Source: an uncultured Microbacteriaceae bacterium (GTDB lineage: Bacteria; Actinomycetota; Actinomycetes; Actinomycetales; Microbacteriaceae). Taken from it: a stretch of 64,000 nt of DNA. Numbering within the stretch: the stretch's first letter is position 1; every line of letters begins with the position of its first letter. The stretch is from NCBI GenBank assembly GCA_934661165.1, contig CAKUJB010000001.1:1889-65888 (forward strand). The letters run 5' to 3'. The translations under genes were made by a program, and so were the position numbers. Below the pieces are notes generated by a model. That model did no database searches and was not told the DNA's origin. It was given only the letters and a program-made list of their open reading frames with translations. Below are positions 1-64,000 of the stretch, one piece after another.

Positions 1-625
1 CCGCGTCGACGACCTGCGGCACGAGCGCGAAGGTGCCGACGAGCGAGTCGGCGGGATCGCGCAGGAAGGACACCCGGTGTCCCGCCGCCTCCATCCCCGT
101 CGCGACGACGGCGTCGACGCCGCTGACCTCGAGCGCGACGGCCTCCGCGACGGTCGTCGCCGTCCCGACGAGTCGGATGCCCGCGACGCGCGCGCGATCG
201 ACGAGCGAGTCGGAGGGCGTGCCGTAGACGAGGCTGAGCACGGCGGGCCGCGCCTCGAGGACGGCATCGAGCTGCTCGTCCGCGCTCGGCAGGTATCGCG
301 CGGGCTCGGCGGGCACCTCGAGCCCGAGCTCGTCGAAGAACGGGCGCATCGCGGCGACCGCGGCCGCGAGGTCCGTCTGCCCCGGTCGGACCTCGTCGCC
401 GGTCGGCAGCCAGAGGTTGAGCGCGAAGGGTCGCGCCGTCGCCGCACGAAGCGCGCCCGCGGTCTCGAGGATCCGTTCCGGGTCGTAGCCGTACAGCCCG
501 TAGGAGCCCAGTCCCCCGAGCTCGCTCACGGTCGCCGTGAGCTCGATGGAGGACAGCCCGCCGAAGGCGCCGAGGACGATCGGCGAGTCGATCCCGAGGA
601 GCTCGGTCAGCTGCACCGCGCTCAT
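1..625 (-). CDS. nitronate monooxygenase / NPD-like FMN oxidoreductase (N-terminal ~208 codons; C-terminus lies beyond the window edge)
   Basis: Own minus-strand translation from ATG at 625-623 gives MSAVQLTELLGIDSPIVLGAFGGLSSIEL...VATGMEAAGH, which are NMO-family motifs. It is missing from the ORF track because it runs off the window. ATGA start/stop overlap with the upstream DUF488 gene. Confidence 0.75.
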   Translation of the reverse strand, partial: MSAVQLTELLGIDSPIVLGAFGGLSSIELTATVSELGGLGSYGLYGYDPERILETAGALRAATARPFALNLWLPTGDEVRPGQTDLAAAVAAMRPFFDELGLEVPAEPARYLPSADEQLDAVLEARPAVLSLVYGTPSDSLVDRARVAGIRLVGTATTVAEAVALEVSGVDAVVATGMEAAGHRVSFLRDPADSLVGTFALVPQVVDA

Positions 626-984
626 GCCCGAGCGCCGTCGACATAGTCCCGGAGCACGGCCGCGTGGTTGATCTCGGGGTCGCGAGCGGCATACAGCAGC
701 GTCGTCGTCGCGTGGGCATCGATGAGTGCGTGGAGCTCGTCGACGGCCGGGTTGCCGTCGAGCTCAATGCGGTAGCGGCCGGCGAACTCCTCGAGCCGCG
801 CCGGGTCGTGGTCCCACCACGTCCGCAGCTCGGGACTCGGCGCGACGTCTTTGAGCCAGTGGTCGAGCGCGGCGCGCTCCCGCGAGACGCCCCGCGGCCA
901 CAGCCGATCGACGAGCACCCGGCAGCCGTCCGCTGGATCGGGACCCGAGTAGATCCGCTTGATCCGCACGGTGTGGGCCGTCAT
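622..984 (-). CDS. DUF488 (YeaO-like) family protein
   Basis: ORF 622..1053. The internal ATG at 984 gives MTAHTVRIKRIYSGPDPADGCRVLVDRLWPRGVSRERAALDHWLKDVAPSPELRTWW, typical of DUF488. The upstream 23-codon Arg/Gly-rich extension is unlikely to be coding. Confidence 0.8.
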   Translation of the reverse strand: MTAHTVRIKRIYSGPDPADGCRVLVDRLWPRGVSRERAALDHWLKDVAPSPELRTWWDHDPARLEEFAGRYRIELDGNPAVDELHALIDAHATTTLLYAARDPEINHAAVLRDYVDGARA

Positions 985-1080
985 GGCGCGCCTCCTGCCT
1001 CGGGTGCCCCGATGCTCCGAGCGTACTCCCGCGGGGACCGGCCCTGGCGGCACGCGTCCTCAGGTCACCGGCGCCAAACG

Positions 1081-1127
1081 GCTCCGGCCCCTGAACTGGA
1101 CTGAGCGTCCTGTTCAGGGGCCGGAGC
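1081..1127 (-). terminator. 16-bp perfect stem-loop; probable ancestral terminator of tRNA-Leu, now also downstream of the island operon
   Basis: GCTCCGGCCCCTGAAC (1081-1096) and GTTCAGGGGCCGGAGC (1112-1127) are exact reverse complements with a 15-nt loop. The stem abuts the attL repeat. On the minus strand it is followed by CGTTTGG. Confidence 0.6.
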
Positions 1128-1155
1128 ACCACTGTGCGCGAGGGGGGACTTGAAC
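1127..1155. repeat. attL: 29-bp direct repeat (duplicated 3' end of tRNA-Leu)
   Basis: CACCACTGTGCGCGAGGGGGGACTTGAAC at 1127-1155 is identical to 7515-7543. The flanking bases differ on both sides. Confidence 0.9.
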
Positions 1156-1312
1156 TCGATCAGCCTTTCTCGCGCACAGATTCCGCGAAGTGCGTTCTGG
1201 CCCGTGTTTCCGGGCATCGCGGCCGATGCGCGTCCTGACGGAGTACGTCCAGCTACACGTCTCCGCAGAGCTGGTAGCACATGGTCTAGCACGTGAAAAC
1301 TGCCGCCGTGAG

Positions 1313-1331
1313 AGGGGAACTGACTTCCCCT
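1313..1331 (-). terminator. short stem-loop overlapping the stop codon of the last island gene
   Basis: AGGGGAA (1313-1319) pairs with TTCCCCT (1325-1331) around a 5-nt loop. On the minus strand a TTTT run follows about 12 nt downstream. Only 7 bp, so weak. Confidence 0.3.
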
Positions 1332-2466
1332 ATGAACTGCCCAGCGAGTCGCCCGCACCCGAGGACTTCTCTTGTTGATATTGCTCCAGCGGATCGAGAA
1401 GTTTGATGTCAGTGACTTCGGTGACGCCCTCTTCGACACTGAGCTTGATCATGACCCGGACCGCTGCCTCGTCCTGCGCATGGAAGTAGTGATCATTCCA
1501 GTCCTCAAGGAGTTCCACGCCAGAACCCTCATCCATGAACCAGTCGGACTTAGCGACGAAACCCTCGAAGTAGACCGTTGCTTCCGCGGTCGCGATTACT
1601 AGGTCACCGCTCGTAACAAGCTCAAACTCAGACTGCTGCTCGATATCGGAGATCGTGGCGTCCTCGAGTCCCGGAGCCGAGAACTGAACGAACTCGGGGT
1701 AGTCGTAGTCACCGCCGTACACCATTTGCAGCGACACGCTCTCTCCCACGAGAGAAAGGAGTGCATTCGTTGCTGCTGTCGCGAGGGCTGCCTCACGTTC
1801 CGCTTGCTCTGTTGCCGCCACAAGAGCGTCAACTTGTTGCTTCGCCGCCCAGACATTCTTCGCCAGCTGCACGGTTGCATGCTCGCCGGGTAGGCGGAGC
1901 ACATCTTCGACAAGATCCGGGTGGAAGCCCTTCCCGTCCTCGGCAAGGAAGCCAGTATCTGCAGTCACGAAAATCACCGTGTCCTCGGCGCGGCTGGCGG
2001 CTGCGCGGCTGAGCAGGCTCTCCCAGATCACGGCGTCGCGGAAGCCAGCCGATGCATGATCAGTACCGACCGCGTGAAACGGTCGGCGACGCTCAAGGTC
2101 GCGCGCCACGAGTCTCTCAAGCGCGATGCCTGGCACAGGAGCGAGCGCAACCCCGGGCCGACTGAGCAAGTCGTCAAAGTTTGCATCGATCTGCTCCGCG
2201 AGCCGGTCGAACGCCTCCCTTAGCTGACTCGCTGGCAGGTGCATCGACGCGCCCAGCCGTGCTGCGCGATCGACCACTGCATCCGCTTCTCCACGGGTTA
2301 CGAGTAGCTCCTCGCGCTGCTGACGTCGGAGTTCCTGAAGCACAACAACCGGATAGACCACTTCGCAGTGGCCTGCCGAGGCGAGGGTGAGCAGGGCTGG
2401 TCCGGCCCCGGACATCAGCCATAGATCGCGATGGACAGCATTGGAGTCGAGAACGACGACGATCAT
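1330..2466 (-). CDS. PIN-like (DUF4935-type) nuclease-domain protein with uncharacterised acidic C-terminal domain
   Basis: 378-aa ORF. The N-terminus MIVVVLDSNAV ... VVLQEL ... IFVTADTGF shows the D/E/D acidic pattern of PIN-like folds. The C-terminal ~150 aa is acidic with no motif I recognise. ATGA overlap (2463-2466) with the PP2C gene. Confidence 0.7.
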   Translation of the reverse strand: MIVVVLDSNAVHRDLWLMSGAGPALLTLASAGHCEVVYPVVVLQELRRQQREELLVTRGEADAVVDRAARLGASMHLPASQLREAFDRLAEQIDANFDDLLSRPGVALAPVPGIALERLVARDLERRRPFHAVGTDHASAGFRDAVIWESLLSRAAASRAEDTVIFVTADTGFLAEDGKGFHPDLVEDVLRLPGEHATVQLAKNVWAAKQQVDALVAATEQAEREAALATAATNALLSLVGESVSLQMVYGGDYDYPEFVQFSAPGLEDATISDIEQQSEFELVTSGDLVIATAEATVYFEGFVAKSDWFMDEGSGVELLEDWNDHYFHAQDEAAVRVMIKLSVEEGVTEVTDIKLLDPLEQYQQEKSSGAGDSLGSS

Positions 2467-3431
2467 GGTTGCGCCTCCCTCGGATTGGTACCTGCGGGTT
2501 CAGCGGGCTCATCATCGTTGCTCGTCGAGTCCTGTGCCAGGGCGATCAGGACGAGCGAGCAGTCGTCGTGGGTGCGGGGCACGATGACGTCGCGGAGGGT
2601 TTCGGCGAGTTGCTCGTGCATTGTCTCGGTGGGTAGATCGCGGCAGGCCTGCAGCAGCTTCGAGCAGGCACCAGCCATAGTGCGGGTGCTTCGTATGTAG
2701 AGGGAGGCCTCCGGACCGTCAGACATCATTACGAAGCCCGTCACCGCCCGGGAGGACGTCGTCACCCGGCCCCGGTAGACGCGAATCGAGCCAGCAGCAT
2801 CGCGGGAGGTGATGAACTTCGTTTCGTTGATGAACTCACCGTTGTCGGGGATGCCGAGTGCTCGGACGACCCGAGTTCCGCCCTTGAGGACGTGCTCCAC
2901 ACCGATGACACCGTCGCCGAGGTGCAGCGTGATGAAGCGGTCGCCGCGTACTGCCACCACGAGCAAAGTCGCGGCCAGATCACGGACATCGCACTTGATC
3001 AAGGGTTCAGCGCTGCGGTCGGGTAGGTCGAGCCGGGCTCGGTCGTCGGCGGAGACATCGAGCCCTTTGGCGGCACTCGTGACCAGGGCATTCAGTAGAT
3101 CGGTAGCCAAGCTCGCCCGCAATGTGCCCAGGTTGTTCGTCGCCCGGAACAGTTGATCGAACTGCTGAGCGACCAAGCGCGACGCAAGATCGGCCAGGAT
3201 CTCCGCGCCGTAGTGTGACAACTTCGCCGAGCCTGCGCCATCGGCGAGGGATCCCACCACGGTCCCATCGGAGTCCGCCAAGACCGCAACGTGGTCCTGA
3301 CACGGGACCGAGGCATCAGCGTGAGAGCGCCCCTGATGTCGTGCGGATGCGAAGCGCCACTCGATGGCGTCGAGCGCCTCCTCGCGTGAAGGAGGTTCCA
3401 GTTTGCTCCTCAGAACTTGAAGTCCGACCAT
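2463..3431 (-). CDS. PP2C-family Ser/Thr protein phosphatase (TerY-P triad component, YegK/PphC-like)
   Basis: 322-aa ORF with RHQGRSHADASVPCQD, LADGAGSAKLSHYGA, FVMMSDG and THDDCSLV, the bacterial PP2C_2-type metal-binding Asp motifs. The true ATG at 3431 overlaps the vWA gene end by 22 nt. Confidence 0.85.
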   Translation of the reverse strand: MVGLQVLRSKLEPPSREEALDAIEWRFASARHQGRSHADASVPCQDHVAVLADSDGTVVGSLADGAGSAKLSHYGAEILADLASRLVAQQFDQLFRATNNLGTLRASLATDLLNALVTSAAKGLDVSADDRARLDLPDRSAEPLIKCDVRDLAATLLVVAVRGDRFITLHLGDGVIGVEHVLKGGTRVVRALGIPDNGEFINETKFITSRDAAGSIRVYRGRVTTSSRAVTGFVMMSDGPEASLYIRSTRTMAGACSKLLQACRDLPTETMHEQLAETLRDVIVPRTHDDCSLVLIALAQDSTSNDDEPAEPAGTNPREAQP

Positions 3432-4093
3432 GACTTGATCCCGTCCACGTCGATCGGGACGCCGTCACCCGGCGTCGACTGCGAGACCCGAGACACCGAG
3501 GCGCTCAGCCACGAGAAGAAAGACTGGAAGTTGAGACCCTGAAGCTTGAACGCCGGGCGTGGAGCGCTGAAGCGGTTCAGGGTTGCCATGTCAGCACTAG
3601 CCCCGATGCCGATCGGGAACACGACGAGCTTCCGGTCTGCGGCAAGCTGCTGGACGCGGCCGACCTGTGCGTCTAGGACCGACGCGGAGCCGGTCGGCTG
3701 CCCATCGGTCATGAGCACGAGCCACGGCTGGTAGTAGTCGACACCGTTGTCCTTGTACGCCTGCTTCCGCTCGTCGAGCAGGTCGAGGGAGAGTTTCACC
3801 GCTTCCCCGAGCGGCGTGTCCCCGGTCGCACGCAGGACCGGCGGCCGCGACTGCGTCGCAACCGTTTGGAAGTCGGTCTCCTTCTGCACGGGGCCGAACG
3901 TGACGATGCTGATCTCGGCACTGTACTTCGCGATCTCGTCCTGGTTGATCGCCTGATAGAAGGAGGCGACGCCGGAGTTGAGCTCCTGGATGGGCGCGCC
4001 GCTCATCGAGCCGGATGCGTCGAGGCAGAGGCTGATTGCGACGCGGGAGGTTGGGTTGTCTACGAGGTCGTCGAGATCGATCAAGCTGGCCAT
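3410..4093 (-). CDS. von Willebrand factor A domain protein (TerY/YegL-like)
   Basis: 227-aa ORF with MIDAS motif LCLDASGSMSG (DxSxS), then GDTPLGEA and LVLMTDGQPT. GAAGGAA RBS lies 7 nt upstream of the ATG. Confidence 0.88.
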   Translation of the reverse strand: MASLIDLDDLVDNPTSRVAISLCLDASGSMSGAPIQELNSGVASFYQAINQDEIAKYSAEISIVTFGPVQKETDFQTVATQSRPPVLRATGDTPLGEAVKLSLDLLDERKQAYKDNGVDYYQPWLVLMTDGQPTGSASVLDAQVGRVQQLAADRKLVVFPIGIGASADMATLNRFSAPRPAFKLQGLNFQSFFSWLSASVSRVSQSTPGDGVPIDVDGIKSWSDFKF

Positions 4094-4123
4094 GGTTGGT
4101 TCCTTCTGTCGTGTTGGTCCGGT

Positions 4124-5686
4124 CTATCTACCCGCGGAGGCGATAGCAGAGATGATGAGGATCGCGATGAGGATCCCGAAGCCCCATCCGAAGATCGCGC
4201 CCCATGGCACGTTGCTCTTCGCGGGTTGCGGAGTGACCTTGGAGGCGGTCGACGACTTCGTAACCGATGGCGTCGTTTTCGCGAGAGAGGCGTGATGCCG
4301 GCAGTAGCCGCCACGCTCGTCGTGCATCCACTTGGCGGCCATGTAGCCGCACTGCTTGCAGCCGACCTGACGCCAGCAATCGTCGCAGTACTGAGCGCGG
4401 CCGCGGGTCGGTGTGAAGGTTTTGCCGCACACCGGGTTGTTACACTGAATGGCCTGCTTGAGAGACGAGCCGTAGCTCCGGCCGCCGCCCGTCGACGCGT
4501 AGCCACCGGCCCGCGCGGTGGCCCGAACTCGAGGTCGACGGACGTGAAGATCGCAGAAGATGTAGAGGTTCTCCTCAGCAGGGATGAACTTGTTCGTGCA
4601 CCCCTCGTACTTGCATTGCTTCATCTTCCGGCGCGTCGGGAAGATGTCCATGGCCATCGGGTCGTTCCTAAGCATGTTGTCGGCGCTGCTCAGGTAGCCG
4701 TTGAATAACTCTGCCCACTCGGTGGTCGAATACCTCCTCTGAGGTGTGAAGTGGGAGCCGCCCTTCTTGAAGGTCTCTGCGAAGGCCTCTCGGACTTTGT
4801 AGGTCATGTGGTTCCAGATGAAGCCCCACTTGCCAGGGGGAACCACGTCGTCTTTGCCCTCGTAGGCGAAGACGCCTGCCTTGATGTTCTCGGCGGGAGA
4901 GCCGCCGCCGACAGCCGAATAGGGTGGCTTGCCGGGCATCATGATCATGAAGAGCAGCGTCGCGATGGCGAAGTTCTCCATCTCCTGCGTCCGCAGGAAG
5001 GTCTTGAAGTCCTTGCCGCTCACTTCGGGCGGTGTGAAGTTCGCCGTGCCGACGGAGCACGGGTACCCCTCGATCTGGTAGCTGTCGCAGTCGACGAAGT
5101 ACACCTCTGTGGGCGATACCACGAGGATGTTCGCAGCATTGATGTCGCCAAGGATGACCCGGCGGTCGTTCAGGTAGCGGATCTTGTCGAGGATGGTGAG
5201 GCACAGCCTGATGGTGTCCTTCCGGGTCCACCTGGGGAACTTCGTCGGCAGGAGCATCGGCATGAAGACCGATTTGCTCAACTCGACGCCCTTCGCCTGC
5301 GGCATGAGGTACCCGATGAACTCGTTCGACGAGTTAAAGAGGATGGCCTCGGGGAAGCAGATGCCGGCATAGCGGATCGGCTTCGAGATCATGGTTCGCA
5401 GCTTGGCGAGGCGATCACTGGTTATCTTGTCCCGCTTGTAGATCTTCGCGACGTACCCGCTTGCGTTCGTGGTGAAGACCGCTCCTTCGCCACCCTCGGC
5501 GAGCTTCTCAGCGACGACGATCTGGCGCTGCATGGTCCCGTCGTCTGCGACGACAGTCGTGTTGACGCGCGCGCCCTTCGCCACCTGCTCGCCAGGTACT
5601 TCGCCTCGGACTGGCAATACTTTGCCCGGCGCGGCGATGCGTGCCACATGGGCGAAACGCGGGGCTTCTGGAACCGTCATCGTCAT
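4124..5686 (-). CDS. atypical Ser/Thr protein kinase (YegI-like) with Cys-rich Zn-ribbon region and C-terminal transmembrane anchor
   Basis: Kinase motifs: LAEGGEGAVF (Gly loop), YVAKIY (Lys), ILGDINAANILV (catalytic loop), FVDCDS (DFG equivalent), GTANFTPPE (APE-like). Three CxxC/CxxxxC-type clusters are followed by VPWGAIFGWGFGILIAILIISAIASAG. The start is set at ATG 5686 because of the ATGA overlap with the upstream stop; the ORF track start is 5716. Confidence 0.85.
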   Translation of the reverse strand: MTMTVPEAPRFAHVARIAAPGKVLPVRGEVPGEQVAKGARVNTTVVADDGTMQRQIVVAEKLAEGGEGAVFTTNASGYVAKIYKRDKITSDRLAKLRTMISKPIRYAGICFPEAILFNSSNEFIGYLMPQAKGVELSKSVFMPMLLPTKFPRWTRKDTIRLCLTILDKIRYLNDRRVILGDINAANILVVSPTEVYFVDCDSYQIEGYPCSVGTANFTPPEVSGKDFKTFLRTQEMENFAIATLLFMIMMPGKPPYSAVGGGSPAENIKAGVFAYEGKDDVVPPGKWGFIWNHMTYKVREAFAETFKKGGSHFTPQRRYSTTEWAELFNGYLSSADNMLRNDPMAMDIFPTRRKMKQCKYEGCTNKFIPAEENLYIFCDLHVRRPRVRATARAGGYASTGGGRSYGSSLKQAIQCNNPVCGKTFTPTRGRAQYCDDCWRQVGCKQCGYMAAKWMHDERGGYCRHHASLAKTTPSVTKSSTASKVTPQPAKSNVPWGAIFGWGFGILIAILIISAIASAGR

Positions 5687-6318
5687 GACTTGCGCAGCCC
5701 GACTCGCTCCCACCACGGCTCCGGCGTTGCCACGGGCGCTGCGGGCGCCACCCTCGAGCTAGCTGCTCTGGGCATGGACGTGCTCTTCGGGCCGTCGGTC
5801 CGAAGCAGATTTGAGAAAGCTTCCACCCGACCGCTTCCCGCTACGCGCGAGACGACCATGGTCTGACCCCTACGAGGGCGGACCGACTCGAACTCGACGA
5901 TGCGTTGGAGGTCCTTCGCGAGAGCTCGGTCCTGGGTGATGAAGTGGAGGTTCGCTTGCGTGCGGAACTTCAGGGCCACTGACAGGAGGACGGCATCGGC
6001 GAAGGGGTCGTTCGCGTCGCCGGCGACTTCGACCGTGCCGGTCTTGACGAGAGGGATCAGCTTCGCCAGCGTGTACTTTGCACGCTCGGCCAGGCCCTCC
6101 TTTTGAGTAGAACGAGAGTGCTTCACGAGTTCCTCGTGATTCCTCGCCGCGAGGATCAGTCGGCCGGTCCCCGAGAGGCGAGGTATCTCGTGTGACCAGA
6201 ACGTCGCTTCCTTTCCAGCGTCCAAGATGATCTGCTCACCCTTGCGATCGTCACCCTTCCAGCACGCTACGAGGAGGGCCGAGGTATCGAGGAAGATCAG
6301 CGTGCTCGTCCGCGTCAT
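5683..6318 (-). CDS. PIN-domain protein with disordered C-terminal tail
   Basis: 211-aa ORF with TLIFLDTSALL (first PIN Asp), DPFADAVLL and HFITQDRALAKDL (distal Asp), followed by a Ser/Pro/Ala-rich tail. ATGA overlaps at both ends (6315-6318 and 5683-5686). Confidence 0.65.
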   Translation of the reverse strand: MTRTSTLIFLDTSALLVACWKGDDRKGEQIILDAGKEATFWSHEIPRLSGTGRLILAARNHEELVKHSRSTQKEGLAERAKYTLAKLIPLVKTGTVEVAGDANDPFADAVLLSVALKFRTQANLHFITQDRALAKDLQRIVEFESVRPRRGQTMVVSRVAGSGRVEAFSNLLRTDGPKSTSMPRAASSRVAPAAPVATPEPWWERVGLRKS

Positions 6319-7130
6319 GCCACGTCCCCGCTCGATCCGTACCCGAGGATTTTGCTCCCGGTCGCGGACGCCGTCTCGGCCTCTCCCCAGGCCGCAATCT
6401 TGCTGGTCGGGGGTACGGTCGTCGTTCCGGGGGCAGCAGGGCTGACTGTGGCGGCCAGTACGGCTCCGACGAAGCCGAGCGCCTTCGACCGAGGCTGGGC
6501 CGGAGCACTCCCCGGAGACAGTGTCGACGCCTGAGTGTGCATCTGAAAGCGAAGCTTGGATATCCGACGCTGGGGTCGAGGAGCAGAAAGGTCCAGCAGG
6601 CGTCTGTGTATCCGTGCTGTGTTATTCACGATCTTGGAGGAGCTGCTCATCGCAGAGTTGCCCGTGCGAGCCTTAGACGCAGCTTGTTTCCGGACAACCG
6701 CATTGCCGATGTAGGTCGAGCGACTCAGGCCGTAGCCGTACAGCCTCTGGTTGCGTCCGGTGACGACACCTGCCGTCCAGCTCCGACTTGAGCCGCTCCC
6801 TGATCGGAACCTGCTGCCCATCCTGTTGACGACTTTGTTCCCGATGTCCTGGGCCCGGGACTTCGAGTAGCCCTTCGCCTGGTACTGACCGGCGATCTTG
6901 CCGGCCACGAACGACCGAGTGTTTGCCGAGTAGGAAGCGCCCGAGGTTCTTCCAACTGAGGTGCCGTGGCTCGAAGACGAGATCCGGCCGGACCCCCTCT
7001 TGCTCCGTCCCGAAGAACTCCCGCCGCTGTAGCTCGACCGCGACGAGTTCGAGCCGAACCTGCCCCGGCCGTAGCTAGATCTTCCGCCCCCATAGCTACG
7101 ACCGCCTCCCCCACCAGACCTGGCCATCAC
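6315..7130 (-). CDS. Ser/Gly/Arg-rich low-complexity protein (RSYG/RGG-like repeats), unknown function
   Basis: 271-aa ORF starting MMARSGGGGGRSYGGGRSSYGRGRFGSNSSRSSYSGGSSSGRSKRGSGR, with one hydrophobic stretch ALGFVGAVLAATV. GTG at 7130 or ATG at 7127, preceded by AGGGGG. The stop is coupled (ATGA) to the next gene. No homology-type motif, so the coding status rests on length, coupling and position. Confidence 0.55.
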   Translation of the reverse strand: MMARSGGGGGRSYGGGRSSYGRGRFGSNSSRSSYSGGSSSGRSKRGSGRISSSSHGTSVGRTSGASYSANTRSFVAGKIAGQYQAKGYSKSRAQDIGNKVVNRMGSRFRSGSGSSRSWTAGVVTGRNQRLYGYGLSRSTYIGNAVVRKQAASKARTGNSAMSSSSKIVNNTARIHRRLLDLSAPRPQRRISKLRFQMHTQASTLSPGSAPAQPRSKALGFVGAVLAATVSPAAPGTTTVPPTSKIAAWGEAETASATGSKILGYGSSGDVA

Positions 7131-7139
7131 ACCCCCTGA

Positions 7140-7322
7140 TCGAACGTGCTCTTCAGTCTATTGGTGGGCGTAGACATCGGAGCTTGCCGGGCGACCAGCG
7201 ACCTGTCGAGGATCACGCTCGAAGAGCTGCGGCACACGCACGCGACCCTGCTGCGGGCACTCCAGGAGCACCTCAAGGTGGTGGAGGAGCGCCTTGGTCA
7301 CCCAGTATCACCACCAAGATGA
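7140..7322 (+). pseudogene. tyrosine recombinase (phage-type integrase) C-terminal remnant
   Basis: Own translation of the stop-to-stop frame gives ...DLSRITLEELRHTHATLLRALQEHLKVVEERLGHPVSPPR*. The LRHTHAT and ERLGH boxes of tyrosine integrases are present. There is no start codon, no N-terminal or core domain, and the ORF ends before the catalytic Tyr. Confidence 0.7.
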
Positions 7323-7474
7323 ATATCTAGAGGTAGGTCGCACCGACAGTGCAGAAGCAGCCTGCCAGCTGCCTCGTCGCACTCGTCGCCAGCGGATAAA
7401 GTCCCGCGTCCGAGACCGAATCCGTCCATGAGCGGAGCGTTGCGCAAACCGACGAGCGCATGAAACCGAAATCG

Positions 7475-7508
7475 CTCCTGATCTAGGACCGAAATCCCAG
7501 ATCAGGAG
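7475..7508. repeat. 10-bp perfect inverted repeat next to attR
   Basis: CTCCTGATCT (7475-7484) and AGATCAGGAG (7499-7508) with a 14-nt loop, 7 nt from the attR core. It lies downstream of the tRNA 3' end on the minus strand. Confidence 0.6.
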
Positions 7509-7514
7509 CCATTC

Positions 7515-7543
7515 CACCACTGTGCGCGAGGGGGGACTTGAAC
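7515..7543. repeat. attR: 29-bp direct repeat overlapping the 3' end of tRNA-Leu
   Basis: Identical to 1127-1155. It covers the last 21 nt of the tRNA (7523-7543) plus 8 nt downstream. Confidence 0.9.
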
Positions 7544-7605
7544 CCCCACGCCCTTTCGGGCACTAGCACCTCAAGCTAGCGCGTCTGCCATTCCGCCACC
7601 CGCGC
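7523..7605 (-). tRNA. tRNA-Leu (anticodon GAG)
   Basis: Manual cloverleaf: acceptor GCGCGGG/CTCGCGC (one G-U), anticodon stem CTAGC/GCTAG with loop TTGAGGT, long variable arm TGCCCGAAAGGGCGT, T-arm GGGGG-TTCAAGT-CCCCC, discriminator A. CCA is not encoded. Confidence 0.9.
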
Positions 7606-7645
7606 GCAGGCTCCGTTGTGGGGAGCACGAGGATCAATGCTAGCA

Positions 7646-8326
7646 CTACGCGGCGCTCGCCTGCGCCGTCACGAGGATCGGCGAATGATCGCTGCGACCC
7701 CGCCGGAGCGTCTGCACGTCGAGCACCTCGATGCCGCTCGCCGTGACGAAATCGAAGTGGCCCTTGACGATCTTCATAGCCTGGTACGTCCGCTTGTCGC
7801 TGAGCGTCAGGTCGATGCCGCTCCGGCCGAGACGCGCGCCGAGCCGGTTGTGGAACAGCGGGTAGTTGTAGTCGCCGACCATGAGCACGGGCGCTCCCCT
7901 GCCGAGCTGCGAGAGGCGATCGTGGGCGGTCTGGATCTGCAGCCGGCGCAGCGCCGAGCGCGCGGTCGGCGGTGCCGCGTGGAACGAGGCGATGACGAGC
8001 TCCCGGCGGGTGTCCCGCTCCCGCACATGCACGCCGACGAGCCGCTCCCGGGTGCGGTCGAAGACGGCGTCGTGGAGCGACTTTTTGAGCTCGAATGTCG
8101 CGCTCCGGAGCTGCTCGAACCGCTCGTCGCGCACATAGACGGCGAGGGCGAGCGTGTTGCGTCCGGTGTGCTCGGCGAGCCGCAGTCCGCCGATGCGCGC
8201 GGGCAGGCCGACCCGATACGCCTCCTGGACGCAAAGCGCGTCGAGGTCGGGCTCGTTCGCGACGAGCCCGGCGAGTTCCTCTTCGGCGCGGCTGTGGTAG
8301 AGGTTGTAGCTGATCACCCGGATCAC
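7646..8326 (-). CDS. endonuclease/exonuclease/phosphatase (EEP) family protein
   Basis: 226-aa ORF with MIRVISYNLYH..., LMVGDYNYP and RGRSDHSPILV, the EEP-fold catalytic motifs. Confidence 0.8.
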   Translation of the reverse strand: MIRVISYNLYHSRAEEELAGLVANEPDLDALCVQEAYRVGLPARIGGLRLAEHTGRNTLALAVYVRDERFEQLRSATFELKKSLHDAVFDRTRERLVGVHVRERDTRRELVIASFHAAPPTARSALRRLQIQTAHDRLSQLGRGAPVLMVGDYNYPLFHNRLGARLGRSGIDLTLSDKRTYQAMKIVKGHFDFVTASGIEVLDVQTLRRGRSDHSPILVTAQASAA

Positions 8327-8383
8327 GTGCGGCAGAGTACTGCGTTCATGTTGCGGTCATGTGACACGCGTACTGTGCCGGGT

Positions 8384-8872
8384 ATGCAGGACCTGCTCTC
8401 GACCCCTGTCACGACGATCACCGGCGAGTCGACGACGCTCGAGGAGCACGCCGACAAGGTGCTCCTCATCGTCAACGTCGCCTCGCGCTGCGGCAACACC
8501 CCGCAGTACGAAGCGCTCGAGGCGCTGCAGCGCCGCTATCAGGAGCGAGGCTTCACCGTGCTCGGGTTCCCCTGCAACCAGTTCATGGGCCAGGAGCCCG
8601 GCAGCAACGAGAAGATCCTCGACTACTGCACGACGACCTGGGGCGTGACATTCCCGATGTACGCGAAGCTCAAGGTGAACGGGCCCCGCGTCCACCCGCT
8701 CTACGAGCGGCTGCGGACCGTGCCCGACGCCGCCGGCGCGGCGGGACGCGTCGAGTGGAACTTCGAGAAGTTTCTCGTCACCCCCGACGGCGAGGTCCAT
8801 CGGTTCCGCCCGGGCGTGCTGCCGGAGGACCCGGCCATCGTCGGCCTCATCGAGCAGCACCTTCCCAGCTGA
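8384..8872 (+). CDS. glutathione peroxidase family protein
   Basis: Internal ATG at 8384 in ORF 7616..8872 gives MQDLLSTPVTTITGESTTLEEHADKVLLIVNVASRCGNTPQYEALE...LGFPCNQFMGQEPG...WNFEKFLV, the GPx signature. Confidence 0.9.
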   Translation: MQDLLSTPVTTITGESTTLEEHADKVLLIVNVASRCGNTPQYEALEALQRRYQERGFTVLGFPCNQFMGQEPGSNEKILDYCTTTWGVTFPMYAKLKVNGPRVHPLYERLRTVPDAAGAAGRVEWNFEKFLVTPDGEVHRFRPGVLPEDPAIVGLIEQHLPS

Positions 8873-8873
8873 C

Positions 8874-9566
8874 ATGCGACTCACGCTCATCCGCCACGGC
8901 CAGACCCCGTCGAATGTCCGCGGCCTCCTCGACACCGGCGCTCCGGGCCCCGGACTCACCGAGCTCGGCGGTCAGCAGGCCGCCTCGCTCCCGACACGGC
9001 TCGCCGGCACGACCATCGACGCGGTCTACGTCAGCACGCTCATTCGGACGCATCACACCGCGGCGCCCTTCGCGGCGACTCGCGCCGTCGACCGGGTCGA
9101 GCTCCCCGGCGTCCACGAGGTCGAGGCGGGCTCCCTCGAGATGCTCGGGGACCAGGACTCGGTGCGGCGCTACATGGAGACCGCTTTCAGCTGGGGCCTC
9201 GGCGACCTCGACACCGCGATGCCGGGCGGACCGAACGGGCACGACTTCTTCGGCCGCTTTGACGCCGACATCGAGCGCGTCGTGAACGAATCGACCCATC
9301 CCGTCGTCTTCAGCCACGGCGCCGCGATCCGCATCTGGGTCGCGGCTCGGGCGAGGAACATCGCGCCGGAGTTCACGGCCCACCACCACCTCCCGAACGC
9401 CGGCGTCGTCGAGCTCGAGGGCTCGCCGTCGGCGGGCTGGCGACTGCTGAGCTGGCCGGAGGCGGAGGTGCCGGCGGACGACGACGACCCGGTCGACGTC
9501 GAGCTCGACATCGTCGACGGCGAACCGACCGTCGATGGCGGGCGGAGCATCGGCGCCCCGGCCTGA
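8874..9566 (+). CDS. histidine phosphatase (phosphoglycerate mutase) family protein
   Basis: MRLTLIRHGQTPSN (RHG motif), then ...VFSHGAAIR. Confidence 0.85.
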   Translation: MRLTLIRHGQTPSNVRGLLDTGAPGPGLTELGGQQAASLPTRLAGTTIDAVYVSTLIRTHHTAAPFAATRAVDRVELPGVHEVEAGSLEMLGDQDSVRRYMETAFSWGLGDLDTAMPGGPNGHDFFGRFDADIERVVNESTHPVVFSHGAAIRIWVAARARNIAPEFTAHHHLPNAGVVELEGSPSAGWRLLSWPEAEVPADDDDPVDVELDIVDGEPTVDGGRSIGAPA

Positions 9567-9633
9567 ATCCGGTCGGTCGCCGGGATCGAGGCGAGCCGCG
9601 CATTCCTCTAAGAACGCGATCTAGACTTCCCGC

Positions 9634-9912
9634 ATGAGCCGCACGCTGACGAATGCTGCCGACGCCGGACGCTATGAGCTCCGGGAGGACGGCGAGCTCA
9701 TCGCCTCCGCCGAGTACACGGTCAGCGGTGACTCGGTCGCCATCACGCGCGTGTTCACGCGGCCGACGCACCGCGGCCAGGGCATCGCCGCCGACATCAC
9801 GGAGTTCGCGGTCGACCAGATCGTCGCGGACGGCCGCAAGGTCGTCCCGGTGTGCTGGTACGCGGCGGGCTGGTTCGAGCGGCACCCCGAGCGCGCCGAC
9901 GCCCTCGCCTGA
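9634..9912 (+). CDS. GNAT-family N-acetyltransferase, small YjdJ-like
   Basis: 92 aa with ...TRVFTRPTHRGQGIAADITEFAV...VPVCWY, the single-domain GNAT_acetyltran-type pattern. Confidence 0.75.
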   Translation: MSRTLTNAADAGRYELREDGELIASAEYTVSGDSVAITRVFTRPTHRGQGIAADITEFAVDQIVADGRKVVPVCWYAAGWFERHPERADALA

Positions 9913-10410
9913 TCAGGCGAACCAGGCGGGGTTGAGCACGAGCCGGGGCCGGCGACCCGCCGCCTCGAGGATCGCGGCGACCGCCGAGCGCACGGGCTGA
10001 TTGGCGACGGCCACGAGCTCGAGGTGGTCGGGGTCAGAGCCGCTGCCGACGAGGACGACGAGCTCGGCGCCCCGCTCGGCGCCGCGGGCGTCGTCCCATC
10101 GGATCGGGTCGAAGGCGCCCCCCTCGCCGAGCTCGGCCCGCCACCCGGACTCGTCGGTGAGCGGTCCGGCGGACAGCAGGTCCTCGAGTCGATCGCGGTG
10201 GACGACGAGATAGCGGCGGGACGAGGTCGTGCGCACCGCGAGTCCGTGGCTCGGCTTGCCGGGACGACTCGTCGGGGCGACCGCAGTCCGTGTGCGCGGC
10301 GCGGCCCGCCGGGGCGCCGGCTCCGGGGCGCGGCGCGGGGCGCAGACGTCGCACGCGCCCGCCTCGAGGCCGTGGATGCATTCCGTGCTCACGGCTCTAT
10401 TGTCCGTCAT
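9913..10410 (-). CDS. hypothetical protein with N-terminal Cys/His cluster
   Basis: ATG at 10410 gives MTDNRAVSTECIHGLEAGACDVCAP..., then a Pro/Arg-rich linker and a ~90-aa C-terminal domain. It overlaps the dinB stop by 14 nt, so it is probably co-transcribed. No family recognised. Confidence 0.55.
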   Translation of the reverse strand: MTDNRAVSTECIHGLEAGACDVCAPRRAPEPAPRRAAPRTRTAVAPTSRPGKPSHGLAVRTTSSRRYLVVHRDRLEDLLSAGPLTDESGWRAELGEGGAFDPIRWDDARGAERGAELVVLVGSGSDPDHLELVAVANQPVRSAVAAILEAAGRRPRLVLNPAWFA

Positions 10411-11632
10411 CCTCGCCGGGCAGCAGCCGTGCGGGCCGCAGCGCCTCCCGACCGAATCGGGCACGCGCGGCGTCGACCGCCGCGTCCGCATCCGCCCACG
10501 GGTCCTCGTCCTCCCAGAGCACGGGGGCGCCGGCGGCCGACTCGAGCCGCTCCGCGCGCACGCCGATGAGCCGGATGCGCTGCGGCAGGACGCCGCCGTG
10601 GTCGCGCAGCGCAGTGTACAGGCCGAGCGCGGCGTCGTGGATGTCGCGTCCGCCCGAGGCGGCCCGCTCGAGCGTCGTCGAGCGCGTGACGATGCTGAGG
10701 TCCGCCCACCGCACCTTGAGGCTCACCCCGCGCGCCCTCGTGCCCGCTCGCCGGAGGCGGGCCGCGACGTCGTCCGCGAGGCCGAGGAGCTCCCGCCGCA
10801 GGACGACGTCGTCGTCGACGTCGGTCACGAAGGTCCGCTCCCGGCCGATCGACTTCTCCGGCCGCTCGGTGAGGACCGGTCGCGGGTCGCAGCCGTTCGC
10901 GAGCTCATGGAGTCGCGTCGCGAGCGCGGTGCCGAGCGCGCGCTCGAGCGAGGCGACCGGCGTGTCCGCGAGGTCGCCGATCGTCGAGATCGCCCGCGCC
11001 CGGAGCAGCTCCGCGGTCCGACCGCCGACGCCCCAGAGCGCGCCGACCGGCATGGGTCGGAGGAATGCGAGGGTCGCCTCAACCGGCACGACGAGCAGCC
11101 CGTCGGGCTTGGCCCGCGACGAGGCCAGCTTCGCGACGAACTTCGTCCCCGCCGCGCCGACGGAGCACACGAGCCCCGTCGCCTCGCGGACGCGTTCGCG
11201 CAGCAGCGTCGCGGCGACCTTCGGGCTGCCGATCGCGAGTCGCGCGCCGCTCACGTCGAGGAACCCCTCGTCGATCCCGACCTCCTCGACGAGCGGCGTG
11301 ATCGTCCGGCAGACCTCGAAGAACACGCGGGACCAGTGCCGGTACCGGTCGAAGTGCGGCTCGACGACGACCGCGGTCGGGCAGCGCCGGAGCGCGGTCG
11401 CCATCGGCATGGCCGAGTTCACGCCGAATGCGCGGGCCTCGTACGTCGCCGCCGTCACGACCGACCGCGGCGAGCGATGGCCGACGATGACTGGCCGCCC
11501 GCGCAGCTCCGGGCGGTCGAGGAGTTCGACGGAGGCGAAGAACGCATCGAGGTCGGCATGGAGCACGACGGCGCCGCGGTCGTCGGCGTCCGGGGCGCTG
11601 ACGAGCCGGTCGCTGCCGTCCTGCTTGCTCAT
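10397..11632 (-). CDS. dinB: DNA polymerase IV
   Basis: 411 aa with VLHADLDAFFASVELLDRPELRGRPVIVG...GIDEGFLDV...SVGAAGTKFVAKLAS, the Y-family polymerase motifs. Confidence 0.93.
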   Translation of the reverse strand: MSKQDGSDRLVSAPDADDRGAVVLHADLDAFFASVELLDRPELRGRPVIVGHRSPRSVVTAATYEARAFGVNSAMPMATALRRCPTAVVVEPHFDRYRHWSRVFFEVCRTITPLVEEVGIDEGFLDVSGARLAIGSPKVAATLLRERVREATGLVCSVGAAGTKFVAKLASSRAKPDGLLVVPVEATLAFLRPMPVGALWGVGGRTAELLRARAISTIGDLADTPVASLERALGTALATRLHELANGCDPRPVLTERPEKSIGRERTFVTDVDDDVVLRRELLGLADDVAARLRRAGTRARGVSLKVRWADLSIVTRSTTLERAASGGRDIHDAALGLYTALRDHGGVLPQRIRLIGVRAERLESAAGAPVLWEDEDPWADADAAVDAARARFGREALRPARLLPGEDDGQ

Positions 11633-11652
11633 CCCAGCGCCATACTAGAGAC

Positions 11653-12426
11653 ATGCCGGCGCAGCACCCGTGGTCCCGCTATGTCGCGATCGGCGACTCG
11701 TTCGCGGAGGGCATCGGCGATCCCGAGCCCGAGGCCCAGGGCGGCTACCGCGGCTGGGCCGATCGTGTCGCGGAGGTGCTCAGCGCGCAGCACCCCGACT
11801 TCGCGTACGCGAACCTCGCCGTGCGGGGCAAGCTGCTGCGGGGCATCCGCGAGGAGCAGGCGGAGGCGGCGCTCGCGCTGCAGCCGGATCTCATCATCGT
11901 CTCGGCAGGCGGCAACGACATCCTGCGGCCCGGGACCGACCCCGACGAGGTCGCGGGGCGTCTCGATGAGCTGCTCGGCCTGCTCGGCCGCGACGGCGCG
12001 ACGATCGCGATCTTCACGGGCCCCGACATCGGGATGCGGCCGGTGATGCGGGCGATCCGCGGCAAGGTCGCGATCTTCAACCAGCACGTCTACGCGATCG
12101 CGCGGCGGCACGACGCGATCGTCATCGATCTCTGGGCCCTGCGGGAGCTCGCCGACGCGCGCATGTGGTCCGACGACCGGCTGCACTTCTCACCGCTCGG
12201 TCATCACACGATCGCGATCCACGTCCTCGAGTCGCTCGGCGTCGCGCACGACCTCGAGCCGATGGCGCCGCCGCCGCTGCCGCCGCAGTCCTGGCGTCAG
12301 GCGCGGGTCGGAGACCTGGTGTGGGCGCGCGAGCACCTCATGCCGTGGGTGGTGCGCCGACTCCGCGGCCGTTCCTCCGGCGACGGTCGTCCACCGAAGC
12401 GGCCGGAGCTGCACCCGCTGCGCTGA
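11653..12426 (+). CDS. SGNH/GDSL hydrolase family protein
   Basis: YVAIGDSFAEGIGD (block I Ser), SAGGNDI (block III) and DRLHFSPLGH (block V). Confidence 0.85.
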   Translation: MPAQHPWSRYVAIGDSFAEGIGDPEPEAQGGYRGWADRVAEVLSAQHPDFAYANLAVRGKLLRGIREEQAEAALALQPDLIIVSAGGNDILRPGTDPDEVAGRLDELLGLLGRDGATIAIFTGPDIGMRPVMRAIRGKVAIFNQHVYAIARRHDAIVIDLWALRELADARMWSDDRLHFSPLGHHTIAIHVLESLGVAHDLEPMAPPPLPPQSWRQARVGDLVWAREHLMPWVVRRLRGRSSGDGRPPKRPELHPLR

Positions 12427-12457
12427 GCCGGCCGCGGGCCCGCGCGAGTCGCGAAAC

Positions 12458-13324
12458 ATGCTCGCAACGGAGGCGATCTACGCTGACGGCATGCGCACCG
12501 CGACCCTCGGCCCCGCGGCGGTGTCCACCGCGGCGGAGCTGCTGCGCGGACGGCGTGTCGCGGTGCTCACCGGGGCGGGCATCAGCACCGACTCCGGCAT
12601 CCCGGACTACCGTGGCCGCGGGGCCCCCGTGCGCACGCCGATGTCGTTCCAGCAGTTCCGCGGCGACCCCGATGCGCGGCGGCGCTATTGGGCCGGTTCG
12701 CACCTCGGCTGGCGACGCTTCCACGCCGCGACGCCGAACGAGGGGCACCTCGCGATCACCGACCTCGAGCGCGCCGGGCTCGTCGCCGGCGTCGTCACGC
12801 AGAACGTCGACGATCTCCACCTGCGCGCGGGGACCCGCCACGTCGTCGAGCTCCACGGCAGCATGCACACCGTCAGCTGCCTGCAGTGCGGGCAGACCTT
12901 CGCCCGGCAGGCGATCGCGGAGCGACTCGCGCGCCTGAATCCGTGGCTCGATGATCTCGTCCGGCGTGAGCTCGCCCCGGACGGCGACGTCGACATCGCG
13001 GAGTTCGGGGCGACGGTCGTCCCGGACTGCAGCATCTGCGGCGGGATGCTCAAGCCGGACGTCGTCTTCTTCGGCGAGTACGTGCCGCCGACGACCTTCG
13101 ATGCGGCAGCCGCGCTCGTCCGAGGCGCCGACGCGCTCCTCGTCGCCGGCTCGTCGCTCGTGGTCAACAGCGGCATCCGCATCGTGGAGCTCGCTCGCCG
13201 CCGCCGCGCGCCGATCGTCATCGTCAACCGCGGCGAGACCAAGGCCGACGACCGCGCCTCAGTGCGCCTCGAGGGCGGCACGACGGAGATCCTCACGGCG
13301 CTGCGCGATCAGCTGCTGCCCTGA
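12458..13324 (+). CDS. cobB: NAD-dependent protein deacylase, Sir2 family
   Basis: GAGISTDSGIPDYRG, TQNVDDLH, and Zn-binding CLQCG...CSICGG. The alternative start at 12491 cannot be excluded. Confidence 0.88.
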   Translation: MLATEAIYADGMRTATLGPAAVSTAAELLRGRRVAVLTGAGISTDSGIPDYRGRGAPVRTPMSFQQFRGDPDARRRYWAGSHLGWRRFHAATPNEGHLAITDLERAGLVAGVVTQNVDDLHLRAGTRHVVELHGSMHTVSCLQCGQTFARQAIAERLARLNPWLDDLVRRELAPDGDVDIAEFGATVVPDCSICGGMLKPDVVFFGEYVPPTTFDAAAALVRGADALLVAGSSLVVNSGIRIVELARRRRAPIVIVNRGETKADDRASVRLEGGTTEILTALRDQLLP

Positions 13325-14097
13325 GGCCCCCGCATCCGCCGGATCGTGCGCACCGTGAGCTGCGCGGCGACGATGAGTAGGAATGCGCCGAAGAGGATCG
13401 CGCCCGTCCGCGGGTCGATCCAGGTCGCCGCGTGCATGCCGAGCACGGCCACCCCGGCGCCGACGATGCCGATCGTGAGACCGGCGACGAGGTCGGCGTT
13501 GCGTCGCCGGAGATTGAGGATCGAGGTGGTCACCGCATTCGGCATGAGCGCGACGAGGGAGCCGCCCTTCGCGGCGAGGTCGCCGAATCCCGCGACGATG
13601 ATGAGCGCGGGCACGATGATGATCCCGCCGCCGACGCCGATCAGCCCGGAGAGCACGCCGGCCAGCAGGCCGAGCCCGAGCAGGAGCAGGAGGTCGAGCG
13701 GGCTGAGGAGCCGCGGCTCACCGCGGGTCGGCTCCTCGAGGAAGAGCTGCACGGCGACGACGAGCAGCGTCGCGATGAAGATCCACGAGATGATGGTCGA
13801 GGGCAGTCGGTGGAGCAGCGCGCTGCCGATGGCGCCGCCGACGACCGCGCCGATCGCGATGACGAGCGAGGCGGCCCAGTCGATGTGGCCGCCGGCGGCG
13901 TACGCGAGCATCCCGCCGACCGAGAGCGGTGCGACGGCGAGGAGCGAGGTGCCGGACGCGAGCTTCTGCGGCATGTGGAGCAGGAGCACGAGGCCGGGCA
14001 CGATGAGCACGCCGCCCCCGACGCCGAACAGTCCCGAGAGGAATCCGGCGACGGCGCCGATCCCGACGTAGGCGAGGAGACGCGGCAGGCTCGGCAC
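13309..14097 (-). CDS. sulfite exporter TauE/SafE family membrane protein
   Basis: 262 aa, about 8 hydrophobic segments, with repeated GxxxGxxGxGGG motifs (FLSGLFGVGGGVLIVP and LSGLIGVGGGIIIVP). Confidence 0.85.
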   Translation of the reverse strand: MPSLPRLLAYVGIGAVAGFLSGLFGVGGGVLIVPGLVLLLHMPQKLASGTSLLAVAPLSVGGMLAYAAGGHIDWAASLVIAIGAVVGGAIGSALLHRLPSTIISWIFIATLLVVAVQLFLEEPTRGEPRLLSPLDLLLLLGLGLLAGVLSGLIGVGGGIIIVPALIIVAGFGDLAAKGGSLVALMPNAVTTSILNLRRRNADLVAGLTIGIVGAGVAVLGMHAATWIDPRTGAILFGAFLLIVAAQLTVRTIRRMRGPQGSS

Positions 14098-14180
14098 CCC
14101 GCCACGCTACCGGTCCCGACGGCACGTCTCGCGCGCGGCGGCCGGAGTTCACCGGATCGCCGCACTAGGCTGGTCGGGCC

Positions 14181-15359
14181 ATGGCGCCACTCACGATCCT
14201 GCTCGGCTGCGACACCTTCACCCCGAACGTCAACGGGGCCGCACGATTCGCCGAGCGACTCGCCGCGGGCCTCGTCCAGCGCGGCCACGACGTGCACATC
14301 GTCGCGCCCTCGACGGGCTTCGGCAGGTCGGGCACATTCACGGAGGTGGTCGAGGGCCAGCCGATGACCGTCCACCGCTGGCCTAGTCTGCGCTGGCTCC
14401 CGCACGAGTGGGTGCGCTACACCTGGCCACAGGTCGCCGCCGTGCTCGCGGGACGCACGCTCGACCGGGTGAAGCCGGACGCCGTGCACGTCAACTCGCA
14501 CATCATGGGCGGCCGCTACCTCATCCATGCCGCGACGAAGCGCGGCATCCGGCTCGTCGCGACGAACCACGTCATGTCGGAGAACATCAGCGAGCACACG
14601 ACGCTGCCGCAGTTCCTCAACCGCGCATTCCTCAAGTGGGCCTGGTGGGACATCGACCGGCTGCTCGGGAAAGCTCGCTGGGTCACGACCCCGACGCGGC
14701 GCGCCGCCGACTACCTGGAGCAGAACACTTCGATCCGCGACGTGCTCGCGATCTCCTGCGGCATCGACGCCTCGCGGTACGAGCCGGACTTCACGCCGCG
14801 CGACGAGCACCGCCTGCTCTTCGTGGGCCGACTCGTCGAGGAGAAGCACGTCGAGGTGCTCATCCGCGCGCTCACACTGCTGCCGAAGGATCTCCCGGTC
14901 GCGCTCGACATCGCCGGATCCGGGGAGCACCGCCGCCATCTCGAGCAGTTCGCCGCGGATCTCGGGGTCGCCGATCGCGTCGTCTTCCACGGCGCGGTGA
15001 CCGACGAGGGGCTGCGGCGCCTCTACTCGAGGGCGAGCCTGTTCGCGATCGCCTCCATCGCGGAGCTGCAGTCGATCGCGACGCTCGAGGCGATGAGCTC
15101 CGGGCTGCCGATCGTCGCGGCGGACGCGATGGCGCTGCCGCACCTCGTCCAGGAGGGCGTCAACGGCTATCTCTTCACCCCCGACGACGCGCGGGCCGCC
15201 GCGGAGCGCATCGAGACGATCCTCCGGCTCCCGCACGAGGAGCGCGTCGCGATGCAGCAGGCCTCGGTCGACGGGGTCCGCATCCACTCGCTCGACCACA
15301 CGCTCGACGTCTTCGAGTCGCTGTATCGGGGCGAGCTCGACCGCGACGCGCGGGACTGA
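14181..15359 (+). CDS. glycosyltransferase family 4
   Basis: 392 aa with N-terminal NGAARF and a C-terminal GT-B motif LFAIASIAELQSIATLEAMSSGLPIVAAD. Confidence 0.85.
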   Translation: MAPLTILLGCDTFTPNVNGAARFAERLAAGLVQRGHDVHIVAPSTGFGRSGTFTEVVEGQPMTVHRWPSLRWLPHEWVRYTWPQVAAVLAGRTLDRVKPDAVHVNSHIMGGRYLIHAATKRGIRLVATNHVMSENISEHTTLPQFLNRAFLKWAWWDIDRLLGKARWVTTPTRRAADYLEQNTSIRDVLAISCGIDASRYEPDFTPRDEHRLLFVGRLVEEKHVEVLIRALTLLPKDLPVALDIAGSGEHRRHLEQFAADLGVADRVVFHGAVTDEGLRRLYSRASLFAIASIAELQSIATLEAMSSGLPIVAADAMALPHLVQEGVNGYLFTPDDARAAAERIETILRLPHEERVAMQQASVDGVRIHSLDHTLDVFESLYRGELDRDARD

Positions 15360-15364
15360 GCGGA

Positions 15365-16684
15365 CTACTCCGGACGTCGTCCGTCGCGTCGCGCCGCGAC
15401 GACATGGAGGAGGAATGCGAGGAGCTCGTCCGCCGCGGTCCCCCAGTCGTACCGCCGGGACCAGGACTCGCCGTGCTCCGAGCGCTTGAGCCAGAGGGAG
15501 TCGTCGGCGAGCCGGAGCACGGCCTGCGCGATGGCCTCGGGCGACTCCTGGTCGAAGAGCTCGGCGTGACCTCCGGTCACCTCCCGGAAGATGGGGATGT
15601 CCGAAACCGCCACTGGCGTGCCGAGTGCCATCGCCTCGACGACGGGCAGGCCGAAGCCCTCCTCGCGGGAGGCCGTCACGAGTGCGCGGGCGCTCGTGAG
15701 CGCGGCCTGATACTCGGCGTCCGAGGCGCCCTGCATGAAGTCGAGCGCGCCGTCGGGGGCGAGCGCCGTGAGTCGCGCGACGGTGGCCTCGTCGGCCCGG
15801 CTCAGCAGTCGCAGTCGCCACCCGGGCAGATGGTGCATCGCCGCGGCGAGCGCTTCGACGTTCTTGTACGGCATGAACGACCCGGCGTAGAGCAGGTCCC
15901 GACCCCGCGGCGGCCGGCGTCGGGGGGTGAGCGCGGGGTGGTCCGTGCCGTTCGCGATGACCCGGAGCGGCCGGGGCGCCATCCGCCGATCGAGCATGAG
16001 GGCCTTCGTCGTCTCGCTGATCGTGACCTGGGCGTCGGCGAGGGCGAGGACCCAGCGCTGGAAGACGGGCGTGAGGTGATACGCGCGCCAGAGGGCACGC
16101 ACCGCCCAGGGCAGATCTGCCGGCGGCTTCGGGTGCGAGTAGTAGATGAGGTCGTGCACCGTCGTCACGAGGGCGTAGCGGCGCCCGATCGGGCCGATCG
16201 TCTGCATGGGGCTGTAGACGATGTCGGGCGCGAGGCGGTTGAGCGCGAGGGGGCCGATGATCGGCTCGAGCGGGCTCGTCGGGCTCGGGCCGAGTGTCCA
16301 GGGCAGCTCCGGGAGCATCGCGAGCTGGCGGACGTCGTGCACGAGCATGACGACCGGGTGGCGCCTGCCGAGCTCCTCGACGAGACGCGAGGTGAATCGG
16401 CTGATGCCGTCGTGGCGCTCGAGCCGCGTGTAGCGGCAGTCGACGAGGATGCGCACGGCGCCCGCCGCCCAGGCGACCCCGGCTGGTGGCGCGGTGCTCG
16501 TCTCGCCGGGGATGATCGCGAGCGCCTTCGTCGACTCGCCGGTGTCGGCGAGCCCGAGCGCCCGGACGAGATCGTGCTCGCCGGTCGCCTCTGGGGGCGT
16601 CGCCGACTCGGCCGACTCAGCCGCGGCGGCCTCGTCCGCCGCATCGTCGGCAGCCCCGAGCGACCAGGGCTCCCCCGGCTGCAT
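15365..16684 (-). CDS. glycosyltransferase (GT1/GT4 type)
   Basis: C-terminal 439 codons of ORF 15365..17683, starting at ATG 16684 (MQPGEPW...). Contains LVTASREEGFGLPVVEAMALGTPV. The upstream part of the long ORF overlaps the hydrolase gene in another frame. Confidence 0.8.
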   Translation of the reverse strand: MQPGEPWSLGAADDAADEAAAAESAESATPPEATGEHDLVRALGLADTGESTKALAIIPGETSTAPPAGVAWAAGAVRILVDCRYTRLERHDGISRFTSRLVEELGRRHPVVMLVHDVRQLAMLPELPWTLGPSPTSPLEPIIGPLALNRLAPDIVYSPMQTIGPIGRRYALVTTVHDLIYYSHPKPPADLPWAVRALWRAYHLTPVFQRWVLALADAQVTISETTKALMLDRRMAPRPLRVIANGTDHPALTPRRRPPRGRDLLYAGSFMPYKNVEALAAAMHHLPGWRLRLLSRADEATVARLTALAPDGALDFMQGASDAEYQAALTSARALVTASREEGFGLPVVEAMALGTPVAVSDIPIFREVTGGHAELFDQESPEAIAQAVLRLADDSLWLKRSEHGESWSRRYDWGTAADELLAFLLHVVAARRDGRRPE

Positions 16685-16692
16685 GGGATCGC

Positions 16693-17568
16693 TCACGCCG
16701 GCACCCGCTCGCCGAGGAAGTCGCGGATCGCCGCGGCGGCGTCCGCGGGACGCTCGTAGTGGATGAGATGGCCGACGTCCTCGAGGACGACGAGCTCGCC
16801 GGCCGGCAGGAGGTCGCGCAGCGCTTCGACGTCGCGCGTCGGCGTGATCTGGTCCTGCGCCGCCCCGATGAGGAGCGTGGGCATCGTGAGCGCGGCAGCG
16901 TGCGGCGTGACGAAGTCGCTCAGCGACGCGTCGAACCCCTCCACGACGACCCGGCGCGTCCGGAAGCCCGAGAAGTAGCGGCGATGCTCCTCCTTGATCC
17001 ACCGGCGCAGCCGCCGGTCGGAGGTCGTCGTGGTGAGCAGGCTCATGCCGTCCGTCACGAGTCGCGAGCGCAGCAGACGCTCCCCCATGCGCCGCGGGAG
17101 GGCGGCGCCGACACGGTAGAGCGCCTTGACGAGCAGGCCGCCGATCGCCTGCGACCCGGCGAGCGGTGCGGACGCGATCGGATTGATGAGCACGACGCGG
17201 TCCGGTGCGAGGCCGCGATCGATCGCGGCGGCCGTGACGATGGTGCCGAAGCTGTGGCCGATGACGACGAACGGGCGTGCTCGGGTCGCGGTCGCCGAGG
17301 CGAAGTCGATGAGCCAGTCCGCATACGCGGTGATCGTGTGCGGGCCGGGCAGCGGGCTCGAGCCGCCATAGCCCGGCAGATCCGGGGCGAGAATGCGGTG
17401 TTCCGGGAGCAGGTCGATGACGCGCTGCAGCCCGTGATGGTCGCCGCGGAAGCCGTGGACGACGACGACGGTGCCCGGCGCGGCCGTGTCTGCGGTCGGT
17501 GACGTCTCCCACCATCGCGTGCGAGCGCCCGCGATCGTCGCCTCGCGCTGCGCCGTCCGGTCCGTCAC
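16693..17568 (-). CDS. alpha/beta hydrolase
   Basis: VVVVHGFRGDHH and VIGHSFGT (GxSxG nucleophile elbow), ...LEDVGHLIHYERP. The start is uncertain: GTG at 17568 was chosen because longer versions would overlap the divergent exonuclease gene. Confidence 0.8.
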   Translation of the reverse strand: MTDRTAQREATIAGARTRWWETSPTADTAAPGTVVVVHGFRGDHHGLQRVIDLLPEHRILAPDLPGYGGSSPLPGPHTITAYADWLIDFASATATRARPFVVIGHSFGTIVTAAAIDRGLAPDRVVLINPIASAPLAGSQAIGGLLVKALYRVGAALPRRMGERLLRSRLVTDGMSLLTTTTSDRRLRRWIKEEHRRYFSGFRTRRVVVEGFDASLSDFVTPHAAALTMPTLLIGAAQDQITPTRDVEALRDLLPAGELVVLEDVGHLIHYERPADAAAAIRDFLGERVPA

Positions 17569-17652
17569 GGTGACCGAGTCTAAGACCCGGATCCTGAGCC
17601 TCCTCCGAGTCGTGCGCGGATCGATGTCGGAGGTCGCCGGTAGGCTCGCGCC

Positions 17653-18351
17653 ATGACGAGCTGGACCGATTCGATCGCCGCATTCGACCTCGAGACGACC
17701 GGGATCGATGTCCGCTCGGCGAAGATCGTCTCGGCCTCCGTGGTCCGGCTCGACGCGTCCGGGGCCGTCGTCGCGCAGCGCGACTGGCTCGTCGATCCGG
17801 GTGAGCCGATTCCCGAGCGGGCGACCGAGGTGCACGGCATCACGACGGCCCGGGTGCAGGCCGAGGGCGCGCCGGCGCGGCTCGCGGTGCCGGAGATCGT
17901 CGCGGCGGTTCGCGAGGTCCTCGAGGCGGGTATCGGGCTGGTCGTCTACAACGCCCCGTACGATCTCTCGCTGCTCGCGTGGGAGGCGCTGCGGCACGGC
18001 GTCTCCGAAATCGAACGGCTCGCGCCGATCGTCGACCCGATCATCGTCGACAAGCAGGTCGATCGGTATCGCAAGGGCAAGCGCACGCTCGACCTCACCG
18101 CCGCGCACTACGGCGTCGCCCTCGAGGGCGCGCATGACGCCGCGGTCGACGCCATTGCCGCGGGGCGCGTCGCGCAGGCGATCGGGCGCCGCTACGCGCA
18201 GCAGCTGCCGGCGACGGCGATGGAGCTGCACACGGCCCAGGTCAAGTGGGCGGCGGCGCAGCAGGCCGATTTCGCCGCGTACATGCGGCGGCAGGTGGAC
18301 CCGAACTGGGTCAGCGATCGTCCGGCTTGGCCGGGCGGGCGCCAGGCCTGA
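17653..18351 (+). CDS. DEDD-type 3'-5' exonuclease (DNA pol III epsilon-like)
   Basis: IAAFDLETTGID (Exo I), VVYNAPYDLSLL (Exo II) and GAHDAAVDAIAAGRV (Exo III, DEDDh). Confidence 0.85.
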   Translation: MTSWTDSIAAFDLETTGIDVRSAKIVSASVVRLDASGAVVAQRDWLVDPGEPIPERATEVHGITTARVQAEGAPARLAVPEIVAAVREVLEAGIGLVVYNAPYDLSLLAWEALRHGVSEIERLAPIVDPIIVDKQVDRYRKGKRTLDLTAAHYGVALEGAHDAAVDAIAAGRVAQAIGRRYAQQLPATAMELHTAQVKWAAAQQADFAAYMRRQVDPNWVSDRPAWPGGRQA

Positions 18352-18609
18352 CTACTTCGCGCCGAACTTCCCGCCGAAGCGCTGGTTGAACTTCTCGACG
18401 CGGCCGGCGGAGTCCATGATCCGCTGCTTGCCGGTGTAGAACGGGTGCGACTCCGCGGAGATCTCCACGTCGACGACGGGGTACGTGTTCCCGTCCTCCC
18501 ACTCGATCGTCTTCTCACTCGTGCGCGTCGAGCGCGTGAGGAACGCCTTGCCGCTCGCGAGGTCGCGGAAGACGATCTCGGCGTACGTCGGGTGGATCTC
18601 GGACTTCAT
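18352..18609 (-). CDS. rpmE2: 50S ribosomal protein L31, type B (Cys-less paralogue)
   Basis: [16 protein letters not shown]...[24 protein letters not shown], with no CxxC zinc motif. Confidence 0.93.
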
Positions 18610-18692
18610 GGGATGGACTCCTGGAGGCTGATGGGGCGGGCCGCCGCCGCGGCTGGCCGACGAACGAGTCTAGCAGATGTGCGGGGCCTGGC

Positions 18693-19475
18693 TCAGGCGC
18701 CGCGCGCCGCGTAGCGGCCGGAGTCGACGCTCACCCGCAGCGGTCGGCCGAAGGCCTCGCTGAGGTGCGCCGAGTCGAGCACGTGCGCGATGGGGCCCGT
18801 TGCCACTGCGACGGCGTCGCGCAGCAGCAGCGCGTGGCCGAAGCCCGGCGGGATCTCCTCGACGTGGTGCGTCACCATGACGACCGCGGGCGATCCGGGA
18901 CTCGAGGCGTACCAGCCGAGCAGTTCCATGAGCTCCTCGCGGGCTCCGAGGTCGAGGCTCGCGGCCGGCTCGTCGAGCAGCAGCAGCTCGGGATCGGTCA
19001 TCGTCGCTCTCGCGATCTGCACGCGCTTCTGCTCGCCGTCGGAGAGCGTGCCGAAGCGGCGCTCCTCGAGGTGGTCGAGGCGCCACTGGCGCAGCACACG
19101 TCGCGCGCGACGCTCGTCGACGTCCTCGTACACCTCCCGCCAGCGCCCTGCGACCGAGTACGCCGCGGTCATGACCGCGTCGAGCACCGTCTCCCCCGCC
19201 GGGATGAGTCGGGCCATGGCGCTCGAGGCGAGCCCGATGCGCGGCCGCATCTCGAAGACGTCGACCCGGCCGAGCTCCTCCCCGAGGACCCGGACCACAC
19301 CGCTCGTCGGGTGGATCAGGGTCGCGGCGAGCTGCAGGAGCGTCGTCTTGCCGGCGCCGTTCGGGCCGAGGATGACCCAGCGCTCGGCGGAGTCGACGCT
19401 CCAGGTGAGCGGGCCGAGGATGGCGCGACCGTCGCGGATGACGGTCGCGTCGTGGAATTCGAGGACGTTCGACAT
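18693..19475 (-). CDS. ABC transporter ATP-binding protein (no adjacent permease)
   Basis: Walker [10 protein letters not shown], signature LSDGEQKRV, Walker B LLLLDEP, H-loop VTHH. Confidence 0.88.
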
Positions 19476-19523
19476 GGCGCTCCCAGCCTACGGCGGACCT
19501 TGCAGACGACGCCCGCGGCTCGC

Positions 19524-20711
19524 TCAGCCTCGGAGGATCTCCTCGTAGAGCGAGCGCGTCGACTCGGCGATCGTCGCCCAGGAGAAGCGATCGGCGGCGC
19601 GGCGACGTCCCGCGAGTCCCATCCGGCGCGCCCCGGCGGGATCAGCGAGCACCCCGCGCAGGGCGGCGGCGAGGTCGGCGACGAATCGATCCGGGTGCAG
19701 CGGCGTCCCGGTGCCGTCCTGCGCCTGCTCGATCGGGACGAGCACGCCGGTCACGCCGTCGTCGACGACCTCGGGGATGCCGCCGGTCGCGGTGGCGACG
19801 ACCGGGACCTCGCACGCCATCGCCTCGAGATTCACGATGCCGAGCGGCTCGTAGATGGACGGACAGACGAAGACGGTCGATGCGCTGAGCACGGCGATGA
19901 CGTCATCGACGGGCAGGTGCTCGCGGATCCACACCACGCCCGAGCGGCTCGCCTGGAGCTCCGCGATCGTCGCCGACACGTCCGCCTCGAGCTCCGGGGT
20001 GTCGGCCGAGCCCGCGCAGAGCACGAGCTGCGCATCCGATGGCAGCTCGGCCGCGGCCCGCAGCAGGTAGGGCAGCCCCTTCTGCCGGGTGATCCTCCCG
20101 ACGAAGGTCACCGCGGGACGGTCGCTGTCGATCCCGAGCGCCGCGAGCACCGCGGCGTCGCTGCGCGGCCGCCACCGCTCGGTGTCGATGCCGTTGCGGA
20201 TGACCCTGACCCGGTCCGGATCCAGCGACGGGTAGCTGCGGAGCACGTCGCGACGCATGCCGTCGCTCACCGCGATGACGGCGTCCGCGTGCTCGATCGC
20301 CTCGCGCTCGATCCGGCTCGACAGGCGGTAGCCGCCGCCGAGCTGCTCCGCCTTCCACGGTCGCAGCGGCTCGAGGCTGTGCGCGGTCATGACGTGCGGC
20401 ACCCCGTGGAGCAGCTGCGCGAGCCGACCAGCGCCGTTCGCGTACCAGGTGTGCGTGTGGACGAGATCGGCCTCGCCGAGGTCCGCCGCGATCTCGAGAT
20501 CGGTGCCGAGGGTCTGCAGCGCGCTGTTCGCGCGGGCGAGCCCCGGCGGCGCGCCGTAGGACACGACATCGGGCTCGTCGCGCGGCGCGCCGAATGCCCG
20601 CACGACGACCCGGGTCGCCGGACGCAGCGCGCGGACGAGCTCCGCGACGTGCACGCCCGCGCCTCCGTAGATCTCGGGCGGGTACTCCCTGGTGACGAGG
20701 TCCACGCGCAC
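19524..20711 (-). CDS. glgA: glycogen synthase (actinobacterial GT4 type)
   Basis: GTG at 20711 gives (M)[21 protein letters not shown]...[10 protein letters not shown]...[23 protein letters not shown]. The rest of ORF 19524..22424 is antisense to glgC and is not coding. Confidence 0.9.
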
Positions 20712-20771
20712 GTGCCGAAGCCTAGTCGCGCTCGTAACCTGCCGGACACCCCGGAGGACTATCGTGGCGTC

Positions 20772-22010
20772 ATGGCGCCCCAGAAGGTGTTCGGGATCGT
20801 GCTCGCCGGCGGCGAGGGCAAGCGCCTCATGCCGCTCACCGCGGACCGGGCGAAGCCGGCGGTGCCGTTCGGCGGGGAATACCGGCTCATCGACTTCGCG
20901 ATCTCGAATCTCATCAACTCGGGGCTGCGGCAGATCGTCGTCCTCACCCAGTACAAGTCGCACAGCCTCGACCGCCACATCTCGAAGGTGTGGCGCTCCT
21001 CCGGCGTGCTCGACACGTACGTCGCCTCGGTGCCCGCGCAGCAGCGGCGCGGCAAGCACTGGTTCATGGGCTCCGCGGACGCGATCTACCAGAGCCTCAA
21101 CCTCGTGCACGACGAGCGGCCGGACATCGTCGTCGTCGTCGGCGCGGACCACGTCTACCGCATGGACTTCGCACAGATGGTCGAGGCGCATGTCGAGTCT
21201 GGGGCGCCAGCCACGGTCGCCGGCATCCGCCAGCCCATCGAGCTCGCGACCTCGTTCGGCGTGATCGAGACCGACAGCGTGCGCTCGGAGCGGATCGCGC
21301 GCTTCCGCGAGAAGCCGACCGACGCCGTCGGCCTCGCCGACTCCCCCGGCGAGGTCCTCGCCTCGATGGGCAACTACGTCTTCGACGCCGACGCCCTCGT
21401 CGACGCCGTCTCCCACGACGCGGACCGGCCGGAGTCCCGGCACGACATGGGCGGCGACATCGTCCCGCACTTCGTCGAGCTCGGTCAGGCCGGCGTCTAC
21501 GACTTCATCAGGAATGCGGTGCCCGGCTCGACCGACCGGGATCGCGCGTACTGGCGCGACGTGGGCACGATCGAGTCCTTCTTCGACGCGCACCAGGACC
21601 TCATCGCCCCGCTGCCGGTCTTCAACCTGTACAACGAGCAGTGGCCGATCCACTCGCAGCAGATCAACCAGCCGCCCGCGAAGTTCATCCGCGACGCGCA
21701 GGGCAACGCCGGCCTCGTCACCGATTCGATCGTCTCGCTCGGGGTCGTCATCTCCGGGGCGCGGGTGGACCGCACCGTCCTCGGCCCGTCGGTCGCGGTC
21801 GACTCCGGCGCGGTCGTGGCGGACGCCGTCGTCTTCGAACGCGCGACGATCGGCGCGGGTGCCGTCATCCGCCGCGCGATCCTCGACAAGGACGTGCACG
21901 TCGCGCCCGGCGGGACGATCGGCGTCGATCGCGGGCTCGATCTCGCGCGGGGCTTCACCGTGACCGAGCAGGGCATCACGGTCGTCGGGAAGGGCGCAAG
22001 CGTCAGCTGA
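20772..22010 (+). CDS. glgC: glucose-1-phosphate adenylyltransferase
   Basis: ATG at 20772 gives [46 protein letters not shown]...TQYKSHSL. Divergent from glgA. Confidence 0.93.
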
Positions 22011-22038
22011 GCCCGATGTTCCGCGGCACAATGGAGCC

Positions 22039-22677
22039 GTGGCCCGCTTCCTCCTCGTCCTCGACGTCGACTCGACCCTCATCGAGGACGAGGTCATCGA
22101 GCTCATCGCGGAGCACGCGGGCGTGCGCGAGCAGGTCGCGGCGGTGACGGCGCGGGCGATGCGCGGTGAGCTCGACTTCGCGGGCTCGCTCGTCGAGCGC
22201 GTGGCGACGCTCGAGGGCCTCCCCGTCTCGGTGCTCGACGAGGTCCGCGACCGCGTCCGGGTGACCGCGGGCGTGCCGGAGCTCATCGCGGGCGTCCAGG
22301 CGGCCGGCGGCGTGTTCGCGGTCGTGTCCGGCGGCTTCCACGAGATCCTCGATCCGCTCGCGGCCTTGCTCGGCATCGATCGGTGGCGGGCAAACCGGCT
22401 CGCCGTCCGCGACGGTCGGCTCACCGGTCAGGTCGACGGCCCGATCGTCGACGCCGCGGCGAAGGCGGCGGCGCTGCGGGAGTGGGCGGCCGGGGCCGGC
22501 ATCCCGCTGTCGCGATCCGTCGCGATCGGCGACGGGGCGAACGATCTCGGCATGATGGCCGCCGCGGGGCTCAGCATCGCCTTCGACGCGAAGCCCGCCG
22601 TGCGAGAGTCTGCGGACCTCTCGCTGCCGGTACGCGATCTCGCCGCCGTGCTCGGCGTCCTCGGCCTCCGCGGCTGA
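22039..22677 (+). CDS. serB: phosphoserine phosphatase SerB-like HAD-IB hydrolase
   Basis: LVLDVDSTLIEDEVIE (DxD/T motif I), VVSGGF and AIGDGANDLGMM (motif IV). Confidence 0.85.
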   Translation: MARFLLVLDVDSTLIEDEVIELIAEHAGVREQVAAVTARAMRGELDFAGSLVERVATLEGLPVSVLDEVRDRVRVTAGVPELIAGVQAAGGVFAVVSGGFHEILDPLAALLGIDRWRANRLAVRDGRLTGQVDGPIVDAAAKAAALREWAAGAGIPLSRSVAIGDGANDLGMMAAAGLSIAFDAKPAVRESADLSLPVRDLAAVLGVLGLRG

Positions 22678-22701
22678 GCGGCGAGGCTGGGCGGATTCGG
22701 C

Positions 22702-23412
22702 TCAGTGCCCCATGCCGAGTCCGCCGTCGACGGGGATGACGGCGCCCGAGATGTACCCCGCCTCCTCGGAGGCGAGCCAGCGCACGACCTTCGCGACCTC
22801 CTCGGGCGTCGCGAAGCGGCCTGCGGGGATCTGCCGGAGGTACGCGGACTGCTGCGCCTCGGGCAGCGCGGCGGTCATATCGGTCTCGATGAAACCGGGC
22901 GCGACGACGTTCGCGGTGATCCCGCGGCTGCCGAGCTCGCGCGTCACGGAGCGGGCGATGCCGATGAGGCCCGCCTTCGAGGCCGCGTAGTTCACCTGCC
23001 CGGCGGAGCCGAGCAGCCCGACGACGCTCGAGATGAGGATGATGCGGCCGAACCGGGCCTTGAGCATGCCCTTCGTCGCGCGCTTGACGACGCGAAACGC
23101 GCCGCCGAGGTTCGTATCGACGACGGAGTCGAACTCGTCGTCGCTCATCCGCAGCAGCAGCGTGTCCTTGGTGACCCCGGCATTCGCGACGAGGATGCCG
23201 ATCGGACCGAGCGCGGACTCGATCTCGGCGAACGCGGCGTCGAGGCTCGCGCCGTCGGTGACGTCGGCGGTCACGGTGAGCGCGCCGTCCGGCCCCGCAC
23301 CGCCGCGGGAGGTCACCGCGACGGGGTGCCCGGCCTCGAGGAAGGCCTCGGCGATCGCGCGGCCGATGCCGCGGTTGCCGCCGGTGACGAGGACGACGCT
23401 GCGCTCAGACAT
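22702..23412 (-). CDS. fabG: 3-oxoacyl-ACP reductase (SDR family)
   Basis: ATG at 23412 gives MSERSVVLVTGGNRGIGRAIA..NAGV...YAASKAG...PGFIETDM. The ORF-track N-terminal extension was rejected. Confidence 0.9.
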   Translation of the reverse strand: MSERSVVLVTGGNRGIGRAIAEAFLEAGHPVAVTSRGGAGPDGALTVTADVTDGASLDAAFAEIESALGPIGILVANAGVTKDTLLLRMSDDEFDSVVDTNLGGAFRVVKRATKGMLKARFGRIILISSVVGLLGSAGQVNYAASKAGLIGIARSVTRELGSRGITANVVAPGFIETDMTAALPEAQQSAYLRQIPAGRFATPEEVAKVVRWLASEEAGYISGAVIPVDGGLGMGH

Positions 23413-23452
23413 GGCTGAGAGCCTACTTGGGGAAGGGGCGTAGCCTGGAGGC

Positions 23453-23728
23453 ATGGGTCGTCCCGTGGTCATCACGAGCGCGCCGGTCTCGCCCGAGGCC
23501 GACCGGCATCGCCGGATGGTGAGCTACACCATCATGATGGCGATCCGCTTCGCCTGCTTCATCGCGATCTTCTTCGTCGAGGGCTGGTGGCAGCTCGTGT
23601 GCCTCATCGGCGCCGTCCTGCTCCCGTACCTCGCGGTCACGCGCGCGAACGTGCACGGCGATCCCCATCGGGTCACCCCAGAGTCCCCTGACCGCCGCGG
23701 CCTGCCCGCCGGCCAGGATGACGAATGA
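23453..23728 (+). CDS. DUF3099 family small membrane protein
   Basis: 91 aa with two hydrophobic helices (MMAIRFACFIAIFFVEGWWQLVCLIGAVLLPYLAV). The position next to SURF1 is typical for actinobacteria. Confidence 0.7.
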   Translation: MGRPVVITSAPVSPEADRHRRMVSYTIMMAIRFACFIAIFFVEGWWQLVCLIGAVLLPYLAVTRANVHGDPHRVTPESPDRRGLPAGQDDE

Positions 23729-24531
23729 GCGGCGCACGTCGCTGGCTCGGCTACCTCGCCCTCGTCGTCGCCTTCTCGGTCGCCTGCGGCTGGCTCGCGT
23801 CATGGCAGTTCGGCCGGAACGAGGAGGCCGCCGAGCGCATCCGCCAGATCGAGGAGAACTGGGACTCCGCACCCGTGCCGCTCGCCGAGGTGCTCGCCGG
23901 GCCGGACTCGGCCTTCGACCGAACCGAAACCTGGACGCCCGTCGAGCTCACCGGCGAGTACCTCGTCGACGAGACGCTCCTCGTGCGCAACCGGCCGCGC
24001 GACGGTCTGCCGGGATATGAGGTGCTCGTCCCCTTCCGGCTGCTCGACGGCACCGTGCTCATCGTCAACCGGGGCTGGCTCCCGGCCGGCGAACGGCAGG
24101 CGGAGACGCCGGACACCCTGCCCGAGCCGATGCGCGGGCCGCAGACGGTCATCGTCCGGCTGCGGGCCGGCGAGCCACCCGTGCCGGGCCGCTCCGCGCC
24201 GGCGGGACAGGTCGCGACGATCGAGCTCCCGCTCATCGCAGAGCTCCTCGCGGCGCCCGTGTACACCGGGGCGTTCGGGGTGCTCGCCGCCGAGCCCGAC
24301 GCCGACCTCGCCGAGGCCCCGGCGCTCGCATCGCGGCCGGCCGCCGATCCGGGCCCGCACCTCTCGTACGCGGTGCAGTGGATCCTCTTCGCGGTCATGG
24401 CGGGGATCGCCCTGGTCTGGGGCATCTGGAACGAGCGGCGGCTGCGCCGCCTCAGCCCCGCGGAGCGCGCCTCGCGGGGCGCACGGCGCGACGCGGATGC
24501 CGAGGCCGAGGACGCGCTGCTCGACGCCTGA
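23725..24531 (+). CDS. SURF1 family cytochrome oxidase assembly protein
   Basis: 268 aa with an N-terminal TM then WQFGR.., RGWLP and LSYAVQWILFA motifs. ATGA overlap with the preceding gene. Confidence 0.85.
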   Translation: MSGARRWLGYLALVVAFSVACGWLASWQFGRNEEAAERIRQIEENWDSAPVPLAEVLAGPDSAFDRTETWTPVELTGEYLVDETLLVRNRPRDGLPGYEVLVPFRLLDGTVLIVNRGWLPAGERQAETPDTLPEPMRGPQTVIVRLRAGEPPVPGRSAPAGQVATIELPLIAELLAAPVYTGAFGVLAAEPDADLAEAPALASRPAADPGPHLSYAVQWILFAVMAGIALVWGIWNERRLRRLSPAERASRGARRDADAEAEDALLDA

Positions 24532-24537
24532 GCGGGC

Positions 24538-26145
24538 TCAGGCGAGTTCGACGAGCTCCTGGTAGTCGCGCCCCCAGAGGTCCTCGACGCCGTCGGGCAG
24601 GATGAGCACCCGCTCCGGGTTCAGCGCCTCGACCGCACCGGGGTCGTGGGAGACGAGGACGACCGCGCCCGAGTAGGAGGCGAGCGCGCCGAGTACCTCG
24701 AGGCGACTTGCGGGATCGAGGTTGTTCGTGGGTTCGTCGAGCAGCAGCACGTTCGCCCCGCTCACGACGATCATCGCGAGGGCGAGGCGCGTCTTCTCGC
24801 CGCCCGAGAGGACCCCGGCCGGCTTGTCGACGTCGTCGCCGACGAAGAGGAACGAGCCGAGGACGCTCCGCGCCTGGGTCGAGCTGATGTCGGGCGAGGC
24901 CGTGAGCATGTTCTCGAGCACGCTGCGCTTCACGTCGATCGTCTCGTGCTCCTGCGCGTAGTAGCCGATGCGCAGGCCGTGACCGTGATCGACGCCACCG
25001 GTGTCGGGCGCGTCGACGCCCGCGAGGATGCGCAGCAGTGTCGTCTTCCCCGCGCCGTTGAGGCCGAGCACGACGACCTTCGAGCCGCGGTCGATCGCGA
25101 GGTCGACGGCCGTGAAGATCTCGAGCGAGCCGTAGGACTTCGAGAGGTTGTGCGCCATGAGCGGGGTGCGGCCGCACGCCGCCGGCTCGGGGAAGCGCAG
25201 CTTCGCGACGCGGTCGCCGACGCGGACCTCCTCGAGGCCCGCGAGGAGACGCTCGGCGCGCGCGACCATCTGGTGCGCGGCCGCGGCCTTCGTCGCCTTC
25301 GCGCCGAACCTCGCCGCCTGGAGCTGGAGTGCCGTCGCCTTCTTCTCCGCGTTCGCGCGCTCCTTGCGGCGGCGCTCCTCGTCGGCCTCGCGCTGGCGGA
25401 GGTAGTGCTTCCACCCCATGTTGTACTGGTCGATGACCGTCCGGTTCGCGTCGAGGTAGAAGACCTTGTTGACGGTCTCCTCGACGAGCTCGACGTCGTG
25501 GCTGATGATGACGAGCCCGCCCGGATAGCCCTTGAGGAACTCGCGCAGCCACACGACCGAGTCCGCATCGAGGTGGTTCGTCGGCTCGTCGAGGAGCATC
25601 GTGTCGGCATCGCTGAAGAGGATGCGCGCGAGCTCGATCCGACGACGCTGCCCGCCCGACAGCGTCCGCAGCGGCTGATCGAGGATGCGCTCGGGCAGCG
25701 CGAGGTGCGAGGAGATCGTCGCGGCCTCCGCCTCCGCGGCGTACCCGCCGCGCGCCTCGAACTCGTCGTTGAGACGCGTGTACCGGCGCATCGCCCGATC
25801 CGCGGTGTCCGAGTCGGCCGCGCCCATCTCCTCGGTCGCGCGCGCGATCTCGGCGGCGAGCGTCCCGAGTCCACGGGCGTCGAGAATACGCGTCCGCGCG
25901 GACTGCTCGGGATCCCCGGACCGCGGGTCCTGCGGGAGGTAGCCGATCTCGCCGTGACGATCGATGCGCCCCGCGGTCGGCAGCGCCTCCCCCGCGAGCG
26001 TCTTCGTGAGCGTCGTCTTGCCGGCGCCGTTGCGGCCGACGAGCCCGATCTTGTCGCCGCGGTCGACGCGGAACGTGACGCCCGACATGAGGGTGCGCGC
26101 GCCCACGCGGATCTCCAGGTCGCTGACGGCGAGCACGGGCAGCAC
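24538..26145 (-). CDS. ABC-F family ATPase (tandem ABC domains, no TMD)
   Basis: 535 aa with two Walker A motifs (GRNGAGKTT and GLNGAGKTT), two signatures (LSGGQRRR and LSGGEKTR), and a charged inter-domain linker READEERRRKERANAEKK. Confidence 0.92.
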   Translation of the reverse strand: MLPVLAVSDLEIRVGARTLMSGVTFRVDRGDKIGLVGRNGAGKTTLTKTLAGEALPTAGRIDRHGEIGYLPQDPRSGDPEQSARTRILDARGLGTLAAEIARATEEMGAADSDTADRAMRRYTRLNDEFEARGGYAAEAEAATISSHLALPERILDQPLRTLSGGQRRRIELARILFSDADTMLLDEPTNHLDADSVVWLREFLKGYPGGLVIISHDVELVEETVNKVFYLDANRTVIDQYNMGWKHYLRQREADEERRRKERANAEKKATALQLQAARFGAKATKAAAAHQMVARAERLLAGLEEVRVGDRVAKLRFPEPAACGRTPLMAHNLSKSYGSLEIFTAVDLAIDRGSKVVVLGLNGAGKTTLLRILAGVDAPDTGGVDHGHGLRIGYYAQEHETIDVKRSVLENMLTASPDISSTQARSVLGSFLFVGDDVDKPAGVLSGGEKTRLALAMIVVSGANVLLLDEPTNNLDPASRLEVLGALASYSGAVVLVSHDPGAVEALNPERVLILPDGVEDLWGRDYQELVELA

Positions 26146-26206
26146 CTTTCGACACGAGGAGCGGACGGTTACGGCGACGGGAGAGCCGACCGTCTAGTCT
26201 ACTGCC

Positions 26207-26833
26207 ATGACGATCACCGCCCCCGTCGCCCGTCCTGTCCTCGTCGACCTCATTCCGAGGCCGACGACCGCGGCTCGTGCGCTGCTGGTCGACGCCGGCC
26301 TCGTGCTCGCCGGCGTCGCCGTCGTCGCGGCGCTCGCGAAGGTCGCGTTCTTCATCGGCCCGGTGCCGATCACGGGCCAGACCGCGGGCGTCATCCTCGT
26401 CGGCGCGGCGCTCGGCGCCCGGCGCGGCGCGGTCGCGCTCACGACGTACCTGCTGCTGGGCCTCGCGGGACTGCCGATCTTCGCCGGCCTCGTCGCGGGT
26501 CCGCTCTACGTGCTCTCGCCCTCGTTCGGCTTCATCATCGGGTTCATCCCCGCCGCATTCGTCGCGGGCTGGTTCGCGGAGCGGGCCTGGGATCGCAAGC
26601 CGTGGCTCGCATTCGTCGGCTTCGTCCTCGCGAGCATCGTGCCGTTCCTCGTCGGGGTTCCGTACATGGCGCTCATCCTCGCCGCGGCACTGGGCCAGCC
26701 GATCACGTTCGGCAGCGTCATGGAGGCGGGCCTGCTGCCGTTCATCGTGCCGGGGCTCATCAAGGCCGCGGCGGTCGCCCTGCTGCTCCCGGCCGTCTGG
26801 CTCGGCGTGCGCGCGATCGACCGTCGGCGCTGA
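26207..26833 (+). CDS. bioY: biotin transporter BioY
   Basis: 208 aa, six hydrophobic segments, with PITGQTAGVILVGAALG and GFIIGFIPAAFVAGW, the typical BioY S-component pattern. Confidence 0.85.
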   Translation: MTITAPVARPVLVDLIPRPTTAARALLVDAGLVLAGVAVVAALAKVAFFIGPVPITGQTAGVILVGAALGARRGAVALTTYLLLGLAGLPIFAGLVAGPLYVLSPSFGFIIGFIPAAFVAGWFAERAWDRKPWLAFVGFVLASIVPFLVGVPYMALILAAALGQPITFGSVMEAGLLPFIVPGLIKAAAVALLLPAVWLGVRAIDRRR

Positions 26834-26839
26834 GCCGAC

Positions 26840-27166
26840 TCAGATCGAGAAGCCGAGGGCGCGCATCATGTCGCGCCCGTCCTCGGTGATCCGCTCGGGA
26901 CCCCACGGCGGCATCCAGACCCAGTTGATCCGGAACGCGTCGAACACCCCGTCGAGCGCATTCGCCATCTCCTCCTCGATGACGTCCGTGAGCGGACAGC
27001 CCGCGGAGGTGAGCGTCATCGAGACGAGGAGCTCATCCTCGTCCCCGAGCGAGAGGTCGTAGATGAGCCCGAGGTCCACGATGTTGACGCCGAGCTCCGG
27101 GTCGACGACTTCCTTGAGCGCCTCCTCGGCCTCGTCGAAGCGCTCGGGTGCGAGTTCGGTGGGCAT
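26840..27166 (-). CDS. sufT: DUF59/SufT-like Fe-S cluster assembly protein
   Basis: 108 aa with EALKEVVDPELGVNIVDLGLIY...MTLTSAGCPL. It is the last gene of the suf cluster. Confidence 0.88.
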   Translation of the reverse strand: MPTELAPERFDEAEEALKEVVDPELGVNIVDLGLIYDLSLGDEDELLVSMTLTSAGCPLTDVIEEEMANALDGVFDAFRINWVWMPPWGPERITEDGRDMMRALGFSI

Positions 27167-27178
27167 GGTCCCTCCAGG

Positions 27179-27946
27179 TTACTTCGAGTCTCCCGCCGAG
27201 ACGAGGTAGCGGTCGTAGCCCTCCTCCTCGAGGCGGTCGGCCAGCTCCGGGCCGCCCTCCTCGACGATGCGTCCCTCGACGAAGACGTGGACGAAGTCGG
27301 GTCGGATGTAGCGCAGGATGCGCGTGTAGTGCGTGATGAGGAGGATGCCGAGGTCGCTCGTCTCACGGGCGCGGTTGACGCCCTCCGAGACGATCTTCAG
27401 CGCGTCGACGTCGAGGCCGGAGTCGGTCTCGTCGAGGATCGCGAAGCGCGGGCGGAGCAGGCCGAGCTGGAGGATCTCGTGACGCTTCTTCTCCCCGCCG
27501 GAGAAGCCCTCGTTGACGTTGCGCTCCGCGAAGGTGCGGTCCATGCGCAGCTCCTCCATCGAGGTGCGCACCTCCTTGATCCACGGCCGGATCGCGGGCG
27601 CCTCGCCCGTCAGCGCGGTCTTCGCCGTGCGGAGGAAGTCGGCGACCTTGACGCCGGGGATCTCCACGGGGTACTGCATCGCGAGGAAGAGCCCGGCGCG
27701 GGCGCGCTCGTCGACGCTCATGTCGAGGACGTCCTCGCCGTCGAGCGTGACCGTGCCGCCGTCGATCGAGTACTTGGGGTGGCCGGCGAGCGCGTAGGCG
27801 AGCGTCGACTTGCCGGAGCCGTTCGGGCCCATGATCGCGTGGGTCTCACCGGAGCGGATCGTGAGGTCGACGCCGCGCAGGATCGGCTTGGCGCCCTGCT
27901 CGGTCTCGACGCTGACGTGGAGGTCGCGGATGACGAGTTCAGACAT
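27179..27946 (-). CDS. sufC: Fe-S cluster assembly ATPase SufC
   Basis: ATG at 27946 gives MSELVIRDLHVSV...GPNGSGKSTLAYALAGHPKY...FSGGEKKRHEILQL...ILDETDSGLD. TGATG junction with the Rieske gene. Confidence 0.94.
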   Translation of the reverse strand: MSELVIRDLHVSVETEQGAKPILRGVDLTIRSGETHAIMGPNGSGKSTLAYALAGHPKYSIDGGTVTLDGEDVLDMSVDERARAGLFLAMQYPVEIPGVKVADFLRTAKTALTGEAPAIRPWIKEVRTSMEELRMDRTFAERNVNEGFSGGEKKRHEILQLGLLRPRFAILDETDSGLDVDALKIVSEGVNRARETSDLGILLITHYTRILRYIRPDFVHVFVEGRIVEEGGPELADRLEEEGYDRYLVSAGDSK

Positions 27947-28269
27947 CAGAATTCCTTCGGGGTGGGGTCGGCGTAGACGATGCCATCGATGATCGTCACG
28001 GGGAATGCGGGGACCGGCTCGTAGGCCGGCAGGGAGAGCGCGGCGCCGGTGCGGAGGTCGAACTTCGCGCCGTGGGCCCAGCACTCGACGGTGCCGTCCT
28101 CGAAGAAGCCCTCCGAGAGCGAGACGTCGCCGTGGGAGCAGCGGTCGCCGATGCAGTGGACCTCGCCGCGGTCGTCGAGCACGACGCAGACGGGGACGTC
28201 GCCGAGCATCGAGTACTTCGCCTCGTTCGGCGCGAGCTCCTCGAGGCGGGCGACCTCCACTCGGGTCAT
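27946..28269 (-). CDS. Rieske (2Fe-2S) ferredoxin-like protein within the suf operon
   Basis: 107 aa with CSHGDVSLSEG (CxH) and ECWAHGAKF (CxxH). Confidence 0.88.
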   Translation of the reverse strand: MTRVEVARLEELAPNEAKYSMLGDVPVCVVLDDRGEVHCIGDRCSHGDVSLSEGFFEDGTVECWAHGAKFDLRTGAALSLPAYEPVPAFPVTIIDGIVYADPTPKEF

Positions 28270-29366
28270 GCCACGGCCTCCACGGCGGGGAGCCTCGTCT
28301 CGAGCTCGGCCTCGACGGCCGCGGCGAGCCGGGCCTGCAGCTCGGGCTCCTCGATGTGCTGCAGGATCTCAGCGAGGAACCCGATGACGACGAGCCGGCG
28401 CGCCTCGGACTCGGGGATGCCGCGGGACATGAGATAGAAGAGCTGGGCGTCGTCGAAGCGCCCGGTCGCGCTCGCGTGGCCGGCGCCGGTGATCTCGCCC
28501 GTCTCGATCTCGAGGTTGGGGATCGAGTCGGCCCGTGCGCCCTCCGTGAGGAGCAGGTTGCGGTTCTGCTCGTAGCTGTCGGTGCCGACCGCGTCGGCGC
28601 CGATGAGGACGTCCCCGACCCAGACGGTGCGGGCGCCCTCGCCCTGCAGCGCGCCCTTGTAGACGACGTTGCCCTTCGTGTGCCGGCCGACGTGGTGGAG
28701 GAAGACCTGGGACTCGAGGTGCTGGCCCTCGTCGGCGAATGCGAGGCCGAGGAGCTGCCCCTCGGCACCCTCGCCCTCGAGGCGCACGCTCGTGTTGAGC
28801 CGCACGACGGCCCCGCCGAGCGAGACGACGATGTGGGTGAGCTTCGCGCCGCGGCCGACGGAGGCCTGGTGGGCGGACGCGTGCACCGCGTCGTCGTCCC
28901 ATTCCTGCACGCTCAGGAGCGTGAGGTCGGCGCCCTCTTCGACACGAATGCGCACGTTCTGCGCGTAGCGGGCCGCCCCGGAGTGCTCGAGGACGATCGT
29001 GCCGACCGACCGGGGCTCGGCGACGACGAGGACGTTCGGCGGGAGGTCCTCGCCCTGGAGCGCGATGTGGCGGGTCTCGCCCGAGTTGTCGCCGCGCACC
29101 CGGATCTCGCTCGTGCCGCCGCGCCGCCAGGCCTTCGCGCTGACGACGTCCTCCGGACGGAAGTCCTCCGGGGCGTCGCCGACGACCTCTGGCGCCTCGG
29201 CGTCGATGAGGGGACGGAGCCGGTCGATGTCGCTCAGCCGCCACATCGGGTCGCGCCGGTCGACCGCGTCGAAGTCCGCGGGGTCGTGCGACCACGGGCG
29301 CTCGTCGCGGGTCTGGACGGGCGCGATCCAACCATCGGCGCTCCCGCCGTGTGTGTGCTGCTGCAT
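28266..29366 (-). CDS. sufD: Fe-S cluster assembly protein SufD
   Basis: 366 aa with a C-terminal ...[27 protein letters not shown] motif. Position between sufB and sufC. Confidence 0.9.
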   Translation of the reverse strand: MQQHTHGGSADGWIAPVQTRDERPWSHDPADFDAVDRRDPMWRLSDIDRLRPLIDAEAPEVVGDAPEDFRPEDVVSAKAWRRGGTSEIRVRGDNSGETRHIALQGEDLPPNVLVVAEPRSVGTIVLEHSGAARYAQNVRIRVEEGADLTLLSVQEWDDDAVHASAHQASVGRGAKLTHIVVSLGGAVVRLNTSVRLEGEGAEGQLLGLAFADEGQHLESQVFLHHVGRHTKGNVVYKGALQGEGARTVWVGDVLIGADAVGTDSYEQNRNLLLTEGARADSIPNLEIETGEITGAGHASATGRFDDAQLFYLMSRGIPESEARRLVVIGFLAEILQHIEEPELQARLAAAVEAELETRLPAVEAVA

Positions 29367-29370
29367 GGGA

Positions 29371-30789
29371 CTAGCCCACCGAGCCTTCCATGTTCATCTC
29401 GATGAGTTTGTTGAGCTCCATCGCGTACTCCATCGGCAGCTCGCGCGCGATCGGCTCGATGAAGCCGCGCACGATCATCGCCATCGCCTCGGCCTCCGGG
29501 ACGCCGCGCGACATGAGGTAGAACAGCTGCTGCTCGCTCACCCGCGACACCGTCGCCTCGTGGCCGAGCTGCGCGTCGTCGACGCGGATGTCGATCGCCG
29601 GGTAGGTGTCGGAGCGGGAGATCGTGTCGACGAGGAGCGCGTCGCACACGACGGAGTTCGCGGCGTGATGCGCGCTCGGCTCGATGCGCACCTCGCCGCG
29701 ATAGCCGGTGCGACCGCCACCGCGTGCGATGGACTTCGAGACGATCGAGGACTGCGTGTGGGGGGCGAGGTGGATCATCTTCGCGCCCGCGTCCTGGTGC
29801 TGTCCGGGGCCGGCGAAGGCGACGGAGAGTGTCTCCCCCTTCGCGTGCTCGCCGACGAGGTACACCGAGGGGTACTTCATCGTCACCTTCGAGCCGATGT
29901 TGCCGTCGACCCATTCCATGGTCGCGCCCTCGTGGGCAACGGCGCGCTTCGTGACGAGGTTGTAGACGTTCGTCGACCAGTTCTGGATGGTCGTGTAGCG
30001 CACCCGCGCATTCTTCTTCACGATGATCTCGACGACGGCCGAGTGCAGCGAGTCCGACTTGTAGATCGGCGCCGTGCAGCCCTCGATGTAGTGCACGTAC
30101 GAGCCCTCGTCGGCGATGATGAGCGTCCGCTCGAACTGCCCCATGTTCTCGGTGTTGATCCGGAAGTAGGCCTGGAGCGGGATCTCGACGTGGACGCCGG
30201 GCGGGACGTAGACGAAGGAGCCGCCCGACCACACCGCGGTGTTGAGCGCGGCGAACTTGTTGTCGCCCGACGGGATGACGGTGCCGAAGTACTCGTCGAA
30301 GAACTCCGGATGCTCGCGCAGCGCCGTGTCGGTGTCCATGAAGATGACACCCTGCTTCTCGAGCTCCTCGTTGATCTGGTGGTAGACGACCTCGGACTCG
30401 TACTGCGCCGCGACCCCGGCGACGAGCCGCTGCCGCTCGGCCTCGGGGATCCCGATGCGCTCGTACGTCTCCTTGATCTCGTCCGGCAGCTCCTCCCAGG
30501 TCGCCGCCTGGCGCTCCGTCGAGCGGACGAAGTATTTGATGTTGTCGAAGTCGATCGCCGACAGGTCGGCGCCCCACGAGGGCATCGGTTTGCGCTGGAA
30601 GAGCGCGAGGCCGCGGAGTCGCTGCTTGAGCATCGACTCCGGCTCCTCCTTGAGGGCCGAGATGTCTCGGACCACCGCCTCGCTCAGGCCGCGCTTCGCG
30701 CTGGCGCCGGCGACATCCGAATCGTGCCAGCCGAACTCGTACTGCCCAAGGGCGTCGATCTCCGGCCGATCGATGAGTACATCGGTCAT
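29371..30789 (-). CDS. sufB: Fe-S cluster assembly protein SufB
   Basis: 472 aa with ...[25 protein letters not shown]...[23 protein letters not shown]. Confidence 0.95.
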
Positions 30790-30914
30790 GTGTTCAACTC
30801 ACTCTCCACCGAAGCGAACTATCAGGTCCGTGTCGGTATTCCGCCTTGAACGGCGGCACTAAAATCGTAGAGCACCCAGCTGGGTCCCAGGTGCGAGACA
30901 GAAGGGTTGGGGGC

Positions 30915-31814
30915 ATGAGCGGCTTCTGGACGTCGGCGACCGGAGTCCTGCGCCGGGGTCTCGTGCCCATCGCCTGGCTCAACCTCATCGGCAATGTGCT
31001 CATCATCGCGACGGGCGGCGCGGTCCGGCTCACCGGATCGGGTCTCGGCTGCTCGACCTGGCCGATGTGCACCGACACCTCCTGGGTGCCGGTGGCCGAG
31101 GATGGCATCCACGGGATCATCGAATTTGGCAACCGGCTCATGTCGCCCGTGCTCCTCGTGCTCGCCGCACTCGCGCTCCTCGGGACCTGGGGTCTGCGTC
31201 ACACGCGCCGCGACCTGTGGGCGCACGCGGTCGTCATAGCCGTCGGCGTCGTCGGCCAAGGCGTGCTCGGCGGCATCGTCGTGCTCACGCAGCTCGACAT
31301 GTCGACGGTCGGCTGGCATTACCTCATCTCCGCCGCGCTTGCCGGGGTCTGCGCCTCCTTCGTGCTGCGCGCCGGCCGGCCGGCGGGGCCTCGCGAGCGC
31401 GCCCTCCCCCGGTGGCTCGTCATCGCGACGCACGTCGCGAGCCTCCTGCTCGCGGCCGTCGTCGTCGGCGGCGTCGTCACGACCGGCAACGGCCCGCACT
31501 CCGGGGACGCCGAGGTCATCCGGGACTCGGCCGCATGGGAGCAGCTCGTCCACATTCACGCGTGGCTCAGCTACGCATTCGTGGCCGTCGTGCTCGTCCT
31601 GCTCGTCGGCGGACTCGCCGTGCGCGTGCGTCGCTACGTGATCGCGGTCCTCGCGGTCGTGCTCGTCGTCGGGATCCAGATCGCGGTCGGCATCATCCAG
31701 GCGCGGCTCGGCATCCCGCCGCTGCTCGTCAGCATTCACATGGTGCTCGCGGCGGTCACCGTCGCGCTCGGCGTCGTCCTCGTCGACGCGACGAAGCGGC
31801 CCGCGAGCCGCTGA
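30915..31814 (+). CDS. ctaA: heme A synthase (COX15/CtaA family)
   Basis: ATG at 30915 gives MSGFW..AVRLTGSGLGCSTWPMC...EFGNRL...IHMVLAAV. Multi-pass membrane protein. Confidence 0.88.
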   Translation: MSGFWTSATGVLRRGLVPIAWLNLIGNVLIIATGGAVRLTGSGLGCSTWPMCTDTSWVPVAEDGIHGIIEFGNRLMSPVLLVLAALALLGTWGLRHTRRDLWAHAVVIAVGVVGQGVLGGIVVLTQLDMSTVGWHYLISAALAGVCASFVLRAGRPAGPRERALPRWLVIATHVASLLLAAVVVGGVVTTGNGPHSGDAEVIRDSAAWEQLVHIHAWLSYAFVAVVLVLLVGGLAVRVRRYVIAVLAVVLVVGIQIAVGIIQARLGIPPLLVSIHMVLAAVTVALGVVLVDATKRPASR

Positions 31815-31861
31815 TCAACCCGTTGTGCACAACCCGCACAACGTGTGAGTGGTTGCGAGCC

Positions 31862-31883
31862 GTTCACCTCGGGTTCACCTTGC
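31862..31883 (+). promoter_or_regulatory. PHO-box-like tandem 11-nt direct repeats upstream of pstS
   Basis: GTTCACCTCGG (31862-31872) is immediately followed by GTTCACCTTGC (31873-31883), 86-107 nt upstream of the pstS GTG. This matches the GTTCACC-type 11-nt repeat units bound by actinobacterial PhoP-family regulators. Confidence 0.6.
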
Positions 31884-31968
31884 CGACCGTGTCGCGTCAT
31901 CGGGGCTTCGTAGCGTGGCGGGCGATCGGGAATCGATCACCTGCAGTCACAGTCCGAAGGGAATCCTT

Positions 31969-33072
31969 GTGAACATCAAGCGAATCGGCACCGTCGGTGC
32001 GATCGCCATCGCGGGCAGCCTGCTGCTCGCGTCCTGCGCGGCCAACGAGCCCGCCGCTCCGGTCGCGCCGACCGGTGACGCCCCCGCGGCGTCGACCCTC
32101 GAGGGCACGCTGACCGGCTCGGGCGCCTCGAGCCAGGAGAAGGCGCAGACCGCCTGGATCGCCGAGATCCAGACCGCGAACCCGGGCCTCACGATCAACT
32201 ACTCCGCCGGCGGCTCCGGCGTCGGCCGCACCGCCTTCATCGAGGGCGCGGCTGACTTCGTCGGCTCCGACCGCGCGTTCAAGACGAGCGAGATCGACGA
32301 GAACGAGTTCGGCTCCTGCGTGCCGGGCACCGACCTCGTCGAGCTGCCGCTCTACATCTCGCCCATCGCGATCGGCTACAACCTGCCGGGCGTCGACGAG
32401 CTCAACCTCGACGCGGACACCCTCGCGAAGATCTTCGGCAACCAGATCACGACGTGGAACGACCCGGCGATCGCCGCGCTCAACGAGGGCGCCGACCTCC
32501 CGTCGCTCGCCATCACGCCGGTCTTCCGGTCGACGAACTCGGGCACGACCGAGAACTTCACGCACTACCTCAAGGGCGCGGCGCCCGACGCCTGGATCTT
32601 CGACGTGAGCGGCGACTGGCCCGCGGGCCTGACCGGCGAGGCGGCGGCCGAGACCGGCGACGTCGCCGCGGCGCTCGAGTTCGAGGGAACCATCGGCTAC
32701 CTCGACGCCTCGCGCGCCCCTGGCACCACCGCCGCGATCAAGGTCGGCGACGCCTTCGTGCCGTACTCGCCGGAGGGCGCCGCGGCCGTCGTCGACGCCT
32801 CCCCGCTCGAGGACGGTCGCGCGCCGACCGACCTCGCCGTCGCGCTCGACCGGAGCACGACCGCGCCCGGCGCCTACCCGCTCGTGCTGATCAGCTACCT
32901 CATCGGCTGCACCGAGTACGCGGACCCGGCGCAGGGTGCGCTCGTGAAGGCGTACTTTGAGTACATGGCGAGCGAGGACGGCCAGGCGGCCGCCGCGGCC
33001 GCCGCCGGCTCCGCGCCGATCTCGGCCGAGCTCCGCACCAAGGCCGAGGCCGCGATCGCCGTCATCAACTGA
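31969..33072 (+). CDS. pstS: phosphate ABC transporter substrate-binding lipoprotein PstS
   Basis: GTG at 31969 (GAAGGGAA RBS) gives (M)NIKRIGTVGAIAIAGSLLLASCAAN (lipobox) ...GSGASSQ...STNSGTT. Confidence 0.92.
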   Translation: MNIKRIGTVGAIAIAGSLLLASCAANEPAAPVAPTGDAPAASTLEGTLTGSGASSQEKAQTAWIAEIQTANPGLTINYSAGGSGVGRTAFIEGAADFVGSDRAFKTSEIDENEFGSCVPGTDLVELPLYISPIAIGYNLPGVDELNLDADTLAKIFGNQITTWNDPAIAALNEGADLPSLAITPVFRSTNSGTTENFTHYLKGAAPDAWIFDVSGDWPAGLTGEAAAETGDVAAALEFEGTIGYLDASRAPGTTAAIKVGDAFVPYSPEGAAAVVDASPLEDGRAPTDLAVALDRSTTAPGAYPLVLISYLIGCTEYADPAQGALVKAYFEYMASEDGQAAAAAAAGSAPISAELRTKAEAAIAVIN

Positions 33073-33078
33073 GGCCGT

Positions 33079-33129
33079 GGGGCTGTCGGCCCGATGCCGC
33101 CCGCAGGGTAGCGTTGGACCGACAGCCCC
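33079..33129 (+). promoter_or_regulatory. intercistronic stem-loop between pstS and pstC (possible partial terminator or mRNA stabiliser)
   Basis: GGGGCTGTCGG (33079-33089) and CCGACAGCCCC (33119-33129) are exact reverse complements with a 29-nt loop. No U-tract follows. Confidence 0.5.
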
Positions 33130-33166
33130 GCTCCTTGCCCCCGCACCTCGCGACAGGGACCCCCGA

Positions 33167-34114
33167 ATGACTGCAGCAGTCGCCCGCCGCATCAAGGCGA
33201 AGCAGCGCCCCGCCGACCGCGCGTTCTCCGGCGCCGCGATCGGCGCCGGCATCACGATCCTCATCGTGCTCGCCGCGGTCGCGCTCTTCCTCGTCGTCCG
33301 CGGCGTCCCGGGCTTCTTCGCGGATCCCGCGGAGGCGGACGTGCTTCGGGGCCTCGGCTTCTGGGAGTACGTCTGGCCGCTCGTCTTCGGCACCGTGTGG
33401 GTGTCGGTCATCGCGCTCGTCGTCGCCGTGCCGCTCGCGATCGCGATCGCGCTCTTCATCTCCCACTACGCGCCGCGCCGGCTCGCGACGCCGATCGGCT
33501 ACCTCATCGACCTGCTCGCCGCGGTGCCGTCGGTCGTCTACGGCCTGTGGGGCTATCTCGTCTTCGCGAATGCGCTGCTGCCGATCTACGCCTGGCTCAA
33601 CGAGTACCTGGGCTGGATCCCGCTCTTCGGCGGCGTGCTGTCCCCCACCGGGCGCACCATCCTCACCGCGGCGCTCGTCCTCGCCGTCATGATCCTGCCG
33701 ATCGTCACCGCGATCTGCCGCGAGATCTTCCTGCAGACCCCCTCGCTCCACGAGGAGGCGGCGCTCGCCCTCGGGGCGACCCGCTGGGAGATGATCCGGA
33801 TGGCCGTCCTCCCGTTCGGCCGGGCGGGCATCGTCTCCGGCGCGATGCTCGGGCTCGGGCGCGCGCTCGGCGAGACGATGGCCGTCGCGATGGTGCTGTC
33901 GGCGACGGGCGTCGTCACCTTCCAGCTCCTCACGAGCGCGAACCCGTCGACGATCCCGGCGAACATCGCGCTGAAGTTCGCGGAGGCGGGCCACGGGCTC
34001 AACGTCAACGTCCTCATCGGCACGGGGCTCGTGCTGTTCGTCATCTCCTTCGCGGTGAACGCGGCGGCGCGGTGGGTCGTCAACCGCCGCAAGGACTTCT
34101 CGGGAGCGAACTGA
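33167..34114 (+). CDS. pstC: phosphate ABC transporter permease PstC
   Basis: ATG at 33167 gives MTAAVARRIK.... Multi-pass protein with EAALALGATRWEMI (EAA loop). Confidence 0.92.
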   Translation: MTAAVARRIKAKQRPADRAFSGAAIGAGITILIVLAAVALFLVVRGVPGFFADPAEADVLRGLGFWEYVWPLVFGTVWVSVIALVVAVPLAIAIALFISHYAPRRLATPIGYLIDLLAAVPSVVYGLWGYLVFANALLPIYAWLNEYLGWIPLFGGVLSPTGRTILTAALVLAVMILPIVTAICREIFLQTPSLHEEAALALGATRWEMIRMAVLPFGRAGIVSGAMLGLGRALGETMAVAMVLSATGVVTFQLLTSANPSTIPANIALKFAEAGHGLNVNVLIGTGLVLFVISFAVNAAARWVVNRRKDFSGAN

Positions 34115-34115
34115 C

Positions 34116-35207
34116 ATGGCCGCTGTCGTGCAGGGCACGCGATCCGCGCCGCGCGCGCAGAGCACCCTCGTCTCGGGCCGGCTGCCGAACTGGGCGCCAT
34201 GGGCGATCCTCGCCGGCTCGATCGTCCTCTCCGTCGCGTTCTTCGCGATCGTCGCGGCGTCGAACGGGAGCGAGTTCTCCTTCGCCGGCGCCGCGGTCGT
34301 CGCAGCCGTCGTCGACGTCGTCGCGATGGTGACGATCTCGGCGCTCGCCGAGGGGCGCCGCCGCGCGACCGACCGGTTCGTCACCGCGATCGTCATCGGC
34401 GCATTCCTCATCGCCATGGCGCCGCTCGTGTCGGTCACCTGGACCGTCATCGCCGCCGGACTCCCCCGCTTCGACCTCGAGTTCTTCACCCACTCGATGC
34501 GCAGCGTCAACGGGCCGGGCGGCGGCGCGCTGCACGCGATCATGGGCACGCTCCAGATCACGCTCGTCTCGACGCTCATCTCGGTGCCGATCGGGCTGCT
34601 CACGTCGATCTACCTCGTCGAGTACGGGCGGGGCCGGCTCGCCCAGGCGATCACCTTCCTCGTCGACGTCATGACCGGAATCCCCTCGATCGTCGCGGGC
34701 CTCTTCGCCTTCGCGCTGTTCACAGTGATCGTCGGGCCGCGGGCGCAGTCGGGGCTCGCCGGGGCGATCGCGCTGAGCGTGCTCATGATCCCCGTCGTCG
34801 TGCGCTCGAGCGAGGAGATGCTGCGGATCGTGCCGAACGAGCTCCGCGAGGCCTCCTACGCGCTCGGGGTGCCGAAGTGGGCGACGGTCATGAAGGTCGT
34901 GCTGCCGACCTCCATCGCCGGCATCGCGACGGGCGTCGTGCTCGCGATCGCCCGCGTCATCGGCGAGACCGCGCCGCTGCTGCTCGCGGCGGGGTTCACG
35001 AACAACATGAACTACAACATGCTCGAGGGTCCGATGCAGACCCTCCCCCTCTTCGTCTACACGAGCTACCGCTCGTCGGGCGGCATGATCCAGGAGGACA
35101 TCGACCGGGCCTGGACCGGCGCGCTCGTCCTCATCCTCATCGTGCTCGCCCTCAACCTGATCGCCCGGCTCATCGCGAAGCTCTTCGCGCCGAAGACCGG
35201 CCGCTGA
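34116..35207 (+). CDS. pstA: phosphate ABC transporter permease PstA
   Basis: 363 aa with [14 protein letters not shown] (EAA loop). Follows pstC. Confidence 0.92.
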
Positions 35208-35226
35208 CCGCACCAAGGGATCCGAT

Positions 35227-36006
35227 ATGTCCAAGCGCATCGAGGTCAAGGACCTCAACGTCCACTACGGCAAGTTCAAGGCGGTCGAGGACGTCGAGCT
35301 CGTCATCGAGCCCCGCAGCGTCACCGCGTTCATCGGCCCCTCCGGCTGCGGCAAGTCGACCTTCCTCCGCACGCTCAACCGCATGCACGAGGTCATCCCC
35401 GGCGCCTGGGTCGAGGGCCAGGTGCTCATCGACGGCGAGGACCTCTACGCGCCGGGCGTCGACCCGGTCCTCGTGCGGCGACAGGTCGGCATGGTCTTCC
35501 AGCGTCCGAACCCGTTCCCGACGATGTCGATCCGCGACAACGTCCTCGCGGGCGTGAAGCTCAACAACCAGCGGCTCACGAGGTCGGAGCAGGACGATCT
35601 CGCCGAGCGGTCGCTGCGCGGCGCGAACCTGTGGGAGGAGGTGAAGGACCGACTCGACAAGCCGGGCTCGGGCCTCTCCGGCGGCCAGCAGCAGCGGCTG
35701 TGCATCGCGCGGGCCATCGCGGTGTCTCCCCAGGTCATCCTCATGGACGAGCCCTGCTCCGCGCTCGACCCGATCTCGACCCTCGCGATCGAGGACCTCA
35801 TCGAGGAGCTCAAGCGCGACTACACCATCGTGATCGTCACGCACAACATGCAGCAGGCCTCGCGGGTCTCCGACCGGACGGCGTTCTTCAACATCGCGGG
35901 CACCGGCAAGCCCGGCCGCCTCATCGAGTACGACGACACCCGGAAGATCTTCAGCACCCCGGCGGTCCAGGCGACCGAGGACTACGTCTCGGGGAAGTTC
36001 GGCTGA
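35227..36006 (+). CDS. pstB: phosphate ABC transporter ATP-binding protein PstB
   Basis: [43 protein letters not shown]. Confidence 0.95.
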
Positions 36007-36009
36007 GCC

Positions 36010-36687
36010 TCAGGCCTCGAATCGGTAGCCGAGCCCCCGCACCGTGACGAGGTGCCGCGGCTCGCTCGGCACCGGCTCGACCTTGGCCCGGAGCCGCTTG
36101 ATGTGCACGTCGAGCGTCTTCGTGTCGCCGTAGTAGTCGCTTCCCCACACCCGGTCGATGAGCTGGCCGCGCGTGAGGACCTTGCCCGCGTTGCGCATGA
36201 GGAGCTCGAGCAGCTCGAACTCCTTGAGCGGCATCGCCACCTCCGCACCGTCGACCTCGACCGTGTGCCGGTCGACGTCCATCCGGACCGGGCCCGCGGC
36301 GACGATCGCGTCGTCGTCGAGGTCCTCGACCCGACGGCGCAGGACCGCCTTGATCCGGGCGAGCAGCTCACGCGACTTGTACGGCTTCGTGACGTAGTCG
36401 TCGGCGCCGAGCTCGAGCCCGACGACGATGTCGACCTCGCCGTCCTTCGCGGTGAGCATGATGATCGGGACCTGGCTGCGCGACCGGAGGTCGCGGCAGA
36501 CGTCGGTGCCGCTCATCCCCGGCAGCATGAGGTCGAGCAGGACGAGGTCGGCGCCGCGCTGATCGAACTCGCGCAGCGCGCTCGGCCCGTCCGGCGCGAC
36601 CGCGACCTCGTACCCCTCGCGCTCGAGCAGGTACGCGAGCGGCTCGCTCAGCGACGCTTCGTCCTCGACGACGAGTATCCGGGTCAA
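36010..36687 (-). CDS. regX3: OmpR/PhoB-family response regulator (RegX3/PhoP-like)
   Basis: TTG at 36687 (TTGA overlap with the kinase stop) gives (M)TRILVVEDEASLSEPL...DLVLLDLMLPG...winged-helix RGLGYRFEA. The gene symbol is assigned by synteny with the sensor kinase and pst/phoU. Confidence 0.85.
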   Translation of the reverse strand: MTRILVVEDEASLSEPLAYLLEREGYEVAVAPDGPSALREFDQRGADLVLLDLMLPGMSGTDVCRDLRSRSQVPIIMLTAKDGEVDIVVGLELGADDYVTKPYKSRELLARIKAVLRRRVEDLDDDAIVAAGPVRMDVDRHTVEVDGAEVAMPLKEFELLELLMRNAGKVLTRGQLIDRVWGSDYYGDTKTLDVHIKRLRAKVEPVPSEPRHLVTVRGLGYRFEA

Positions 36688-37838
36688 TGCGCTGCTCCCT
36701 CGGTCGGTCCGGCCGTGTCCGCGGCGTCCGCGCGCGGCAGGCGGATGGTGAAGGTCGCGCCGCTGCCGGGCTGCGACCACACGGTCACGTCGCCGCCGTG
36801 GTTCGCGACGGCGTGCTTGACGATCGACAGGCCGAGCCCCGTGCCGCCCGTCTGCCGGCTCCGCGCGGGATCGCTGCGGAAGAACCGCTCGAAGATGCGG
36901 TCCTGCTCCTCGACGGGGATGCCCGGTCCGTGATCGGTCACCGAGATCTCGATCGTGTCGCCGCGCGCCGCGACACCGATCCCGACGCGCGAGAGCTCGG
37001 GCGAGTACTGCACGGCGTTGAGGACGAGATTGTGGACGGCGACGACGAGCGTCGCCTCGTGCCCGCGCACGACGAGGCCCCGCTCGCCGCCGCGCACGAG
37101 CTCGATGCGCTTCGCCTCGGCGACGACGTGGTTCTGCTCGATCGCCTTCGTCAGGAGGCGGTCGACGGCGATCGGCTCCGACTCGCCGAGCGGGCCGGCG
37201 CCCTGCACGCGGGAGAGCTCGATGATGTCCTGCGTGAGGCCCGCGAGCCGCTGGGCCTCCGCGCTCAGCCGGCTGGCGAAGCGGCGCACCTGCTCCGGAT
37301 CGTCGGCCGCGGAGTCGAGTGCCTCGGCGAGGAGGCTCACCGCGCCGATGGGCGTCTTGAGCTCGTGACTCACGTTCGCGATGAAATCGCGTCGGACCGC
37401 GTCGAGCCGGACGGCGTCGGTGCGGTCCTCGGCGACGAGCAGGATGTAGCGCACGCCGATCTGCGCCGCGGTGACGCTGAGGTGCCGTGTCGGTTCCCGG
37501 CGCGACCGCCCCACGAGCTCGACGTCCCGCGCGACGCGGGCGCCGGTCGCGCGGACCTCGTCGAGGATCTCGACGAGTCCGGGGTGCACCCGCTCCTGCA
37601 CGAGCCCCGCGGTCACGGCGCTCGCCGACCGCGCGAGCACGAGATTGGAGCCGTCGACGAGGATCGCCGGCGGCCCGAGCACTCGCAGCACCGACTCGAC
37701 GCCGTCCGGGACGCGCTGCTCCGCGAGCTGCCTCGCCTGCTCCCCGCGCCGCGCCGCCCAGACGGCGAGCGTGGCCATGAGCACCCCGAGGAGGAGCCCG
37801 AAGCCCAGCGCGACGGCGATGAGCCAGGCCTGCACCAT
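36684..37838 (-). CDS. senX3: sensor histidine kinase (SenX3-like)
   Basis: ATG at 37838 gives MVQAWLIAVALGFGLLLGVLMATLAVW (TM) ... FIANVSHELKTPIGAV (H-box) ... TGGTGLGLSIVKH (G2 box). Confidence 0.88.
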   Translation of the reverse strand: MVQAWLIAVALGFGLLLGVLMATLAVWAARRGEQARQLAEQRVPDGVESVLRVLGPPAILVDGSNLVLARSASAVTAGLVQERVHPGLVEILDEVRATGARVARDVELVGRSRREPTRHLSVTAAQIGVRYILLVAEDRTDAVRLDAVRRDFIANVSHELKTPIGAVSLLAEALDSAADDPEQVRRFASRLSAEAQRLAGLTQDIIELSRVQGAGPLGESEPIAVDRLLTKAIEQNHVVAEAKRIELVRGGERGLVVRGHEATLVVAVHNLVLNAVQYSPELSRVGIGVAARGDTIEISVTDHGPGIPVEEQDRIFERFFRSDPARSRQTGGTGLGLSIVKHAVANHGGDVTVWSQPGSGATFTIRLPRADAADTAGPTEGAAH

Positions 37839-37859
37839 GCCGTCAAGGGTACGGCTCCC

Positions 37860-37933
37860 GTTCACCCGGGACGGCCCCGATCCGGCCCGCAGCACCCGAT
37901 GTTCACCCGGCGGACGCGCCGCGTTCATCTGGC
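37860..37933 (+). promoter_or_regulatory. PHO-box-like GTTCAC repeats in the divergent sensor kinase/phoU intergenic region
   Basis: GTTCACCCGGG (37860-37870), GTTCACCCGGC (37901-37911) and GTTCATCTGGC (37923-37933). The last two are exactly 22 nt (2 x 11) apart. Same unit as upstream of pstS. Confidence 0.55.
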
Positions 37934-37968
37934 GGCTCGACCTCGGGCGCGCGGGTGCGGGAGAATCG

Positions 37969-38664
37969 ATGGAGCCGACCCGAGAGAGGACCGTCGACGT
38001 GCGCGAAGTGTTCCAGCAGGAGCTCAGCGAGGTGCAGGCCCGCCTCGTCGAGCTCGCGACCCTTGTGGCCGACTCCATCGAGGACGCCGCGAAGGCGTTC
38101 GACGAGTCCGACATCACCCTCGCCGAGCGCGTCATCGCGGGCGACCGCGTCATCGATGCGGCCACCGCGACCCTCGACGAGCTCGCGATCGACATCCTCG
38201 CGAGGCAGCAGCCGGTCGCTCGCGACCTCCGGATCGTCGTGAGCGCGCTGCGCATCAGCGCATCCCTGGAGCGGATGGGCGACATGGCCGGTCACATCGC
38301 GCAGCTCGCCCGCTACCGATTCCCCGAGAAGGTCGCCCGTAAGTCGCTGCGTCCCCACTTCGAGGAGCTCGGCGCGATCGACACCGCGATCGCGCGCCGC
38401 CTCATCCGCCTGCTCGAGACGAACGACGTCAAGATCGCGCGGGAGATCCAGCGCGAGGACGACAAGGTCGACGCGCTGCGCGAGGCCGTGCTCGAGCGCA
38501 TGCTCGGCGAGAAGTGGAAGGGCGAGCCGATGGACACGGTGGATGCGACGCTCGCCTCGCGCTACTACGAACGATTCGCCGACCACGCGGTCAAGATCGC
38601 GAAGAAGGTCGAGTACCTGCGCGACGGCGAGTGGGTGCGTCCGGGCGACGAGCCCGCCGCCTGA
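37969..38664 (+). CDS. phoU: phosphate signalling complex protein PhoU
   Basis: ...REVFQQELSEVQARL...RDLRIVVSALRISASLERMGDMAGHIA...ASRYYERFADHAVKIA (two PhoU repeats). The start is either ATG 37969 or GTG 37999. Confidence 0.9.
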   Translation: MEPTRERTVDVREVFQQELSEVQARLVELATLVADSIEDAAKAFDESDITLAERVIAGDRVIDAATATLDELAIDILARQQPVARDLRIVVSALRISASLERMGDMAGHIAQLARYRFPEKVARKSLRPHFEELGAIDTAIARRLIRLLETNDVKIAREIQREDDKVDALREAVLERMLGEKWKGEPMDTVDATLASRYYERFADHAVKIAKKVEYLRDGEWVRPGDEPAA

Positions 38665-38682
38665 GTCGCGCGCGACCGGCCG

Positions 38683-39612
38683 CTACACCGGCAGGTGGAC
38701 GAGCGGGTCGACGGCCACCGCGACGAACACGAGCGCGAGGTACGAGTTCGAGCCGTGGAACAGCCGCATCGGCTTCACCTCGGCATCGCGCAGCGCCGTC
38801 GCGTACAGGACGTGGGCCTCGATGATGAACCAGGCGCCGGCGAGCGCGGCCGCCGCGGTGTAGATCCAGCCCATGCCGCCGACGGGGACGAGCAGCAGCG
38901 AGCAGATGACGGTCGCCCAGGCGTAGAGGATGATCTGCAGCCCGACGACCTGGTCGTTCCGGACGACGGAGAGCATGGGCACCCCGGCCGCGCGGTAGTC
39001 CTCGCGATAGCGCATGGACAGCGGCCAGTAGTGGGGCGGGGTCCAGAGGAAGATGACTCCGAAGAGGATGAGCGGCTCCCAGGTCAGTCCCCCGGTGACC
39101 GCCGACCACCCGATGAGCACCGGCATGCAGCCCGCGGCCCCGCCCCAGACGATGTTCTGCGGCGTCCGGCGCTTGAGGAGCATCGTGTACACGAGCACGT
39201 AGAACGCGATCGCCGCGACGGCGAGGACCGCCGGCAGCCAGCCGGTGAGCAGCCACAGCCAGGCGGTCGCGACGACGCCGAGGACCCAGGCGAAGACGAT
39301 CGCCTCGCGGTCCCCGATCGACCCGATGGCGAGCGGTCGCGACTTCGTGCGGCTCATGAGCCTGTCGATGTCGCGGTCGAACCACATGTTGAAGGCGTTC
39401 GCAGAACCGGCGGCCAGCGTGCCGCCGACGAGCGTCGCGAGCACGAGCCGGAGGTCGGGGACGCCCCGGGCGGCGAGGAACATGACCGGCACCGTCGTGA
39501 TGAGCAGCAGCTCGATGACGCGGGGCTTGGTGAGCGCGACGAAGGCCCGCACCCGGGCGAGACCGGTCGCTCGGACCCCGGTCGTCGGTTCCGAGATCAG
39601 GGTCTGAGTCAC
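38683..39612 (-). CDS. ctaB: protoheme IX farnesyltransferase (heme O synthase)
   Basis: [12 protein letters not shown]..., NMWFDRDID and [17 protein letters not shown] (UbiA-family motifs). GTG at 39612 was chosen to avoid overlap with divergent tkt; the ORF track start is 39711. Confidence 0.88.
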
Positions 39613-39664
39613 GTGCCGCAGTCTACGCCGCGCAGCTGAGCGCCCCCGTCTAGGATGGGGGATC

Positions 39665-41716
39665 GTGGCATCGCTGAGCTGGACCGACATCGACAGGCGG
39701 GCGGTCGACACCGCCAGGATCCTCGCGGCCGACGCCGTCGAGCGCGCGGGAAGCGGCCATCCGGGGACCGCGATGAGCCTCGCGCCCGCGGCGTATCTCC
39801 TCTACCAGCGGATCATGCGCCACGACCCGGCGGCGCCCGAGTGGATCGGCCGGGATCGCTTCATCCTGTCGGCCGGCCACGCGAGCCTCACGCAGTACAT
39901 CCAGCTCTACCTCGGCGGGTTCGGCCTCGAGCTCGAGGACCTCGAGGCGCTGCGCACGCTCGGCTCCAAGACCCCGGGCCACCCCGAGTACCGGCACACG
40001 GCGGGGATCGAGATCACAACGGGACCGCTGGGCACCGGCATCGCCTCCGCCGTCGGCTTCGCGTACGCGGCGCGGTACGAGCGCGGCCTCTTCGACCCGC
40101 AGGCCGCCCCGGGCACGAGCCCCTTCGACCACTTCATCTACGTGATTGCCGGTGACGGCGATCTCCAGGAGGGCGTGTCGGCGGAGGCCTCGAGCCTCGC
40201 GGGGCACCAGCGCCTCGGCAACCTCATCGCGATCTACGACTCGAATCGGATCTCGATCGAGGGCGACACCGACGTCTCCTTCACCGAGGACGTCGTCGCC
40301 CGCTACCGGGCGTACGGCTGGCAGGTCATCGAGGTCGACTGGCTGCGCACCGGCGAATACTCGGAGGACGTCCACGCGCTGCACGACGCGATCGTCGACG
40401 CGCAGGACGATTTCGGTCGCCCCTCCCTCATCGTGCTCAAGACGATCATCGGCTGGCCGGCACCGGCGAAGCGGGGCACGGAGTCGGTCCACGGCGCCGC
40501 GCTCGGCGCGGACGAGGTCGCCGCGACGAAGGCGCTGCTCGGCTTCGACCCGGCGCGCGACTTCGACGTCGAGCCCGAGGTCCTCGCGCACACGCGGGCG
40601 CTCGCCGCTCGCGGCGCGCGCGCTCGCGCGGACTGGCAGGCCGAGTTCGACGCCTGGTCCGCGGCGAACCCCGAGCGCCGGGCGCTCCTCGACCGGCTCG
40701 AGGCGGGCGAGCTCCCCGACGGGCTCGACGCCGTGCTGCCGACGTGGGAGCAGGGCGCGTCCGTCGCGACGCGGGCCGCGAGCGGCAAGGTCATCAACGC
40801 CCTCGCCCCCGTGCTGCCCGAGCTCTGGGGCGGCTCGGCCGATCTCGCCGGCTCGAACAACACGACGATCACCGGCGCCCCCTCGTTCCTGCCCATCGGC
40901 CGCTCGACCGAGGAGTGGACCGGATCGCCGTACGGCCGCGTGCTGCACTTCGGCATCCGCGAGTTCGCGATGGGCACGATCCTCAACGGCATCGTGCTCC
41001 ACGGCCCGACGCGGCCGTTCGGCGGCACATTCCTCATCTTCAGCGACTACATGCGCCCGGCCGTCCGACTCGCGGCGCTCATGGGCATCCCGTCGATCTT
41101 CGTCTGGACTCACGACTCGGTCGCGCTCGGCGGCGACGGTCCCACGCACCAGCCCATCGAGCACCTCGCGGCGCTCCGGGCGATCCCGGGGCTCGACGTC
41201 ATCCGGCCCGCGGATGCCAACGAGACCGCATGGGCCTGGCGCACCATGCTCGAGCGTCGCGGCGGCCCCGCCGGCATCGCGCTGTCGCGGCAGAACCTCC
41301 CCGTCGTGACCACGGGCGAGCAGACGGCTCGTGGCGCCTATGTCCTCGCCGACGCCGCCGACGGGCAGCCCCAGGCCATCGTCATCGCGACGGGCTCCGA
41401 GGTGCAGCTCGCGCTCGAGGCCCGTGACGTGCTCGCGGCCGAGGGCATCGGCGTCCGCGTCGTGTCCGCGCCCTGCCTCGAGTGGTTCGAGGAGCAGGAC
41501 GAGGCCTACCGGGAGTCGGTGCTGCCGACGGCCACCACCGCCCGCGTCTCGGTCGAAGCGGGACTCGCGCTCAGCTGGCACCGCTATGTCGGCAGCCGCG
41601 GCCGCACCGTCTCGATCGAGCACTTCGGCGCGTCGGCGGACGGCGCGCAGCTCCTGCGGGAGTTCGGCATCACCACGGAGGCCGTCGTCGCGGCGGTGAA
41701 GGAGGCACTCGGATGA
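39665..41716 (+). CDS. tkt: transketolase
   Basis: 683 aa (GTG start) with [12 protein letters not shown] and [10 protein letters not shown] (TPP motif). Confidence 0.95.
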
Positions 41717-42813
41717 CCACGCCCACCAGGGCCCTGCGCGATCTCGGGGTGAGCATCTGGCTCGACGACCTGTCGCGCGAGCGCATCGCCTCCGGCGGCC
41801 TCGCCGAGCTCGTCCGCACCCGCGACGTCGTCGGCGTCACGACCAACCCGACGATCTTCGCGGCCGCGATCTCGAAGGGCGAGCAGTACGCGGCCCAGCT
41901 CGCCGACCTCGCCGCGGAGGGGCTCGACGCCGAGGACGCCGTCTTCCGCATCACGACCGATGACGTGCGCGCCGCCTGCGACGTGCTGCGACCGGTCTTC
42001 GACGCGACCGACGGCCTGGACGGCCGGGTCTCCATCGAGGTCTCCCCCGACCTCGCCTTCGACACCGCCGGCACGATCGCCCAGGCGTTCGAGCTGTGGG
42101 CGGCGGTCGACCGCCCGAACGCGATGATCAAGATCCCCGCCACCGCGCCGGGGATCCCCGCGATCACCGAGGTGCTCGGCCGCGGCATCCCGGTCAATGT
42201 GACCCTCATCTTCTCGCTCGACCGCTACGCCGAGGTCGTCGACGCCTATCTCGCGGGGCTCGAGCTCGCGCGTGCGAACGGGCACGACCTCGCGAGCATC
42301 CGCAGCGTCGCCTCCTTCTTCGTCTCGCGCGTCGACACCGAGGTCGACCGGCGCCTGGGCGAGACCCACCCCGAGCTGCGATCGCGCGCCGGCATCGCGA
42401 ATGCGCGTCTGGCCTATGACGCCTACCAGCGAGCATTCGCCGGCGAGCGCGCGCAGGCCCTGCTCGAGGCAGGCGCACATCGCCAGCGCCCGCTCTGGGC
42501 CTCGACGGGCGTGAAGGATCCCGCGCTGCCCGACACGCTCTACGTCACGGAGCTCGCGGTCGCCGACACGGTGAACACGATGCCGGAGAAGACGCTCGAG
42601 GCGACGTTCGACCACGCGCCGGTCCGCGGCGACGCCGTGACCGGCGCGGTCGACGAGGCGCACGAGGTCCTCGAGTCGCTCGCCGCCGCCGGCATCGACA
42701 TCGACGAGGTCACGGCGCTCCTCGAGCGCGAGGGCGTCGACAAGTTCATCGTCTCCTGGCACGAGCTGCTCGAGACCGTCCGCCAGGCGCTCGCCGCCGC
42801 GAAGGCGCGTTGA
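41713..42813 (+). CDS. tal: transaldolase (actinobacterial long type)
   Basis: ATG at 41713 (ATGA overlap with tkt) gives [25 protein letters not shown]...TTNPTIF...IKIPAT. Confidence 0.94.
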
Positions 42814-42814
42814 G

Positions 42815-44362
42815 ATGACCGTCCGCATCGTCGCGACCGGCGCCGCGGCCGAGGCGGTCGCCCGCGTCGTCCCGCAGCTCGTGAGCGATCTCGTCGCGAG
42901 CCGGCTCCTCGCGCAGGACGAGACGCTCTGGGGCCGCGAGGCGGAGGCCGAGGCGCGCAATCGTCTCGGATGGACCGAGGCGATCTCCGTCTCCCGGCAG
43001 CTCGTGGACGACATCGTCGCGCTTCGCGAGCGACTCACGGGACTCGGCGTCGATCGGATCGTGCTGTGCGGCATGGGCGGATCCTCGCTCGCCCCCGAGG
43101 TCATCACCGGCACATACGGCGCCCCGCTCGTCGTGCTCGACTCGACGCACCCCGCGCAGGTCGTCGCCGCGATCGTCGAGCTCGAGCGCACCGCGGTCGT
43201 CGTCGCCTCGAAGTCGGGCTCGACGCTCGAGACCGACAGTCAGAAGCGCGCCTTCGAGGCGGCATTCCGCGCGGCGGGCATCGACCCGGTCGACCGGGTC
43301 ATCGTGGTGACCGATCCGGGCTCGCCGCTCGACGTCGCGGCTCGCGCCGACGGCTATCGCGTCTTCAACGCCGACCCGAACGTCGGCGGACGCTACAGCG
43401 CGCTCACAGCATTCGGCCTCGTCCCGGCGGGACTCGCCGGCGTCGACGTCGACGAGCTCCTCGACGAGGCCGAGGCGGTCGCCCTCGAGCTCGCGCTCGA
43501 CGCGCCGACCAACCCTGGCCTCATCCTCGGGGCCGTCATCGCGGGCACGCGGCCGCTCAAGGACAAGCTCGGGATCGTCGCGGACGGCACCCACATCCTC
43601 GGCTTCGGCGAATGGGCGGAGCAGCTCATCGCGGAATCCACCGGCAAGGAGGGCAGCGGCATCCTCCCCGTCGTGCTCCGCCCGGACTCCCCCGAGGTGC
43701 GCGCGGGCCTCTCCGACCTGCAGATCGTGCGCCTCGTCGGCCGGTACGAGGACACGCGGGAGGTGCTCGAGGGCGAGGTCGAGATCGCCGGCACCCTCGG
43801 CGCGCAGCTCCTCGTCTGGGAGGTCGCGACCGCGGTGGCCGGTCGCCTGCTCGGGACGAACCCCTTCGACCAGCCGGATGTCGAATCCGCGAAGGCGGCG
43901 GCCCGCGCTCTCATCGACGAGCTCGCCGAGCCGCCCGCGGGCCTGCCCGTCGACGCGGCCGGCGCGGAGCTCAACGAGCTGCTCGGCAGCGTCCCAGACG
44001 ACGGCTACCTCGCGATCCACGCCTACCTCGACCGGGAGACGGATCCCGGGTTCGCCGAGCTCCGGGACCGGATCGCCGCGAAGATCGGCCGGCCGGTCAC
44101 GTTCGGCTGGGGCCCGCGCTTCCTCCACTCCACGGGGCAGTACCACAAGGGCGGCCCGCGCACCGGCGTCTTCCTCCAGCTGCTCGCGCCGACGGCGACC
44201 GAGCTGGCCATCCCGGGTCGGGAGTTCGGCTTCGGTCGCCTCATCGCGGCCCAGGCCGCGGGCGACGCCTCCGTGCTGCGCGAGCACGGCCGTCCGGTCC
44301 TCGCACTCGAGCTGCCGGACGCGGAGGTCGGACTCCGACGGCTGCTGGAGCTCGTGGGCTGA
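42815..44362 (+). CDS. pgi: glucose-6-phosphate isomerase
   Basis: 515 aa with ...LCGMGGSSLAPEV..., ASKSGSTLET and GGRYSALTAFGLVP. Confidence 0.9.
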   Translation: MTVRIVATGAAAEAVARVVPQLVSDLVASRLLAQDETLWGREAEAEARNRLGWTEAISVSRQLVDDIVALRERLTGLGVDRIVLCGMGGSSLAPEVITGTYGAPLVVLDSTHPAQVVAAIVELERTAVVVASKSGSTLETDSQKRAFEAAFRAAGIDPVDRVIVVTDPGSPLDVAARADGYRVFNADPNVGGRYSALTAFGLVPAGLAGVDVDELLDEAEAVALELALDAPTNPGLILGAVIAGTRPLKDKLGIVADGTHILGFGEWAEQLIAESTGKEGSGILPVVLRPDSPEVRAGLSDLQIVRLVGRYEDTREVLEGEVEIAGTLGAQLLVWEVATAVAGRLLGTNPFDQPDVESAKAAARALIDELAEPPAGLPVDAAGAELNELLGSVPDDGYLAIHAYLDRETDPGFAELRDRIAAKIGRPVTFGWGPRFLHSTGQYHKGGPRTGVFLQLLAPTATELAIPGREFGFGRLIAAQAAGDASVLREHGRPVLALELPDAEVGLRRLLELVG

Positions 44363-45900
44363 TGCCGGCGGAGATCGCCGCCGGGCGCAACCCCCTGCGC
44401 GTCGAGGCGGACCGCCGGCTCGGGCGCATCGCGGGCCCGAGCTCGCTCATCATCTTCGGCGTCACCGGCGACCTCAGCCGGAAGAAGCTGCTGCCCGCCG
44501 TCTACGATCTCGCGAATCGCGGTTTGCTCTCCCCCGGGTTCGGGCTCGTCGGCTTCGCCCGGCGCGACTGGGACGACGCGACCTTCACCGAGGTCGTGCA
44601 CGAGGCGGTGCGGCGCCATGCGCGCACGCACTTCGACGAGGAGGTCTGGCGCCAGCTCGCGAAGGGCATCCGCTTCGTCTCCGGCGAGTTCGACGACGCC
44701 GACGCGTTCGCGCGACTTCGCCACACGGTCGAGCGGCTCGACCGCGACCGCGGCACGATGGGCAACCACGTCTTCTACCTGTCGATCCCGCCGAAGTCGT
44801 TCCCGGTCGTGACGGAGCGGCTGCGCGACTCCGGACTCGCGAGCCCCGCGAACGGTCAGTGGCGACGGGTCGTCGTCGAGAAGCCGTTCGGCAGCGATCT
44901 GCGCACGGCGCGCGAACTCAACGACGTCGTCGGCTCCGTCTTCCCACCCGACTCCGTCTTCCGCATCGACCACTATCTCGGCAAGGAGACGGTGCAGAAC
45001 ATTCTCGCGCTGCGCTTCGCGAACGAGCTGTTCGAGCCGCTGTGGCGCGCGGAGCACGTCGATCACGTGCAGATCACCATGGCCGAGGACGTCGGCGTCG
45101 GCGGCCGCGCCGGCTATTACGACGGCGTCGGCGCCGCCCGCGACGTGATCCAGAATCACCTGCTCCAGCTGCTCGCGCTCACCGCGATGGAGGAGCCGGT
45201 GTCGTTCGCTGCGAAGCATCTGCGCGCCGAGAAGGAGAAGGTGCTGTCGGCGGTGCGGCTGCCGACCGATCTCGGGCGGTACACCGCTCGGGGTCAGTAC
45301 CGCGGCGGTTGGCAGGGCGGCGAGCAGGTCGTCGGCTTCCTCGAGGAAGCGGGCATGCACCCGCAGTCGACGACCGAGACGTACGCCGCGATGCGACTCG
45401 ACATCGACACGCGCCGCTGGGCCGGTGTCCCCTTCTACCTTCGCACCGGCAAACGGCTCGGCCGCCGCGTCACGGAGATCGCGGTCGTCTTCAAGCGCGC
45501 CCCGCAGTACCTCTTCGACGCCGCGCAGACGACGGCGCTCGGATCGAATGCGCTCGTCATCCGCGTGCAGCCCGACGAGGGCGTGACGATCCGATTCGGT
45601 TCGAAGGTCCCCGGCGCGGGGATGCAGGTGCGGGACGTCACGATGGACTTCGGCTACGGGCACGCGTTCACGGAGCAGAGCCCGGAGGCCTACGAGCGGC
45701 TCATCCTCGACGTGCTGCTCGGCGACCCGCCGCTGTTCCCCCGGCACGAGGAGGTCGAGCTGTCCTGGCAGATTCTCGACCCGATCGAGGAGTTCTGGGC
45801 GACGCAGGGGCAGCCCGAGCAGTACCGCCCCGGGACCTGGGGGCCGTCCTCCGCGGACCGGCTCATGGCGGCCGACGGCCGCAGCTGGAGGCTGCCATGA
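44362..45900 (+). CDS. zwf: glucose-6-phosphate dehydrogenase
   Basis: ATG at 44362 (TGATG junction) gives ...IIFGVTGDLSRKKLLPA...RIDHYLGKE... Confidence 0.95.
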   Translation: MPAEIAAGRNPLRVEADRRLGRIAGPSSLIIFGVTGDLSRKKLLPAVYDLANRGLLSPGFGLVGFARRDWDDATFTEVVHEAVRRHARTHFDEEVWRQLAKGIRFVSGEFDDADAFARLRHTVERLDRDRGTMGNHVFYLSIPPKSFPVVTERLRDSGLASPANGQWRRVVVEKPFGSDLRTARELNDVVGSVFPPDSVFRIDHYLGKETVQNILALRFANELFEPLWRAEHVDHVQITMAEDVGVGGRAGYYDGVGAARDVIQNHLLQLLALTAMEEPVSFAAKHLRAEKEKVLSAVRLPTDLGRYTARGQYRGGWQGGEQVVGFLEEAGMHPQSTTETYAAMRLDIDTRRWAGVPFYLRTGKRLGRRVTEIAVVFKRAPQYLFDAAQTTALGSNALVIRVQPDEGVTIRFGSKVPGAGMQVRDVTMDFGYGHAFTEQSPEAYERLILDVLLGDPPLFPRHEEVELSWQILDPIEEFWATQGQPEQYRPGTWGPSSADRLMAADGRSWRLP

Positions 45901-46838
45901 GAGTCGATCTGCCGAACACGACGGTCGCCGCGATCTCGAAGGAGCTCGTGCGGCTGCGCGAGGAGGGCGGCGCGGTCGCCCTCGGGCGCGTGCTCACGCT
46001 CATCATCGTGACGAGCCCGAGCGAGGCGGAGGCCGCCATCGCGGCGGCGAACGCGGCCAGCCGCGAGCATCCGATGCGCGTCCTCGTCCTCATCGAGCCT
46101 GCCGAGGCGAGCGGCGCCGCGGCACGGGTCGATGCGGAGATCCGGGTCGGCGGCGACGCTGGCGCCAGCGAGGTCATCGTGCTGCGGGCGCACGGCGACG
46201 CCGCGAGCGATCCCGAGTCGCTCGTCACCGGTCTCCTGCTGCCCGATGCCCCGATCGTCGCCTGGTGGTCGTCTGCCGCCCCCGAGTGCGTCGCACGGTC
46301 GCCGATCGGCCGGATCGCGACCCGGCGCATCACCGACGTGAAGTCGACCGGCGGCACCGGCGAGACGCTCGCGGACCTCGCCGAGCACTTCACCCGGGGC
46401 GACACGGACCTCGCCTGGACACGGATCACGCTGTGGCGCTCGCAGCTCGCGGCGGTCCTCGACCAGCCGCCGTACGAGCCCGTCGAACGGATCGAGGTCG
46501 ACGGCGCCGCCGACTCCGCGTCCGCGGTCCTGCTCGCTTCGTGGCTCGGCCTGGAGCTCGAGGCGCCCCTCGAACGCCACAGCAGGTACTCGCTCCAGGA
46601 GGGGTACGGTATCGCCTCCGTGACGCTGCATCGCGCGAGCGGCGCGATCGAGCTCACCCGCGTCACGGACGCCGCGGCGGAGCTCCGACAGCCTGGGCAG
46701 CCGGTCCACGAGGTCGCGCTGCCGCTGCGCACGACACGCGAGTGCCTGGCGGAGGAGCTGCGACGCCTGGACCCCGACGAGCTCTACGAACGCGTCCTGA
46801 CGCTCGGGCTCGGCCCGACACGTACGGTGGACTCGTGA
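45897..46838 (+). CDS. opcA: glucose-6-phosphate dehydrogenase assembly protein OpcA
   Basis: ATG at 45897 (ATGA overlap) gives MRVDLPNTTVAAISKELVRLREEGGAVALGRVLTLII.... Position directly after zwf. Confidence 0.9.
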   Translation: MRVDLPNTTVAAISKELVRLREEGGAVALGRVLTLIIVTSPSEAEAAIAAANAASREHPMRVLVLIEPAEASGAAARVDAEIRVGGDAGASEVIVLRAHGDAASDPESLVTGLLLPDAPIVAWWSSAAPECVARSPIGRIATRRITDVKSTGGTGETLADLAEHFTRGDTDLAWTRITLWRSQLAAVLDQPPYEPVERIEVDGAADSASAVLLASWLGLELEAPLERHSRYSLQEGYGIASVTLHRASGAIELTRVTDAAAELRQPGQPVHEVALPLRTTRECLAEELRRLDPDELYERVLTLGLGPTRTVDS

Positions 46839-47626
46839 GCAACGAACCCAGGGTGATCGTCCACGCGGACACGGAAGCGCTCCTGCAGGTCCACGCGCGC
46901 CGCTTCATCAAGCGGGCGCGGGGCGTCATGGCGGAGTTCGGAGAGTTCACCGTCGCCCTCACGGGCGGCACGCTCGGCATCGCCTCGCTCGCGGCAGTTC
47001 GCGAGCATCCGGAATGCGACTCGATCGACTGGTCCAGGGTCAACGTGTGGTGGGGCGACGAGCGGTGGGTGCCACGCGCGCATCCCGACCGCAACGCGGT
47101 GCAGGCGCGGCAGGCGCTCCTCGACCACGTGCCGCTGGATCCCACGCGCGTGCATGAGTTCCCCGCCTCCGACGACGGGATCGACCTCGACGCGGGCGCG
47201 GAGCGCTACGCCGCGGAGCTGCGCGCCGCCGCCCCGCTCGGCCAGTCGCTCCCGGCCTTCGACGTCGTGTTCCTCGGCGTCGGCCCCGATGGGCACGTCG
47301 CGTCGATGTTCCCCGGCAGCGACGCCGTGCGCGAGCGCGTGCGCACGGTGCTCCCGATCCGCAACTCGCCGAAGCCGCCGCCAGAGCGGCTGACCCTGAC
47401 CTTCCCGGTGATCAACTCGGCCGCCCGGGTCATCGTGCTCCTCGCGGGCGCGGAGAAGGCGGGCGCCCTCGGACTCGGGCTCGCGGGGGCGAGCGTCGAC
47501 GAGGTGCCGCTCGCGGGCGTGCTCGGCCGGCGCAGCACACTCTTCCACGTCGACGCGAGCGCCGCCGCCCAGGTGCCGCCGTCGCTCATCGAGGGCGAGC
47601 AGTACTGGACCGCCTCCGACGACTGA
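46835..47626 (+). CDS. pgl: 6-phosphogluconolactonase
   Basis: GTG at 46835 (GTGA overlap) gives ...VALTGGT...WWGDERWVP...LGVGPDGHVASMFPG. Confidence 0.92.
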   Translation: MSNEPRVIVHADTEALLQVHARRFIKRARGVMAEFGEFTVALTGGTLGIASLAAVREHPECDSIDWSRVNVWWGDERWVPRAHPDRNAVQARQALLDHVPLDPTRVHEFPASDDGIDLDAGAERYAAELRAAAPLGQSLPAFDVVFLGVGPDGHVASMFPGSDAVRERVRTVLPIRNSPKPPPERLTLTFPVINSAARVIVLLAGAEKAGALGLGLAGASVDEVPLAGVLGRRSTLFHVDASAAAQVPPSLIEGEQYWTASDD

Positions 47627-47646
47627 CGGGGGCGCCGGAACCCGGC

Positions 47647-48003
47647 TCAGTGACCGCCGCGGCGGTCCCGGACCTGCTGGAGCGCGTCCTGAAGGATCTG
47701 CGCCGCCTCCTGGTCGGTGCGGCGCTCCTTCACGTAGGCGAGGTGCGTCTTGTACGGCTCGTTCTTCGCGAGGCTCGGCGGGTGCTCGCGATCGCGGCCG
47801 GCCGGAAGCCCGCTCATCGGCGAGTCGATCGTCTCCGGGAGCTCCTCATCGGGGAGATCGGCGGCGAAGTACCGGATCGTCTCGTTGCCCAGGGCGTCCC
47901 AGTACGAGACCGCGCGACGGTCCGCGGTGATCCCCCGGTCCTGCTCCCCCATCGGGCCGGCGCCGACGCGCGACCCACGAATAGCACTGCCCCCGACTGC
48001 CAA
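47647..48003 (-). CDS. rbpA: RNA polymerase-binding protein RbpA
   Basis: TTG at 48003 (AAGGGGG RBS) gives (M)AVGGSAIRGSRVGAGPMGEQDRG...KTHLAYVKERRT, resembling the mycobacterial RbpA N-terminus LRGSRLGA... Confidence 0.85.
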   Translation of the reverse strand: MAVGGSAIRGSRVGAGPMGEQDRGITADRRAVSYWDALGNETIRYFAADLPDEELPETIDSPMSGLPAGRDREHPPSLAKNEPYKTHLAYVKERRTDQEAAQILQDALQQVRDRRGGH

Positions 48004-48042
48004 CGGAGCCCCCTTACGCTTCCTGTTGCGATGCTGCGGCCG

Positions 48043-48291
48043 TCAGACGACGGCGAACTTGGTGATGAGGCCGAGCAGCACGATGCACACGAGCCAGGTC
48101 ACCCCGAGCAGGATCGTGACCCGATTCAGATTCCGCTCGGCGACGCCGGAGGCGCCGAGGTTGGAGGTGACGCCGCCGCCGAACATGTCGGAGAGCCCAC
48201 CGCCACGACCCTTGTGCAGCAGGATCATCAGGGTGAGCAGGAGGCTCGTGACCCCGAGCAGGATCTGGAGCACGACTTGCAGGACGCTCAT
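48043..48291 (-). CDS. secG: preprotein translocase subunit SecG
   Basis: 82 aa, two TM segments, with LLHKGRGGGLSDMFGGG. Confidence 0.9.
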   Translation of the reverse strand: MSVLQVVLQILLGVTSLLLTLMILLHKGRGGGLSDMFGGGVTSNLGASGVAERNLNRVTILLGVTWLVCIVLLGLITKFAVV

Positions 48292-48307
48292 GGTGATCTA
48301 GCTTACT

Positions 48308-49117
48308 TCAGACGCCGACGTGCTTCTGGAAGCGCGCGATCGCGGCGAACTCCTGCGGATCGAGGCTCGCCCCGCCGACGAGGGCGCCGTCGAGGTCCGA
48401 CTCGCGGAGGAAGGCGGCGATGTTCGAGGACTTCACAGAGCCGCCGTACAGGATCCGCGTCGCCGCCGCCCGCGAGTCTCCCAGCAACTCGCCGACGAGA
48501 CCACGGAGTGCCGCGGCGACCTGCTGGGCCTGCTCCGGCGTCGCCGCCTGGCCCGATCCGATCGCCCAGACCGGCTCGTAGGCGATGACCAGCTCGGCCT
48601 CCGGCGCCGTGGCGCGCACCGCATCGAGCACCGCACGCAGCTGCTCGAGCGGGACCGCGGCCGCGCCGCGCGTCTCGAGGTCGTCGGCGGTCTCGCCGAC
48701 GCACACGACGGGCACGAGGTTGTGCCGGATCGCCGCGAGGGCCTTCGCCGCGACGACCTCGTCCGTCTCGGCGTGGTGCGTGCGACGCTCGGAGTGTCCG
48801 ACGATGACGTACCCGCAGCCGAGCGCCTTGAGGAATGCGCCGCTCACCTCGCCCGTGTACGCGCCGCTGTCGTGCACCGAGAGATCCTGCGCGCCGTACC
48901 GGAGATCCCGGAGCACCTTCTCCCCCGCCACGACGTTCTGCACCGAGCGCAGATCCGTGAACGGCGGGAACACGACGACCTCCGCGCCTTCGGCGCCGTA
49001 GATGTGGCGCGCGTCCTGCAGCGTGTAGCCGAGCTTCTGCACGACGGCGATCGCCTGGAAGTGATCGAGATGCATCTTCCAGTTGCCCGCGATGAGCGGG
49101 ATCCGCGTCAGCGCCAT
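48308..49117 (-). CDS. tpiA: triose-phosphate isomerase
   Basis: [18 protein letters not shown] and [11 protein letters not shown]. Confidence 0.95.
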
Positions 49118-50322
49118 CCGAGCGCCTCCAGCCCGGGCAGCGGCTTGCCCTCGAGGAACTCGAGGCTCGCCCCGCCCCCGGTCGAGATGTGGCCGAACTC
49201 GTGGTCGCCGAACCCGAGCCGGCGCACGGCCGCGGCCGAGTCGCCGCCGCCGACGACCGAGAAGCCGGCGGTCGAGGTGAGCGCCTGCGCGACCGCGCGG
49301 GTGCCGGCCGCGAACGAGGGGAACTCGAAAACGCCCATGGGGCCGTTCCAGAACACGGTCCGCGATTGCGCGATGCGCTCGGCGAATCGCGCGCTGGACT
49401 CCGGGCCGATGTCGAGTCCGATCCCCGCGGCCCCGAAGCGGCTCGACTCGATCGCGTCGGCGGCGACGGTCTCGACCTCGGCGTCGGCCGCGAAGCGGTC
49501 CGCGAGGACGATGTCGCTCGGCAGCTCGACCGTGACGCCGAGCTCCGCGGCGCGTCGCAGGTAGCCGGCGACCGTCGGGATCTGCTCGCGCTCGAGGAGA
49601 CTCGCGCCGACGGCATGCCCCTGCGCGGCGAGGAAGGTGAAGAGCATGCCCCCGCCGATGACGAGCGTGTCGACCTTCGGCAGCAGGGCGTCGATGACAG
49701 CGAGCTTGTCGGAGACCTTCGCACCGCCGAGGACGACGGTGTACGGCCGCTCCGGCGAGGTCGTGAGCCGCTCGAGCACGCCCACCTCCTGCTCGACGAG
49801 CAGCCCCGCCGCGCTCGGCAGCAGTGCGGCGAGCTCCGTGACGCTCGCCTGACGGCGATGCATGACGCCGAAGCCGTCGCCGACGTACGCGTCGGCGAAG
49901 CCCGCGAGTCGGCTCGCGAACTCCCGTCGCTCCGCCTCGTCCTTCGAGGTCTCTCCCGGCTCGAAGCGCAGGTTCTCGAGCAGGAGCACCTCGCCGGGGG
50001 CGAGGCGCTCGGCCGCGCCTGCTGCCTCGGGGCCCGCGGTATCGCCCGCGACGCCGACGGTCTGCCCGAGCAGCTCGCCGAGTCGCAGCGCCACGGGCTT
50101 CAGCGTGTAGCGCGGATCGGGGGCGCCGTCGGGCCGACCGAGATGGGAGCCGAGGACGAGCCCGGCCCCCGCCTGCAGCAGCGCGCGGAGCGTCGGCAGG
50201 GTCGCCCGCACCCGGCCGTCGTCGGTGATCCTGCCCGCGTCCATCGGGACGTTGAGATCGCAGCGGACGAAGACCCGCGTGCCCTCGAGGTCTCCGAGGG
50301 AGGAGATGGTGCGCAGCGTCAT
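49108..50322 (-). CDS. pgk: phosphoglycerate kinase
   Basis: ATG at 50322 gives [26 protein letters not shown]...SHLGRP...[14 protein letters not shown]. Confidence 0.95.
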
Positions 50323-50344
50323 GCCGTGTCGTGCCGTCCTTCGG

Positions 50345-51463
<1,119 letters not shown>

Positions 51464-52084
51464 TCAGACGAGCAGGCCCGGCGTCTTGTCGATCGCGTTC
51501 GCGAGGCGGGACTGCACGTTGCTCCAGTCGACGATGTTCCAGAACGCCTTGACGTAGTCCGCGCGGACGTTCTTGTAGTCGAGGTAGTACGCGTGCTCCC
51601 AGACGTCGAGGAGCAGCAGCGGCACGGTGCCGGCCGCGAACTGCGACTGCTGGTCGAAGAACTGCTGGATGATGACGTTGCCGCCGATCGAGTCGTAGAA
51701 GAGCCCGGCCCAGCCGGAGCCCTGCACGCCGAGCGCCGCGGCCGTGAAGTGGGCCTGGAACTTGTCGAACGAGCCGAAGTGGTCGTCGATCGCCGACGCG
51801 AGGTCGCCGACCGGCTTGTCGCCGCCGTTCGGCGAGAGGTTCGTCCAGAAGATCGAGTGGTTCGTGTGCCCGCCGAGGTTGAAGGCGAGGTCCTTCTCGA
51901 GCTTGTTGACGTTGGCGAAGTCCCCGGACTCGCGCGCCGCGGCGAGGCCCGCGAGGGCCGCGTTCGCACCGCTCACGTACGCGGCATGGTGCTTGCTGTG
52001 GTGCAGCTCCATGATCGTCGCGCTGATGTGCGGTTCGAGCGCCGCGTAATCGTATGCGAGCTCCGGCAGTGTGTAATCAGCCAT
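51464..52084 (-). CDS. sodA: superoxide dismutase (Mn/Fe family)
   Basis: [24 protein letters not shown]...[13 protein letters not shown]. Confidence 0.95.
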
Positions 52085-52118
52085 CGGTGGCCTCCGTTCT
52101 GCGTCGATCGGGACGCGT

Positions 52119-53102
52119 TCAGTCTAGTTGGGCGGCTTCTGGGGGGACGCTGGCCTCGGTGCCGGGGATCCCCTGCTCGACGGCGAGCTTGTCGGCCATC
52201 GCCAGCAGGCGTCGGATCCGACCCGCGACCGCGTCCTTCGTCATGGGCGGGTCCGCGTAGTGCCCGAGTTCGTCGAGGCTCGCCTCCCGGTGCGTGAGTC
52301 GCAGCTCGCCCGCGTAGGCGAGGTGCTCGGGGATGTCGGGGCCGAGGATCTCGAGCGCGCGCTCGACGCGAGCGCAGGCGGCGACCGCGGCCTGCGCGGA
52401 GCGGCGGAGATTCGCGTCGTCGAAGTTGACGAGTCGGTTCGTCTTCGCCCGGACCTCGCGCACGCTGCGCTGCGACTCCCAGTCCGCGAGCGTGCGACCG
52501 GCGCCCATCCGCCCGATGAGCCGGCCGATCGCCTCGCCCTCGCGCACGAGCACCCGCGGCTGGCCGCGCACGTCGCGGGCCTTCGCCGCGACGCCGAGGC
52601 GCCCCGCGGCGCCGACGAGGGCCATCGCGGACTCCTGGGTCGGACAGCCTACCTCGAGCGCCGCGGAGCGGCCCGGATCCGTGAGCGTCCCCGCGGCGAG
52701 GAATGCGCCGCGCCAGATCGCGGCGAGCTCCGCCGCGTTCCCGGTCGTCAACCGGTTCGGCAGGCCACGGATCGGCCGCCGGCGCTGGTCGAGCAGCCCG
52801 GTCTGGCGGGCGAGGGTCTCGCCGTCCTCGACGACGCGGACGAGGTGCCGCTCCGGTTTGCCGGCCCCGCCGGCCGGCAGCGTGCCGCGCTGCGGGCGGA
52901 TGCCGTAGATCGTCGCGATCTCGCCCGCGACGCGGTCGGCGAGCACCGCGGAGTCGAGGTCGACCTCGACCGCGATGCGCCCCGAGATGGTGTGCAGTCC
53001 CCCCGCGAACCTGAGGAGCGAGGCGAGTTCCGCGGCCCGGATCGGTGTCGTCTGCGCCGGGAGCGCGATGAGCTCCGCCTTGAGGCGATCCGTCAGTGTC
53101 AC
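52119..53102 (-). CDS. whiA: DNA-binding protein WhiA
   Basis: 327 aa starting [11 protein letters not shown]..., with a LAGLIDADG-like core and a C-terminal HTH ([25 protein letters not shown]). Confidence 0.92.
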
Positions 53103-53103
53103 G

Positions 53104-53982
53104 TCATTCCTTTCCCAGGTCGCGGTGGCGTACCGTGACCGCGATGCCCGGCAGCGCCCGGAGCCGATCCGCGAGGCGCTCGGCGATCGCCACGGAGCGG
53201 TGCTTGCCGCCCGTGCAGCCGATCGCGAAGGCGGCGTTGCGCTTGTTCTCGCGCTGGTAGCCGTCGAGCGTCACCTCGAGTGCCGTGCCGTAGGCCGCGA
53301 GGAACTCCGCCGCTCCGGGCTGCCCGAGGACGAAGTCCTGGACGGCCTCGTCCTGCCCGGTGAGCGGGCGCAGCTCGGGGCGCCAGTGCGGGTTCGGCAG
53401 GAAGCGCGCGTCGGCGATGGTGTCGACGTCCGACGGCAGCCCGTACTTGAAGCCGAAGCTCACGATCGTGAGATGCACCGAGGAGCTGTCCTCCGCCGCG
53501 AAGGCGTCACGCACGCGATCGGTGAGCTGGTGCACGTTGAGCCGCGAGGTGTCGATGATGAGGTCGCTGGACTCGCGGATGTCGGCGATCCGCGTCCGCT
53601 CGGCGCGGATGCCGTCGAGCAGCGTGCCGTCGCCCTGGAGCGGATGCGGGCGGCGCACCTGCTCGAAGCGCTGCACGAGCACGTCGTCGTCGGCGTCGAG
53701 GAAGAGCGTGCGGATCGGCAGTCGGCTGTCGCGGAGGGAGCCGAGCGCGGCCGCGAGGTCGTCGAGGAGTCGACCGCCGCGGATGTCGACGACCGCGGCG
53801 ATGCGCGGGAACGCGGTGCCCTCCTGGCCGCCGAGCTCGACGAGCGGGCCGAGCATGAGCGGCGGGAGATTGTCGACGACGTACCAGCCGAGGTCCTCGA
53901 GCGCGTCCGCGACCGTGGAGCGGCCGGCACCGGACATTCCGGTGACGATGAGCAGCTCCTGGGCTTCCGGCGTGCTCGACAT
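53104..53982 (-). CDS. rapZ: RNase adapter protein RapZ (YvcJ)
   Basis: [30 protein letters not shown], ...FLDA and ...[11 protein letters not shown]. Confidence 0.93.
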
Positions 53983-54001
53983 CGCGACCCATCGTATCGG
54001 G

Positions 54002-55852
54002 TCAGCCGGTGCGCTCGGCCAGCCGGTCGACGATGCGCTGGGCCATCGCGGGGCCGACGCCCTTGACCTCAGCGAGCTGCGCCGCGTCGGCCTGCCGCAC
54101 GGCGGTCACCGATCCGAAGTGACGCAGGATCTCCTTGATCCTCGCGGGCCCGAGCCCCGGCACCTCGTCGAGCACGGATCGCAGGTCGCGGCGGCGCCGG
54201 GTGCGCTGGTAGCCGATTGCGAAGCGGTGCGCCTCGTCGCGCAGCCGCTGGATGAGGAAGAGCGCGTCACTCGATCGCGGCAGCACGACGGGGTGCGCCT
54301 CGCCCGGCAGCCACAGCTCCTCGAGGCGCTTCGCGATGCCGACGAGCGCGATGTCCTCGACCCCCGCCTCCGCGAGGGCCCGCGCGGCGGCCGCGACCTG
54401 TGGCTGGCCCCCGTCGACGACGAGCAGCTGCGGCCGGTAGGCGAATCGGCCGCCCGGCGCATCGTCGAGCCGGGCGAGGCGGCGGGCGAGCGTCTGATGG
54501 ATCGCGTCGGTGTCATCTGCCGCCTCGGCGATCGAGAACTTGCGGTACTGGTCCTTGCGCGGCAGCGCATCCTCGAAGACGACCATCGAGGCGACGATGT
54601 TCGTGCCGCCGAGGTGCGAGACGTCGAAGCATTCGATGCGCAGGGGCGCCTCGGCCAGCCCGAGCGCCTCCTGGAGCTCGGTGAGCGCCGCCGTCCTGGC
54701 GATGAAGTCGGCGCTGCGCCGCGTCTTGTAGAGCTGCAGCGCCTGCTGCGCGTTGACGGCGGCCGTCTGGGCGAGGGCCGCCTTCTCCCCACGGCGAGCC
54801 ACCCCGAGCTCGACTCGTCCGCCGCGCCCTTCGATGCGCCGGGTGCCGAGCCACTCCTCAAGCACCGCGCGGTCCGTCGGCATCGCCGGCACGTAGACGA
54901 GCTTCGGTGGCGCCTGATCCTCGGCGTACGCGGTCTCGAGGACGGTCTCGATGAGCTCCGGGAGCGGCACGTCGAGCTCCTTGTCGACCGTCCAGGCCCG
55001 CACGCCGCGCACACGGCCGCCGCGCACCATGAACTGCTGGACGGCGGCCGCGAGCTCGTCGTCGGCGACGCCGAAGAAGTCGGCGTCGAGCTCCTCGTCG
55101 AGCACGACGGCGTTGCGCTCCAGGGCCCACTGCATGGCCTGCAGCTGGTCGCGGTAGCGCGCCGCGGATTCGTAGTCCTGCGCCTCGGCGGCCTCGGTCA
55201 TCCGCCGCCGCGCCTCCCGGATGAACCGCTGGTCGCCGCCCTCGACGAAGCTCGCGAAGTCGATGGCGATCGCCTTGTGCTCCGCCTGGCTCACGCGTCC
55301 GACGCACGGCGCCGCGCACTTGCCGATGTCGCCGAGCAGGCAGGGCCGGCCGCTGCGCTTGGCGCGCGCGTACACGCCATCGGTGCACGAGCGCATCGGG
55401 AACGCCTTGAGCAGGGTGTCGACGGTGTCGCGGATCGCCCAGGCCCGCGAGTACGGGCCGAAGTACCGGGCGTGCCGGATCCCCCGGGTCCGCGTGACGA
55501 AGACGCGCGGCACGTCGGCGCCGAGAGTGATCGCGAGGTACGGGTAGCTCTTGTCGTCCTTGTACTGGACGTTGAACGGCGGATCGAACTCCTTGATCCA
55601 CGTCCACTCGAGCTGCAGCGCCTCGAAGTCGGAGCCCACGACGGTCCACTCGACGCTCCGCGCCGTGAGCACCATGTGCCGCGTCCGGTCGTGGAGGGTC
55701 GACAGCGGCGCGAAGTAGTTCGCGAGCCGGTTCCGCAGGTTCTTCGCCTTGCCGACGTAGAGGATGCGCTGATCGGCGTCGCGGAAGCGATAGACCCCCG
55801 GGCTCGTGGGGATCTCCCCCGACCTGGGCCGCCAGGCCAGCTCCTCGGCCAC
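54002..55852 (-). CDS. uvrC: excinuclease ABC subunit C
   Basis: 616 aa with [25 protein letters not shown] (GIY-YIG), a UVR domain, and a C-terminal HhH. Confidence 0.95.
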
Positions 55853-55853
55853 C

Positions 55854-58736
<2,883 letters not shown>

Positions 58737-58779
58737 TGGAGCATCCTAAGCAGGCGGGGACGTGCGGACAGGGAGCGAC

Positions 58780-58795
58780 TCGAAGATATCTTCGA
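58780..58795. promoter_or_regulatory. perfect 16-bp palindrome upstream of uvrA (LexA/SOS-box-like)
   Basis: TCGAAGATATCTTCGA lies 44-59 nt upstream of the uvrA ATG. It resembles the actinobacterial SOS box TCGAAC-N4-GTTCGA, but the normally conserved C/G of GAAC/GTTC is swapped symmetrically to GAAG/CTTC. Confidence 0.4.
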
Positions 58796-58805
58796 TTCCT
58801 GAGTG

Positions 58806-60863
58806 TCAGGTGACATGCCCCGCGGCCTCGAGCTGGCGCAGCGCCTTCTTGAGGTCCTGAAGCTCGTCGCGCAGGCGCGCGGCGAGCTCGAACTTGAGCT
58901 CCTCCGCTGCCGACAGCATCTGCGCGGTGAGGTCGGCGATCTGGCTCTCGAGCTCGGCCGCGCCGCTCGCGGAGATGCCGGAGCGCAGCGGTGCGGCGGC
59001 CCCCTTGCGGGGGCGCTCGCCGAGCAGCGCCGCGGTGTCGGCCTGCTCGCGCGCGAGGACCTCGGTGATGTCACGGATCCGTTTGCGCAGCGGCTGCGGG
59101 TCGATGCCGCGCTCCGTGTTGTAGGCGATCTGCTTCTCGCGCCGGCGGTTCGTCTCGTCGAGCGCCGCGGCCATGGCGCGCGTCACGTGATCGGCGTACA
59201 TGTGCACCTCGCCGTTCACATTTCGGGCGGCGCGACCGATGGTCTGGATGAGCGAGGTCGCCGAGCGGAGGAAGCCCTCCTTGTCGGCGTCGAGGATTGC
59301 CACGAGCGATACCTCCGGGAGGTCGAGTCCCTCGCGCAGGAGGTTGATGCCGACGAGCACGTCGTACACGCCGGCGCGCAGCTCCGTCAGCAGCTCCACC
59401 CGCCGCAGCGTGTCGACGTCGGAGTGCAGGTAGCGCACGCGGACGCCGTGCTCGGCGAGGAACTCGGTGAGCTCCTCCGCCATCTTCTTCGTGAGCGTCG
59501 TGACGAGCACCCGCTCGTCGCGCTCGACGCGCAGCCGGATCTGCTCGAGGAGATCGTCGATCTGGCCCTGCGACGGCTTGACGACCACGAGCGGGTCGAC
59601 GAGACCGGTCGGCCGGATGACCTGCTCGACGACGCCGTCCGCCAGTCCGAGCTCGTAGGCCGCGGGCGTCGCGGAGAGGTAGACCTTCTGCCCGACTCGC
59701 GCGAGGAACTCGTCGAACTTGAGCGGCCGGTTGTCGAGCGCGCTCGGCAGGCGGAAGCCGTGCTCGACGAGCGTGCGCTTGCGCGAGGCGTCGCCCTCGT
59801 ACATCGCACCGATCTGCGGGACCGTCACGTGCGACTCGTCGATGACGACGAGGAAGTCCTCCGGGAAGTAGTCGAGGAGGGTGTGCGGCGGCTCGCCGGG
59901 ACGCCGGTCCTCGAAATGCCGCGAGTAGTTCTCGATGCCGGAGCAGAAGCCGATCTGCTCGAGCATCTCGAGGTCGAACGTCGTGCGCATCCGCAGCCGC
60001 TGGGCCTCGAGCAGCTTGCCCTGCCGCTCGAACTCCGCGAGCCGCTCCTCGAGCTCCTGCCGGATCGTGACGGTCGCGCGTCGCACGGTGTCCGGGCTCG
60101 CGGCGTAGTGCGTGCCGGGGAAGATCGACACGGCGTCGAGCCGCTCGAGCACGGCACCCGTGATGGGATGCAGGTGATGGATCGCCTCGATCTCGTCGCC
60201 GAAGAGCTCGATGCGTACCGCGAGCTCCTCGTAGACGGGGATGATCTCGATCGTGTCGCCCTTGACCCGGAACTTGCCGCGCGAGAAGTCGTAGTCGTTG
60301 CGTTCGTACTGCATGTCGATGAAGCGTCGGATGAGCCGGTCGCGATCGATGCGATCGCCGACCTGGAGCGCGATCATCGCCGCGAGGTAGTCCTCCGCGG
60401 CGCCGAGCCCGTAGATGCACGACACGGTCGACACGACGACGACGTCGCGGCGCGAGAGCAGCGCATTCGTCGTCGAGTGCCGCAGCCGCTCGACCTCGGC
60501 GTTGATCGAGGAGTCCTTCTCGATGAAGGTGTCCGTCTGCGGGACGTACGCCTCGGGCTGGTAGTAGTCGTAATAGCTCACGAAGTACTCGACCGCATTC
60601 TGCGGGAGCAGCTCACGGAACTCGTTCGCGAGCTGCGCGGCGAGCGTCTTGTTGTGGCTGAGCACGAGCGTCGGACGCTGCACCTGCTCGATGAGCCACG
60701 CGGTCGTCGCCGACTTGCCCGTGCCGGTCGCGCCGAGGAGCACGATGTCGGTCTCCCCCGCGCGCACCCGGGCGGCGAGCTCCGCGATCGCCTGCGGCTG
60801 GTCGCCGCTCGGCGAGTACTCGCTGATGACCTCGAAAGGGCGTACCGCCCGTGTCGCGTCCAC
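58806..60863 (-). CDS. uvrB: excinuclease ABC subunit B
   Basis: 685 aa with [23 protein letters not shown], and a C-terminal UVR motif. Confidence 0.96.
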
Positions 60864-60891
60864 CCGACCAGGCTAGGCGCAGCCTCTGACA

Positions 60892-61494
60892 TCAGGCCGT
60901 GAGATCCGCCCAGAGCGAATCGACCTGGGCGAGTGTCGCTTCGATCGTGCCGTCGTTGTCGATGACGTCCGTCGCGATCGTCTGGCGCTCGGCCTCGCTC
61001 GCCTGCGCCGCGATGCGCGCGAGCGCGGCGGCCTCGTCCAGGCCGCGGTGCTCGACCATGCGCCGCACCCGCGTCGCTTCGTCGGCGGCGACCGTGATGA
61101 TCCGATCGAAGGGCTCCTCGCGGTGGCGCCCGGTCTCAACGAGCAGCGGGATGTCGTAGACGATGACCGCGTCCGGATCGGCCGCGGCGGCCGCCTCGAT
61201 CGCGGCGCGCGACAGGCGCACGACCTCCGGATGCACGATCGCGTTGAGTGCCGCGAGCCGCGCGGGATCGCCGAAGACGAGCGCGCCGAGCGCCGGGCGA
61301 TCGAGCGAGCCGTCCGGCAGCCGCAGCGAGGCGCCGAACTCGGCGAGGATCCGCTCGAGTCCCGGGGTCCCGGGTGCAACCGCTTCGCGGGCGAGCACGT
61401 CGGCGTCGATGACGACCGCGCCGAGCTCGCGGAGCCGATCGGCGACGAGGGACTTGCCCGAGGCGATGCCCCCGGTCAGCGCGATGAGCTGCAT
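60892..61494 (-). CDS. coaE: dephospho-CoA kinase
   Basis: MQLIALTGGIASGKS (P-loop) ...VIDADVLARE...VYDIPLLVE. Confidence 0.92.
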   Translation of the reverse strand: MQLIALTGGIASGKSLVADRLRELGAVVIDADVLAREAVAPGTPGLERILAEFGASLRLPDGSLDRPALGALVFGDPARLAALNAIVHPEVVRLSRAAIEAAAAADPDAVIVYDIPLLVETGRHREEPFDRIITVAADEATRVRRMVEHRGLDEAAALARIAAQASEAERQTIATDVIDNDGTIEATLAQVDSLWADLTA

Positions 61495-61530
61495 CCCCCC
61501 AGCCTAGGAGCGCGTGCTAGCGTTCCCGCC

Positions 61531-62157
61531 ATGGAGGCCCTGCTCGGCTCGCTCATGGGGACCGGGCTCGCGATCGCCGCGGGCTTCCGCGCATTCCTCC
61601 CGATGGTCGCGCTGGGCATCGCCGGGCACTTCATCCCGGGATTCGACCTCCCCGAGGCCTGGCGGTGGCTCGAGCACGAGTGGGTCATCGTCATCATGCT
61701 CGTGCTCCTCATCATCGACATCGTCGCGGACAAGGTGCCCTGGGTCGACTCGATCAACGACGTCATCCAGACGATCGTCCGGCCCGCCGCTGGCGGCATC
61801 GTCTTCGGCGCGAGCAGCGGGGCGACGACGGCGCTCGTCGAGGACCCCGCGACGTTCTTCGCCTCGAACCAGTGGGTGCCCGTTGTCATCGGCGTCGTCA
61901 TCGCGCTCGCGACCCACGTCGCGAAGCTGCTCGGACGCGCGGCGCTCAACACCGTCACCGGCGGCGCCGCCGCGCCCGCCGCATCGGTCGCCGAGGACGG
62001 CGCGGCGGTCTCGCTGAGCCTCAGCGCCATCCTCTTCCCACTCGCCGTCATCGTCGTCCTCGCGGGGATCGCCCTCGCGGTGTGGCTCGCGCTGCGCGGG
62101 ATCCGTCGGCGACGGAGATCCGCGGACGCGCCAGCCGCGCCGGCGCCCGAGAACTGA
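61531..62157 (+). CDS. DUF4126-like integral membrane protein
   Basis: ATG at 61531 gives MEALLGSLMGTGLAIAAGFRAFLPMVALG...DIVADKVPWVDSINDVIQT.... Several TM segments and a basic tail. Confidence 0.7.
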   Translation: MEALLGSLMGTGLAIAAGFRAFLPMVALGIAGHFIPGFDLPEAWRWLEHEWVIVIMLVLLIIDIVADKVPWVDSINDVIQTIVRPAAGGIVFGASSGATTALVEDPATFFASNQWVPVVIGVVIALATHVAKLLGRAALNTVTGGAAAPAASVAEDGAAVSLSLSAILFPLAVIVVLAGIALAVWLALRGIRRRRRSADAPAAPAPEN

Positions 62158-62441
62158 GGAGATCCTGAGGCTCCGCTGAGCCTCGACTGAGGCCGCGTCG
62201 CTAGCGTGAAGTCGCTGGCGCGTGTCCCGGGCGTGCTGCGGCTCCACCGCGGAGCACCGCCGACCTGCTCGGCGACGCGAGGAAGCGAGGCCCAGTGCAG
62301 GATCAAGACGCCCGCCGCGATGCCCCGCCACGGCTGCCGCCCGGCCTCGCCGCGGAAGGCGCATTCCGCGCTCGCTTCCGCGATATCATCACGGAGACGT
62401 CCCCCGCGAGGACGAGCGACCCGCACCGGGAGGCCGAGCCG

Positions 62442-63206
62442 ATGAATGCGCCGCAGACCGCCGTCGTGATCGAGGACGAGGCGGACATCCGCGGCCTCCT
62501 CGCGGAGGTGCTCCAGCAGGCGGGATTCGTCGTGCACACCGCGGCGAGCGGGATCGAGGGCCTTGAGCTCGTCGAGACCCACCGGCCGACGGTCACGACC
62601 CTCGATGTGAGCATGCCGGGCATGGACGGGTTCGAGACGGCGAAGCGGATCCGCGCGGTGAGCGACACCTACCTCGTCATGCTGACGGCCCGCGCGGACG
62701 AAATCGACGTGCTCCAGGGCCTGCAGGCCGGCGCCGACGACTACGTCACGAAGCCGTTCCGCCCCCGCGAGCTGCGGGCGCGCATCGAGGCGATGCTCCG
62801 CCGCCCCCGCACGACTGTCGATCCCCAAGCGGACTCGCCGGCGCCGACACCGACGGGTGCGACGCGCGAGGCGAGCCAGTACCCCGGCTGGCTCGAGCAC
62901 CGCGACCTGCGCCTCCACCCCGAGCTCCGGCTCGTCACGGTCGGCGGCCGCGACGTCGAGCTCACGAAGAGCGAGTTCGACATCCTCCACGAGTTCTTCC
63001 GCGCCGGCCGGCGAATCGTCGGCAAGGAGGATCTCGTCCTCCATCTGCACGGCGACCGAGGATACGGCGGCTACGTGAGCGAGCACGACACCCGCGCCAT
63101 CGAGGTCCACGTCGCGAACATCCGGCGCAAGCTCGGCGAGTCCGCGATCAGCCCGACCTGGATCGAGACGATCCGCGGCATCGGCTACCGGCTCACGGCC
63201 GGCTGA
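62442..63206 (+). CDS. OmpR-family response regulator (no cognate kinase in window)
   Basis: ATG at 62442 gives MNAPQTAVVIEDEADIRGLL...TLDVSMPGMDG...ADDYVTKPF. A ~35-aa Pro/Thr-rich linker precedes the winged helix ...IRGIGYRLTAG. Confidence 0.85.
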   Translation: MNAPQTAVVIEDEADIRGLLAEVLQQAGFVVHTAASGIEGLELVETHRPTVTTLDVSMPGMDGFETAKRIRAVSDTYLVMLTARADEIDVLQGLQAGADDYVTKPFRPRELRARIEAMLRRPRTTVDPQADSPAPTPTGATREASQYPGWLEHRDLRLHPELRLVTVGGRDVELTKSEFDILHEFFRAGRRIVGKEDLVLHLHGDRGYGGYVSEHDTRAIEVHVANIRRKLGESAISPTWIETIRGIGYRLTAG

Positions 63207-63215
63207 CCGCGCGGC

Positions 63216-63941
63216 TCAGGCCCGCGGCGGCAGCGTCCGCTCGACGATGTCCTCGCCCGACACGACGAGCCGTCCGCGATCCTCCCCCGTCGCCGAGCGC
63301 CTCGCCGCCTCGCACGCCGACTCGATGAGCGTCGCCAGCGGGATCGAGCCGCTCATCGCGACGCCGAAGCCCGTGACGGGCAGCACCGAGCCCTCCAGCC
63401 GGGAGAGGTCCTCGACAACCCGCCCGTACACGCGATTGCCGATCCGGTTCGCCTCGCCGACGGTCGACGGGGCGAGAATGGCGATGAGCGCACCGGGACC
63501 GCCCGCACCCGGAATCGCAGCGACCGGGAGATGCTGCAGCCAGCTCGCCCGCCAGACGCGCTCGAGGCGCTGCTGGACGTCGGCGCCGAGGGCGGTCGCG
63601 ATCCCCGGCAGATCCGCGGCGGTCATCGCGAGCACCGCGATCTGCTCGCCCTTGTCCTGCGCCCGCGTTCCGAGCAGCTCGACGATCGGGCCGAGTGAGC
63701 CGGCGACGAGCGCGCCGTCGACGTCCACCTGGAACTCCCTCGCGTCGAGCTGTGCCGCCGGGGGCACGTCGTCCGCCGCGCGACGCGCCACGAGCGTCGT
63801 GACCGCGACGACCGCGAGCACCATCGCGCTCACCGCCGTCGCGATCGGGTACGCGCCGTAGCCGCCGGCGCGGTGATGCGCCGGATCGAGCAGCACCCAG
63901 AGGAACCAGACCGCGTTGAGCAGGCCGACCGCGCCGAGCAC
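63216..63941 (-). CDS. hypothetical membrane-associated protein (start may lie beyond window end)
   Basis: ORF of at least 241 aa with two N-terminal hydrophobic segments. The frame stays open upstream to position 64000, so the true start is undetermined. No motif recognised. Confidence 0.45.
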   Translation of the reverse strand: MLGAVGLLNAVWFLWVLLDPAHHRAGGYGAYPIATAVSAMVLAVVAVTTLVARRAADDVPPAAQLDAREFQVDVDGALVAGSLGPIVELLGTRAQDKGEQIAVLAMTAADLPGIATALGADVQQRLERVWRASWLQHLPVAAIPGAGGPGALIAILAPSTVGEANRIGNRVYGRVVEDLSRLEGSVLPVTGFGVAMSGSIPLATLIESACEAARRSATGEDRGRLVVSGEDIVERTLPPRA

Positions 63942-64000
63942 GATCGTGAGGACCTGGGTGTCGCGTCGACCCAGTCGGCCCCGACGCGACTCGATCGCCG

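What the first reader, a model, noticed from the sequence alone, without database searches (positions are those of the whole stretch)
1127..7543. Genomic island inserted into the 3' end of tRNA-Leu(GAG), bounded by a perfect 29-bp direct repeat
CACCACTGTGCGCGAGGGGGGACTTGAAC occurs at 1127-1155 and at 7515-7543. The second copy comprises the last 21 nt of the tRNA plus 8 nt downstream, which is the classic att duplication left by a tyrosine integrase. The enclosed 6.4 kb is clearly AT-richer than the flanks. Hand counts of single 60-nt lines gave ~53% (1381-1440) and ~57% (4621-4680), versus ~62% (8581-8640) and ~80% (12481-12540). The island contains none of the housekeeping genes that fill the rest of the window.
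Basis: seen in the sequence. Interest (0 to 1): 0.7.

Follow-up and report, generated by a model that had tools for sequence, protein, structure and literature searches.

The report
Decayed tRNA-Leu island carrying defence-like genes
A 6.4-kb piece of foreign DNA was inserted into the end of a leucine tRNA gene in a Microbacteriaceae chromosome and can no longer move because its integrase gene has decayed; it is an ordinary kind of genomic island, and it carries a kinase/phosphatase/vWA signalling module with two PIN-type nucleases that is probably an anti-phage system.

Summary
The 29-bp sequence occurs exactly twice (1127-1155 and 7515-7543). It covers the last 21 nt of tRNA-Leu(GAG) (minus strand, 7523-7605) plus 8 nt downstream. 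The enclosed 6.36 kb has 62.6% GC against 71.3% for the rest of the window, and it is the window's only tetranucleotide outlier.

The closest available genome, a Microbacteriaceae MAG, has the empty site: EEP gene, tRNA-Leu, about 210 bp, then DUF488. A tyrosine-integrase pseudogene lies next to the tRNA-proximal repeat, at about 7200-7399. Only about 65 C-terminal codons remain. They carry a frameshift and a TAG stop where the catalytic tyrosine should be, so the island is fixed in place.

The cargo is one minus-strand operon:
- a protein with a conserved core of unknown function;
- a PIN-like protein;
- a Zn-ribbon, membrane-anchored Ser/Thr kinase;
- a TerY/YegL-like vWA protein;
- a PP2C phosphatase;
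- a PIN_12 protein.

The first five genes are 89.6% identical in DNA to a cassette found on another integrative element. More distant versions sit in conjugative elements, beside IS elements and inside a defence island.

Verdict: a real but ordinary tRNA-linked genomic island. Its cargo is a moderately interesting, uncharacterised variant of the TerY-P triad.

The parts
7523..7605 (-). tRNA-Leu(GAG), intact. This is the integration target (attB). Its last 21 nt lie inside the direct repeat.
   Evidence: ARAGORN; Rfam RF00005, 53.1 bits, full-length model match.
7515..7543 (.). tRNA-proximal copy of the 29-bp direct repeat (attL core): 21 nt of the tRNA 3' end plus 8 nt downstream.
   Evidence: Exact match; 0 of 100 shuffles gave a match.
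1127..1155 (.). Distal copy of the 29-bp direct repeat (attR core): the displaced 3' fragment of the tRNA.
   Evidence: Exact match. It sits within a 72-nt imperfect repeat, 1098-1169 against 7486-7557, 75% identical.
1081..1127 (-). Host terminator-like hairpin that followed the tRNA before the insertion. It now follows the distal repeat and lies just before DUF488.
   Evidence: Inverted repeat I2, 21-nt arms, 95% complementary. A hairpin sits at the same position after the tRNA in empty-site locus L001.
7470..7513 (-). Island-borne hairpin followed by a T-rich tail. It now follows the tRNA and resembles the host hairpin, so it looks like a replacement terminator supplied by attP.
   Evidence: Terminator-like site 7509->7474 on the minus strand; inverted repeat I5; alignments.
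7200..7399 (+). Tyrosine-integrase pseudogene. Only about 65 C-terminal codons remain (RHTHATLL...ERLGH...). There is a frameshift near 7304, a TAG at 7328-7330 at the catalytic-Tyr position, and a second TAG at 7334-7336.
   Evidence: PHROG_1 integrase E=2.4e-5 and phrog_7685 E=9.3e-5. Phage_integrase is the top Pfam hit, profile positions 121-156 of 172, E=0.011, below the cut-off. tblastn of the stitched frames hits annotated integrases over residues 12-76, E down to 2e-7. In the alignment to the Paenibacillus phage Neutron integrase, the first stop falls on the Y of the TYSHV motif, the expected catalytic-Tyr position.
6315..7130 (-). First gene of the cargo operon: a Ser/Gly/Arg-rich protein with an approximately 80-aa core that is largely invariant. 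Function unknown.
   Evidence: A homologue sits at the same position in 6 cassettes. Conserved core in alignment A3. No Pfam, NCBIfam, PHROG or PADLOC hit. dN/dS is 0.62 against L081.
5683..6318 (-). PIN-like protein of 211 aa, the predicted nuclease partner of the triad.
   Evidence: Invariant E63, D101, D104, D108 and D130, near-invariant D11, and a near-invariant C-terminal WW in 44 homologues. AlphaFold2 model with pLDDT 78.6. The best PDB fold matches are mostly known PIN-type proteins (SMG6/EST1A PIN domains, FEN/T5 exonucleases), with modest TM-scores of 0.36-0.41. Database sources name homologues 'PIN domain-containing protein' and 'FCF1'. It lies immediately upstream of the kinase in all 12 informative loci.
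4124..5716 (-). YegI-like Ser/Thr kinase with three C-terminal Cys/His zinc-ribbon-like motifs and a C-terminal transmembrane helix. The likely start is at 5686 (520 aa).
   Evidence: 28% identical to E. coli YegI over the kinase domain, E=5e-24. Weak Pkinase hit. phrog_37888 E=1.5e-19. Cys/His motifs and hydrophobic tail. Gene calls of 520 aa in L093 and L094.
3410..4093 (-). TerY/YegL-like vWA protein with a MIDAS motif (DASGS).
   Evidence: Pfam VWA, 37.3 bits against a cut-off of 23.8. 44% identical to E. coli YegL, E=2e-51. phrog_28389 E=3e-52. MIDAS motif read from the sequence.
2463..3431 (-). PP2C-type Ser/Thr phosphatase (PphC-like).
   Evidence: Pfam PP2C_2, 135 bits. 27% identical to E. 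coli PphC, E=1e-14.
1330..2466 (-). PIN_12 protein of 378 aa. Its start overlaps the PP2C stop codon by 4 nt. It lies outside the cassette block shared with the other elements.
   Evidence: Pfam PIN_12, 64.4 bits against a cut-off of 32. Homology with L081 ends at about 2456. A homologue was found only in the near-identical contigs L093 and L094, and in none of the related cassette loci searched.
622..1053 (-). Host flank: DUF488 gene.
   Evidence: Pfam hit. Syntenic in L001 directly after tRNA-Leu.
7646..8326 (-). Host flank: endonuclease/exonuclease/phosphatase-family (EEP) gene upstream of the tRNA.
   Evidence: Pfam hit. 87% identical to the L001 protein and syntenic there.

Best explanation
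Positions 1156-7514 are the remnant of an integrative mobile element. It entered the chromosome of a Microbacteriaceae bacterium by tyrosine-recombinase site-specific recombination. The element's attP carried a copy of the tRNA-Leu(GAG) 3' end. The recombination partner, attB, was the 3' end of the chromosomal tRNA-Leu(GAG) gene. The crossover lay somewhere inside the 29-bp identity. It rebuilt an intact tRNA, whose 3' part and following hairpin are now supplied by the element. It left the original tRNA 3' fragment and the host terminator at the far end, next to DUF488.

The integrase gene later lost about 300 N-terminal codons, and its surviving C-terminal stub picked up a frameshift and stop codons. 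The island therefore cannot excise by its own means.

The island is kept as a single six-gene operon: a conserved-core protein, a PIN-like protein, a membrane-anchored Zn-ribbon Ser/Thr kinase, a TerY/YegL-type vWA protein, a PP2C phosphatase and a PIN_12 protein. The three middle genes (kinase, vWA, PP2C) form a TerY-P-type phosphorylation triad.

Inferred mechanism of the cargo: the vWA, kinase and phosphatase switch senses an infection or stress cue and controls the PIN-type nuclease or nucleases, giving abortive-infection-like defence.

Shown here: the repeats, the tRNA, the composition shift, the empty site, the integrase pseudogene, the gene families, and the presence of the cassette on other mobile elements and in a defence island. 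Inferred: the order of events, the position of the crossover, and the defence function with its wiring.
For: - Exact 29-bp direct repeat, with 0 of 100 shuffles giving a match.
- The repeat is the tRNA 3' end.
- GC of 62.6% against 71.3%, about 8.7 SD below island-sized windows elsewhere, and a tetranucleotide distance of 0.42 against at most 0.135.
- Empty site in L001 with both flanks syntenic.
- Integrase pseudogene beside attL.
- Extended imperfect homology of the two att regions, each with a hairpin after the core.
- Window 2456-7177 is 89.6% identical in DNA to a cassette in L081-L083, which lies next to an intact tyrosine integrase, a TrwC relaxase and an IS.
- The same cassette lies inside conjugative-element genes in L088-L090, beside ISL3 transposases in L085 and L087, and in a GmrSD, DEAD/MZB, MmeI-methyltransferase and SNF2 defence island in L091 and L092.
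- The triad is homologous to E. coli YegL, PphC and YegI.
- Four of the cassette genes are under purifying selection, with dN/dS of 0.11-0.24.
- TerY-P triads are described as defence-associated, and an OB-fold variant is reported to protect against phage (PMC11090510; PMC7699616).
Against: - The empty site is in a different species: EEP is 87% identical but DUF488 only 63%. No strain-level empty allele was found.
- The only other copies of this locus (L093 and L094, over 99.9% identical) also carry the island.
- No excision product or intact relative of this integrase was found.
- The proteins hit no PADLOC defence model, including PADLOC's own TerY model.
- No phage-resistance data exist for this branch of the family. 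E. coli YegI and PphC are known only as a kinase/phosphatase pair (10.1101/819920).
Confidence: 0.88

Rival explanations
1. The island is a still-mobile integrative or mobilisable element, or a phage satellite, that a helper-encoded integrase can excise in trans using the intact 29-bp repeats.
For: Both att cores are perfect, and both flanking arms keep hairpins and imperfect homology. Metagenome contig L094 starts exactly at the core, and L093 carries a different 33-nt sequence upstream of the core. Either could reflect an alternative junction.
Against: The island has no intact integrase, excisionase, relaxase or replication gene. Its own integrase is a stub of about 65 codons with stops. Assemblies often break at repeated tRNA ends, which would explain the contig ends. 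The attL junction was not found anywhere else in the metagenome collection.
Confidence: 0.07
2. The repeat is a leftover of a local partial duplication of the tRNA gene, and the AT-richer genes between the copies are ancestral and not horizontally acquired.
For: Partial tRNA copies do occur downstream of tRNA-Leu(GAG) in other Microbacteriaceae without large inserts: L004 and L011 have copies 157-281 bp away.
Against: L001 has an empty site with conserved flanks. There is a sharp shift in composition and tetranucleotide use exactly at the repeats. An integrase pseudogene is present. The interior is 89.6% identical in DNA to a cassette on unrelated mobile elements.
Confidence: 0.02
3. The cargo is not a defence system. 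It is a housekeeping-type Ser/Thr phosphorylation signalling module, for example a metal or envelope stress response as first proposed for Ter-linked TerY-P triads, that happens to travel on mobile elements.
For: E. coli YegI and PphC are described simply as a kinase/phosphatase pair with no defence phenotype. TerY-P was first linked to tellurite and stress loci (as cited in PMC11090510). There is no PADLOC hit.
Against: The triad is tightly coupled to a PIN-like protein in 12 of 12 informative loci. It recurs on integrative and conjugative elements and inside a restriction/defence island. The first gene of the operon evolves fast, with dN/dS of 0.62. Homologous PHROG families exist, so the genes also occur in phage or prophage genomes.
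Confidence: 0.3

Closest known systems
tRNA-gene-targeting genomic islands and integrative elements mobilised by tyrosine integrases (the P4-type and pSAM2/SLP1-type paradigm)
   Same: It is inserted at the 3' end of a tRNA gene. The direct repeats consist of the tRNA 3' end plus a few downstream bases. The integrase gene abuts one att site with its 3' end facing that site. The composition is atypical, and the island is absent from a related genome. The element supplies the new tRNA 3' end and a terminator-like hairpin.
   Different: The integrase is reduced to a dead C-terminal stub. No excisionase, replication or transfer genes remain. At 6.4 kb the island is very small and is essentially one cargo operon.
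TerY-P triad (TerY-like vWA + PP2C phosphatase + Ser/Thr kinase with a Zn ribbon; Anantharaman et al. 2012, as summarised in PMC11090510), and the Gao et al. 2020 TerY-P defence system
   Same: The three genes are adjacent in one operon. The vWA protein has a MIDAS motif. The phosphatase hits PP2C_2. The kinase has C-terminal Cys/His zinc-ribbon-like motifs. Relatives sit next to restriction and defence genes.
   Different: The proteins do not hit PADLOC's TerY model or any other PADLOC model. The experimentally tested system has an OB-fold on the kinase, whereas this kinase has Zn ribbons and a transmembrane helix. Here the triad is always preceded by a PIN-like gene, and in high-GC actinobacteria also by a conserved-core protein of unknown function. 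I found no description of that arrangement in the searchable literature.
E. coli K-12 yegI / pphC (yegK) / yegL
   Same: There is pairwise homology of all three proteins: YegL 44% identical (E=2e-51), PphC 27% (E=1e-14), YegI 28% over the kinase domain (E=5e-24). YegI is also a membrane protein.
   Different: The gene order differs. E. coli has yegL-pphC, with yegI separated from them by yegJ. E. coli has no PIN-like partner at this locus and the C-terminal region of its kinase differs. The E. coli locus is chromosomal and not flanked by att repeats.

Membership tests
tRNA-linked genomic island / integrative element (tyrosine-recombinase type) | Inserted at the 3' end of a tRNA gene, leaving an intact tRNA | tested here: met
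   tRNA-Leu(GAG) at 7523-7605 is full length by ARAGORN and Rfam. The island begins 8 nt after its 3' end.
tRNA-linked genomic island / integrative element (tyrosine-recombinase type) | Flanked by direct repeats that duplicate the tRNA 3' end (attL/attR) | tested here: met
   29-bp exact repeat, 0 of 100 shuffles giving a match. It extends to 72 nt at 75% identity.
tRNA-linked genomic island / integrative element (tyrosine-recombinase type) | Encodes a functional tyrosine integrase next to an att site | tested here: not met
   Only a pseudogene of about 65 codons remains (about 7200-7399). It has a frameshift and a TAG at the catalytic Tyr. This fits a decayed member, not an active one.
tRNA-linked genomic island / integrative element (tyrosine-recombinase type) | Composition differs from the host chromosome | tested here: met
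   GC of 62.6% against 71.3%. Tetranucleotide distance of 0.42 against at most 0.135.
tRNA-linked genomic island / integrative element (tyrosine-recombinase type) | Absent from the same site in related genomes (empty attB) | tested here: met
   L001 has EEP, tRNA-Leu(GAG), 210 bp, then DUF488. Only one such genome was available, and it is a different species.
tRNA-linked genomic island / integrative element (tyrosine-recombinase type) | Excision or circularisation | not testable with these tools
   This needs reads or PCR across attP and attB. No junction was found in the metagenome contigs.
TerY-P triad in the broad sense (Anantharaman 2012) | Adjacent genes for a TerY-like vWA protein, a PP2C phosphatase and a Ser/Thr kinase | tested here: met
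   Pfam VWA and PP2C_2 hits above their cut-offs, and a weak Pkinase hit. Homology to YegL, PphC and YegI.
TerY-P triad in the broad sense (Anantharaman 2012) | Kinase fused at its C-terminus to a zinc ribbon | tested here: inconclusive
   Three Cys/His pairs of the zinc-ribbon type are visible: C368/C373...C388/H391, C425/C430...C444/C447 and C453/C456...C472/H474. There is only a marginal CxxC-domain hit, E=0.075. No structure was predicted for this region.
Gao 2020 TerY-P defence system, as modelled in PADLOC | Proteins match the PADLOC TerY-P models | tested here: not met
   No TerY hit for the window's vWA, PP2C or kinase proteins even at E<=10. The library does hold a TerY model, which E. 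coli YegL hits only at E=0.032.
Gao 2020 TerY-P defence system, as modelled in PADLOC | Protects against phage | not testable with these tools
   This needs an experiment.
PIN-domain nucleases | Match to a PIN family profile, or a PIN fold with conserved acidic residues | tested here: met
   The 378-aa protein hits PIN_12 at 64.4 bits against a cut-off of 32. The 211-aa protein has no Pfam hit, but has invariant E63, D101, D104, D108 and D130 and near-invariant D11. Its best fold matches are mostly known PIN-type proteins (SMG6/EST1A PIN domains, FEN/T5 exonucleases), with Foldseek probabilities of 0.97-1.0 for the top and PIN-domain matches and TM-scores of only 0.36-0.41. The assignment is therefore firm for the first protein and moderate for the second.

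The most novel reading that the evidence does not exclude
The conserved four-gene core is a distinct, uncharacterised abortive-infection or defence system. It consists of the PIN-like protein, the Zn-ribbon membrane Ser/Thr kinase, the TerY/YegL-type vWA protein and the PP2C phosphatase. In high-GC actinobacteria it is preceded by a fast-evolving protein with a largely invariant core of about 80 aa. In this reading a TerY-P phosphorylation switch gates a dedicated PIN nuclease, and the conserved-core protein acts as sensor or substrate. The cassette moves as a unit between integrative elements, conjugative elements and defence islands, across hosts with locus GC contents of about 41-68%.
Probability: 0.45. 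Interest if true: 0.55.

Novelty: new member of a known kind. Interest (0 to 1): 0.35.

Why it matters
The island is a textbook case, and a precise one: exact att cores, an element-supplied tRNA 3' end and terminator, an empty site in a relative, and an integrase caught in the middle of decay. That makes it a clean annotation and a good example of how a mobile element becomes fixed while its cargo is kept.

The cargo is the more useful lead. It links the poorly understood YegI/PphC/YegL-type TerY-P triad to a dedicated PIN-like nuclease, on several kinds of mobile element and in a defence island. This gives a concrete, testable effector hypothesis for a module whose function is still unknown, even in E. 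coli.

Tried and rejected
1. Hot-spot idea. In more distant Microbacteriaceae the EEP gene and tRNA-Leu(GAG) are 0.1-7 kb apart, with the tRNA inverted. I suspected other islands at this site. No long-range duplication of the tRNA 3' end was found in any of 28 loci, so this is unsupported. Only short-range copies (157-281 bp) exist, in L004 and L011.

2. Search for an intact relative of the integrase. Scanning viral contigs with the stitched remnant gave only distant integrases, 43-53% identical over about 50 aa. The integrase next to the related cassette in L081 is unrelated beyond the catalytic motif.

3. Search for the attL junction (22-mer) in JGI metagenome contigs: 0 hits.

4. Pfam on the frame-stitched integrase did not extend the alignment past LGH. 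tblastn against phage and plasmid records did.

5. PADLOC gave only marginal matches (E >= 0.003), below any meaningful threshold and none to TerY-P, for the seven island ORFs scanned. NCBIfam was uninformative.

6. The Anantharaman 2012 paper could not be retrieved, so the original TerY-P definition is cited second-hand from PMC11090510.

7. A literature search for TerY + PIN domain + PP2C, and one for tRNA-Leu islands in Microbacteriaceae, each returned nothing.

8. The consensus scan found no sigma-70-like promoter in the island. The scan was not designed for actinobacterial promoters, so this says little.

Full report
**Observation**

The 29-mer CACCACTGTGCGCGAGGGGGGACTTGAAC occurs exactly twice in the window, at 1127-1155 and 7515-7543. 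There is no third copy even at three mismatches, and none of 100 dinucleotide-preserving shuffles gave a match. The only tRNA in the 64 kb is tRNA-Leu(GAG), on the minus strand. ARAGORN places it at 7522-7605 and Rfam at 7523-7605 (53 bits, full-length model match).

Measured across the whole island:
- Island GC (1156-7514) is 62.6%, against 71.3% for the other 57.6 kb.
- Island-sized windows elsewhere average 71.2 +/- 1.0%, with a minimum of 69.2%.
- The island's tetranucleotide L1 distance from the rest is 0.42, against 0.07-0.135 for every other window.
- The drop and the recovery coincide with the two repeat copies.

**Empty site**

A protein-anchored scan of one genome per species showed that the host belongs to the Microbacteriaceae. 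The query was the endonuclease/exonuclease/phosphatase-family (EEP) gene at 7646-8326, which lies upstream of the tRNA. In the closest genome, L001 (MAG DATMFQ010000025.1), the EEP protein is 87% identical. The gene order there is GPx, EEP, tRNA-Leu(GAG), about 210 bp, DUF488, then the same downstream region as in the window. Alignment A1 shows the L001 tRNA followed by its own terminator hairpin and then DUF488, with nothing corresponding to window 1156-7514.

Two metagenome contigs over 99.9% identical to the window (L093 and L094) carry the island. No strain-level polymorphism was seen.

**Attachment sites**

Beyond the perfect 29-bp core, the two regions stay similar: 72 nt at 75% identity, 1098-1169 against 7486-7557. 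Read in the direction of the tRNA, each core is followed by a GC-rich hairpin.
- The host hairpin (1081-1127; 21-nt arms, 95% complementary) now lies at the far end of the island, next to DUF488.
- An island-borne hairpin with a T-rich tail (7470-7513, scored terminator-like) now follows the tRNA.

The element therefore supplied the tRNA's present 3' end and a replacement terminator-like hairpin. Established descriptions of tRNA-targeting integrative elements report the same arrangement (background knowledge). On the island side of the distal core, 1156-1180 retains a degenerate resemblance to the tRNA body. It includes CTGTGCGCGAG, which is complementary to the acceptor 3' strand.

**Integrase**

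No integrase ORF is present, but the plus strand at 7146-7322 reads ...ITLEELRHTHATLLRALQEHLKVVEERLGH... The evidence that this is an integrase remnant is:
- The top Pfam hit is Phage_integrase, profile positions 121-156 of 172, E=0.011, below the curated cut-off.
- PHROG_1 'integrase' scores E=2.4e-5 and phrog_7685 'integrase' scores E=9.3e-5.
- After a frame change near 7304 the reading continues SITTKMNI*R*VAPTVQKQ. The stitched 78-aa sequence hits annotated phage and plasmid tyrosine integrases across residues 12-76, at 40-47% identity and E down to 2e-7.
- In a pairwise alignment with the Paenibacillus phage Neutron integrase, the first in-frame TAG (7328-7330) falls on the tyrosine of TYSHV, the motif that holds the catalytic tyrosine in this family, and the second TAG falls on the following histidine.

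Upstream of about 7180 the integrase reading frame is gone. The island thus keeps only about 65 of roughly 370 integrase codons, and those are broken. It cannot excise using its own enzyme.

**Cargo**

All the island's genes are on the minus strand, and most consecutive pairs overlap by a few bases. In order from the tRNA end:
- 6315-7130: a Ser/Gly/Arg-rich protein with no family hit.
- 5683-6318: a 211-aa protein with no family hit.
- 4124-5716: a kinase with a weak Pkinase hit. It has three Cys/His zinc-ribbon-like motifs and a C-terminal hydrophobic helix.
- 3410-4093: a vWA protein with a DASGS MIDAS motif.
- 2463-3431: a PP2C_2 phosphatase (135 bits).
- 1330-2466: a PIN_12 protein (64 bits).

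The vWA protein, phosphatase and kinase are homologues of E. coli YegL (44% identical, E=2e-51), PphC (27%, E=1e-14) and YegI (28% over the kinase domain, E=5e-24). This is the TerY-P triad as summarised in PMC11090510: a TerY-like vWA protein, a PP2C phosphatase and a Ser/Thr kinase with a C-terminal Zn ribbon. That paper describes the triad as associated with restriction systems, and notes that an OB-fold variant protects against phage (see also PMC7699616). YegI itself is an active, membrane-embedded kinase (10.1101/819920).

The window proteins do not match PADLOC's TerY model or any other PADLOC model. E. coli YegL only grazes the TerY model, at E=0.032. This is therefore the YegL branch of the family, not the experimentally tested branch.

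The 211-aa protein is PIN-like:
- 44 homologues share invariant E63, D101, D104, D108 and D130 (in GDxNDPFAD and TQD motifs), near-invariant D11, and a near-invariant C-terminal WW.
- Database sources name two homologues 'PIN domain-containing protein' and 'FCF1'.
- An AlphaFold2 model (pLDDT 78.6) has best PDB matches that are mostly known PIN-type proteins (SMG6 and EST1A PIN domains, FEN/T5 exonucleases). TM-scores are modest at 0.36-0.41.

The first gene encodes a real protein. Homologues at the same position in five elements share a largely invariant core of about 80 aa (SANTRSFVAGKIAGQYQAKGYSK...AGVVTGRNQGLYGYGLSRSTYIGNAVVRKQA), flanked by variable low-complexity tails.

**The cargo is a mobile cassette**

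Window 2456-7177, which is exactly the first five genes, is 89.6% identical in DNA to metagenome contigs L081-L084. The homology edges lie 47 bp upstream of the first start codon and at the PP2C stop codon. In L081 the cassette lies beside an intact but unrelated tyrosine integrase, a partial tRNA-like sequence, an IS and a TrwC relaxase.

More distant versions of the cassette lie in four other settings:
- Beside ISL3 transposases, in Tessaracoccus lacteus (L085) and in L087.
- Between conjugation and plasmid-type genes (TrbL, an M23 peptidase, ParB, Prim-Pol, ArdC) in L088-L090.
- Inside a GmrSD, DEAD/MZB-helicase, MmeI-methyltransferase, SNF2 and UvrD defence island in L091 and L092.
- In metagenome loci recovered by a second scan.

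The order PIN-like, kinase, vWA, PP2C is kept in all 12 loci long enough to judge, at locus GC contents of about 41-68%. The conserved-core gene is limited to the high-GC actinobacterial subset. PIN_12 occurs only in the window's own lineage.

Between the window and L081, dN/dS is 0.11-0.24 for the four core genes and 0.62 for the first gene.

**Interpretation**

Three points refine it.
- It is a decayed, immobilised remnant.
- It is mosaic: an integrase stub, a travelling five-gene cassette and a PIN_12 gene.
- Its cargo is a TerY-P-type phosphorylation triad, hard-wired to a PIN-like protein.

The defence function is inferred from context and from the literature on related triads. It has not been shown. 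The main rival for the cargo is a stress-signalling role. Rivals for the island itself are residual mobility in trans and a non-mobile local tRNA duplication. Both are unlikely, for the reasons given in the rival explanations.

**Novelty and score**

tRNA-linked islands with att repeats are a well-known kind, and this is a new, cleanly delimited member. The cargo architecture was not found described in the searchable literature, and it gives a testable effector hypothesis for YegI/PphC/YegL-type modules. Overall interest is 0.35.

Noticed in passing
L011 3900-4200 and L004 10950-11140 (Rhodoglobus / Microbacteriaceae MAGs): Downstream of tRNA-Leu(GAG) lie one or two extra 20-23-nt copies of the tRNA 3' end (GGGCGTCAAGTCCCCCTTCGCGCAC). 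Each is preceded by a conserved segment of about 100 nt that contains the hairpin CCGGxCCATTGCG...CGCAATGGACCGG. They look like att scars or miniature elements at the same tRNA.
   Followed up: partly
L004 10760-10870: A tandem array of GGAAGGTTTCGGAAGGTC-like units lies between the tRNA-Leu scar and the EEP gene.
   Followed up: no
L093 1-33 (metagenome contig 99.95% identical to window 1-7543): Upstream of the 29-bp core, the contig carries 33 nt (GTCGAGATTCGCGGCGCGAGGGGGTCGAGGTCA). This is neither the tRNA-Leu body nor the island arm of attR. It could be an alternative junction or an assembly chimera at the repeat. Contig L094 starts exactly at the core.
   Followed up: partly
window 6315-7130 (-): The first cassette gene has a largely invariant core of about 80 aa with no match in Pfam, NCBIfam, PHROGs or PADLOC. 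It evolves much faster than its neighbours (dN/dS of 0.62 against 0.11-0.24). In Tessaracoccus the core is partly duplicated and the protein has an extra C-terminal domain.
   Followed up: partly
L001-L080 (Microbacteriaceae loci): Only the closest relative (L001) has tRNA-Leu(GAG) in the same orientation as the EEP gene. In Rhodoglobus, Salinibacterium and related genomes the tRNA is inverted and lies 0.1-7 kb away, so this neighbourhood has been rearranged within the family.
   Followed up: partly
L081 15150-15241: Just beyond the intact integrase of the related element there is a partial tRNA-like T-arm and acceptor sequence (GGCTTCGAATCCCACTCGGGGCACA) that ARAGORN does not call as a tRNA. 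It is probably that element's own att site, at a different tRNA.
   Followed up: no
window 30001-31000 and 35001-36000: Two 1-kb bins have lower GC (64.6% and 66.6%) than the window average of 71%. They were not examined.
   Followed up: no

What the first reader, a model, noticed from the sequence alone, without database searches (positions are those of the whole stretch)
1330..7130. Six-gene coupled operon: a TerY-P-type triad (vWA, PP2C, Ser/Thr kinase) expanded with two PIN-like nucleases and a Ser/Gly/Arg-rich protein
Seen in the sequence: six same-strand ORFs fill the island with almost no spacers. There are ATGA start/stop overlaps at 6315-6318, 5683-5686 and 2463-2466, a 22-nt overlap at 3410-3431, and one 30-nt gap carrying a GAAGGAA RBS. 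The order is SGR-rich protein, PIN, kinase, vWA, PP2C, PIN-like protein with an unknown C-terminal domain. Established knowledge: a vWA (TerY-like) protein, a PP2C phosphatase and a Ser/Thr kinase form the TerY-phosphorylation triad defined by Anantharaman, Iyer and Aravind (2012). E. coli yegI/yegK/yegL is an example, and as I recall a TerY-P triad was shown to protect against phage by Gao et al. (2020), with no effector identified. Inference: here the triad is hard-wired to two distinct PIN-fold proteins (candidate RNA/DNA-cleaving effectors) and a serine-rich disordered protein (candidate phospho-substrate or scaffold), all on a horizontally acquired tRNA island. I do not recognise this six-gene architecture as a described system.
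Basis: partly seen in the sequence, partly recalled or inferred. Interest (0 to 1): 0.9.

Follow-up and report, generated by a model that had tools for sequence, protein, structure and literature searches.

The report
PIN-linked kinase/phosphatase/vWA cassette on tRNA island
A small, degraded mobile island next to a leucine tRNA gene carries a kinase–phosphatase–vWA signalling trio that, in 80 of 80 related loci from many bacterial phyla, comes with a PIN nuclease domain, so the nuclease is the likely (untested) weapon that the phosphorylation switch controls.

Summary
Six tightly coupled minus-strand genes fill a 6.4-kb low-GC island, bounded by tRNA-Leu and a 29-nt repeat of its 3' end.

The vWA, PP2C and kinase genes are relatives of E. 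coli YegL/PphC/YegI, a TerY-P-type triad. ORF6 is a PIN_12 protein. ORF2 has no direct Pfam hit, but profile comparison, motifs and a predicted fold show it is PIN-like.

The interpretation needs revising in three ways:
- **Conserved unit.** It is not six genes but PIN + kinase-Zn-ribbon + vWA + PP2C. All 80 genome loci with a close kinase relative have the ORF2-type PIN: fused to the kinase N-terminus in 67, a separate upstream gene in 13. Seventy-five of the 80 hold the full set.
- **ORF6.** It is a recent add-on. DNA homology to a 90%-identical cassette stops exactly at its ATG, and its homologues elsewhere stand alone.
- **ORF1.** It is a real but very narrow family (12 clusters in 1.8 billion proteins). 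It shares only a short Φ-x-G-W motif with the unrelated upstream partners of other loci.

Most likely function: a phosphorylation-gated nuclease conflict system, against phage or mobile elements. Function and mechanism are inferred, not shown. I found no description of the PIN link, but the founding 2012 paper could not be read.

The parts
7522..7605 (-). tRNA-Leu (anticodon GAG), the integration target of the island
   Evidence: ARAGORN; Rfam tRNA 53 bits. A 16-bp hairpin plus T-run follows at 7509-7474.
7515..7543 (.). att-type direct repeat, copy at the tRNA 3' end (22 nt of tRNA plus 7 nt beyond)
   Evidence: the repeat finder family D2, 29-nt identical core CACCACTGTGCGCGAGGGGGGACTTGAAC.
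7146..7322 (+). Probable remnant of a tyrosine integrase C-terminus (…LRHTHATLL…ERLGH…). No intact integrase is in the island.
   Evidence: Weak Pfam Phage_integrase match, 16 bits, E 0.011, profile positions 121-156 of 172; ORF list. Related cassettes L001-L003 carry an intact integrase.
6315..7127 (-). ORF1, 270 aa. It has a Ser/Gly/Arg-rich N-terminus, a conserved core (about residues 60-150, NTRSFVAGKIAGQYQAKGYSK…AGVVTGRNQ.LYGYGLSRST) and three C-terminal SK-x-x-G/A-aromatic motifs. Candidate adaptor or substrate.
   Evidence: Orthologue alignment A3 with 70+ invariant positions. Only 12 cluster representatives in 1.84e9 proteins. Found only in L001-6, L014/15 and L021. Motif analysis. No family hit.
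5683..6318 (-). ORF2, 211 aa: PIN-like nuclease domain (residues 5-170), disordered linker and a C-terminal WW tail. Predicted effector.
   Evidence: [quoted passage not shown] That domain scores PIN_4 23.7 bits against a cutoff of 21.9. AF2 pLDDT 82. Top Foldseek PDB hits are mostly PIN domains and related 5' flap nucleases, E about 2e-3.
4124..5686 (-). Atypical Ser/Thr kinase, 520 aa: kinase core (about 55-350), Cys-rich Zn-ribbon region (about 358-460) and a C-terminal transmembrane helix (about 495-517).
   Evidence: 627 homologues. Invariant K81, D181, N186, D199, D201, E221 and Cys358/363/434/437. 28% identity to YegI, E 5e-24. Hydropathy 2.48 over the tail. Relatives carry PF00069 and PF13451.
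4094..4123 (-). The only intergenic spacer, carrying a GAAGGAA Shine-Dalgarno for the vWA gene
   Evidence: Sequence read directly.
3410..4093 (-). TerY/YegL-like stand-alone vWA protein, 227 aa, with a D-x-S-x-S MIDAS start (LDASGSMSG)
   Evidence: PF00092 37.3 bits. 44% identity to E. coli YegL over 215 residues, E 2e-51. phrog_28389 E 3e-52.
2463..3431 (-). PP2C-family Ser/Thr phosphatase, 322 aa
   Evidence: PF13672 PP2C_2 135 bits. 27% identity to E. coli PphC, E 1e-14.
1330..2466 (-). ORF6, 378 aa: VapC-like PIN_12 (DUF4935) domain, a long helix and a beta-rich C-terminal domain with weak NTF2/cystatin-like matches. A separately acquired module.
   Evidence: PIN_12 64.4 bits. 34 homologues. 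AF2 pLDDT 88. Foldseek: VapC TM 0.65; NTF2-like E 3e-3. Homologues stand alone beside NACHT, SIR2_2, AbiJ and PIN genes. Homology breakpoint at its ATG.
1127..1155 (.). Distal att-type direct repeat; far end of the island
   Evidence: the repeat finder D2. GC rises from about 0.63 to 0.71-0.75 beyond it.

Best explanation
The region is a decayed tRNA-Leu-integrated island carrying two things.

(1) A five-gene cassette: ORF1, PIN, kinase, vWA, PP2C. It belongs to a broad clade of TerY-P-type phospho-signalling modules in which a PIN nuclease domain is an obligate fourth component. The PIN is fused to the kinase N-terminus in most phyla. In Actinomycetota it is split off as a translationally coupled upstream gene, as here.

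(2) An unrelated PIN_12 gene (ORF6), joined recently to the 3' end.

Proposed working; all steps are inferred. The membrane-anchored kinase and the PIN protein form one complex. In split forms the PIN's WW tail may replace the covalent link. At rest PP2C keeps the complex dephosphorylated and the nuclease silent. An infection- or stress-derived cue, sensed through the vWA MIDAS site and/or the upstream Φ-x-G-W partner (ORF1), tips the balance towards the kinase. Phosphorylation then licenses the PIN domain to cut RNA, or possibly DNA, arresting the cell or destroying invader nucleic acid. PP2C resets the switch. ORF6 probably acts independently as a stand-alone sensor-nuclease, co-transcribed by accident of insertion.
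For: Shown here:
- PIN linkage. It is found in 80 of 80 kinase-relative loci from Actinomycetota, Bacillota, Campylobacterota, Spirochaetota, Desulfovibrio/Mailhella, Gammaproteobacteria and Saccharibacteria: 67 fused, 13 split, 75 of 80 with the full PIN+kinase+vWA+PP2C set, and 3 of the 5 incomplete loci truncated by contig ends.
- Fusion homology. hhalign probability 99.7, E 1.6e-25.
- Intact PIN active site. Free and kinase-fused PINs keep E63, D104, D108 and D130.
- Intact kinase. The catalytic Lys, Asp and Asn are invariant. A MIDAS-type D-x-S-x-S and PP2C DGAGS/GDG/SDG/DD motifs were read in the translations; no tool checked that these are catalytic residues.
- Translational coupling. 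ATGA overlaps.
- Mobile and defence-type contexts. tRNA island here; integrase, IS and relaxase in L001-6; prophage lysis genes and serine recombinases in L011-13; conjugative plasmid L101; GmrSD next to L024; a HerA/mad8-like ATPase next to L007.
- Membrane association. Predicted TM helix in 10 of 13 split kinases. YegI is an integral membrane kinase (10.1101/819920).

From the literature:
- A TerY-P-like triad protects against T7-like phages (Gao et al. 2020, as summarised in PMC7699616 and PMC11090510).
- TerY-P triads are proposed to switch linked nucleic-acid-processing modules (Anantharaman 2012, as cited in PMC4978471 and PMC11090510).

ORF6 independence.
Against: - No experiment or phenotype exists for this clade.
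- No PADLOC model matched the triad proteins. The same was true of E. coli YegL and PphC, so that negative says little.
- No relatives were found in IMG/VR viral contigs, and only two weak hits in GenBank phages.
- ORF2 itself fails every curated PIN model. Its Foldseek E-values are marginal (about 2e-3, TM 0.4-0.6).
- Nothing shows that PIN is the phospho-target, that vWA senses anything, or what the nuclease substrate is.
- E. coli yegI-pphC-yegL lacks any PIN, so the triad can work without one.
- The 80 loci are the best tblastn matches to this kinase, so '80 of 80' defines a clade, not all TerY-P triads.
Confidence: 0.55

Rival explanations
1. All six genes form one integrated system. The triad controls two different PIN effectors (ORF2 and ORF6), and ORF1 is the phospho-substrate or scaffold.
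For: All six genes are co-directional, with an ATGA overlap between PP2C and ORF6 and no internal terminator of note. The arrangement is kept in two independent metagenome contigs. ORF6 keeps its PIN acidic residues.
Against: ORF6 co-occurs with the triad only in this genotype: 0 of 80 genome loci and 0 of the close relatives L001-L006. Its homologues sit alone in other islands. Homology with the 90%-identical cassette ends exactly at ORF6's ATG. ORF1 is absent from most loci of the clade.
Confidence: 0.15
2. The cassette is an addiction or stabilisation module of mobile elements, like a toxin-antitoxin system. PIN is the toxin, and the kinase/phosphatase pair or the upstream partner neutralises it. 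It is kept because it stabilises islands, plasmids and prophages rather than defending the host.
For: The cassette sits on islands, plasmids and prophage ends. PIN domains are the classic VapC toxins; ORF6's closest fold is VapC. The upstream partners in fused-type loci are HTH plus an inactivated PIN paralogue, which resembles an antitoxin or repressor.
Against: A four- or five-component enzyme set is far more elaborate than known TA pairs. The island here has lost its integrase yet keeps all genes intact. No labile small antitoxin gene is present in the window. This reading overlaps with abortive-infection defence rather than excluding it.
Confidence: 0.15
3. It is a housekeeping or stress-signalling module related to tellurite, metal or envelope stress, like the ter-linked TerY and E. 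coli YegI/PphC/YegL. The PIN domain would act in RNA processing rather than in conflict.
For: There is clear homology to the chromosomal E. coli triad. TerY-P was first defined in the context of tellurite resistance and metal sensing (PMC11090510, citing Anantharaman 2012). The kinase is membrane-anchored.
Against: The distribution is patchy and island-borne, with atypical GC. Neighbours are restriction or defence-like genes and mobile-element genes. No ter genes are nearby in the ORFs listed for the first 10 kb of the window.
Confidence: 0.12

Closest known systems
TerY-P (TerY-phosphorylation) triad of Anantharaman, Iyer & Aravind 2012; example E. coli yegI / pphC(yegK) / yegL
   Same: It has a stand-alone TerY/YegL-like vWA (44% identical to YegL), a PP2C phosphatase and an atypical Ser/Thr kinase with a C-terminal Zn-ribbon region, all adjacent in one operon. 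YegI is likewise membrane-bound and lacks canonical kinase residues (10.1101/819920).
   Different: Here and in 80 of 80 close relatives a PIN nuclease domain is attached to or precedes the kinase; YegI has none. Gene order is kinase-vWA-PP2C, whereas in E. coli yegI is separated from pphC-yegL by yegJ on the other strand. I could not read the 2012 paper, so I cannot say whether it noted PIN fusions.
Gao et al. 2020 'TerY-P' anti-phage system
   Same: It has the same three enzyme classes, and is reported to protect against T7-like phages with no identified effector (PMC7699616).
   Different: The Gao kinase carries a C-terminal OB-fold rather than a Zn ribbon (PMC11090510). This kinase has Zn ribbons plus a TM helix and a PIN partner. 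No PADLOC model matched the vWA or PP2C.
TerY-P modules embedded in Type II/III-A CoCoNuT (McrBC-related) systems
   Same: The triad has an STK-Zn-ribbon and is coupled to predicted RNA-targeting nucleases (HEPN) in one operon. The concept is a phospho-switch attached to an RNase effector (PMC11090510).
   Different: No McrB/McrC, CnuH or HEPN genes are here. The nuclease is a PIN domain fused or adjacent to the kinase itself.
VapC / PIN_12 (DUF4935) stand-alone PIN proteins
   Same: ORF6 matches PIN_12 above threshold and its model superposes on VapC. ORF2 has the PIN acidic residues and fold.
   Different: Neither has a VapB-type antitoxin gene. ORF2 is coupled to a kinase. ORF6 carries a 200-residue C-terminal extension.
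Actinobacterial kinase-ZnR/TM + PP2C + vWA theme linked to GAP1-N2 GTPase systems (Kaur et al. 2020, PMC7159879)
   Same: It describes actinobacterial operons with an active kinase fused to a Zn ribbon or TM helices, next to PP2C and a stand-alone vWA.
   Different: No GTPase, GAP1 or FNIII genes are in this island. The passages I read do not mention a PIN gene.

Membership tests
TerY-P triad (Anantharaman 2012 sense) | Stand-alone TerY-like vWA protein with a MIDAS motif | tested here: met
   PF00092 37.3 bits, above the 23.8 cutoff. 44% identity to YegL, E 2e-51, full length. LDASGSMSG read in the sequence.
TerY-P triad (Anantharaman 2012 sense) | PP2C-family phosphatase encoded in the same operon | tested here: met
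   PP2C_2 135 bits. 27% identity to PphC, E 1e-14. It overlaps the vWA gene.
TerY-P triad (Anantharaman 2012 sense) | Ser/Thr kinase fused C-terminally to a zinc ribbon | tested here: met
   Catalytic K81, D181, N186 and D199 are invariant, and Cys358/363/434/437 are invariant. Relatives score PF00069 and PF13451 above cutoffs. The window protein itself is below the Pkinase cutoff (21.6 against 31.7).
Gao 2020 TerY-P defence system | Kinase with a C-terminal OB-fold (as described in PMC11090510) | tested here: not met
   The C-terminus is Cys-rich Zn ribbons plus a TM helix; no OB or S1 hit.
Gao 2020 TerY-P defence system | Recognition by defence-system HMMs (PADLOC-DB v2) | tested here: inconclusive
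   There was no hit for the vWA. The PP2C and kinase got only weak hits to other models, not TerY-P. E. coli YegL and PphC also gave nothing, so the library may not cover this class.
Gao 2020 TerY-P defence system | Protection against phage on expression | not testable with these tools
   Needs a wet-lab phage challenge.
PIN-domain nuclease (ORF2) | PIN alpha/beta/alpha fold | tested here: met
   AF2 pLDDT 82. Most top Foldseek PDB hits are PIN domains or related 5' flap nucleases (3ix7, SMG6, EST1A, T5 FEN), but E is only about 2e-3.
PIN-domain nuclease (ORF2) | Conserved acidic metal-binding residues | tested here: met
   E63, D101, D104, D108 and D130 are invariant in 39 sequences; D11 is nearly invariant, at least 90%. 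They are kept in 58-65 of 68 fused forms.
PIN-domain nuclease (ORF2) | Match to a curated PIN model above threshold | tested here: not met
   ORF2 has no Pfam or NCBIfam hit. The link is only transitive: the homologous domain of P0120 scores PIN_4 23.7 against 21.9, with hhalign E 1.6e-25.
PIN_12 / DUF4935 (ORF6) | Full-length match to PF16289 above the gathering score | tested here: met
   64.4 bits against 32, residues 4-173 covering model positions 1-172 of 172. All 34 homologues carry PF16289.
VapBC-type toxin-antitoxin pair | Small antitoxin gene immediately upstream of and coupled to the PIN gene | tested here: not met
   Upstream of ORF2 is the 270-aa ORF1, and upstream of ORF6 is PP2C. 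No VapB, AbrB, RHH or Phd hit.
MADS (methylation-associated defence system) | Methyltransferase and specificity subunit plus mad6-8 | tested here: not met
   Only an 11-bit mad6 kinase hit. No MTase or HerA-like gene is in the island. Description from 10.1101/2023.03.30.534895.
tRNA-integrated genomic island | Direct repeat of the tRNA 3' end at the far boundary, with deviant composition | tested here: met
   29-nt exact repeat. GC drops by about 8-12 points.
tRNA-integrated genomic island | Functional integrase | tested here: not met
   Only a 58-codon fragment with a sub-threshold match.

The most novel reading that the evidence does not exclude
PIN-linked TerY-P modules are a distinct, phylum-spanning family of conflict systems in which the long-missing effector of the TerY-P switch is a phosphorylation-gated PIN nuclease riding on the kinase itself. 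The complex is assembled by Trp-based short linear motifs: a WW tail on PIN proteins split from the kinase, and Φ-x-G-W on otherwise unrelated upstream partners. Those partners include catalytically dead HTH-PIN paralogues that may act as inhibitory pseudo-nuclease subunits.
Probability: 0.3. Interest if true: 0.75.

Novelty: new variant of a known kind. Interest (0 to 1): 0.6.

Why it matters
TerY-P triads are widespread, and one version is reported to block phage. No effector or mechanism is given in the accounts I could read (PMC7699616, PMC11090510).

A large clade in which a nuclease domain with an intact active site is always attached to the kinase offers a concrete, mutable effector candidate. 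It also offers a natural split/fused pair for testing how Ser/Thr phosphorylation could gate a nuclease in bacterial immunity.

The finding also warns against reading tight gene coupling as ancient functional linkage. The ORF6 junction is precise, translationally coupled and recent.

Tried and rejected
- **Direct family scans of ORF1 and ORF2.** Pfam, NCBIfam, PADLOC and PHROGs found nothing.
- **PDB sequence searches.** The ORF2 profile gave only a spurious designed-repeat hit. The vWA and PP2C gave nothing, and the kinase profile gave only a generic EGFR hit.
- **MADS membership.** Considered because of mad6/mad8/mad2 hits. Rejected: the hits come from the generic kinase domain or from neighbouring genes in other loci, and no methyltransferase is here.
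- **GAP1-N2 GTPase systems (PMC7159879).** Considered for the 850-aa upstream proteins of L022 and L031. Pfam gave nothing, and no GTPase is in the window.
- **Phage carriage.** The IMG/VR scan found no relatives. GenBank phages gave two weak partial hits.
- **Empty att site.** An exact-pattern scan of metagenome contigs found none.
- **Primary TerY-P paper (Anantharaman 2012).** It is not held under three identifiers.
- **Literature searches.** Queries combining PIN, kinase, vWA and PP2C returned nothing relevant beyond PMC7159879. One broad 'TerY' query was wasted on unrelated word matches.
- **Organism name.** The cluster look-up returned none.

Full report
**1. The observation**

Six ORFs lie head to tail on the minus strand between 1330 and 7130. 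I read the junctions directly.

- ORF1/ORF2, ORF2/kinase and PP2C/ORF6 each share an ATGA: 6315-6318, 5683-5686 and 2463-2466.
- The vWA and PP2C genes overlap by 22 nt, if the PP2C ATG at 3431 is used.
- The single 30-nt spacer before the vWA gene carries GAAGGAA.
- The kinase starts at the ATG at 5686 (520 aa). This matches the length of its 90%-identical relative and the metagenome gene calls.
- ORF1 most likely starts at the ATG at 7127 (270-aa gene call).

The block is an island.

- tRNA-Leu(GAG) sits at 7522-7605.
- A 29-nt exact repeat of its 3' end recurs at 1127-1155.
- GC is 59-66% inside against 68-77% outside.
- The only trace of an integrase is a 58-codon fragment at 7146-7322(+), with a sub-threshold match.

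**2. What the six proteins are**

| Gene | Assignment | Evidence |
|---|---|---|
| vWA | PF00092, 37 bits, above the curated cutoff | |
| PP2C | PP2C_2, 135 bits, above cutoff | |
| ORF6 | PIN_12, 64 bits, above cutoff | |
| Kinase | Pkinase 21.6 bits, below cutoff | |
| ORF1, ORF2 | no hit in Pfam, NCBIfam, PADLOC or PHROGs | |

*Kinase.* It has 627 homologues, many of which pass the Pkinase cutoff and carry the PF13451 zinc-binding domain. The catalytic Lys (YVAKIY, K81) is invariant in the alignment, as are D181/N186 (GDINxxNILV), D199/D201 and four Cys. Its last ~25 residues are strongly hydrophobic.

*Triad.* All three proteins are homologous to E. coli YegI/YegL/PphC:

- vWA: 44% identity over the full length, E 2e-51.
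- Kinase: 28%, E 5e-24.
- PP2C: 27%, E 1e-14.

*ORF2.* The PIN assignment rests on four lines.

- In 39 homologues E63, D101, D104, D108 and D130 are invariant. D11 is nearly invariant (at least 90%).
- The family profile aligns with the N-terminal domain of longer kinase relatives at hhalign probability 99.7, E 1.6e-25.
- That N-terminal domain scores PIN_4 above threshold.
- An AlphaFold2 model (pLDDT 82) retrieves mainly PIN domains and related 5' flap nucleases from the PDB. Examples are TTHA0540 3ix7, SMG6, EST1A and the T5 flap nuclease. E-values are modest, about 2e-3.

*ORF6.* It models confidently (pLDDT 88) as a VapC-like PIN, a long helix and a beta-rich C-terminal domain with only weak NTF2/cystatin-like matches.

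*ORF1.* It is a genuine gene. Orthologues at 38-75% identity share a non-repetitive core of about 90 residues. The family is tiny: 12 cluster representatives among 1.84 billion proteins.

**3. What recurs elsewhere**

*Close relatives.* Contigs with close kinase relatives repeat the order ORF1-like / ORF2-like / kinase / vWA / PP2C. After PP2C comes an integrase or an IS element, not ORF6.

*Wider scan.* A scan of one genome per species returned 190 kinase relatives, and the best 80 loci were analysed with HMMs built from the window proteins.

- All 80 have the ORF2-type PIN.
- In 67 it is fused to the kinase N-terminus. In 13 it is a separate gene immediately upstream (Actinomycetota including Coriobacteriia, plus one Campylobacter species).
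- 78 have at least one vWA gene, 16 have two, and 76 have PP2C.
- 75 hold the full set. Three of the five exceptions end at a contig edge.
- The taxa span Actinomycetota, Bacillota, Campylobacterota, Spirochaetota, Desulfovibrio/Mailhella, Gammaproteobacteria and Saccharibacteria.

The conserved unit is therefore PIN + kinase-ZnR + vWA + PP2C. The fusion/fission pattern is classic evidence that PIN and kinase work in one complex. E. coli YegI has no PIN, so this is a clade within the TerY-P class, not the whole class.

*ORF6 is different.*

- It is linked to the triad only in the window and two identical metagenome contigs.
- Its homologues stand alone next to NACHT, SIR2_2, AbiJ-like and PIN genes.
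- About 93% nucleotide identity with the related cassette L002 ends exactly at the PP2C stop/ORF6 ATG.

The tight ATGA there is a recent recombination joint, not an ancient coupling.

**4. Details bearing on mechanism** (observations shown; meaning inferred)

- *PIN active site.* Free and kinase-fused PINs keep E63, D104, D108 and D130.
- *Dead PIN paralogues.* Many fused-type loci have a second, upstream protein of about 320 aa with HTH_3 plus a PIN-like domain. It has lost E63 and D108 and often has D130N, so it looks like a dead paralogue.
- *WW tail.* Split PIN proteins end in a WW tail in 12 of 12 actinobacterial cases including the window. None of 68 fused proteins has one. This fits a docking motif that replaces the covalent link.
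- *Upstream-partner motif.* Proteins encoded just upstream are mostly unrelated to one another but share Φ-x-G-W. It appears as KI[VAI]GW at the N-terminus of coriobacterial partners, SKIAGW at the C-terminus of an 850-aa Demequina protein, three SK-x-x-G/A-aromatic copies at the end of ORF1, and [LF]xGW[ED]x[IL][DE] as the very C-terminus of the HTH-PIN-like partners. It occurs in 23 of 55 partners against 76 of 1225 background ORFs.
- *Kinase C-terminus.* Split kinases usually end in a predicted TM helix. Fused ones end in tails that look amphipathic (hydropathy not tested) or, for a plasmid example, in a domain that PGAP names CFI-box-CTERM. E. coli YegI is an integral membrane kinase (10.1101/819920).

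**5. Context**

The cassette rides on mobile or defence-type DNA:

- this tRNA island;
- an element with a TrwC relaxase, transposase and integrase;
- prophage ends beside holin/lysin and serine recombinases;
- a conjugative Paenarthrobacter plasmid, where PGAP already names the fused protein 'PIN domain-containing protein', and a Lysinibacillus plasmid;
- neighbours such as GmrSD and a HerA/mad8-like ATPase.

Against a phage-borne origin, IMG/VR gave no relatives and GenBank phages gave only two weak hits.

**6. Most likely function**

I favour a phosphorylation-gated PIN nuclease conflict system, acting against phage or mobile elements, with ORF6 as an independent passenger.

The last is disfavoured by the ORF6 evidence. 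The first two are not excluded.

**7. Comparison with known systems**

By its three defining components the locus is a member of the TerY-P class. These are a vWA, a PP2C and an STK with a Zn ribbon, as described in PMC11090510 citing Anantharaman 2012.

It is not the Gao 2020 version. There the kinase carries an OB-fold (PMC11090510), and that system was reported active against T7-like phages (PMC7699616).

It resembles the CoCoNuT-embedded triads in coupling the switch to a predicted RNase. It shares none of their other genes.

PADLOC does not recognise it. The same library also misses E. coli YegL and PphC.

I found no paper describing a PIN-linked TerY-P clade. I could not read the 2012 paper, and its authors catalogue domain fusions thoroughly, so prior mention cannot be excluded.

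**8. Verdict**

It is a new variant of a known kind. The interest lies less in the strain-specific six-gene layout than in the universal PIN linkage of this kinase clade. That linkage nominates an effector for an otherwise effector-less class of phospho-switch systems and makes the idea directly testable.

Noticed in passing
window 6318-6500 (ORF1 C-terminus); L021-L030, L038-L078 upstream genes: Proteins encoded just upstream of the PIN or PIN-kinase gene are mostly unrelated but share a short Φ-x-G-W motif: KIVGW, SKIAGW, or …KGWESID at the extreme C-terminus. ORF1 has three related copies (SKALGF, SKIAAW, SKILGY). The motif is in 23 of 55 partners against 6% of background ORFs.
   Followed up: partly
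window 5683-5730 (ORF2 C-terminus); L021-L031: Free-standing ORF2-type PIN proteins end in a conserved WW tail after a disordered linker: 12 of 12 actinobacterial cases, absent from all 68 kinase-fused forms. This suggests a docking motif that substitutes for the covalent link.
   Followed up: partly
L011:7008-7979, L038:4892-5860 and about 20 similar loci: Fused-type loci often carry a second upstream gene encoding HTH_3 plus a PIN-like domain that has lost E63 and D108 (and has D130N in 7 of 19). It looks like a catalytically dead PIN paralogue, possibly a regulator or inhibitory partner.
   Followed up: partly
window 7146-7322 (+): A 58-codon fragment resembles the C-terminal catalytic region of a tyrosine integrase (…LRHTHATLL…ERLGH…). 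The island seems to have lost its integrase and is probably immobile.
   Followed up: partly
window 7474-7509 (-): A perfect 16-bp hairpin followed by a T-rich run lies immediately 3' of tRNA-Leu. It is probably the tRNA terminator and overlaps the att repeat region.
   Followed up: no
L007:13149-16840; L011:14108-17650; L024:4857-7094: Several PIN-kinase cassettes in other genomes abut other defence-type genes: a 1002-aa HerA/mad8-like ATPase, an Eco57I-like methyltransferase/SNF2 helicase fusion, and GmrSD.
   Followed up: partly
L005:7993-9375 and L006:8101-9366: Longer ORF1 orthologues add an acidic stretch and a C-terminal helical domain (…IDALIEFVR…). The same ending (SPNLxxLIEFV) closes the short coriobacterial upstream partners, so ORF1-type proteins are modular and the window copy is a truncated form.
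   Followed up: partly
L022:4814-7366 and L031:4811-7375: In Demequina and one actinomycete MAG the position of ORF1 is taken by a protein of about 850 aa with no Pfam match. The Demequina protein ends in SKIAGW and the MAG protein in the variant SKITRF.
   Followed up: no
window 622-1053 (-) and 7646-8326 (-): The chromosomal flanks of the island carry two ordinary-looking ORFs. A DUF488-family gene lies next to ORF6 in the identical contig L014. I did not scan the 7646-8326 ORF. Nothing there is linked to the cassette.
   Followed up: no

Follow-up and report, generated by a model that had tools for sequence, protein, structure and literature searches.

The locus described here raises the question whether a low-complexity open reading frame at the head of a kinase/phosphatase operon is a gene at all and, if so, what its product might contribute to that operon. 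The window analysed is a stretch of 64,000 nucleotides from an uncultured Microbacteriaceae bacterium. From its letters and open reading frames alone, the original prediction saw a Ser-rich, RGG/SYG-like protein that could be a substrate or scaffold of the neighbouring kinase and phosphatase or, as a fallback, a non-coding leader.

Gene A is a constrained protein-coding gene

The reading frame called from a GTG codon spans 6315..7130 on the minus strand (271 aa) and exists as predicted, while the upstream GTG is not favoured as its start. Gene A almost certainly begins at the ATG at position 7127 and encodes a basic, mostly disordered protein of 270 aa starting with MARSGG (6315..7127, minus strand; stop codon TGA at 6315-6317). 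A Shine-Dalgarno-like AGGGGG (7132..7137, minus strand) lies 4 nt before this ATG and 1 nt before the GTG, the N-termini of the homologues are all MAR, MAK or MAG, and about 60 nt 5' of the ATG are kept in an upstream alignment of loci L001-L003. With a tRNA-Leu gene and a terminator-like hairpin upstream, A is the first gene of the operon, as had been proposed.

Gene A is real and constrained at the protein level. Its GC content by codon position is 0.52/0.67/0.74, and third-position GC, suggested beforehand as a check, is lower in the two other frames across A (0.52 and 0.67); neighbouring island genes reach 0.67-0.86. The 16 homologues share 43-76% identity, mean column identity is 82% in the core of the protein (11 homologues), and dN/dS amounts to 0.08-0.37 in this core and 0.6-0.8 in the fast-evolving flanks, synonymous sites being saturated between A and its distant homologues. 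In addition, stop/start overlaps of the ATGA type link A to gene B and B to the kinase gene C. A frame that is open by chance in GC-rich DNA would fit the many long spurious ORFs that high-GC DNA yields (dozens were listed here) and the atypical GC2 of 0.67, which is due to Gly, Ser, Arg and Ala codons. However, it would not account for homologues down to 43% identity, the constraint on the core, the ribosome-binding sequence, ATG start and translational coupling, or the position kept in cassettes of several genera, and we thus reject the non-coding leader, whose probability is close to nil.

The A family is unannotated in Pfam, NCBIfam, PHROGs and PADLOC, none of which gave a match, and a PDB sequence-profile search returned noise-level matches only. 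It is also small: an exhaustive profile search of 1.84 billion proteins with the core found 12 clusters.

Composition of the cassette and relation to TerY-P triads

A is followed in the cassette by genes for a PIN-like nuclease (B), a tail-anchored Ser/Thr-kinase-like protein with putative zinc ribbons (C), a TerY-like vWA protein (D) and a PP2C phosphatase (E). Gene B (5683..6318, minus strand; 211 aa with a disordered linker) starts with an ATG that overlaps the stop codon of A (ATGA). Its AF2 model has a pLDDT of 81 and a pTM of 0.75, and the top Foldseek matches in the PDB are PIN domains (SMG6, EST1A, AF0591; probability 1.00, E 3e-3 to 1e-2, TM 0.4-0.6). Residues D11, E63, D101, D104, D108 and D130 are invariant, as is a C-terminal WW motif (W202-W203), and source annotations of relatives read 'PIN domain' or 'FCF1'; Pfam PIN models give no match in B. 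The model thus has the alpha/beta/alpha fold of PIN domains with conserved acidic active-site residues, and B is a predicted nuclease.

Gene C (4124..5686, minus strand) likely starts at the ATG at 5686, which overlaps the stop codon of B (ATGA). Its match to Pkinase is weak (E 1.6e-4; 21.6 bits vs the Pfam cut-off of 31.7 bits); the motifs GEGGEG, VAKIY, LGDINxxN and FVDCD, and with them the Gly-loop, the VAKIY Lys, D-x-x-x-x-N and D-C-D, are invariant in eight orthologues. Cys pairs follow the kinase domain (C368/C373, C425/C430 and CKQC...CRHH), and their spacing, together with a weak TIGR04272 match, points to a zinc ribbon. On direct reading of the sequence, the protein ends in a hydrophobic membrane anchor after WGAIFGW, and one relative carries an extracytoplasmic DUF6273 domain. 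Gene D (3410..4093, minus strand) matches PF00092 above the curated cut-off (E 4.2e-9) and phrog_28389 (E 3e-52) and has an intact DxSxS MIDAS motif (DASGSM); gene E (2463..3431, minus strand) matches PF13672, PP2C_2 (E 3.4e-39). Judged by these motifs and matches, the cassette enzymes look intact. A sixth gene (1330..2466, minus strand; PF16289, E 2.3e-17) encodes a PIN_12-domain protein and overlaps the PP2C gene by ATGA; it is absent downstream of the cassette in L001-L007.

This arrangement resembles the TerY-P triads, which are widespread in defence islands and were reportedly described by Anantharaman, Iyer and Aravind in 2012. In the passages devoted to them in PMC11090510 and PMC4978471, such triads comprise a TerY-like vWA protein, a PP2C phosphatase and a Ser/Thr kinase with a C-terminal zinc ribbon. 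Likewise, the genes for vWA protein, PP2C and kinase adjoin one another within a single operon here, with a MIDAS-bearing TerY-like protein in D, the phosphatase in E and C-terminal, Cys-rich, zinc-ribbon-like modules in the kinase, and the cassette is mobile, with nuclease or restriction-type genes as neighbours. It differs from the triad in the additional PIN-like nuclease, in an exchangeable first gene with a KIxGW-type motif and in the membrane tail anchor of the kinase; no description of these three features was found in the literature searched, outside of which the 2012 study lies. The same three enzyme types occur in the stand-alone, TerY-P-like antiphage system that Gao et al. reported in 2020, which sets an experimental precedent for such triads acting in defence; according to PMC11090510, its kinase is fused to an OB fold. 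In contrast, no OB fold is evident in the kinase studied here, which has putative zinc ribbons and a membrane anchor, and A and B are extra. None of the six proteins has a meaningful match to a PADLOC model; at E <= 0.01 there was no family for the vWA protein, and only marginal, unrelated matches for kinase and PP2C. A role in defence would thus rest on context.

Conservation, mobility and the genomic island

The cassette is conserved, mobile and rare. Its five-gene order is kept in nine loci recovered for four A homologues (L001-L007), in two Leucobacter genomes and in the B-family loci L011-L013, and the PP2C gene is a neighbour on the same strand in all related loci inspected. The proposed tie of A to the kinase, vWA and PP2C genes is borne out by this gene order and the ATGA overlaps. 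Related cassettes adjoin integrases, IS elements, TrwC, TrbL or ParB, with intact integrases flanking the cassette in L001-L003; a TIR protein and a GmrSD-like gene are neighbours once each. In locus L035, B-C-D-E are present with an apparently intact B and without an A-type gene; thus either A is dispensable in at least one variant, or L035 is decayed.

In the window, the cassette sits on a decayed, low-GC tRNA-Leu island (GC 0.58-0.66 inside vs 0.70-0.78 outside). The integration site is the tRNA-Leu(GAG) gene found by ARAGORN at 7522..7605 on the minus strand, and the opposite end of the island is marked by a duplicate of the 3' part of this gene at 1098-1169, giving a 72-nt direct repeat with an identical core of 28 nt. 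Between A and the tRNA gene lies an integrase remnant of 58 codons (7146..7322, plus strand; ORF translation 'LRHTHATLL...ERLGH'), which, by its classic family motif, we take to be the C-terminus of a tyrosine recombinase.

Modular architecture of A

The AF2 model of A has a mean pLDDT of 48 and is confident at residues 68-102 only. The disorder check suggested beforehand thus gives predicted disorder, part of which may stem from the shallow alignment of 16 sequences. Around the core, A is divided into an N-terminal region and a tail. The original prediction had passed over this modular build with its duplicated core and five SK motifs, as well as the PIN-like second gene and the sharing of the KIxGW-type motif.

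The composition of A is unusual, as had been noted: S 19.3%, G 15.2%, A 11.1% and R 10.7%, with 41 K+R vs 5 D+E, and 52 Ser and 10 Tyr in 270 aa. The disordered N-terminal region (aa 1-62; 6942..7127, minus strand) comprises 34% S, 29% G, 16% R and 5% Y, together 83%, and no D or E. In homologues with the core as anchor, this region measures 19-90 aa (34-90 aa in full-length members), contains 63-84% S+G+R+Y and has 0-1 acidic residues; the lengths of 19-20 aa belong to P0012 and P0013 as called, which are possibly 5'-truncated gene calls. Length and sequence vary (dN/dS 0.79 vs L001), and what is kept is the composition. The claimed likeness to RGG/SYG domains holds for composition: A contains GGR, RG/GRG and several S-Y-G/S motifs, and direct reading of the sequence finds no strict RGG tripeptide, so that 'RGG-like' is a compositional description only. 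With the eukaryotic low-complexity domains of FUS and LAF-1, A shares the Gly/Ser background with Arg and Tyr, the lack of acidic residues, predicted disorder and a drifting sequence; it differs in having no strict RGG and no RRM or other RNA-binding domain, and in that the region is just 62 aa long and optional in the wider family.

The heptapeptide GGGRSYG occurs in A (aa 7-13; 7089-7109) and, as predicted, also in the S/T/G/R/Y-rich linker of the kinase (aa 410-416; 4469-4489). A shared 7-mer between the two proteins appears in 0.2% of block shuffles that preserve local composition. The DNA encoding the two peptides is identical at 16 of 21 nt, and TRF found no tandem repeat behind either the low complexity of A or the heptapeptide; since 5 of 21 nt differ, the sharing is not a nucleotide repeat, in line with the original prediction, and we reject such a repeat as the source of both. 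In orthologous kinases, the peptide reads GGARSYG in L001 and AYRSYG in L005 and is absent from L004 and L006; being only partly conserved, it is weak evidence.

These features invite the view that A is chiefly a multi-site phospho-substrate, whose G/S/R/Y region would form condensates that are dissolved by the kinase and restored by PP2C, with no docking through the tail. Its 52 Ser and 10 Tyr, the Arg/Tyr 'stickers' in a Gly/Ser background kept as composition across homologues, and an R-S-Y-G/S-type motif seen again in the S/T/R/Y-rich linker of several orthologous kinases all agree with it. Precedents exist as well: CotH, an atypical kinase of Bacillus subtilis, polyphosphorylates the Ser-, Lys/Arg- and Tyr-rich disordered proteins CotB and CotG (PMC7821199), and Rv1747 contains a phospho-regulated clustering module in Mycobacterium (PMC9312465; bioRxiv 10.1101/2020.08.05.239012). 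By analogy of composition, A could be a disordered partner of the cassette kinase, and the adjacent kinase/PP2C pair could regulate it as in Rv1747. However, conservation within the family is lowest in the G/S/R/Y region, which shrinks to 19-20 aa in P0012 and P0013 (truncation of these calls being possible), the strongest constraint falls on the core and tail motifs, GGGRSYG is missing from two of five kinases examined, and most sister cassettes have an acidic protein in the place of A. We therefore consider this view distinctly unlikely.

The orphan core of A (aa 63-150, about 88 aa; 6678..6941, minus strand) consists of two tandem GxxxG units of about 32 aa, repeat 1 at aa 69-100 (6828-6923) and repeat 2 at aa 114-145 (6693-6788), both on the minus strand. 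Each unit follows the pattern S-[F/W]-x-A-G-x-x-x-G ... I-G-N-x-V-V, and hhalign relates the two with a probability of 96.9% (E 1.9e-10). Repeat 1 is predicted by AF2 as a helical hairpin (pLDDT 81-88). The core has no relative in Pfam, NCBIfam, PHROG, PADLOC or the PDB, and the profile search of 1.84 billion proteins revealed no sequence bridging it to any known family.

One might suspect that this core is a diverged form of, or mimics, the N-terminal domain of uS5, in which case A would be directed to the ribosome as a decoy or targeting subunit. The commonest weak match is indeed the Pfam Ribosomal_S5 N-domain (8 of 16 members, best E 0.012), the top PDB profile match is the uS5 chain 7pwf_C in the same register (E 0.26; 'SWTAGVVTGRNQGLYGYG' vs 'RFRAHVIVGNRDGFIGYG'), and in the loci inspected, uS5 of Actinobacteria is extended at its N-terminus by an R/G/D-rich stretch. 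Yet all scores are non-significant (hhalign against 80 actinobacterial uS5 sequences: P 0.044, probability 1.2%, 26 columns), the search of 1.84 billion proteins returned neither bridging sequences nor uS5, and the match falls on repeat 2 of the duplicated unit; for repeat 1, a helical hairpin, and not a beta hairpin, is confidently predicted. Homology to PF00333 is thus not supported by the scores and is contradicted by the internal repeat and the helical prediction, which leaves this explanation very improbable.

The core also occurs in small stand-alone Collinsella proteins beside a 909-aa DUF6273 protein and without the triad; thus it has a kinase-independent role. These relatives end in Y-G/S-K repeats ('YGKNYGKRYR'), which to our eye look CotG-like. 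CotG is a spore-coat structural protein in Firmicutes, whereas A belongs to a mobile nuclease cassette of non-sporulating Actinomycetota; the likeness is compositional, and no sequence relationship is claimed. A 73-aa S/G/Y/R-rich ORF of L022 was rejected as a core homologue, its alignment being unconvincing.

The disordered tail (aa 151-270; 6318..6677, minus strand) carries five short linear motifs of the consensus S-K-[I/L/A]-x-x-[aromatic or N/Q], all on the minus strand: SKIVNN (6621-6638), SKLRFQ (6543-6560), SKALGF (6471-6488), SKIAAW (6387-6404) and SKILGY (6339-6356). Their positions are kept in all actinobacterial homologues between variable linkers, and four SK[IL] occurrences were reached in 0 of 20000 shuffles. 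The hydrophobic patch ALGFVGAVLAATV (aa 216-228), which the original prediction had singled out, overlaps the third motif: its first residues are part of a conserved RSK-x-LGF motif, and the remainder is variable linker, for example ILGFDNNRPLTDRP in P0005. Hydrophobicity of the patch is not conserved among homologues, and a membrane segment at this place was rejected on that ground.

A motif shared by unrelated first-gene products

The tail motifs are of a type, KIxGW, that recurs in the product of the gene directly preceding B: 12 of 14 genome loci have it there, as do 8 of the 9 metagenome loci with an upstream protein readable from its start. G/S/R/Y-type first proteins carry three to five copies. 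In Coriobacteriia the motif (M-[G/S/R/E]-K-I-x-G-W or MGL[I/V]GW) comes right at the N-terminal end of proteins that are acidic and have a helical domain at their C-terminus, and at the C-terminus of 850-854-aa P-loop proteins (Demequina, L014) it reads ...SKIAGW or ...SKITRF. It is the sole feature common to A and the unrelated first-gene products of sister cassettes, with which A does not share the G/S/R/Y region. In Coriobacteriia, K is preceded by G, S, R or E; accepting phosphate is therefore not the primary role of the motif. In long-form A proteins, the basic half is fused to the Coriobacteriia-type acidic helical domain (E 2e-8); thus A belongs to the same exchangeable series as the acidic first-gene proteins.

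Phyletic patterns leave more than one candidate for the partner of the motif. Related Fibrobacter triads without B, whose kinases are without the zinc-ribbon and membrane region, have no KIxGW protein. In all available loci, gain or loss of B goes with gain or loss of this kinase region, and because both co-vary, the patterns fit either as the partner of the motif.

VapB antitoxins are small, have an N-terminal DNA-binding domain (AbrB, RHH, HTH or PhD) and form a two-gene operon with a PIN toxin. A might serve as a VapB-like antitoxin or inhibitor of B, the tail motifs filling the active-site groove and kinase, PP2C and vWA controlling release. Such a pairing would suit a gene directly upstream of, and overlapping by 4 nt (ATGA), a PIN gene whose product retains the invariant acidic residues typical of active nucleases; it would also suit the disordered tail and the co-occurrence of KIxGW with B, the motif being missing from related triads without B. 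Apart from upstream position and the 4-nt overlap, the defining traits of VapB are not found in A: no antitoxin DNA-binding domain is recognisable by Pfam or NCBIfam, A is larger than the putative toxin, and the A-B pair never forms a two-gene module, being always accompanied by kinase, vWA and PP2C. B itself has about 210 aa and a disordered tail ending in WW. In addition, L035 has B without A, which would be lethal were A an obligatory antitoxin, and in Coriobacteriia it is a different protein that carries the motif, at its very N-terminus. An antitoxin is thus an improbable identity for A.

Proposed function and significance

Our preferred reading, held tentatively and at slightly below an even chance, is that A is an input or adaptor subunit, probably a client of the kinase and PP2C, of a TerY-P-type nuclease-bearing conflict cassette. 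In such a cassette, a TerY-P-type phosphorylation switch would be combined with a nuclease, and A would be the variable subunit. The five tail motifs most likely dock A, multivalently, on a constant component, for which B or the C-terminal region of the kinase are the best candidates. The core and the G/S/R/Y-rich N-terminus most likely bind a polyanionic ligand, be it RNA, DNA or an acidic partner. Because these two parts offer many Ser and Tyr sites, the charge of A, and with it the way A binds or self-associates, could be toggled by kinase and PP2C; the nuclease would thereby be gated when phages or plasmids attack. The target of the KIxGW-type motif, nucleic-acid binding, phosphorylation, condensate formation and the role of A in defence are what we infer from these patterns. 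First-position proteins differ in charge, being very basic here and very acidic in Coriobacteriia; thus polyanion binding is not the conserved function of this position. The fast-evolving flanks (dN/dS 0.6-0.8) suit an exposed, conflict-facing or disordered module.

One might go further and speculate that A is a prion-like RNA- or polyanion-binding, multi-phosphorylated scaffold of an undescribed five-gene immunity cassette, and that KIxGW is a universal plug by which interchangeable sensors, be they basic and disordered, acidic and helical, or large P-loop NTPases, dock on a constant PIN-kinase-vWA-PP2C engine. We regard this bolder version as rather unlikely.

The cassette is a compact case for asking what TerY-P kinases and phosphatases target and by which route a signal reaches the effector, as it combines a single nuclease with a single kinase/phosphatase pair and a single vWA protein, and its first gene is exchanged from lineage to lineage but retains a motif of 5-6 residues. 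If KIxGW is a docking peptide, it would mark the input interface of the system and provide a handle for finding the client of the TerY-P switch. If the proposed role is true, the G/S/R/Y variant would be a rare bacterial case of a low-complexity protein whose gene lies next to those of its own kinase and phosphatase, and as such useful for studying the phospho-control of disordered proteins in prokaryotes.

Coding status of gene A

The first gene of the cassette, A, was originally predicted at 6315..7130 on the minus strand, and an open reading frame of 271 codons, counted from GTG, is found there. However, its true start is almost certainly ATG 7127, giving 270 aa, and not GTG 7130, since all homologues start with MAR, MAK or MAG and a Shine-Dalgarno-like AGGGGG (7137-7132, minus strand) lies 4 nt from the ATG but only 1 nt from the GTG.

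It had been considered that this frame might be a non-coding leader that happens to be open. Several lines of evidence rule this out. GC at the three codon positions is 0.52/0.67/0.74, the third-position value being the highest of the three frames and resembling that of other island genes. The stop codon of A overlaps the ATG of the downstream gene B (ATGA), and an identical overlap connects B with the kinase gene, whose start is likely at 5686, as well as the PP2C gene with the final gene of the operon. A search of 5.8 billion proteins revealed 16 homologues of 43-76% identity. Compared with four homologues, the central 88 codons show dN/dS values of 0.37 (close pair), 0.08 and 0.22, with a non-synonymous divergence of just 0.07-0.21 against nearly saturated synonymous sites. 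In the close pair, dN/dS is 0.6-0.8 for the N-terminal region and the tail. Consequently, we regard a non-coding frame as virtually impossible.

Composition and architecture of protein A

Protein A comprises 19% Ser, 15% Gly, 11% Ala and 11% Arg, with 41 Lys and Arg residues versus 5 Asp and Glu. Residues 1-62 consist of 34% S, 29% G, 16% R and 5% Y and contain no acidic residue. The proposed RSYG/RGG character holds in part: the protein is S/G/R/Y-rich and carries GGR, RG and S-Y-G/S motifs, while direct reading of the sequence found no strict RGG tripeptide. Thus 'RGG-like' is a description of composition only. The heptapeptide GGGRSYG is, as predicted, common to A (aa 7-13) and the kinase (aa 410-416) without being a nucleotide repeat, as no tandem DNA repeat is present and the two DNA copies are identical at 16/21 positions. 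A shared 7-mer was seen in 0.2% of local-composition-preserving shuffles, and the motif is retained in just three of five orthologous kinases.

Among homologues in which the core anchor could be located, the N-terminal region spans 19-90 aa (34-90 aa in full-length members), with 63-84% S+G+R+Y and 0-1 acidic residues; full-length forms contain 8-12 Arg and 2-7 Tyr. These regions defy detailed alignment; it is their composition and not their sequence that is conserved. That A acts purely as a phospho-regulated condensate scaffold seems unlikely, because no other part is less conserved than the G/S/R/Y region, which members of the wider family may lack.

The core (aa 63-150) reaches a mean column identity of 82% across 11 homologues. 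It is built from two tandem ~32-residue units, S-[F/W]-x-A-G-x-x-x-G...G-Y...S...I-G-N-x-V-V, which match each other with an hhalign probability of 96.9% (E 1.9e-10). AlphaFold2, run on a 16-sequence alignment, was confident for repeat 1 only, modelled as a helical hairpin (68-102, pLDDT 81-88); mean pLDDT was 48 and everything beyond the hairpin was modelled as disordered. No relative of the core was found in Pfam, NCBIfam, PHROGs, PADLOC or PDB sequences, and when 1.84 billion representative proteins were searched exhaustively with a profile, only 12 clusters emerged. Judged by these searches, A represents an unannotated orphan protein family.

A resemblance to ribosomal protein uS5 was considered. 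Eight of the 16 family members match the Pfam Ribosomal_S5 N-domain weakly (best E 0.012), and a uS5 chain, aligned in the same register, is the top PDB profile match (E 0.26). For comparison, 80 actinobacterial rpsE genes from real loci (L049-L128) were retrieved with a bait alignment. Against this uS5 family, the A family gave P 0.044 and an hhalign probability of 1.2% over 26 columns; furthermore, the match falls on repeat 2, and the other copy of this unit, repeat 1, is predicted to be helical. We therefore regard the similarity as an unsupported resemblance and consider a uS5 mimic highly improbable. The actinobacterial uS5 proteins inspected among these loci carry, ahead of the conserved domain, an R/G/D-rich N-terminal extension of ~30-70 residues. 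This is an RG-rich disordered region in host proteins which, unlike that of A, contains acidic residues.

The tail (aa 151-270) harbors five motifs (SKIVNN, SKLRFQ, SKALGF, SKIAAW and SKILGY), whose positions are conserved in the homologue alignment while the linkers between them vary. The residues formerly described as a single hydrophobic patch are present, but they are not conserved as hydrophobic and correspond to a conserved RSK-x-LGF followed by a variable linker.

The cassette and its genomic island

A heads a minus-strand operon. It is followed by B (5683..6318), a PIN-like protein of 211 aa (AlphaFold2 pLDDT 81) whose top Foldseek matches are the PIN domains of SMG6, EST1A and AF0591, and which has invariant acidic residues and an invariant C-terminal WW. 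In kinase C (4124..5686) the catalytic motifs are invariant, and the protein further carries zinc-ribbon-like Cys-rich modules, an S/T/G/R/Y linker and, at its C-terminus, a membrane anchor. D (3410..4093) is a vWA protein with the MIDAS motif DASGSM, and E (2463..3431) a PP2C_2 phosphatase. The last gene (1330-2466, minus strand) encodes a 378-aa PIN_12-domain protein and does not follow the cassette in any other locus inspected. This second PIN-type gene of the present copy lies where the GC content of the island is lowest (0.57-0.58). Short Trp-containing motifs at or near the C-termini are conserved in three further cassette proteins: WGAIFGW (4184-4204), preceding the kinase anchor as WGAIxGW; DGIKSW at the vWA C-terminus (near 3410-3440; DGI[K/R]GW in vWA proteins); and PWWERVG, including the WW, at the end of B (near 5683-5730). 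All resemble the I-x-G-W tail motif of A.

TerY-P triads are defined by a vWA protein, a PP2C phosphatase and a kinase plus zinc ribbon (PMC11090510). The operon contains the first two and probably also the third, yet it matches no PADLOC model, and it differs from the OB-fold variant validated by Gao et al. Beyond the triad it possesses a PIN-like nuclease and an exchangeable first gene with KIxGW-type motifs, and its kinase is tail-anchored; no description of these additions was found in the searchable literature, whose scope excludes the original 2012 paper.

The cassette resides on a ~6.4-kb island with a GC content of 0.58-0.66 versus 0.70-0.78 in the surrounding genome. By its sequence, the island is inserted at tRNA-Leu(GAG) (within 7486-7605); its far end (1098-1169) is a 72-nt direct repeat of the tRNA 3' part with a 28-nt identical core. 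The sole integrase remnant is an ORF of 58 codons (7146-7322, plus strand), which we take to be a C-terminal integrase fragment. As only this fragment is left, the island is a decayed integrative element that is probably immobile. An inverted repeat of 21 nt (95% complementary, 5-nt loop) lies at the left junction (1081-1127), and a 16-bp hairpin with a T-rich tail directly follows tRNA-Leu (7474-7509); both are probably terminators flanking the insertion. Given the terminator-like hairpin after the tRNA, the A transcript must start within ~350 nt. In the upstream alignment, conservation with the closest cassettes extends over about 60 nt 5' of the ATG.

Relatives and the exchangeable first gene

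A search for homologues of A upstream of other triads had been suggested, and the order A-B-C-D-E recurs in all nine loci (L001-L007) recovered for four A homologues. These loci adjoin integrases, IS elements or conjugation genes (TrwC, TrbL, ParB). The system is rare: 185,579 species genomes yielded 14 loci for the B family, 17 for the kinase family and four for the A core, in Micrococcales, Propionibacteriales, Coriobacteriia and a few Fibrobacterota.

A's position upstream of B, together with the gene overlap, would fit a VapB-like inhibitor of B. However, A has no DNA-binding domain, no stand-alone A-B pair was found and one Propionibacteriaceae cassette comprises B-E without A, so we think such a role improbable.

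Directly upstream of B, other genes can take the place of A. Coriobacteriia encode there an acidic protein with M-[G/S/R/E]-K-I-x-G-W or MGL[I/V]GW at its start and a helical domain at its end. Demequina and one MAG have an 850-854-aa P-loop protein ending in ...SKIAGW or ...SKITRF, and Leucobacter has a G/S/R/Y type with three to four SK motifs. A KIxGW-type motif occurs upstream of B in 12 of 14 genome loci and in eight of the nine metagenome loci whose upstream protein is readable from its start, while chance would give, by rough estimate, ~0.01 per 200-aa protein. In the distant relative L139, the protein upstream of B lacks it. As K can be preceded by residues other than Ser or Thr, this motif more probably serves for docking than for accepting phosphate.

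Long-form A proteins (P0010-P0013 and others) combine a basic half, an acidic linker and a helical domain that matches the domain of the Coriobacteriia proteins (E 2e-8); the window protein is thus a short form without this domain. A Coriobacteriaceae cassette with an acidic MSKIVGW protein (L022 5057-5278 = L011 5069-5290) also has, ~1.7 kb upstream of B, a 73-aa ORF of 63% S+G+R+Y ('MSRYGHYSSGRSSYSGGRGSYSGGG...'). After it comes an L/E/D/K/R-rich ORF of 211 aa, which on visual inspection resembles a coiled coil. The two ORFs may represent a split version of the basic-plus-acidic arrangement; alignment of the 73-aa ORF with the A core was unconvincing. Fibrobacter triads lack B, the zinc-ribbon and membrane part of the kinase and a KIxGW protein. 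They are preceded by a conserved ~200-aa protein ('MRPKEFIDMFPYGYTRLRNQNGSVAL...'; L043-L046, ~5300-6000) without Pfam match, which may be an alternative effector or adaptor.

Proposed function

Taken together, we tentatively propose that A is an interchangeable input or adaptor subunit of a TerY-P-type phosphorylation switch controlling the PIN nuclease B, a reading with somewhat less than even chances. The tail motifs would tether A multivalently to a constant cassette component, while the basic core and N-terminal region could bind a polyanion and supply many Ser/Tyr sites to the kinase/PP2C pair; condensation and a role in defence may be envisioned as well. The data demonstrate that A is a gene, how it is constrained, that the cassette is syntenic and mobile, that A is modular and that its motif is shared; the docking partner, ligand binding, phosphorylation, condensation and the defence role are inferred. 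The nearest functional analogies, both without homology, are CotB/CotG with the CotH kinase (PMC7821199) and the phospho-regulated clustering of Rv1747 (PMC9312465).

The core also occurs in a second context. Small basic proteins of 131-199 aa share it, with 'MARGGRGSRG...' at the start and Y-G/S-K repeats such as 'YGKNYGKRYR' at the end. Their genes lie in contigs of lower GC (L010 0.39, L008 0.53) and in Collinsella, followed by a gene for a helical protein and not by a triad; in Collinsella that helical protein has 909 aa and a DUF6273 domain. There (L030; 6908-10058, 2113-4677), the small gene overlaps the start of the DUF6273 gene, and a PHP plus SMC-like ATPase gene lies upstream. The N-terminus of the DUF6273 protein, 'LSFADLFYEIY', recurs downstream of the A-like genes in L008 and L010. 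The 737-aa cassette kinase of Slackia sp. ZJ119 (L012, 7684-9897) has a DUF6273-like domain after its membrane segment, which suggests that some cassette kinases are receptor-type with an external sensor. A is a real, unusual and testable case, its mechanism being inferred. Its core, found beside a DUF6273 protein without a triad, is thus a portable module with a role not confined to the cassette kinase.
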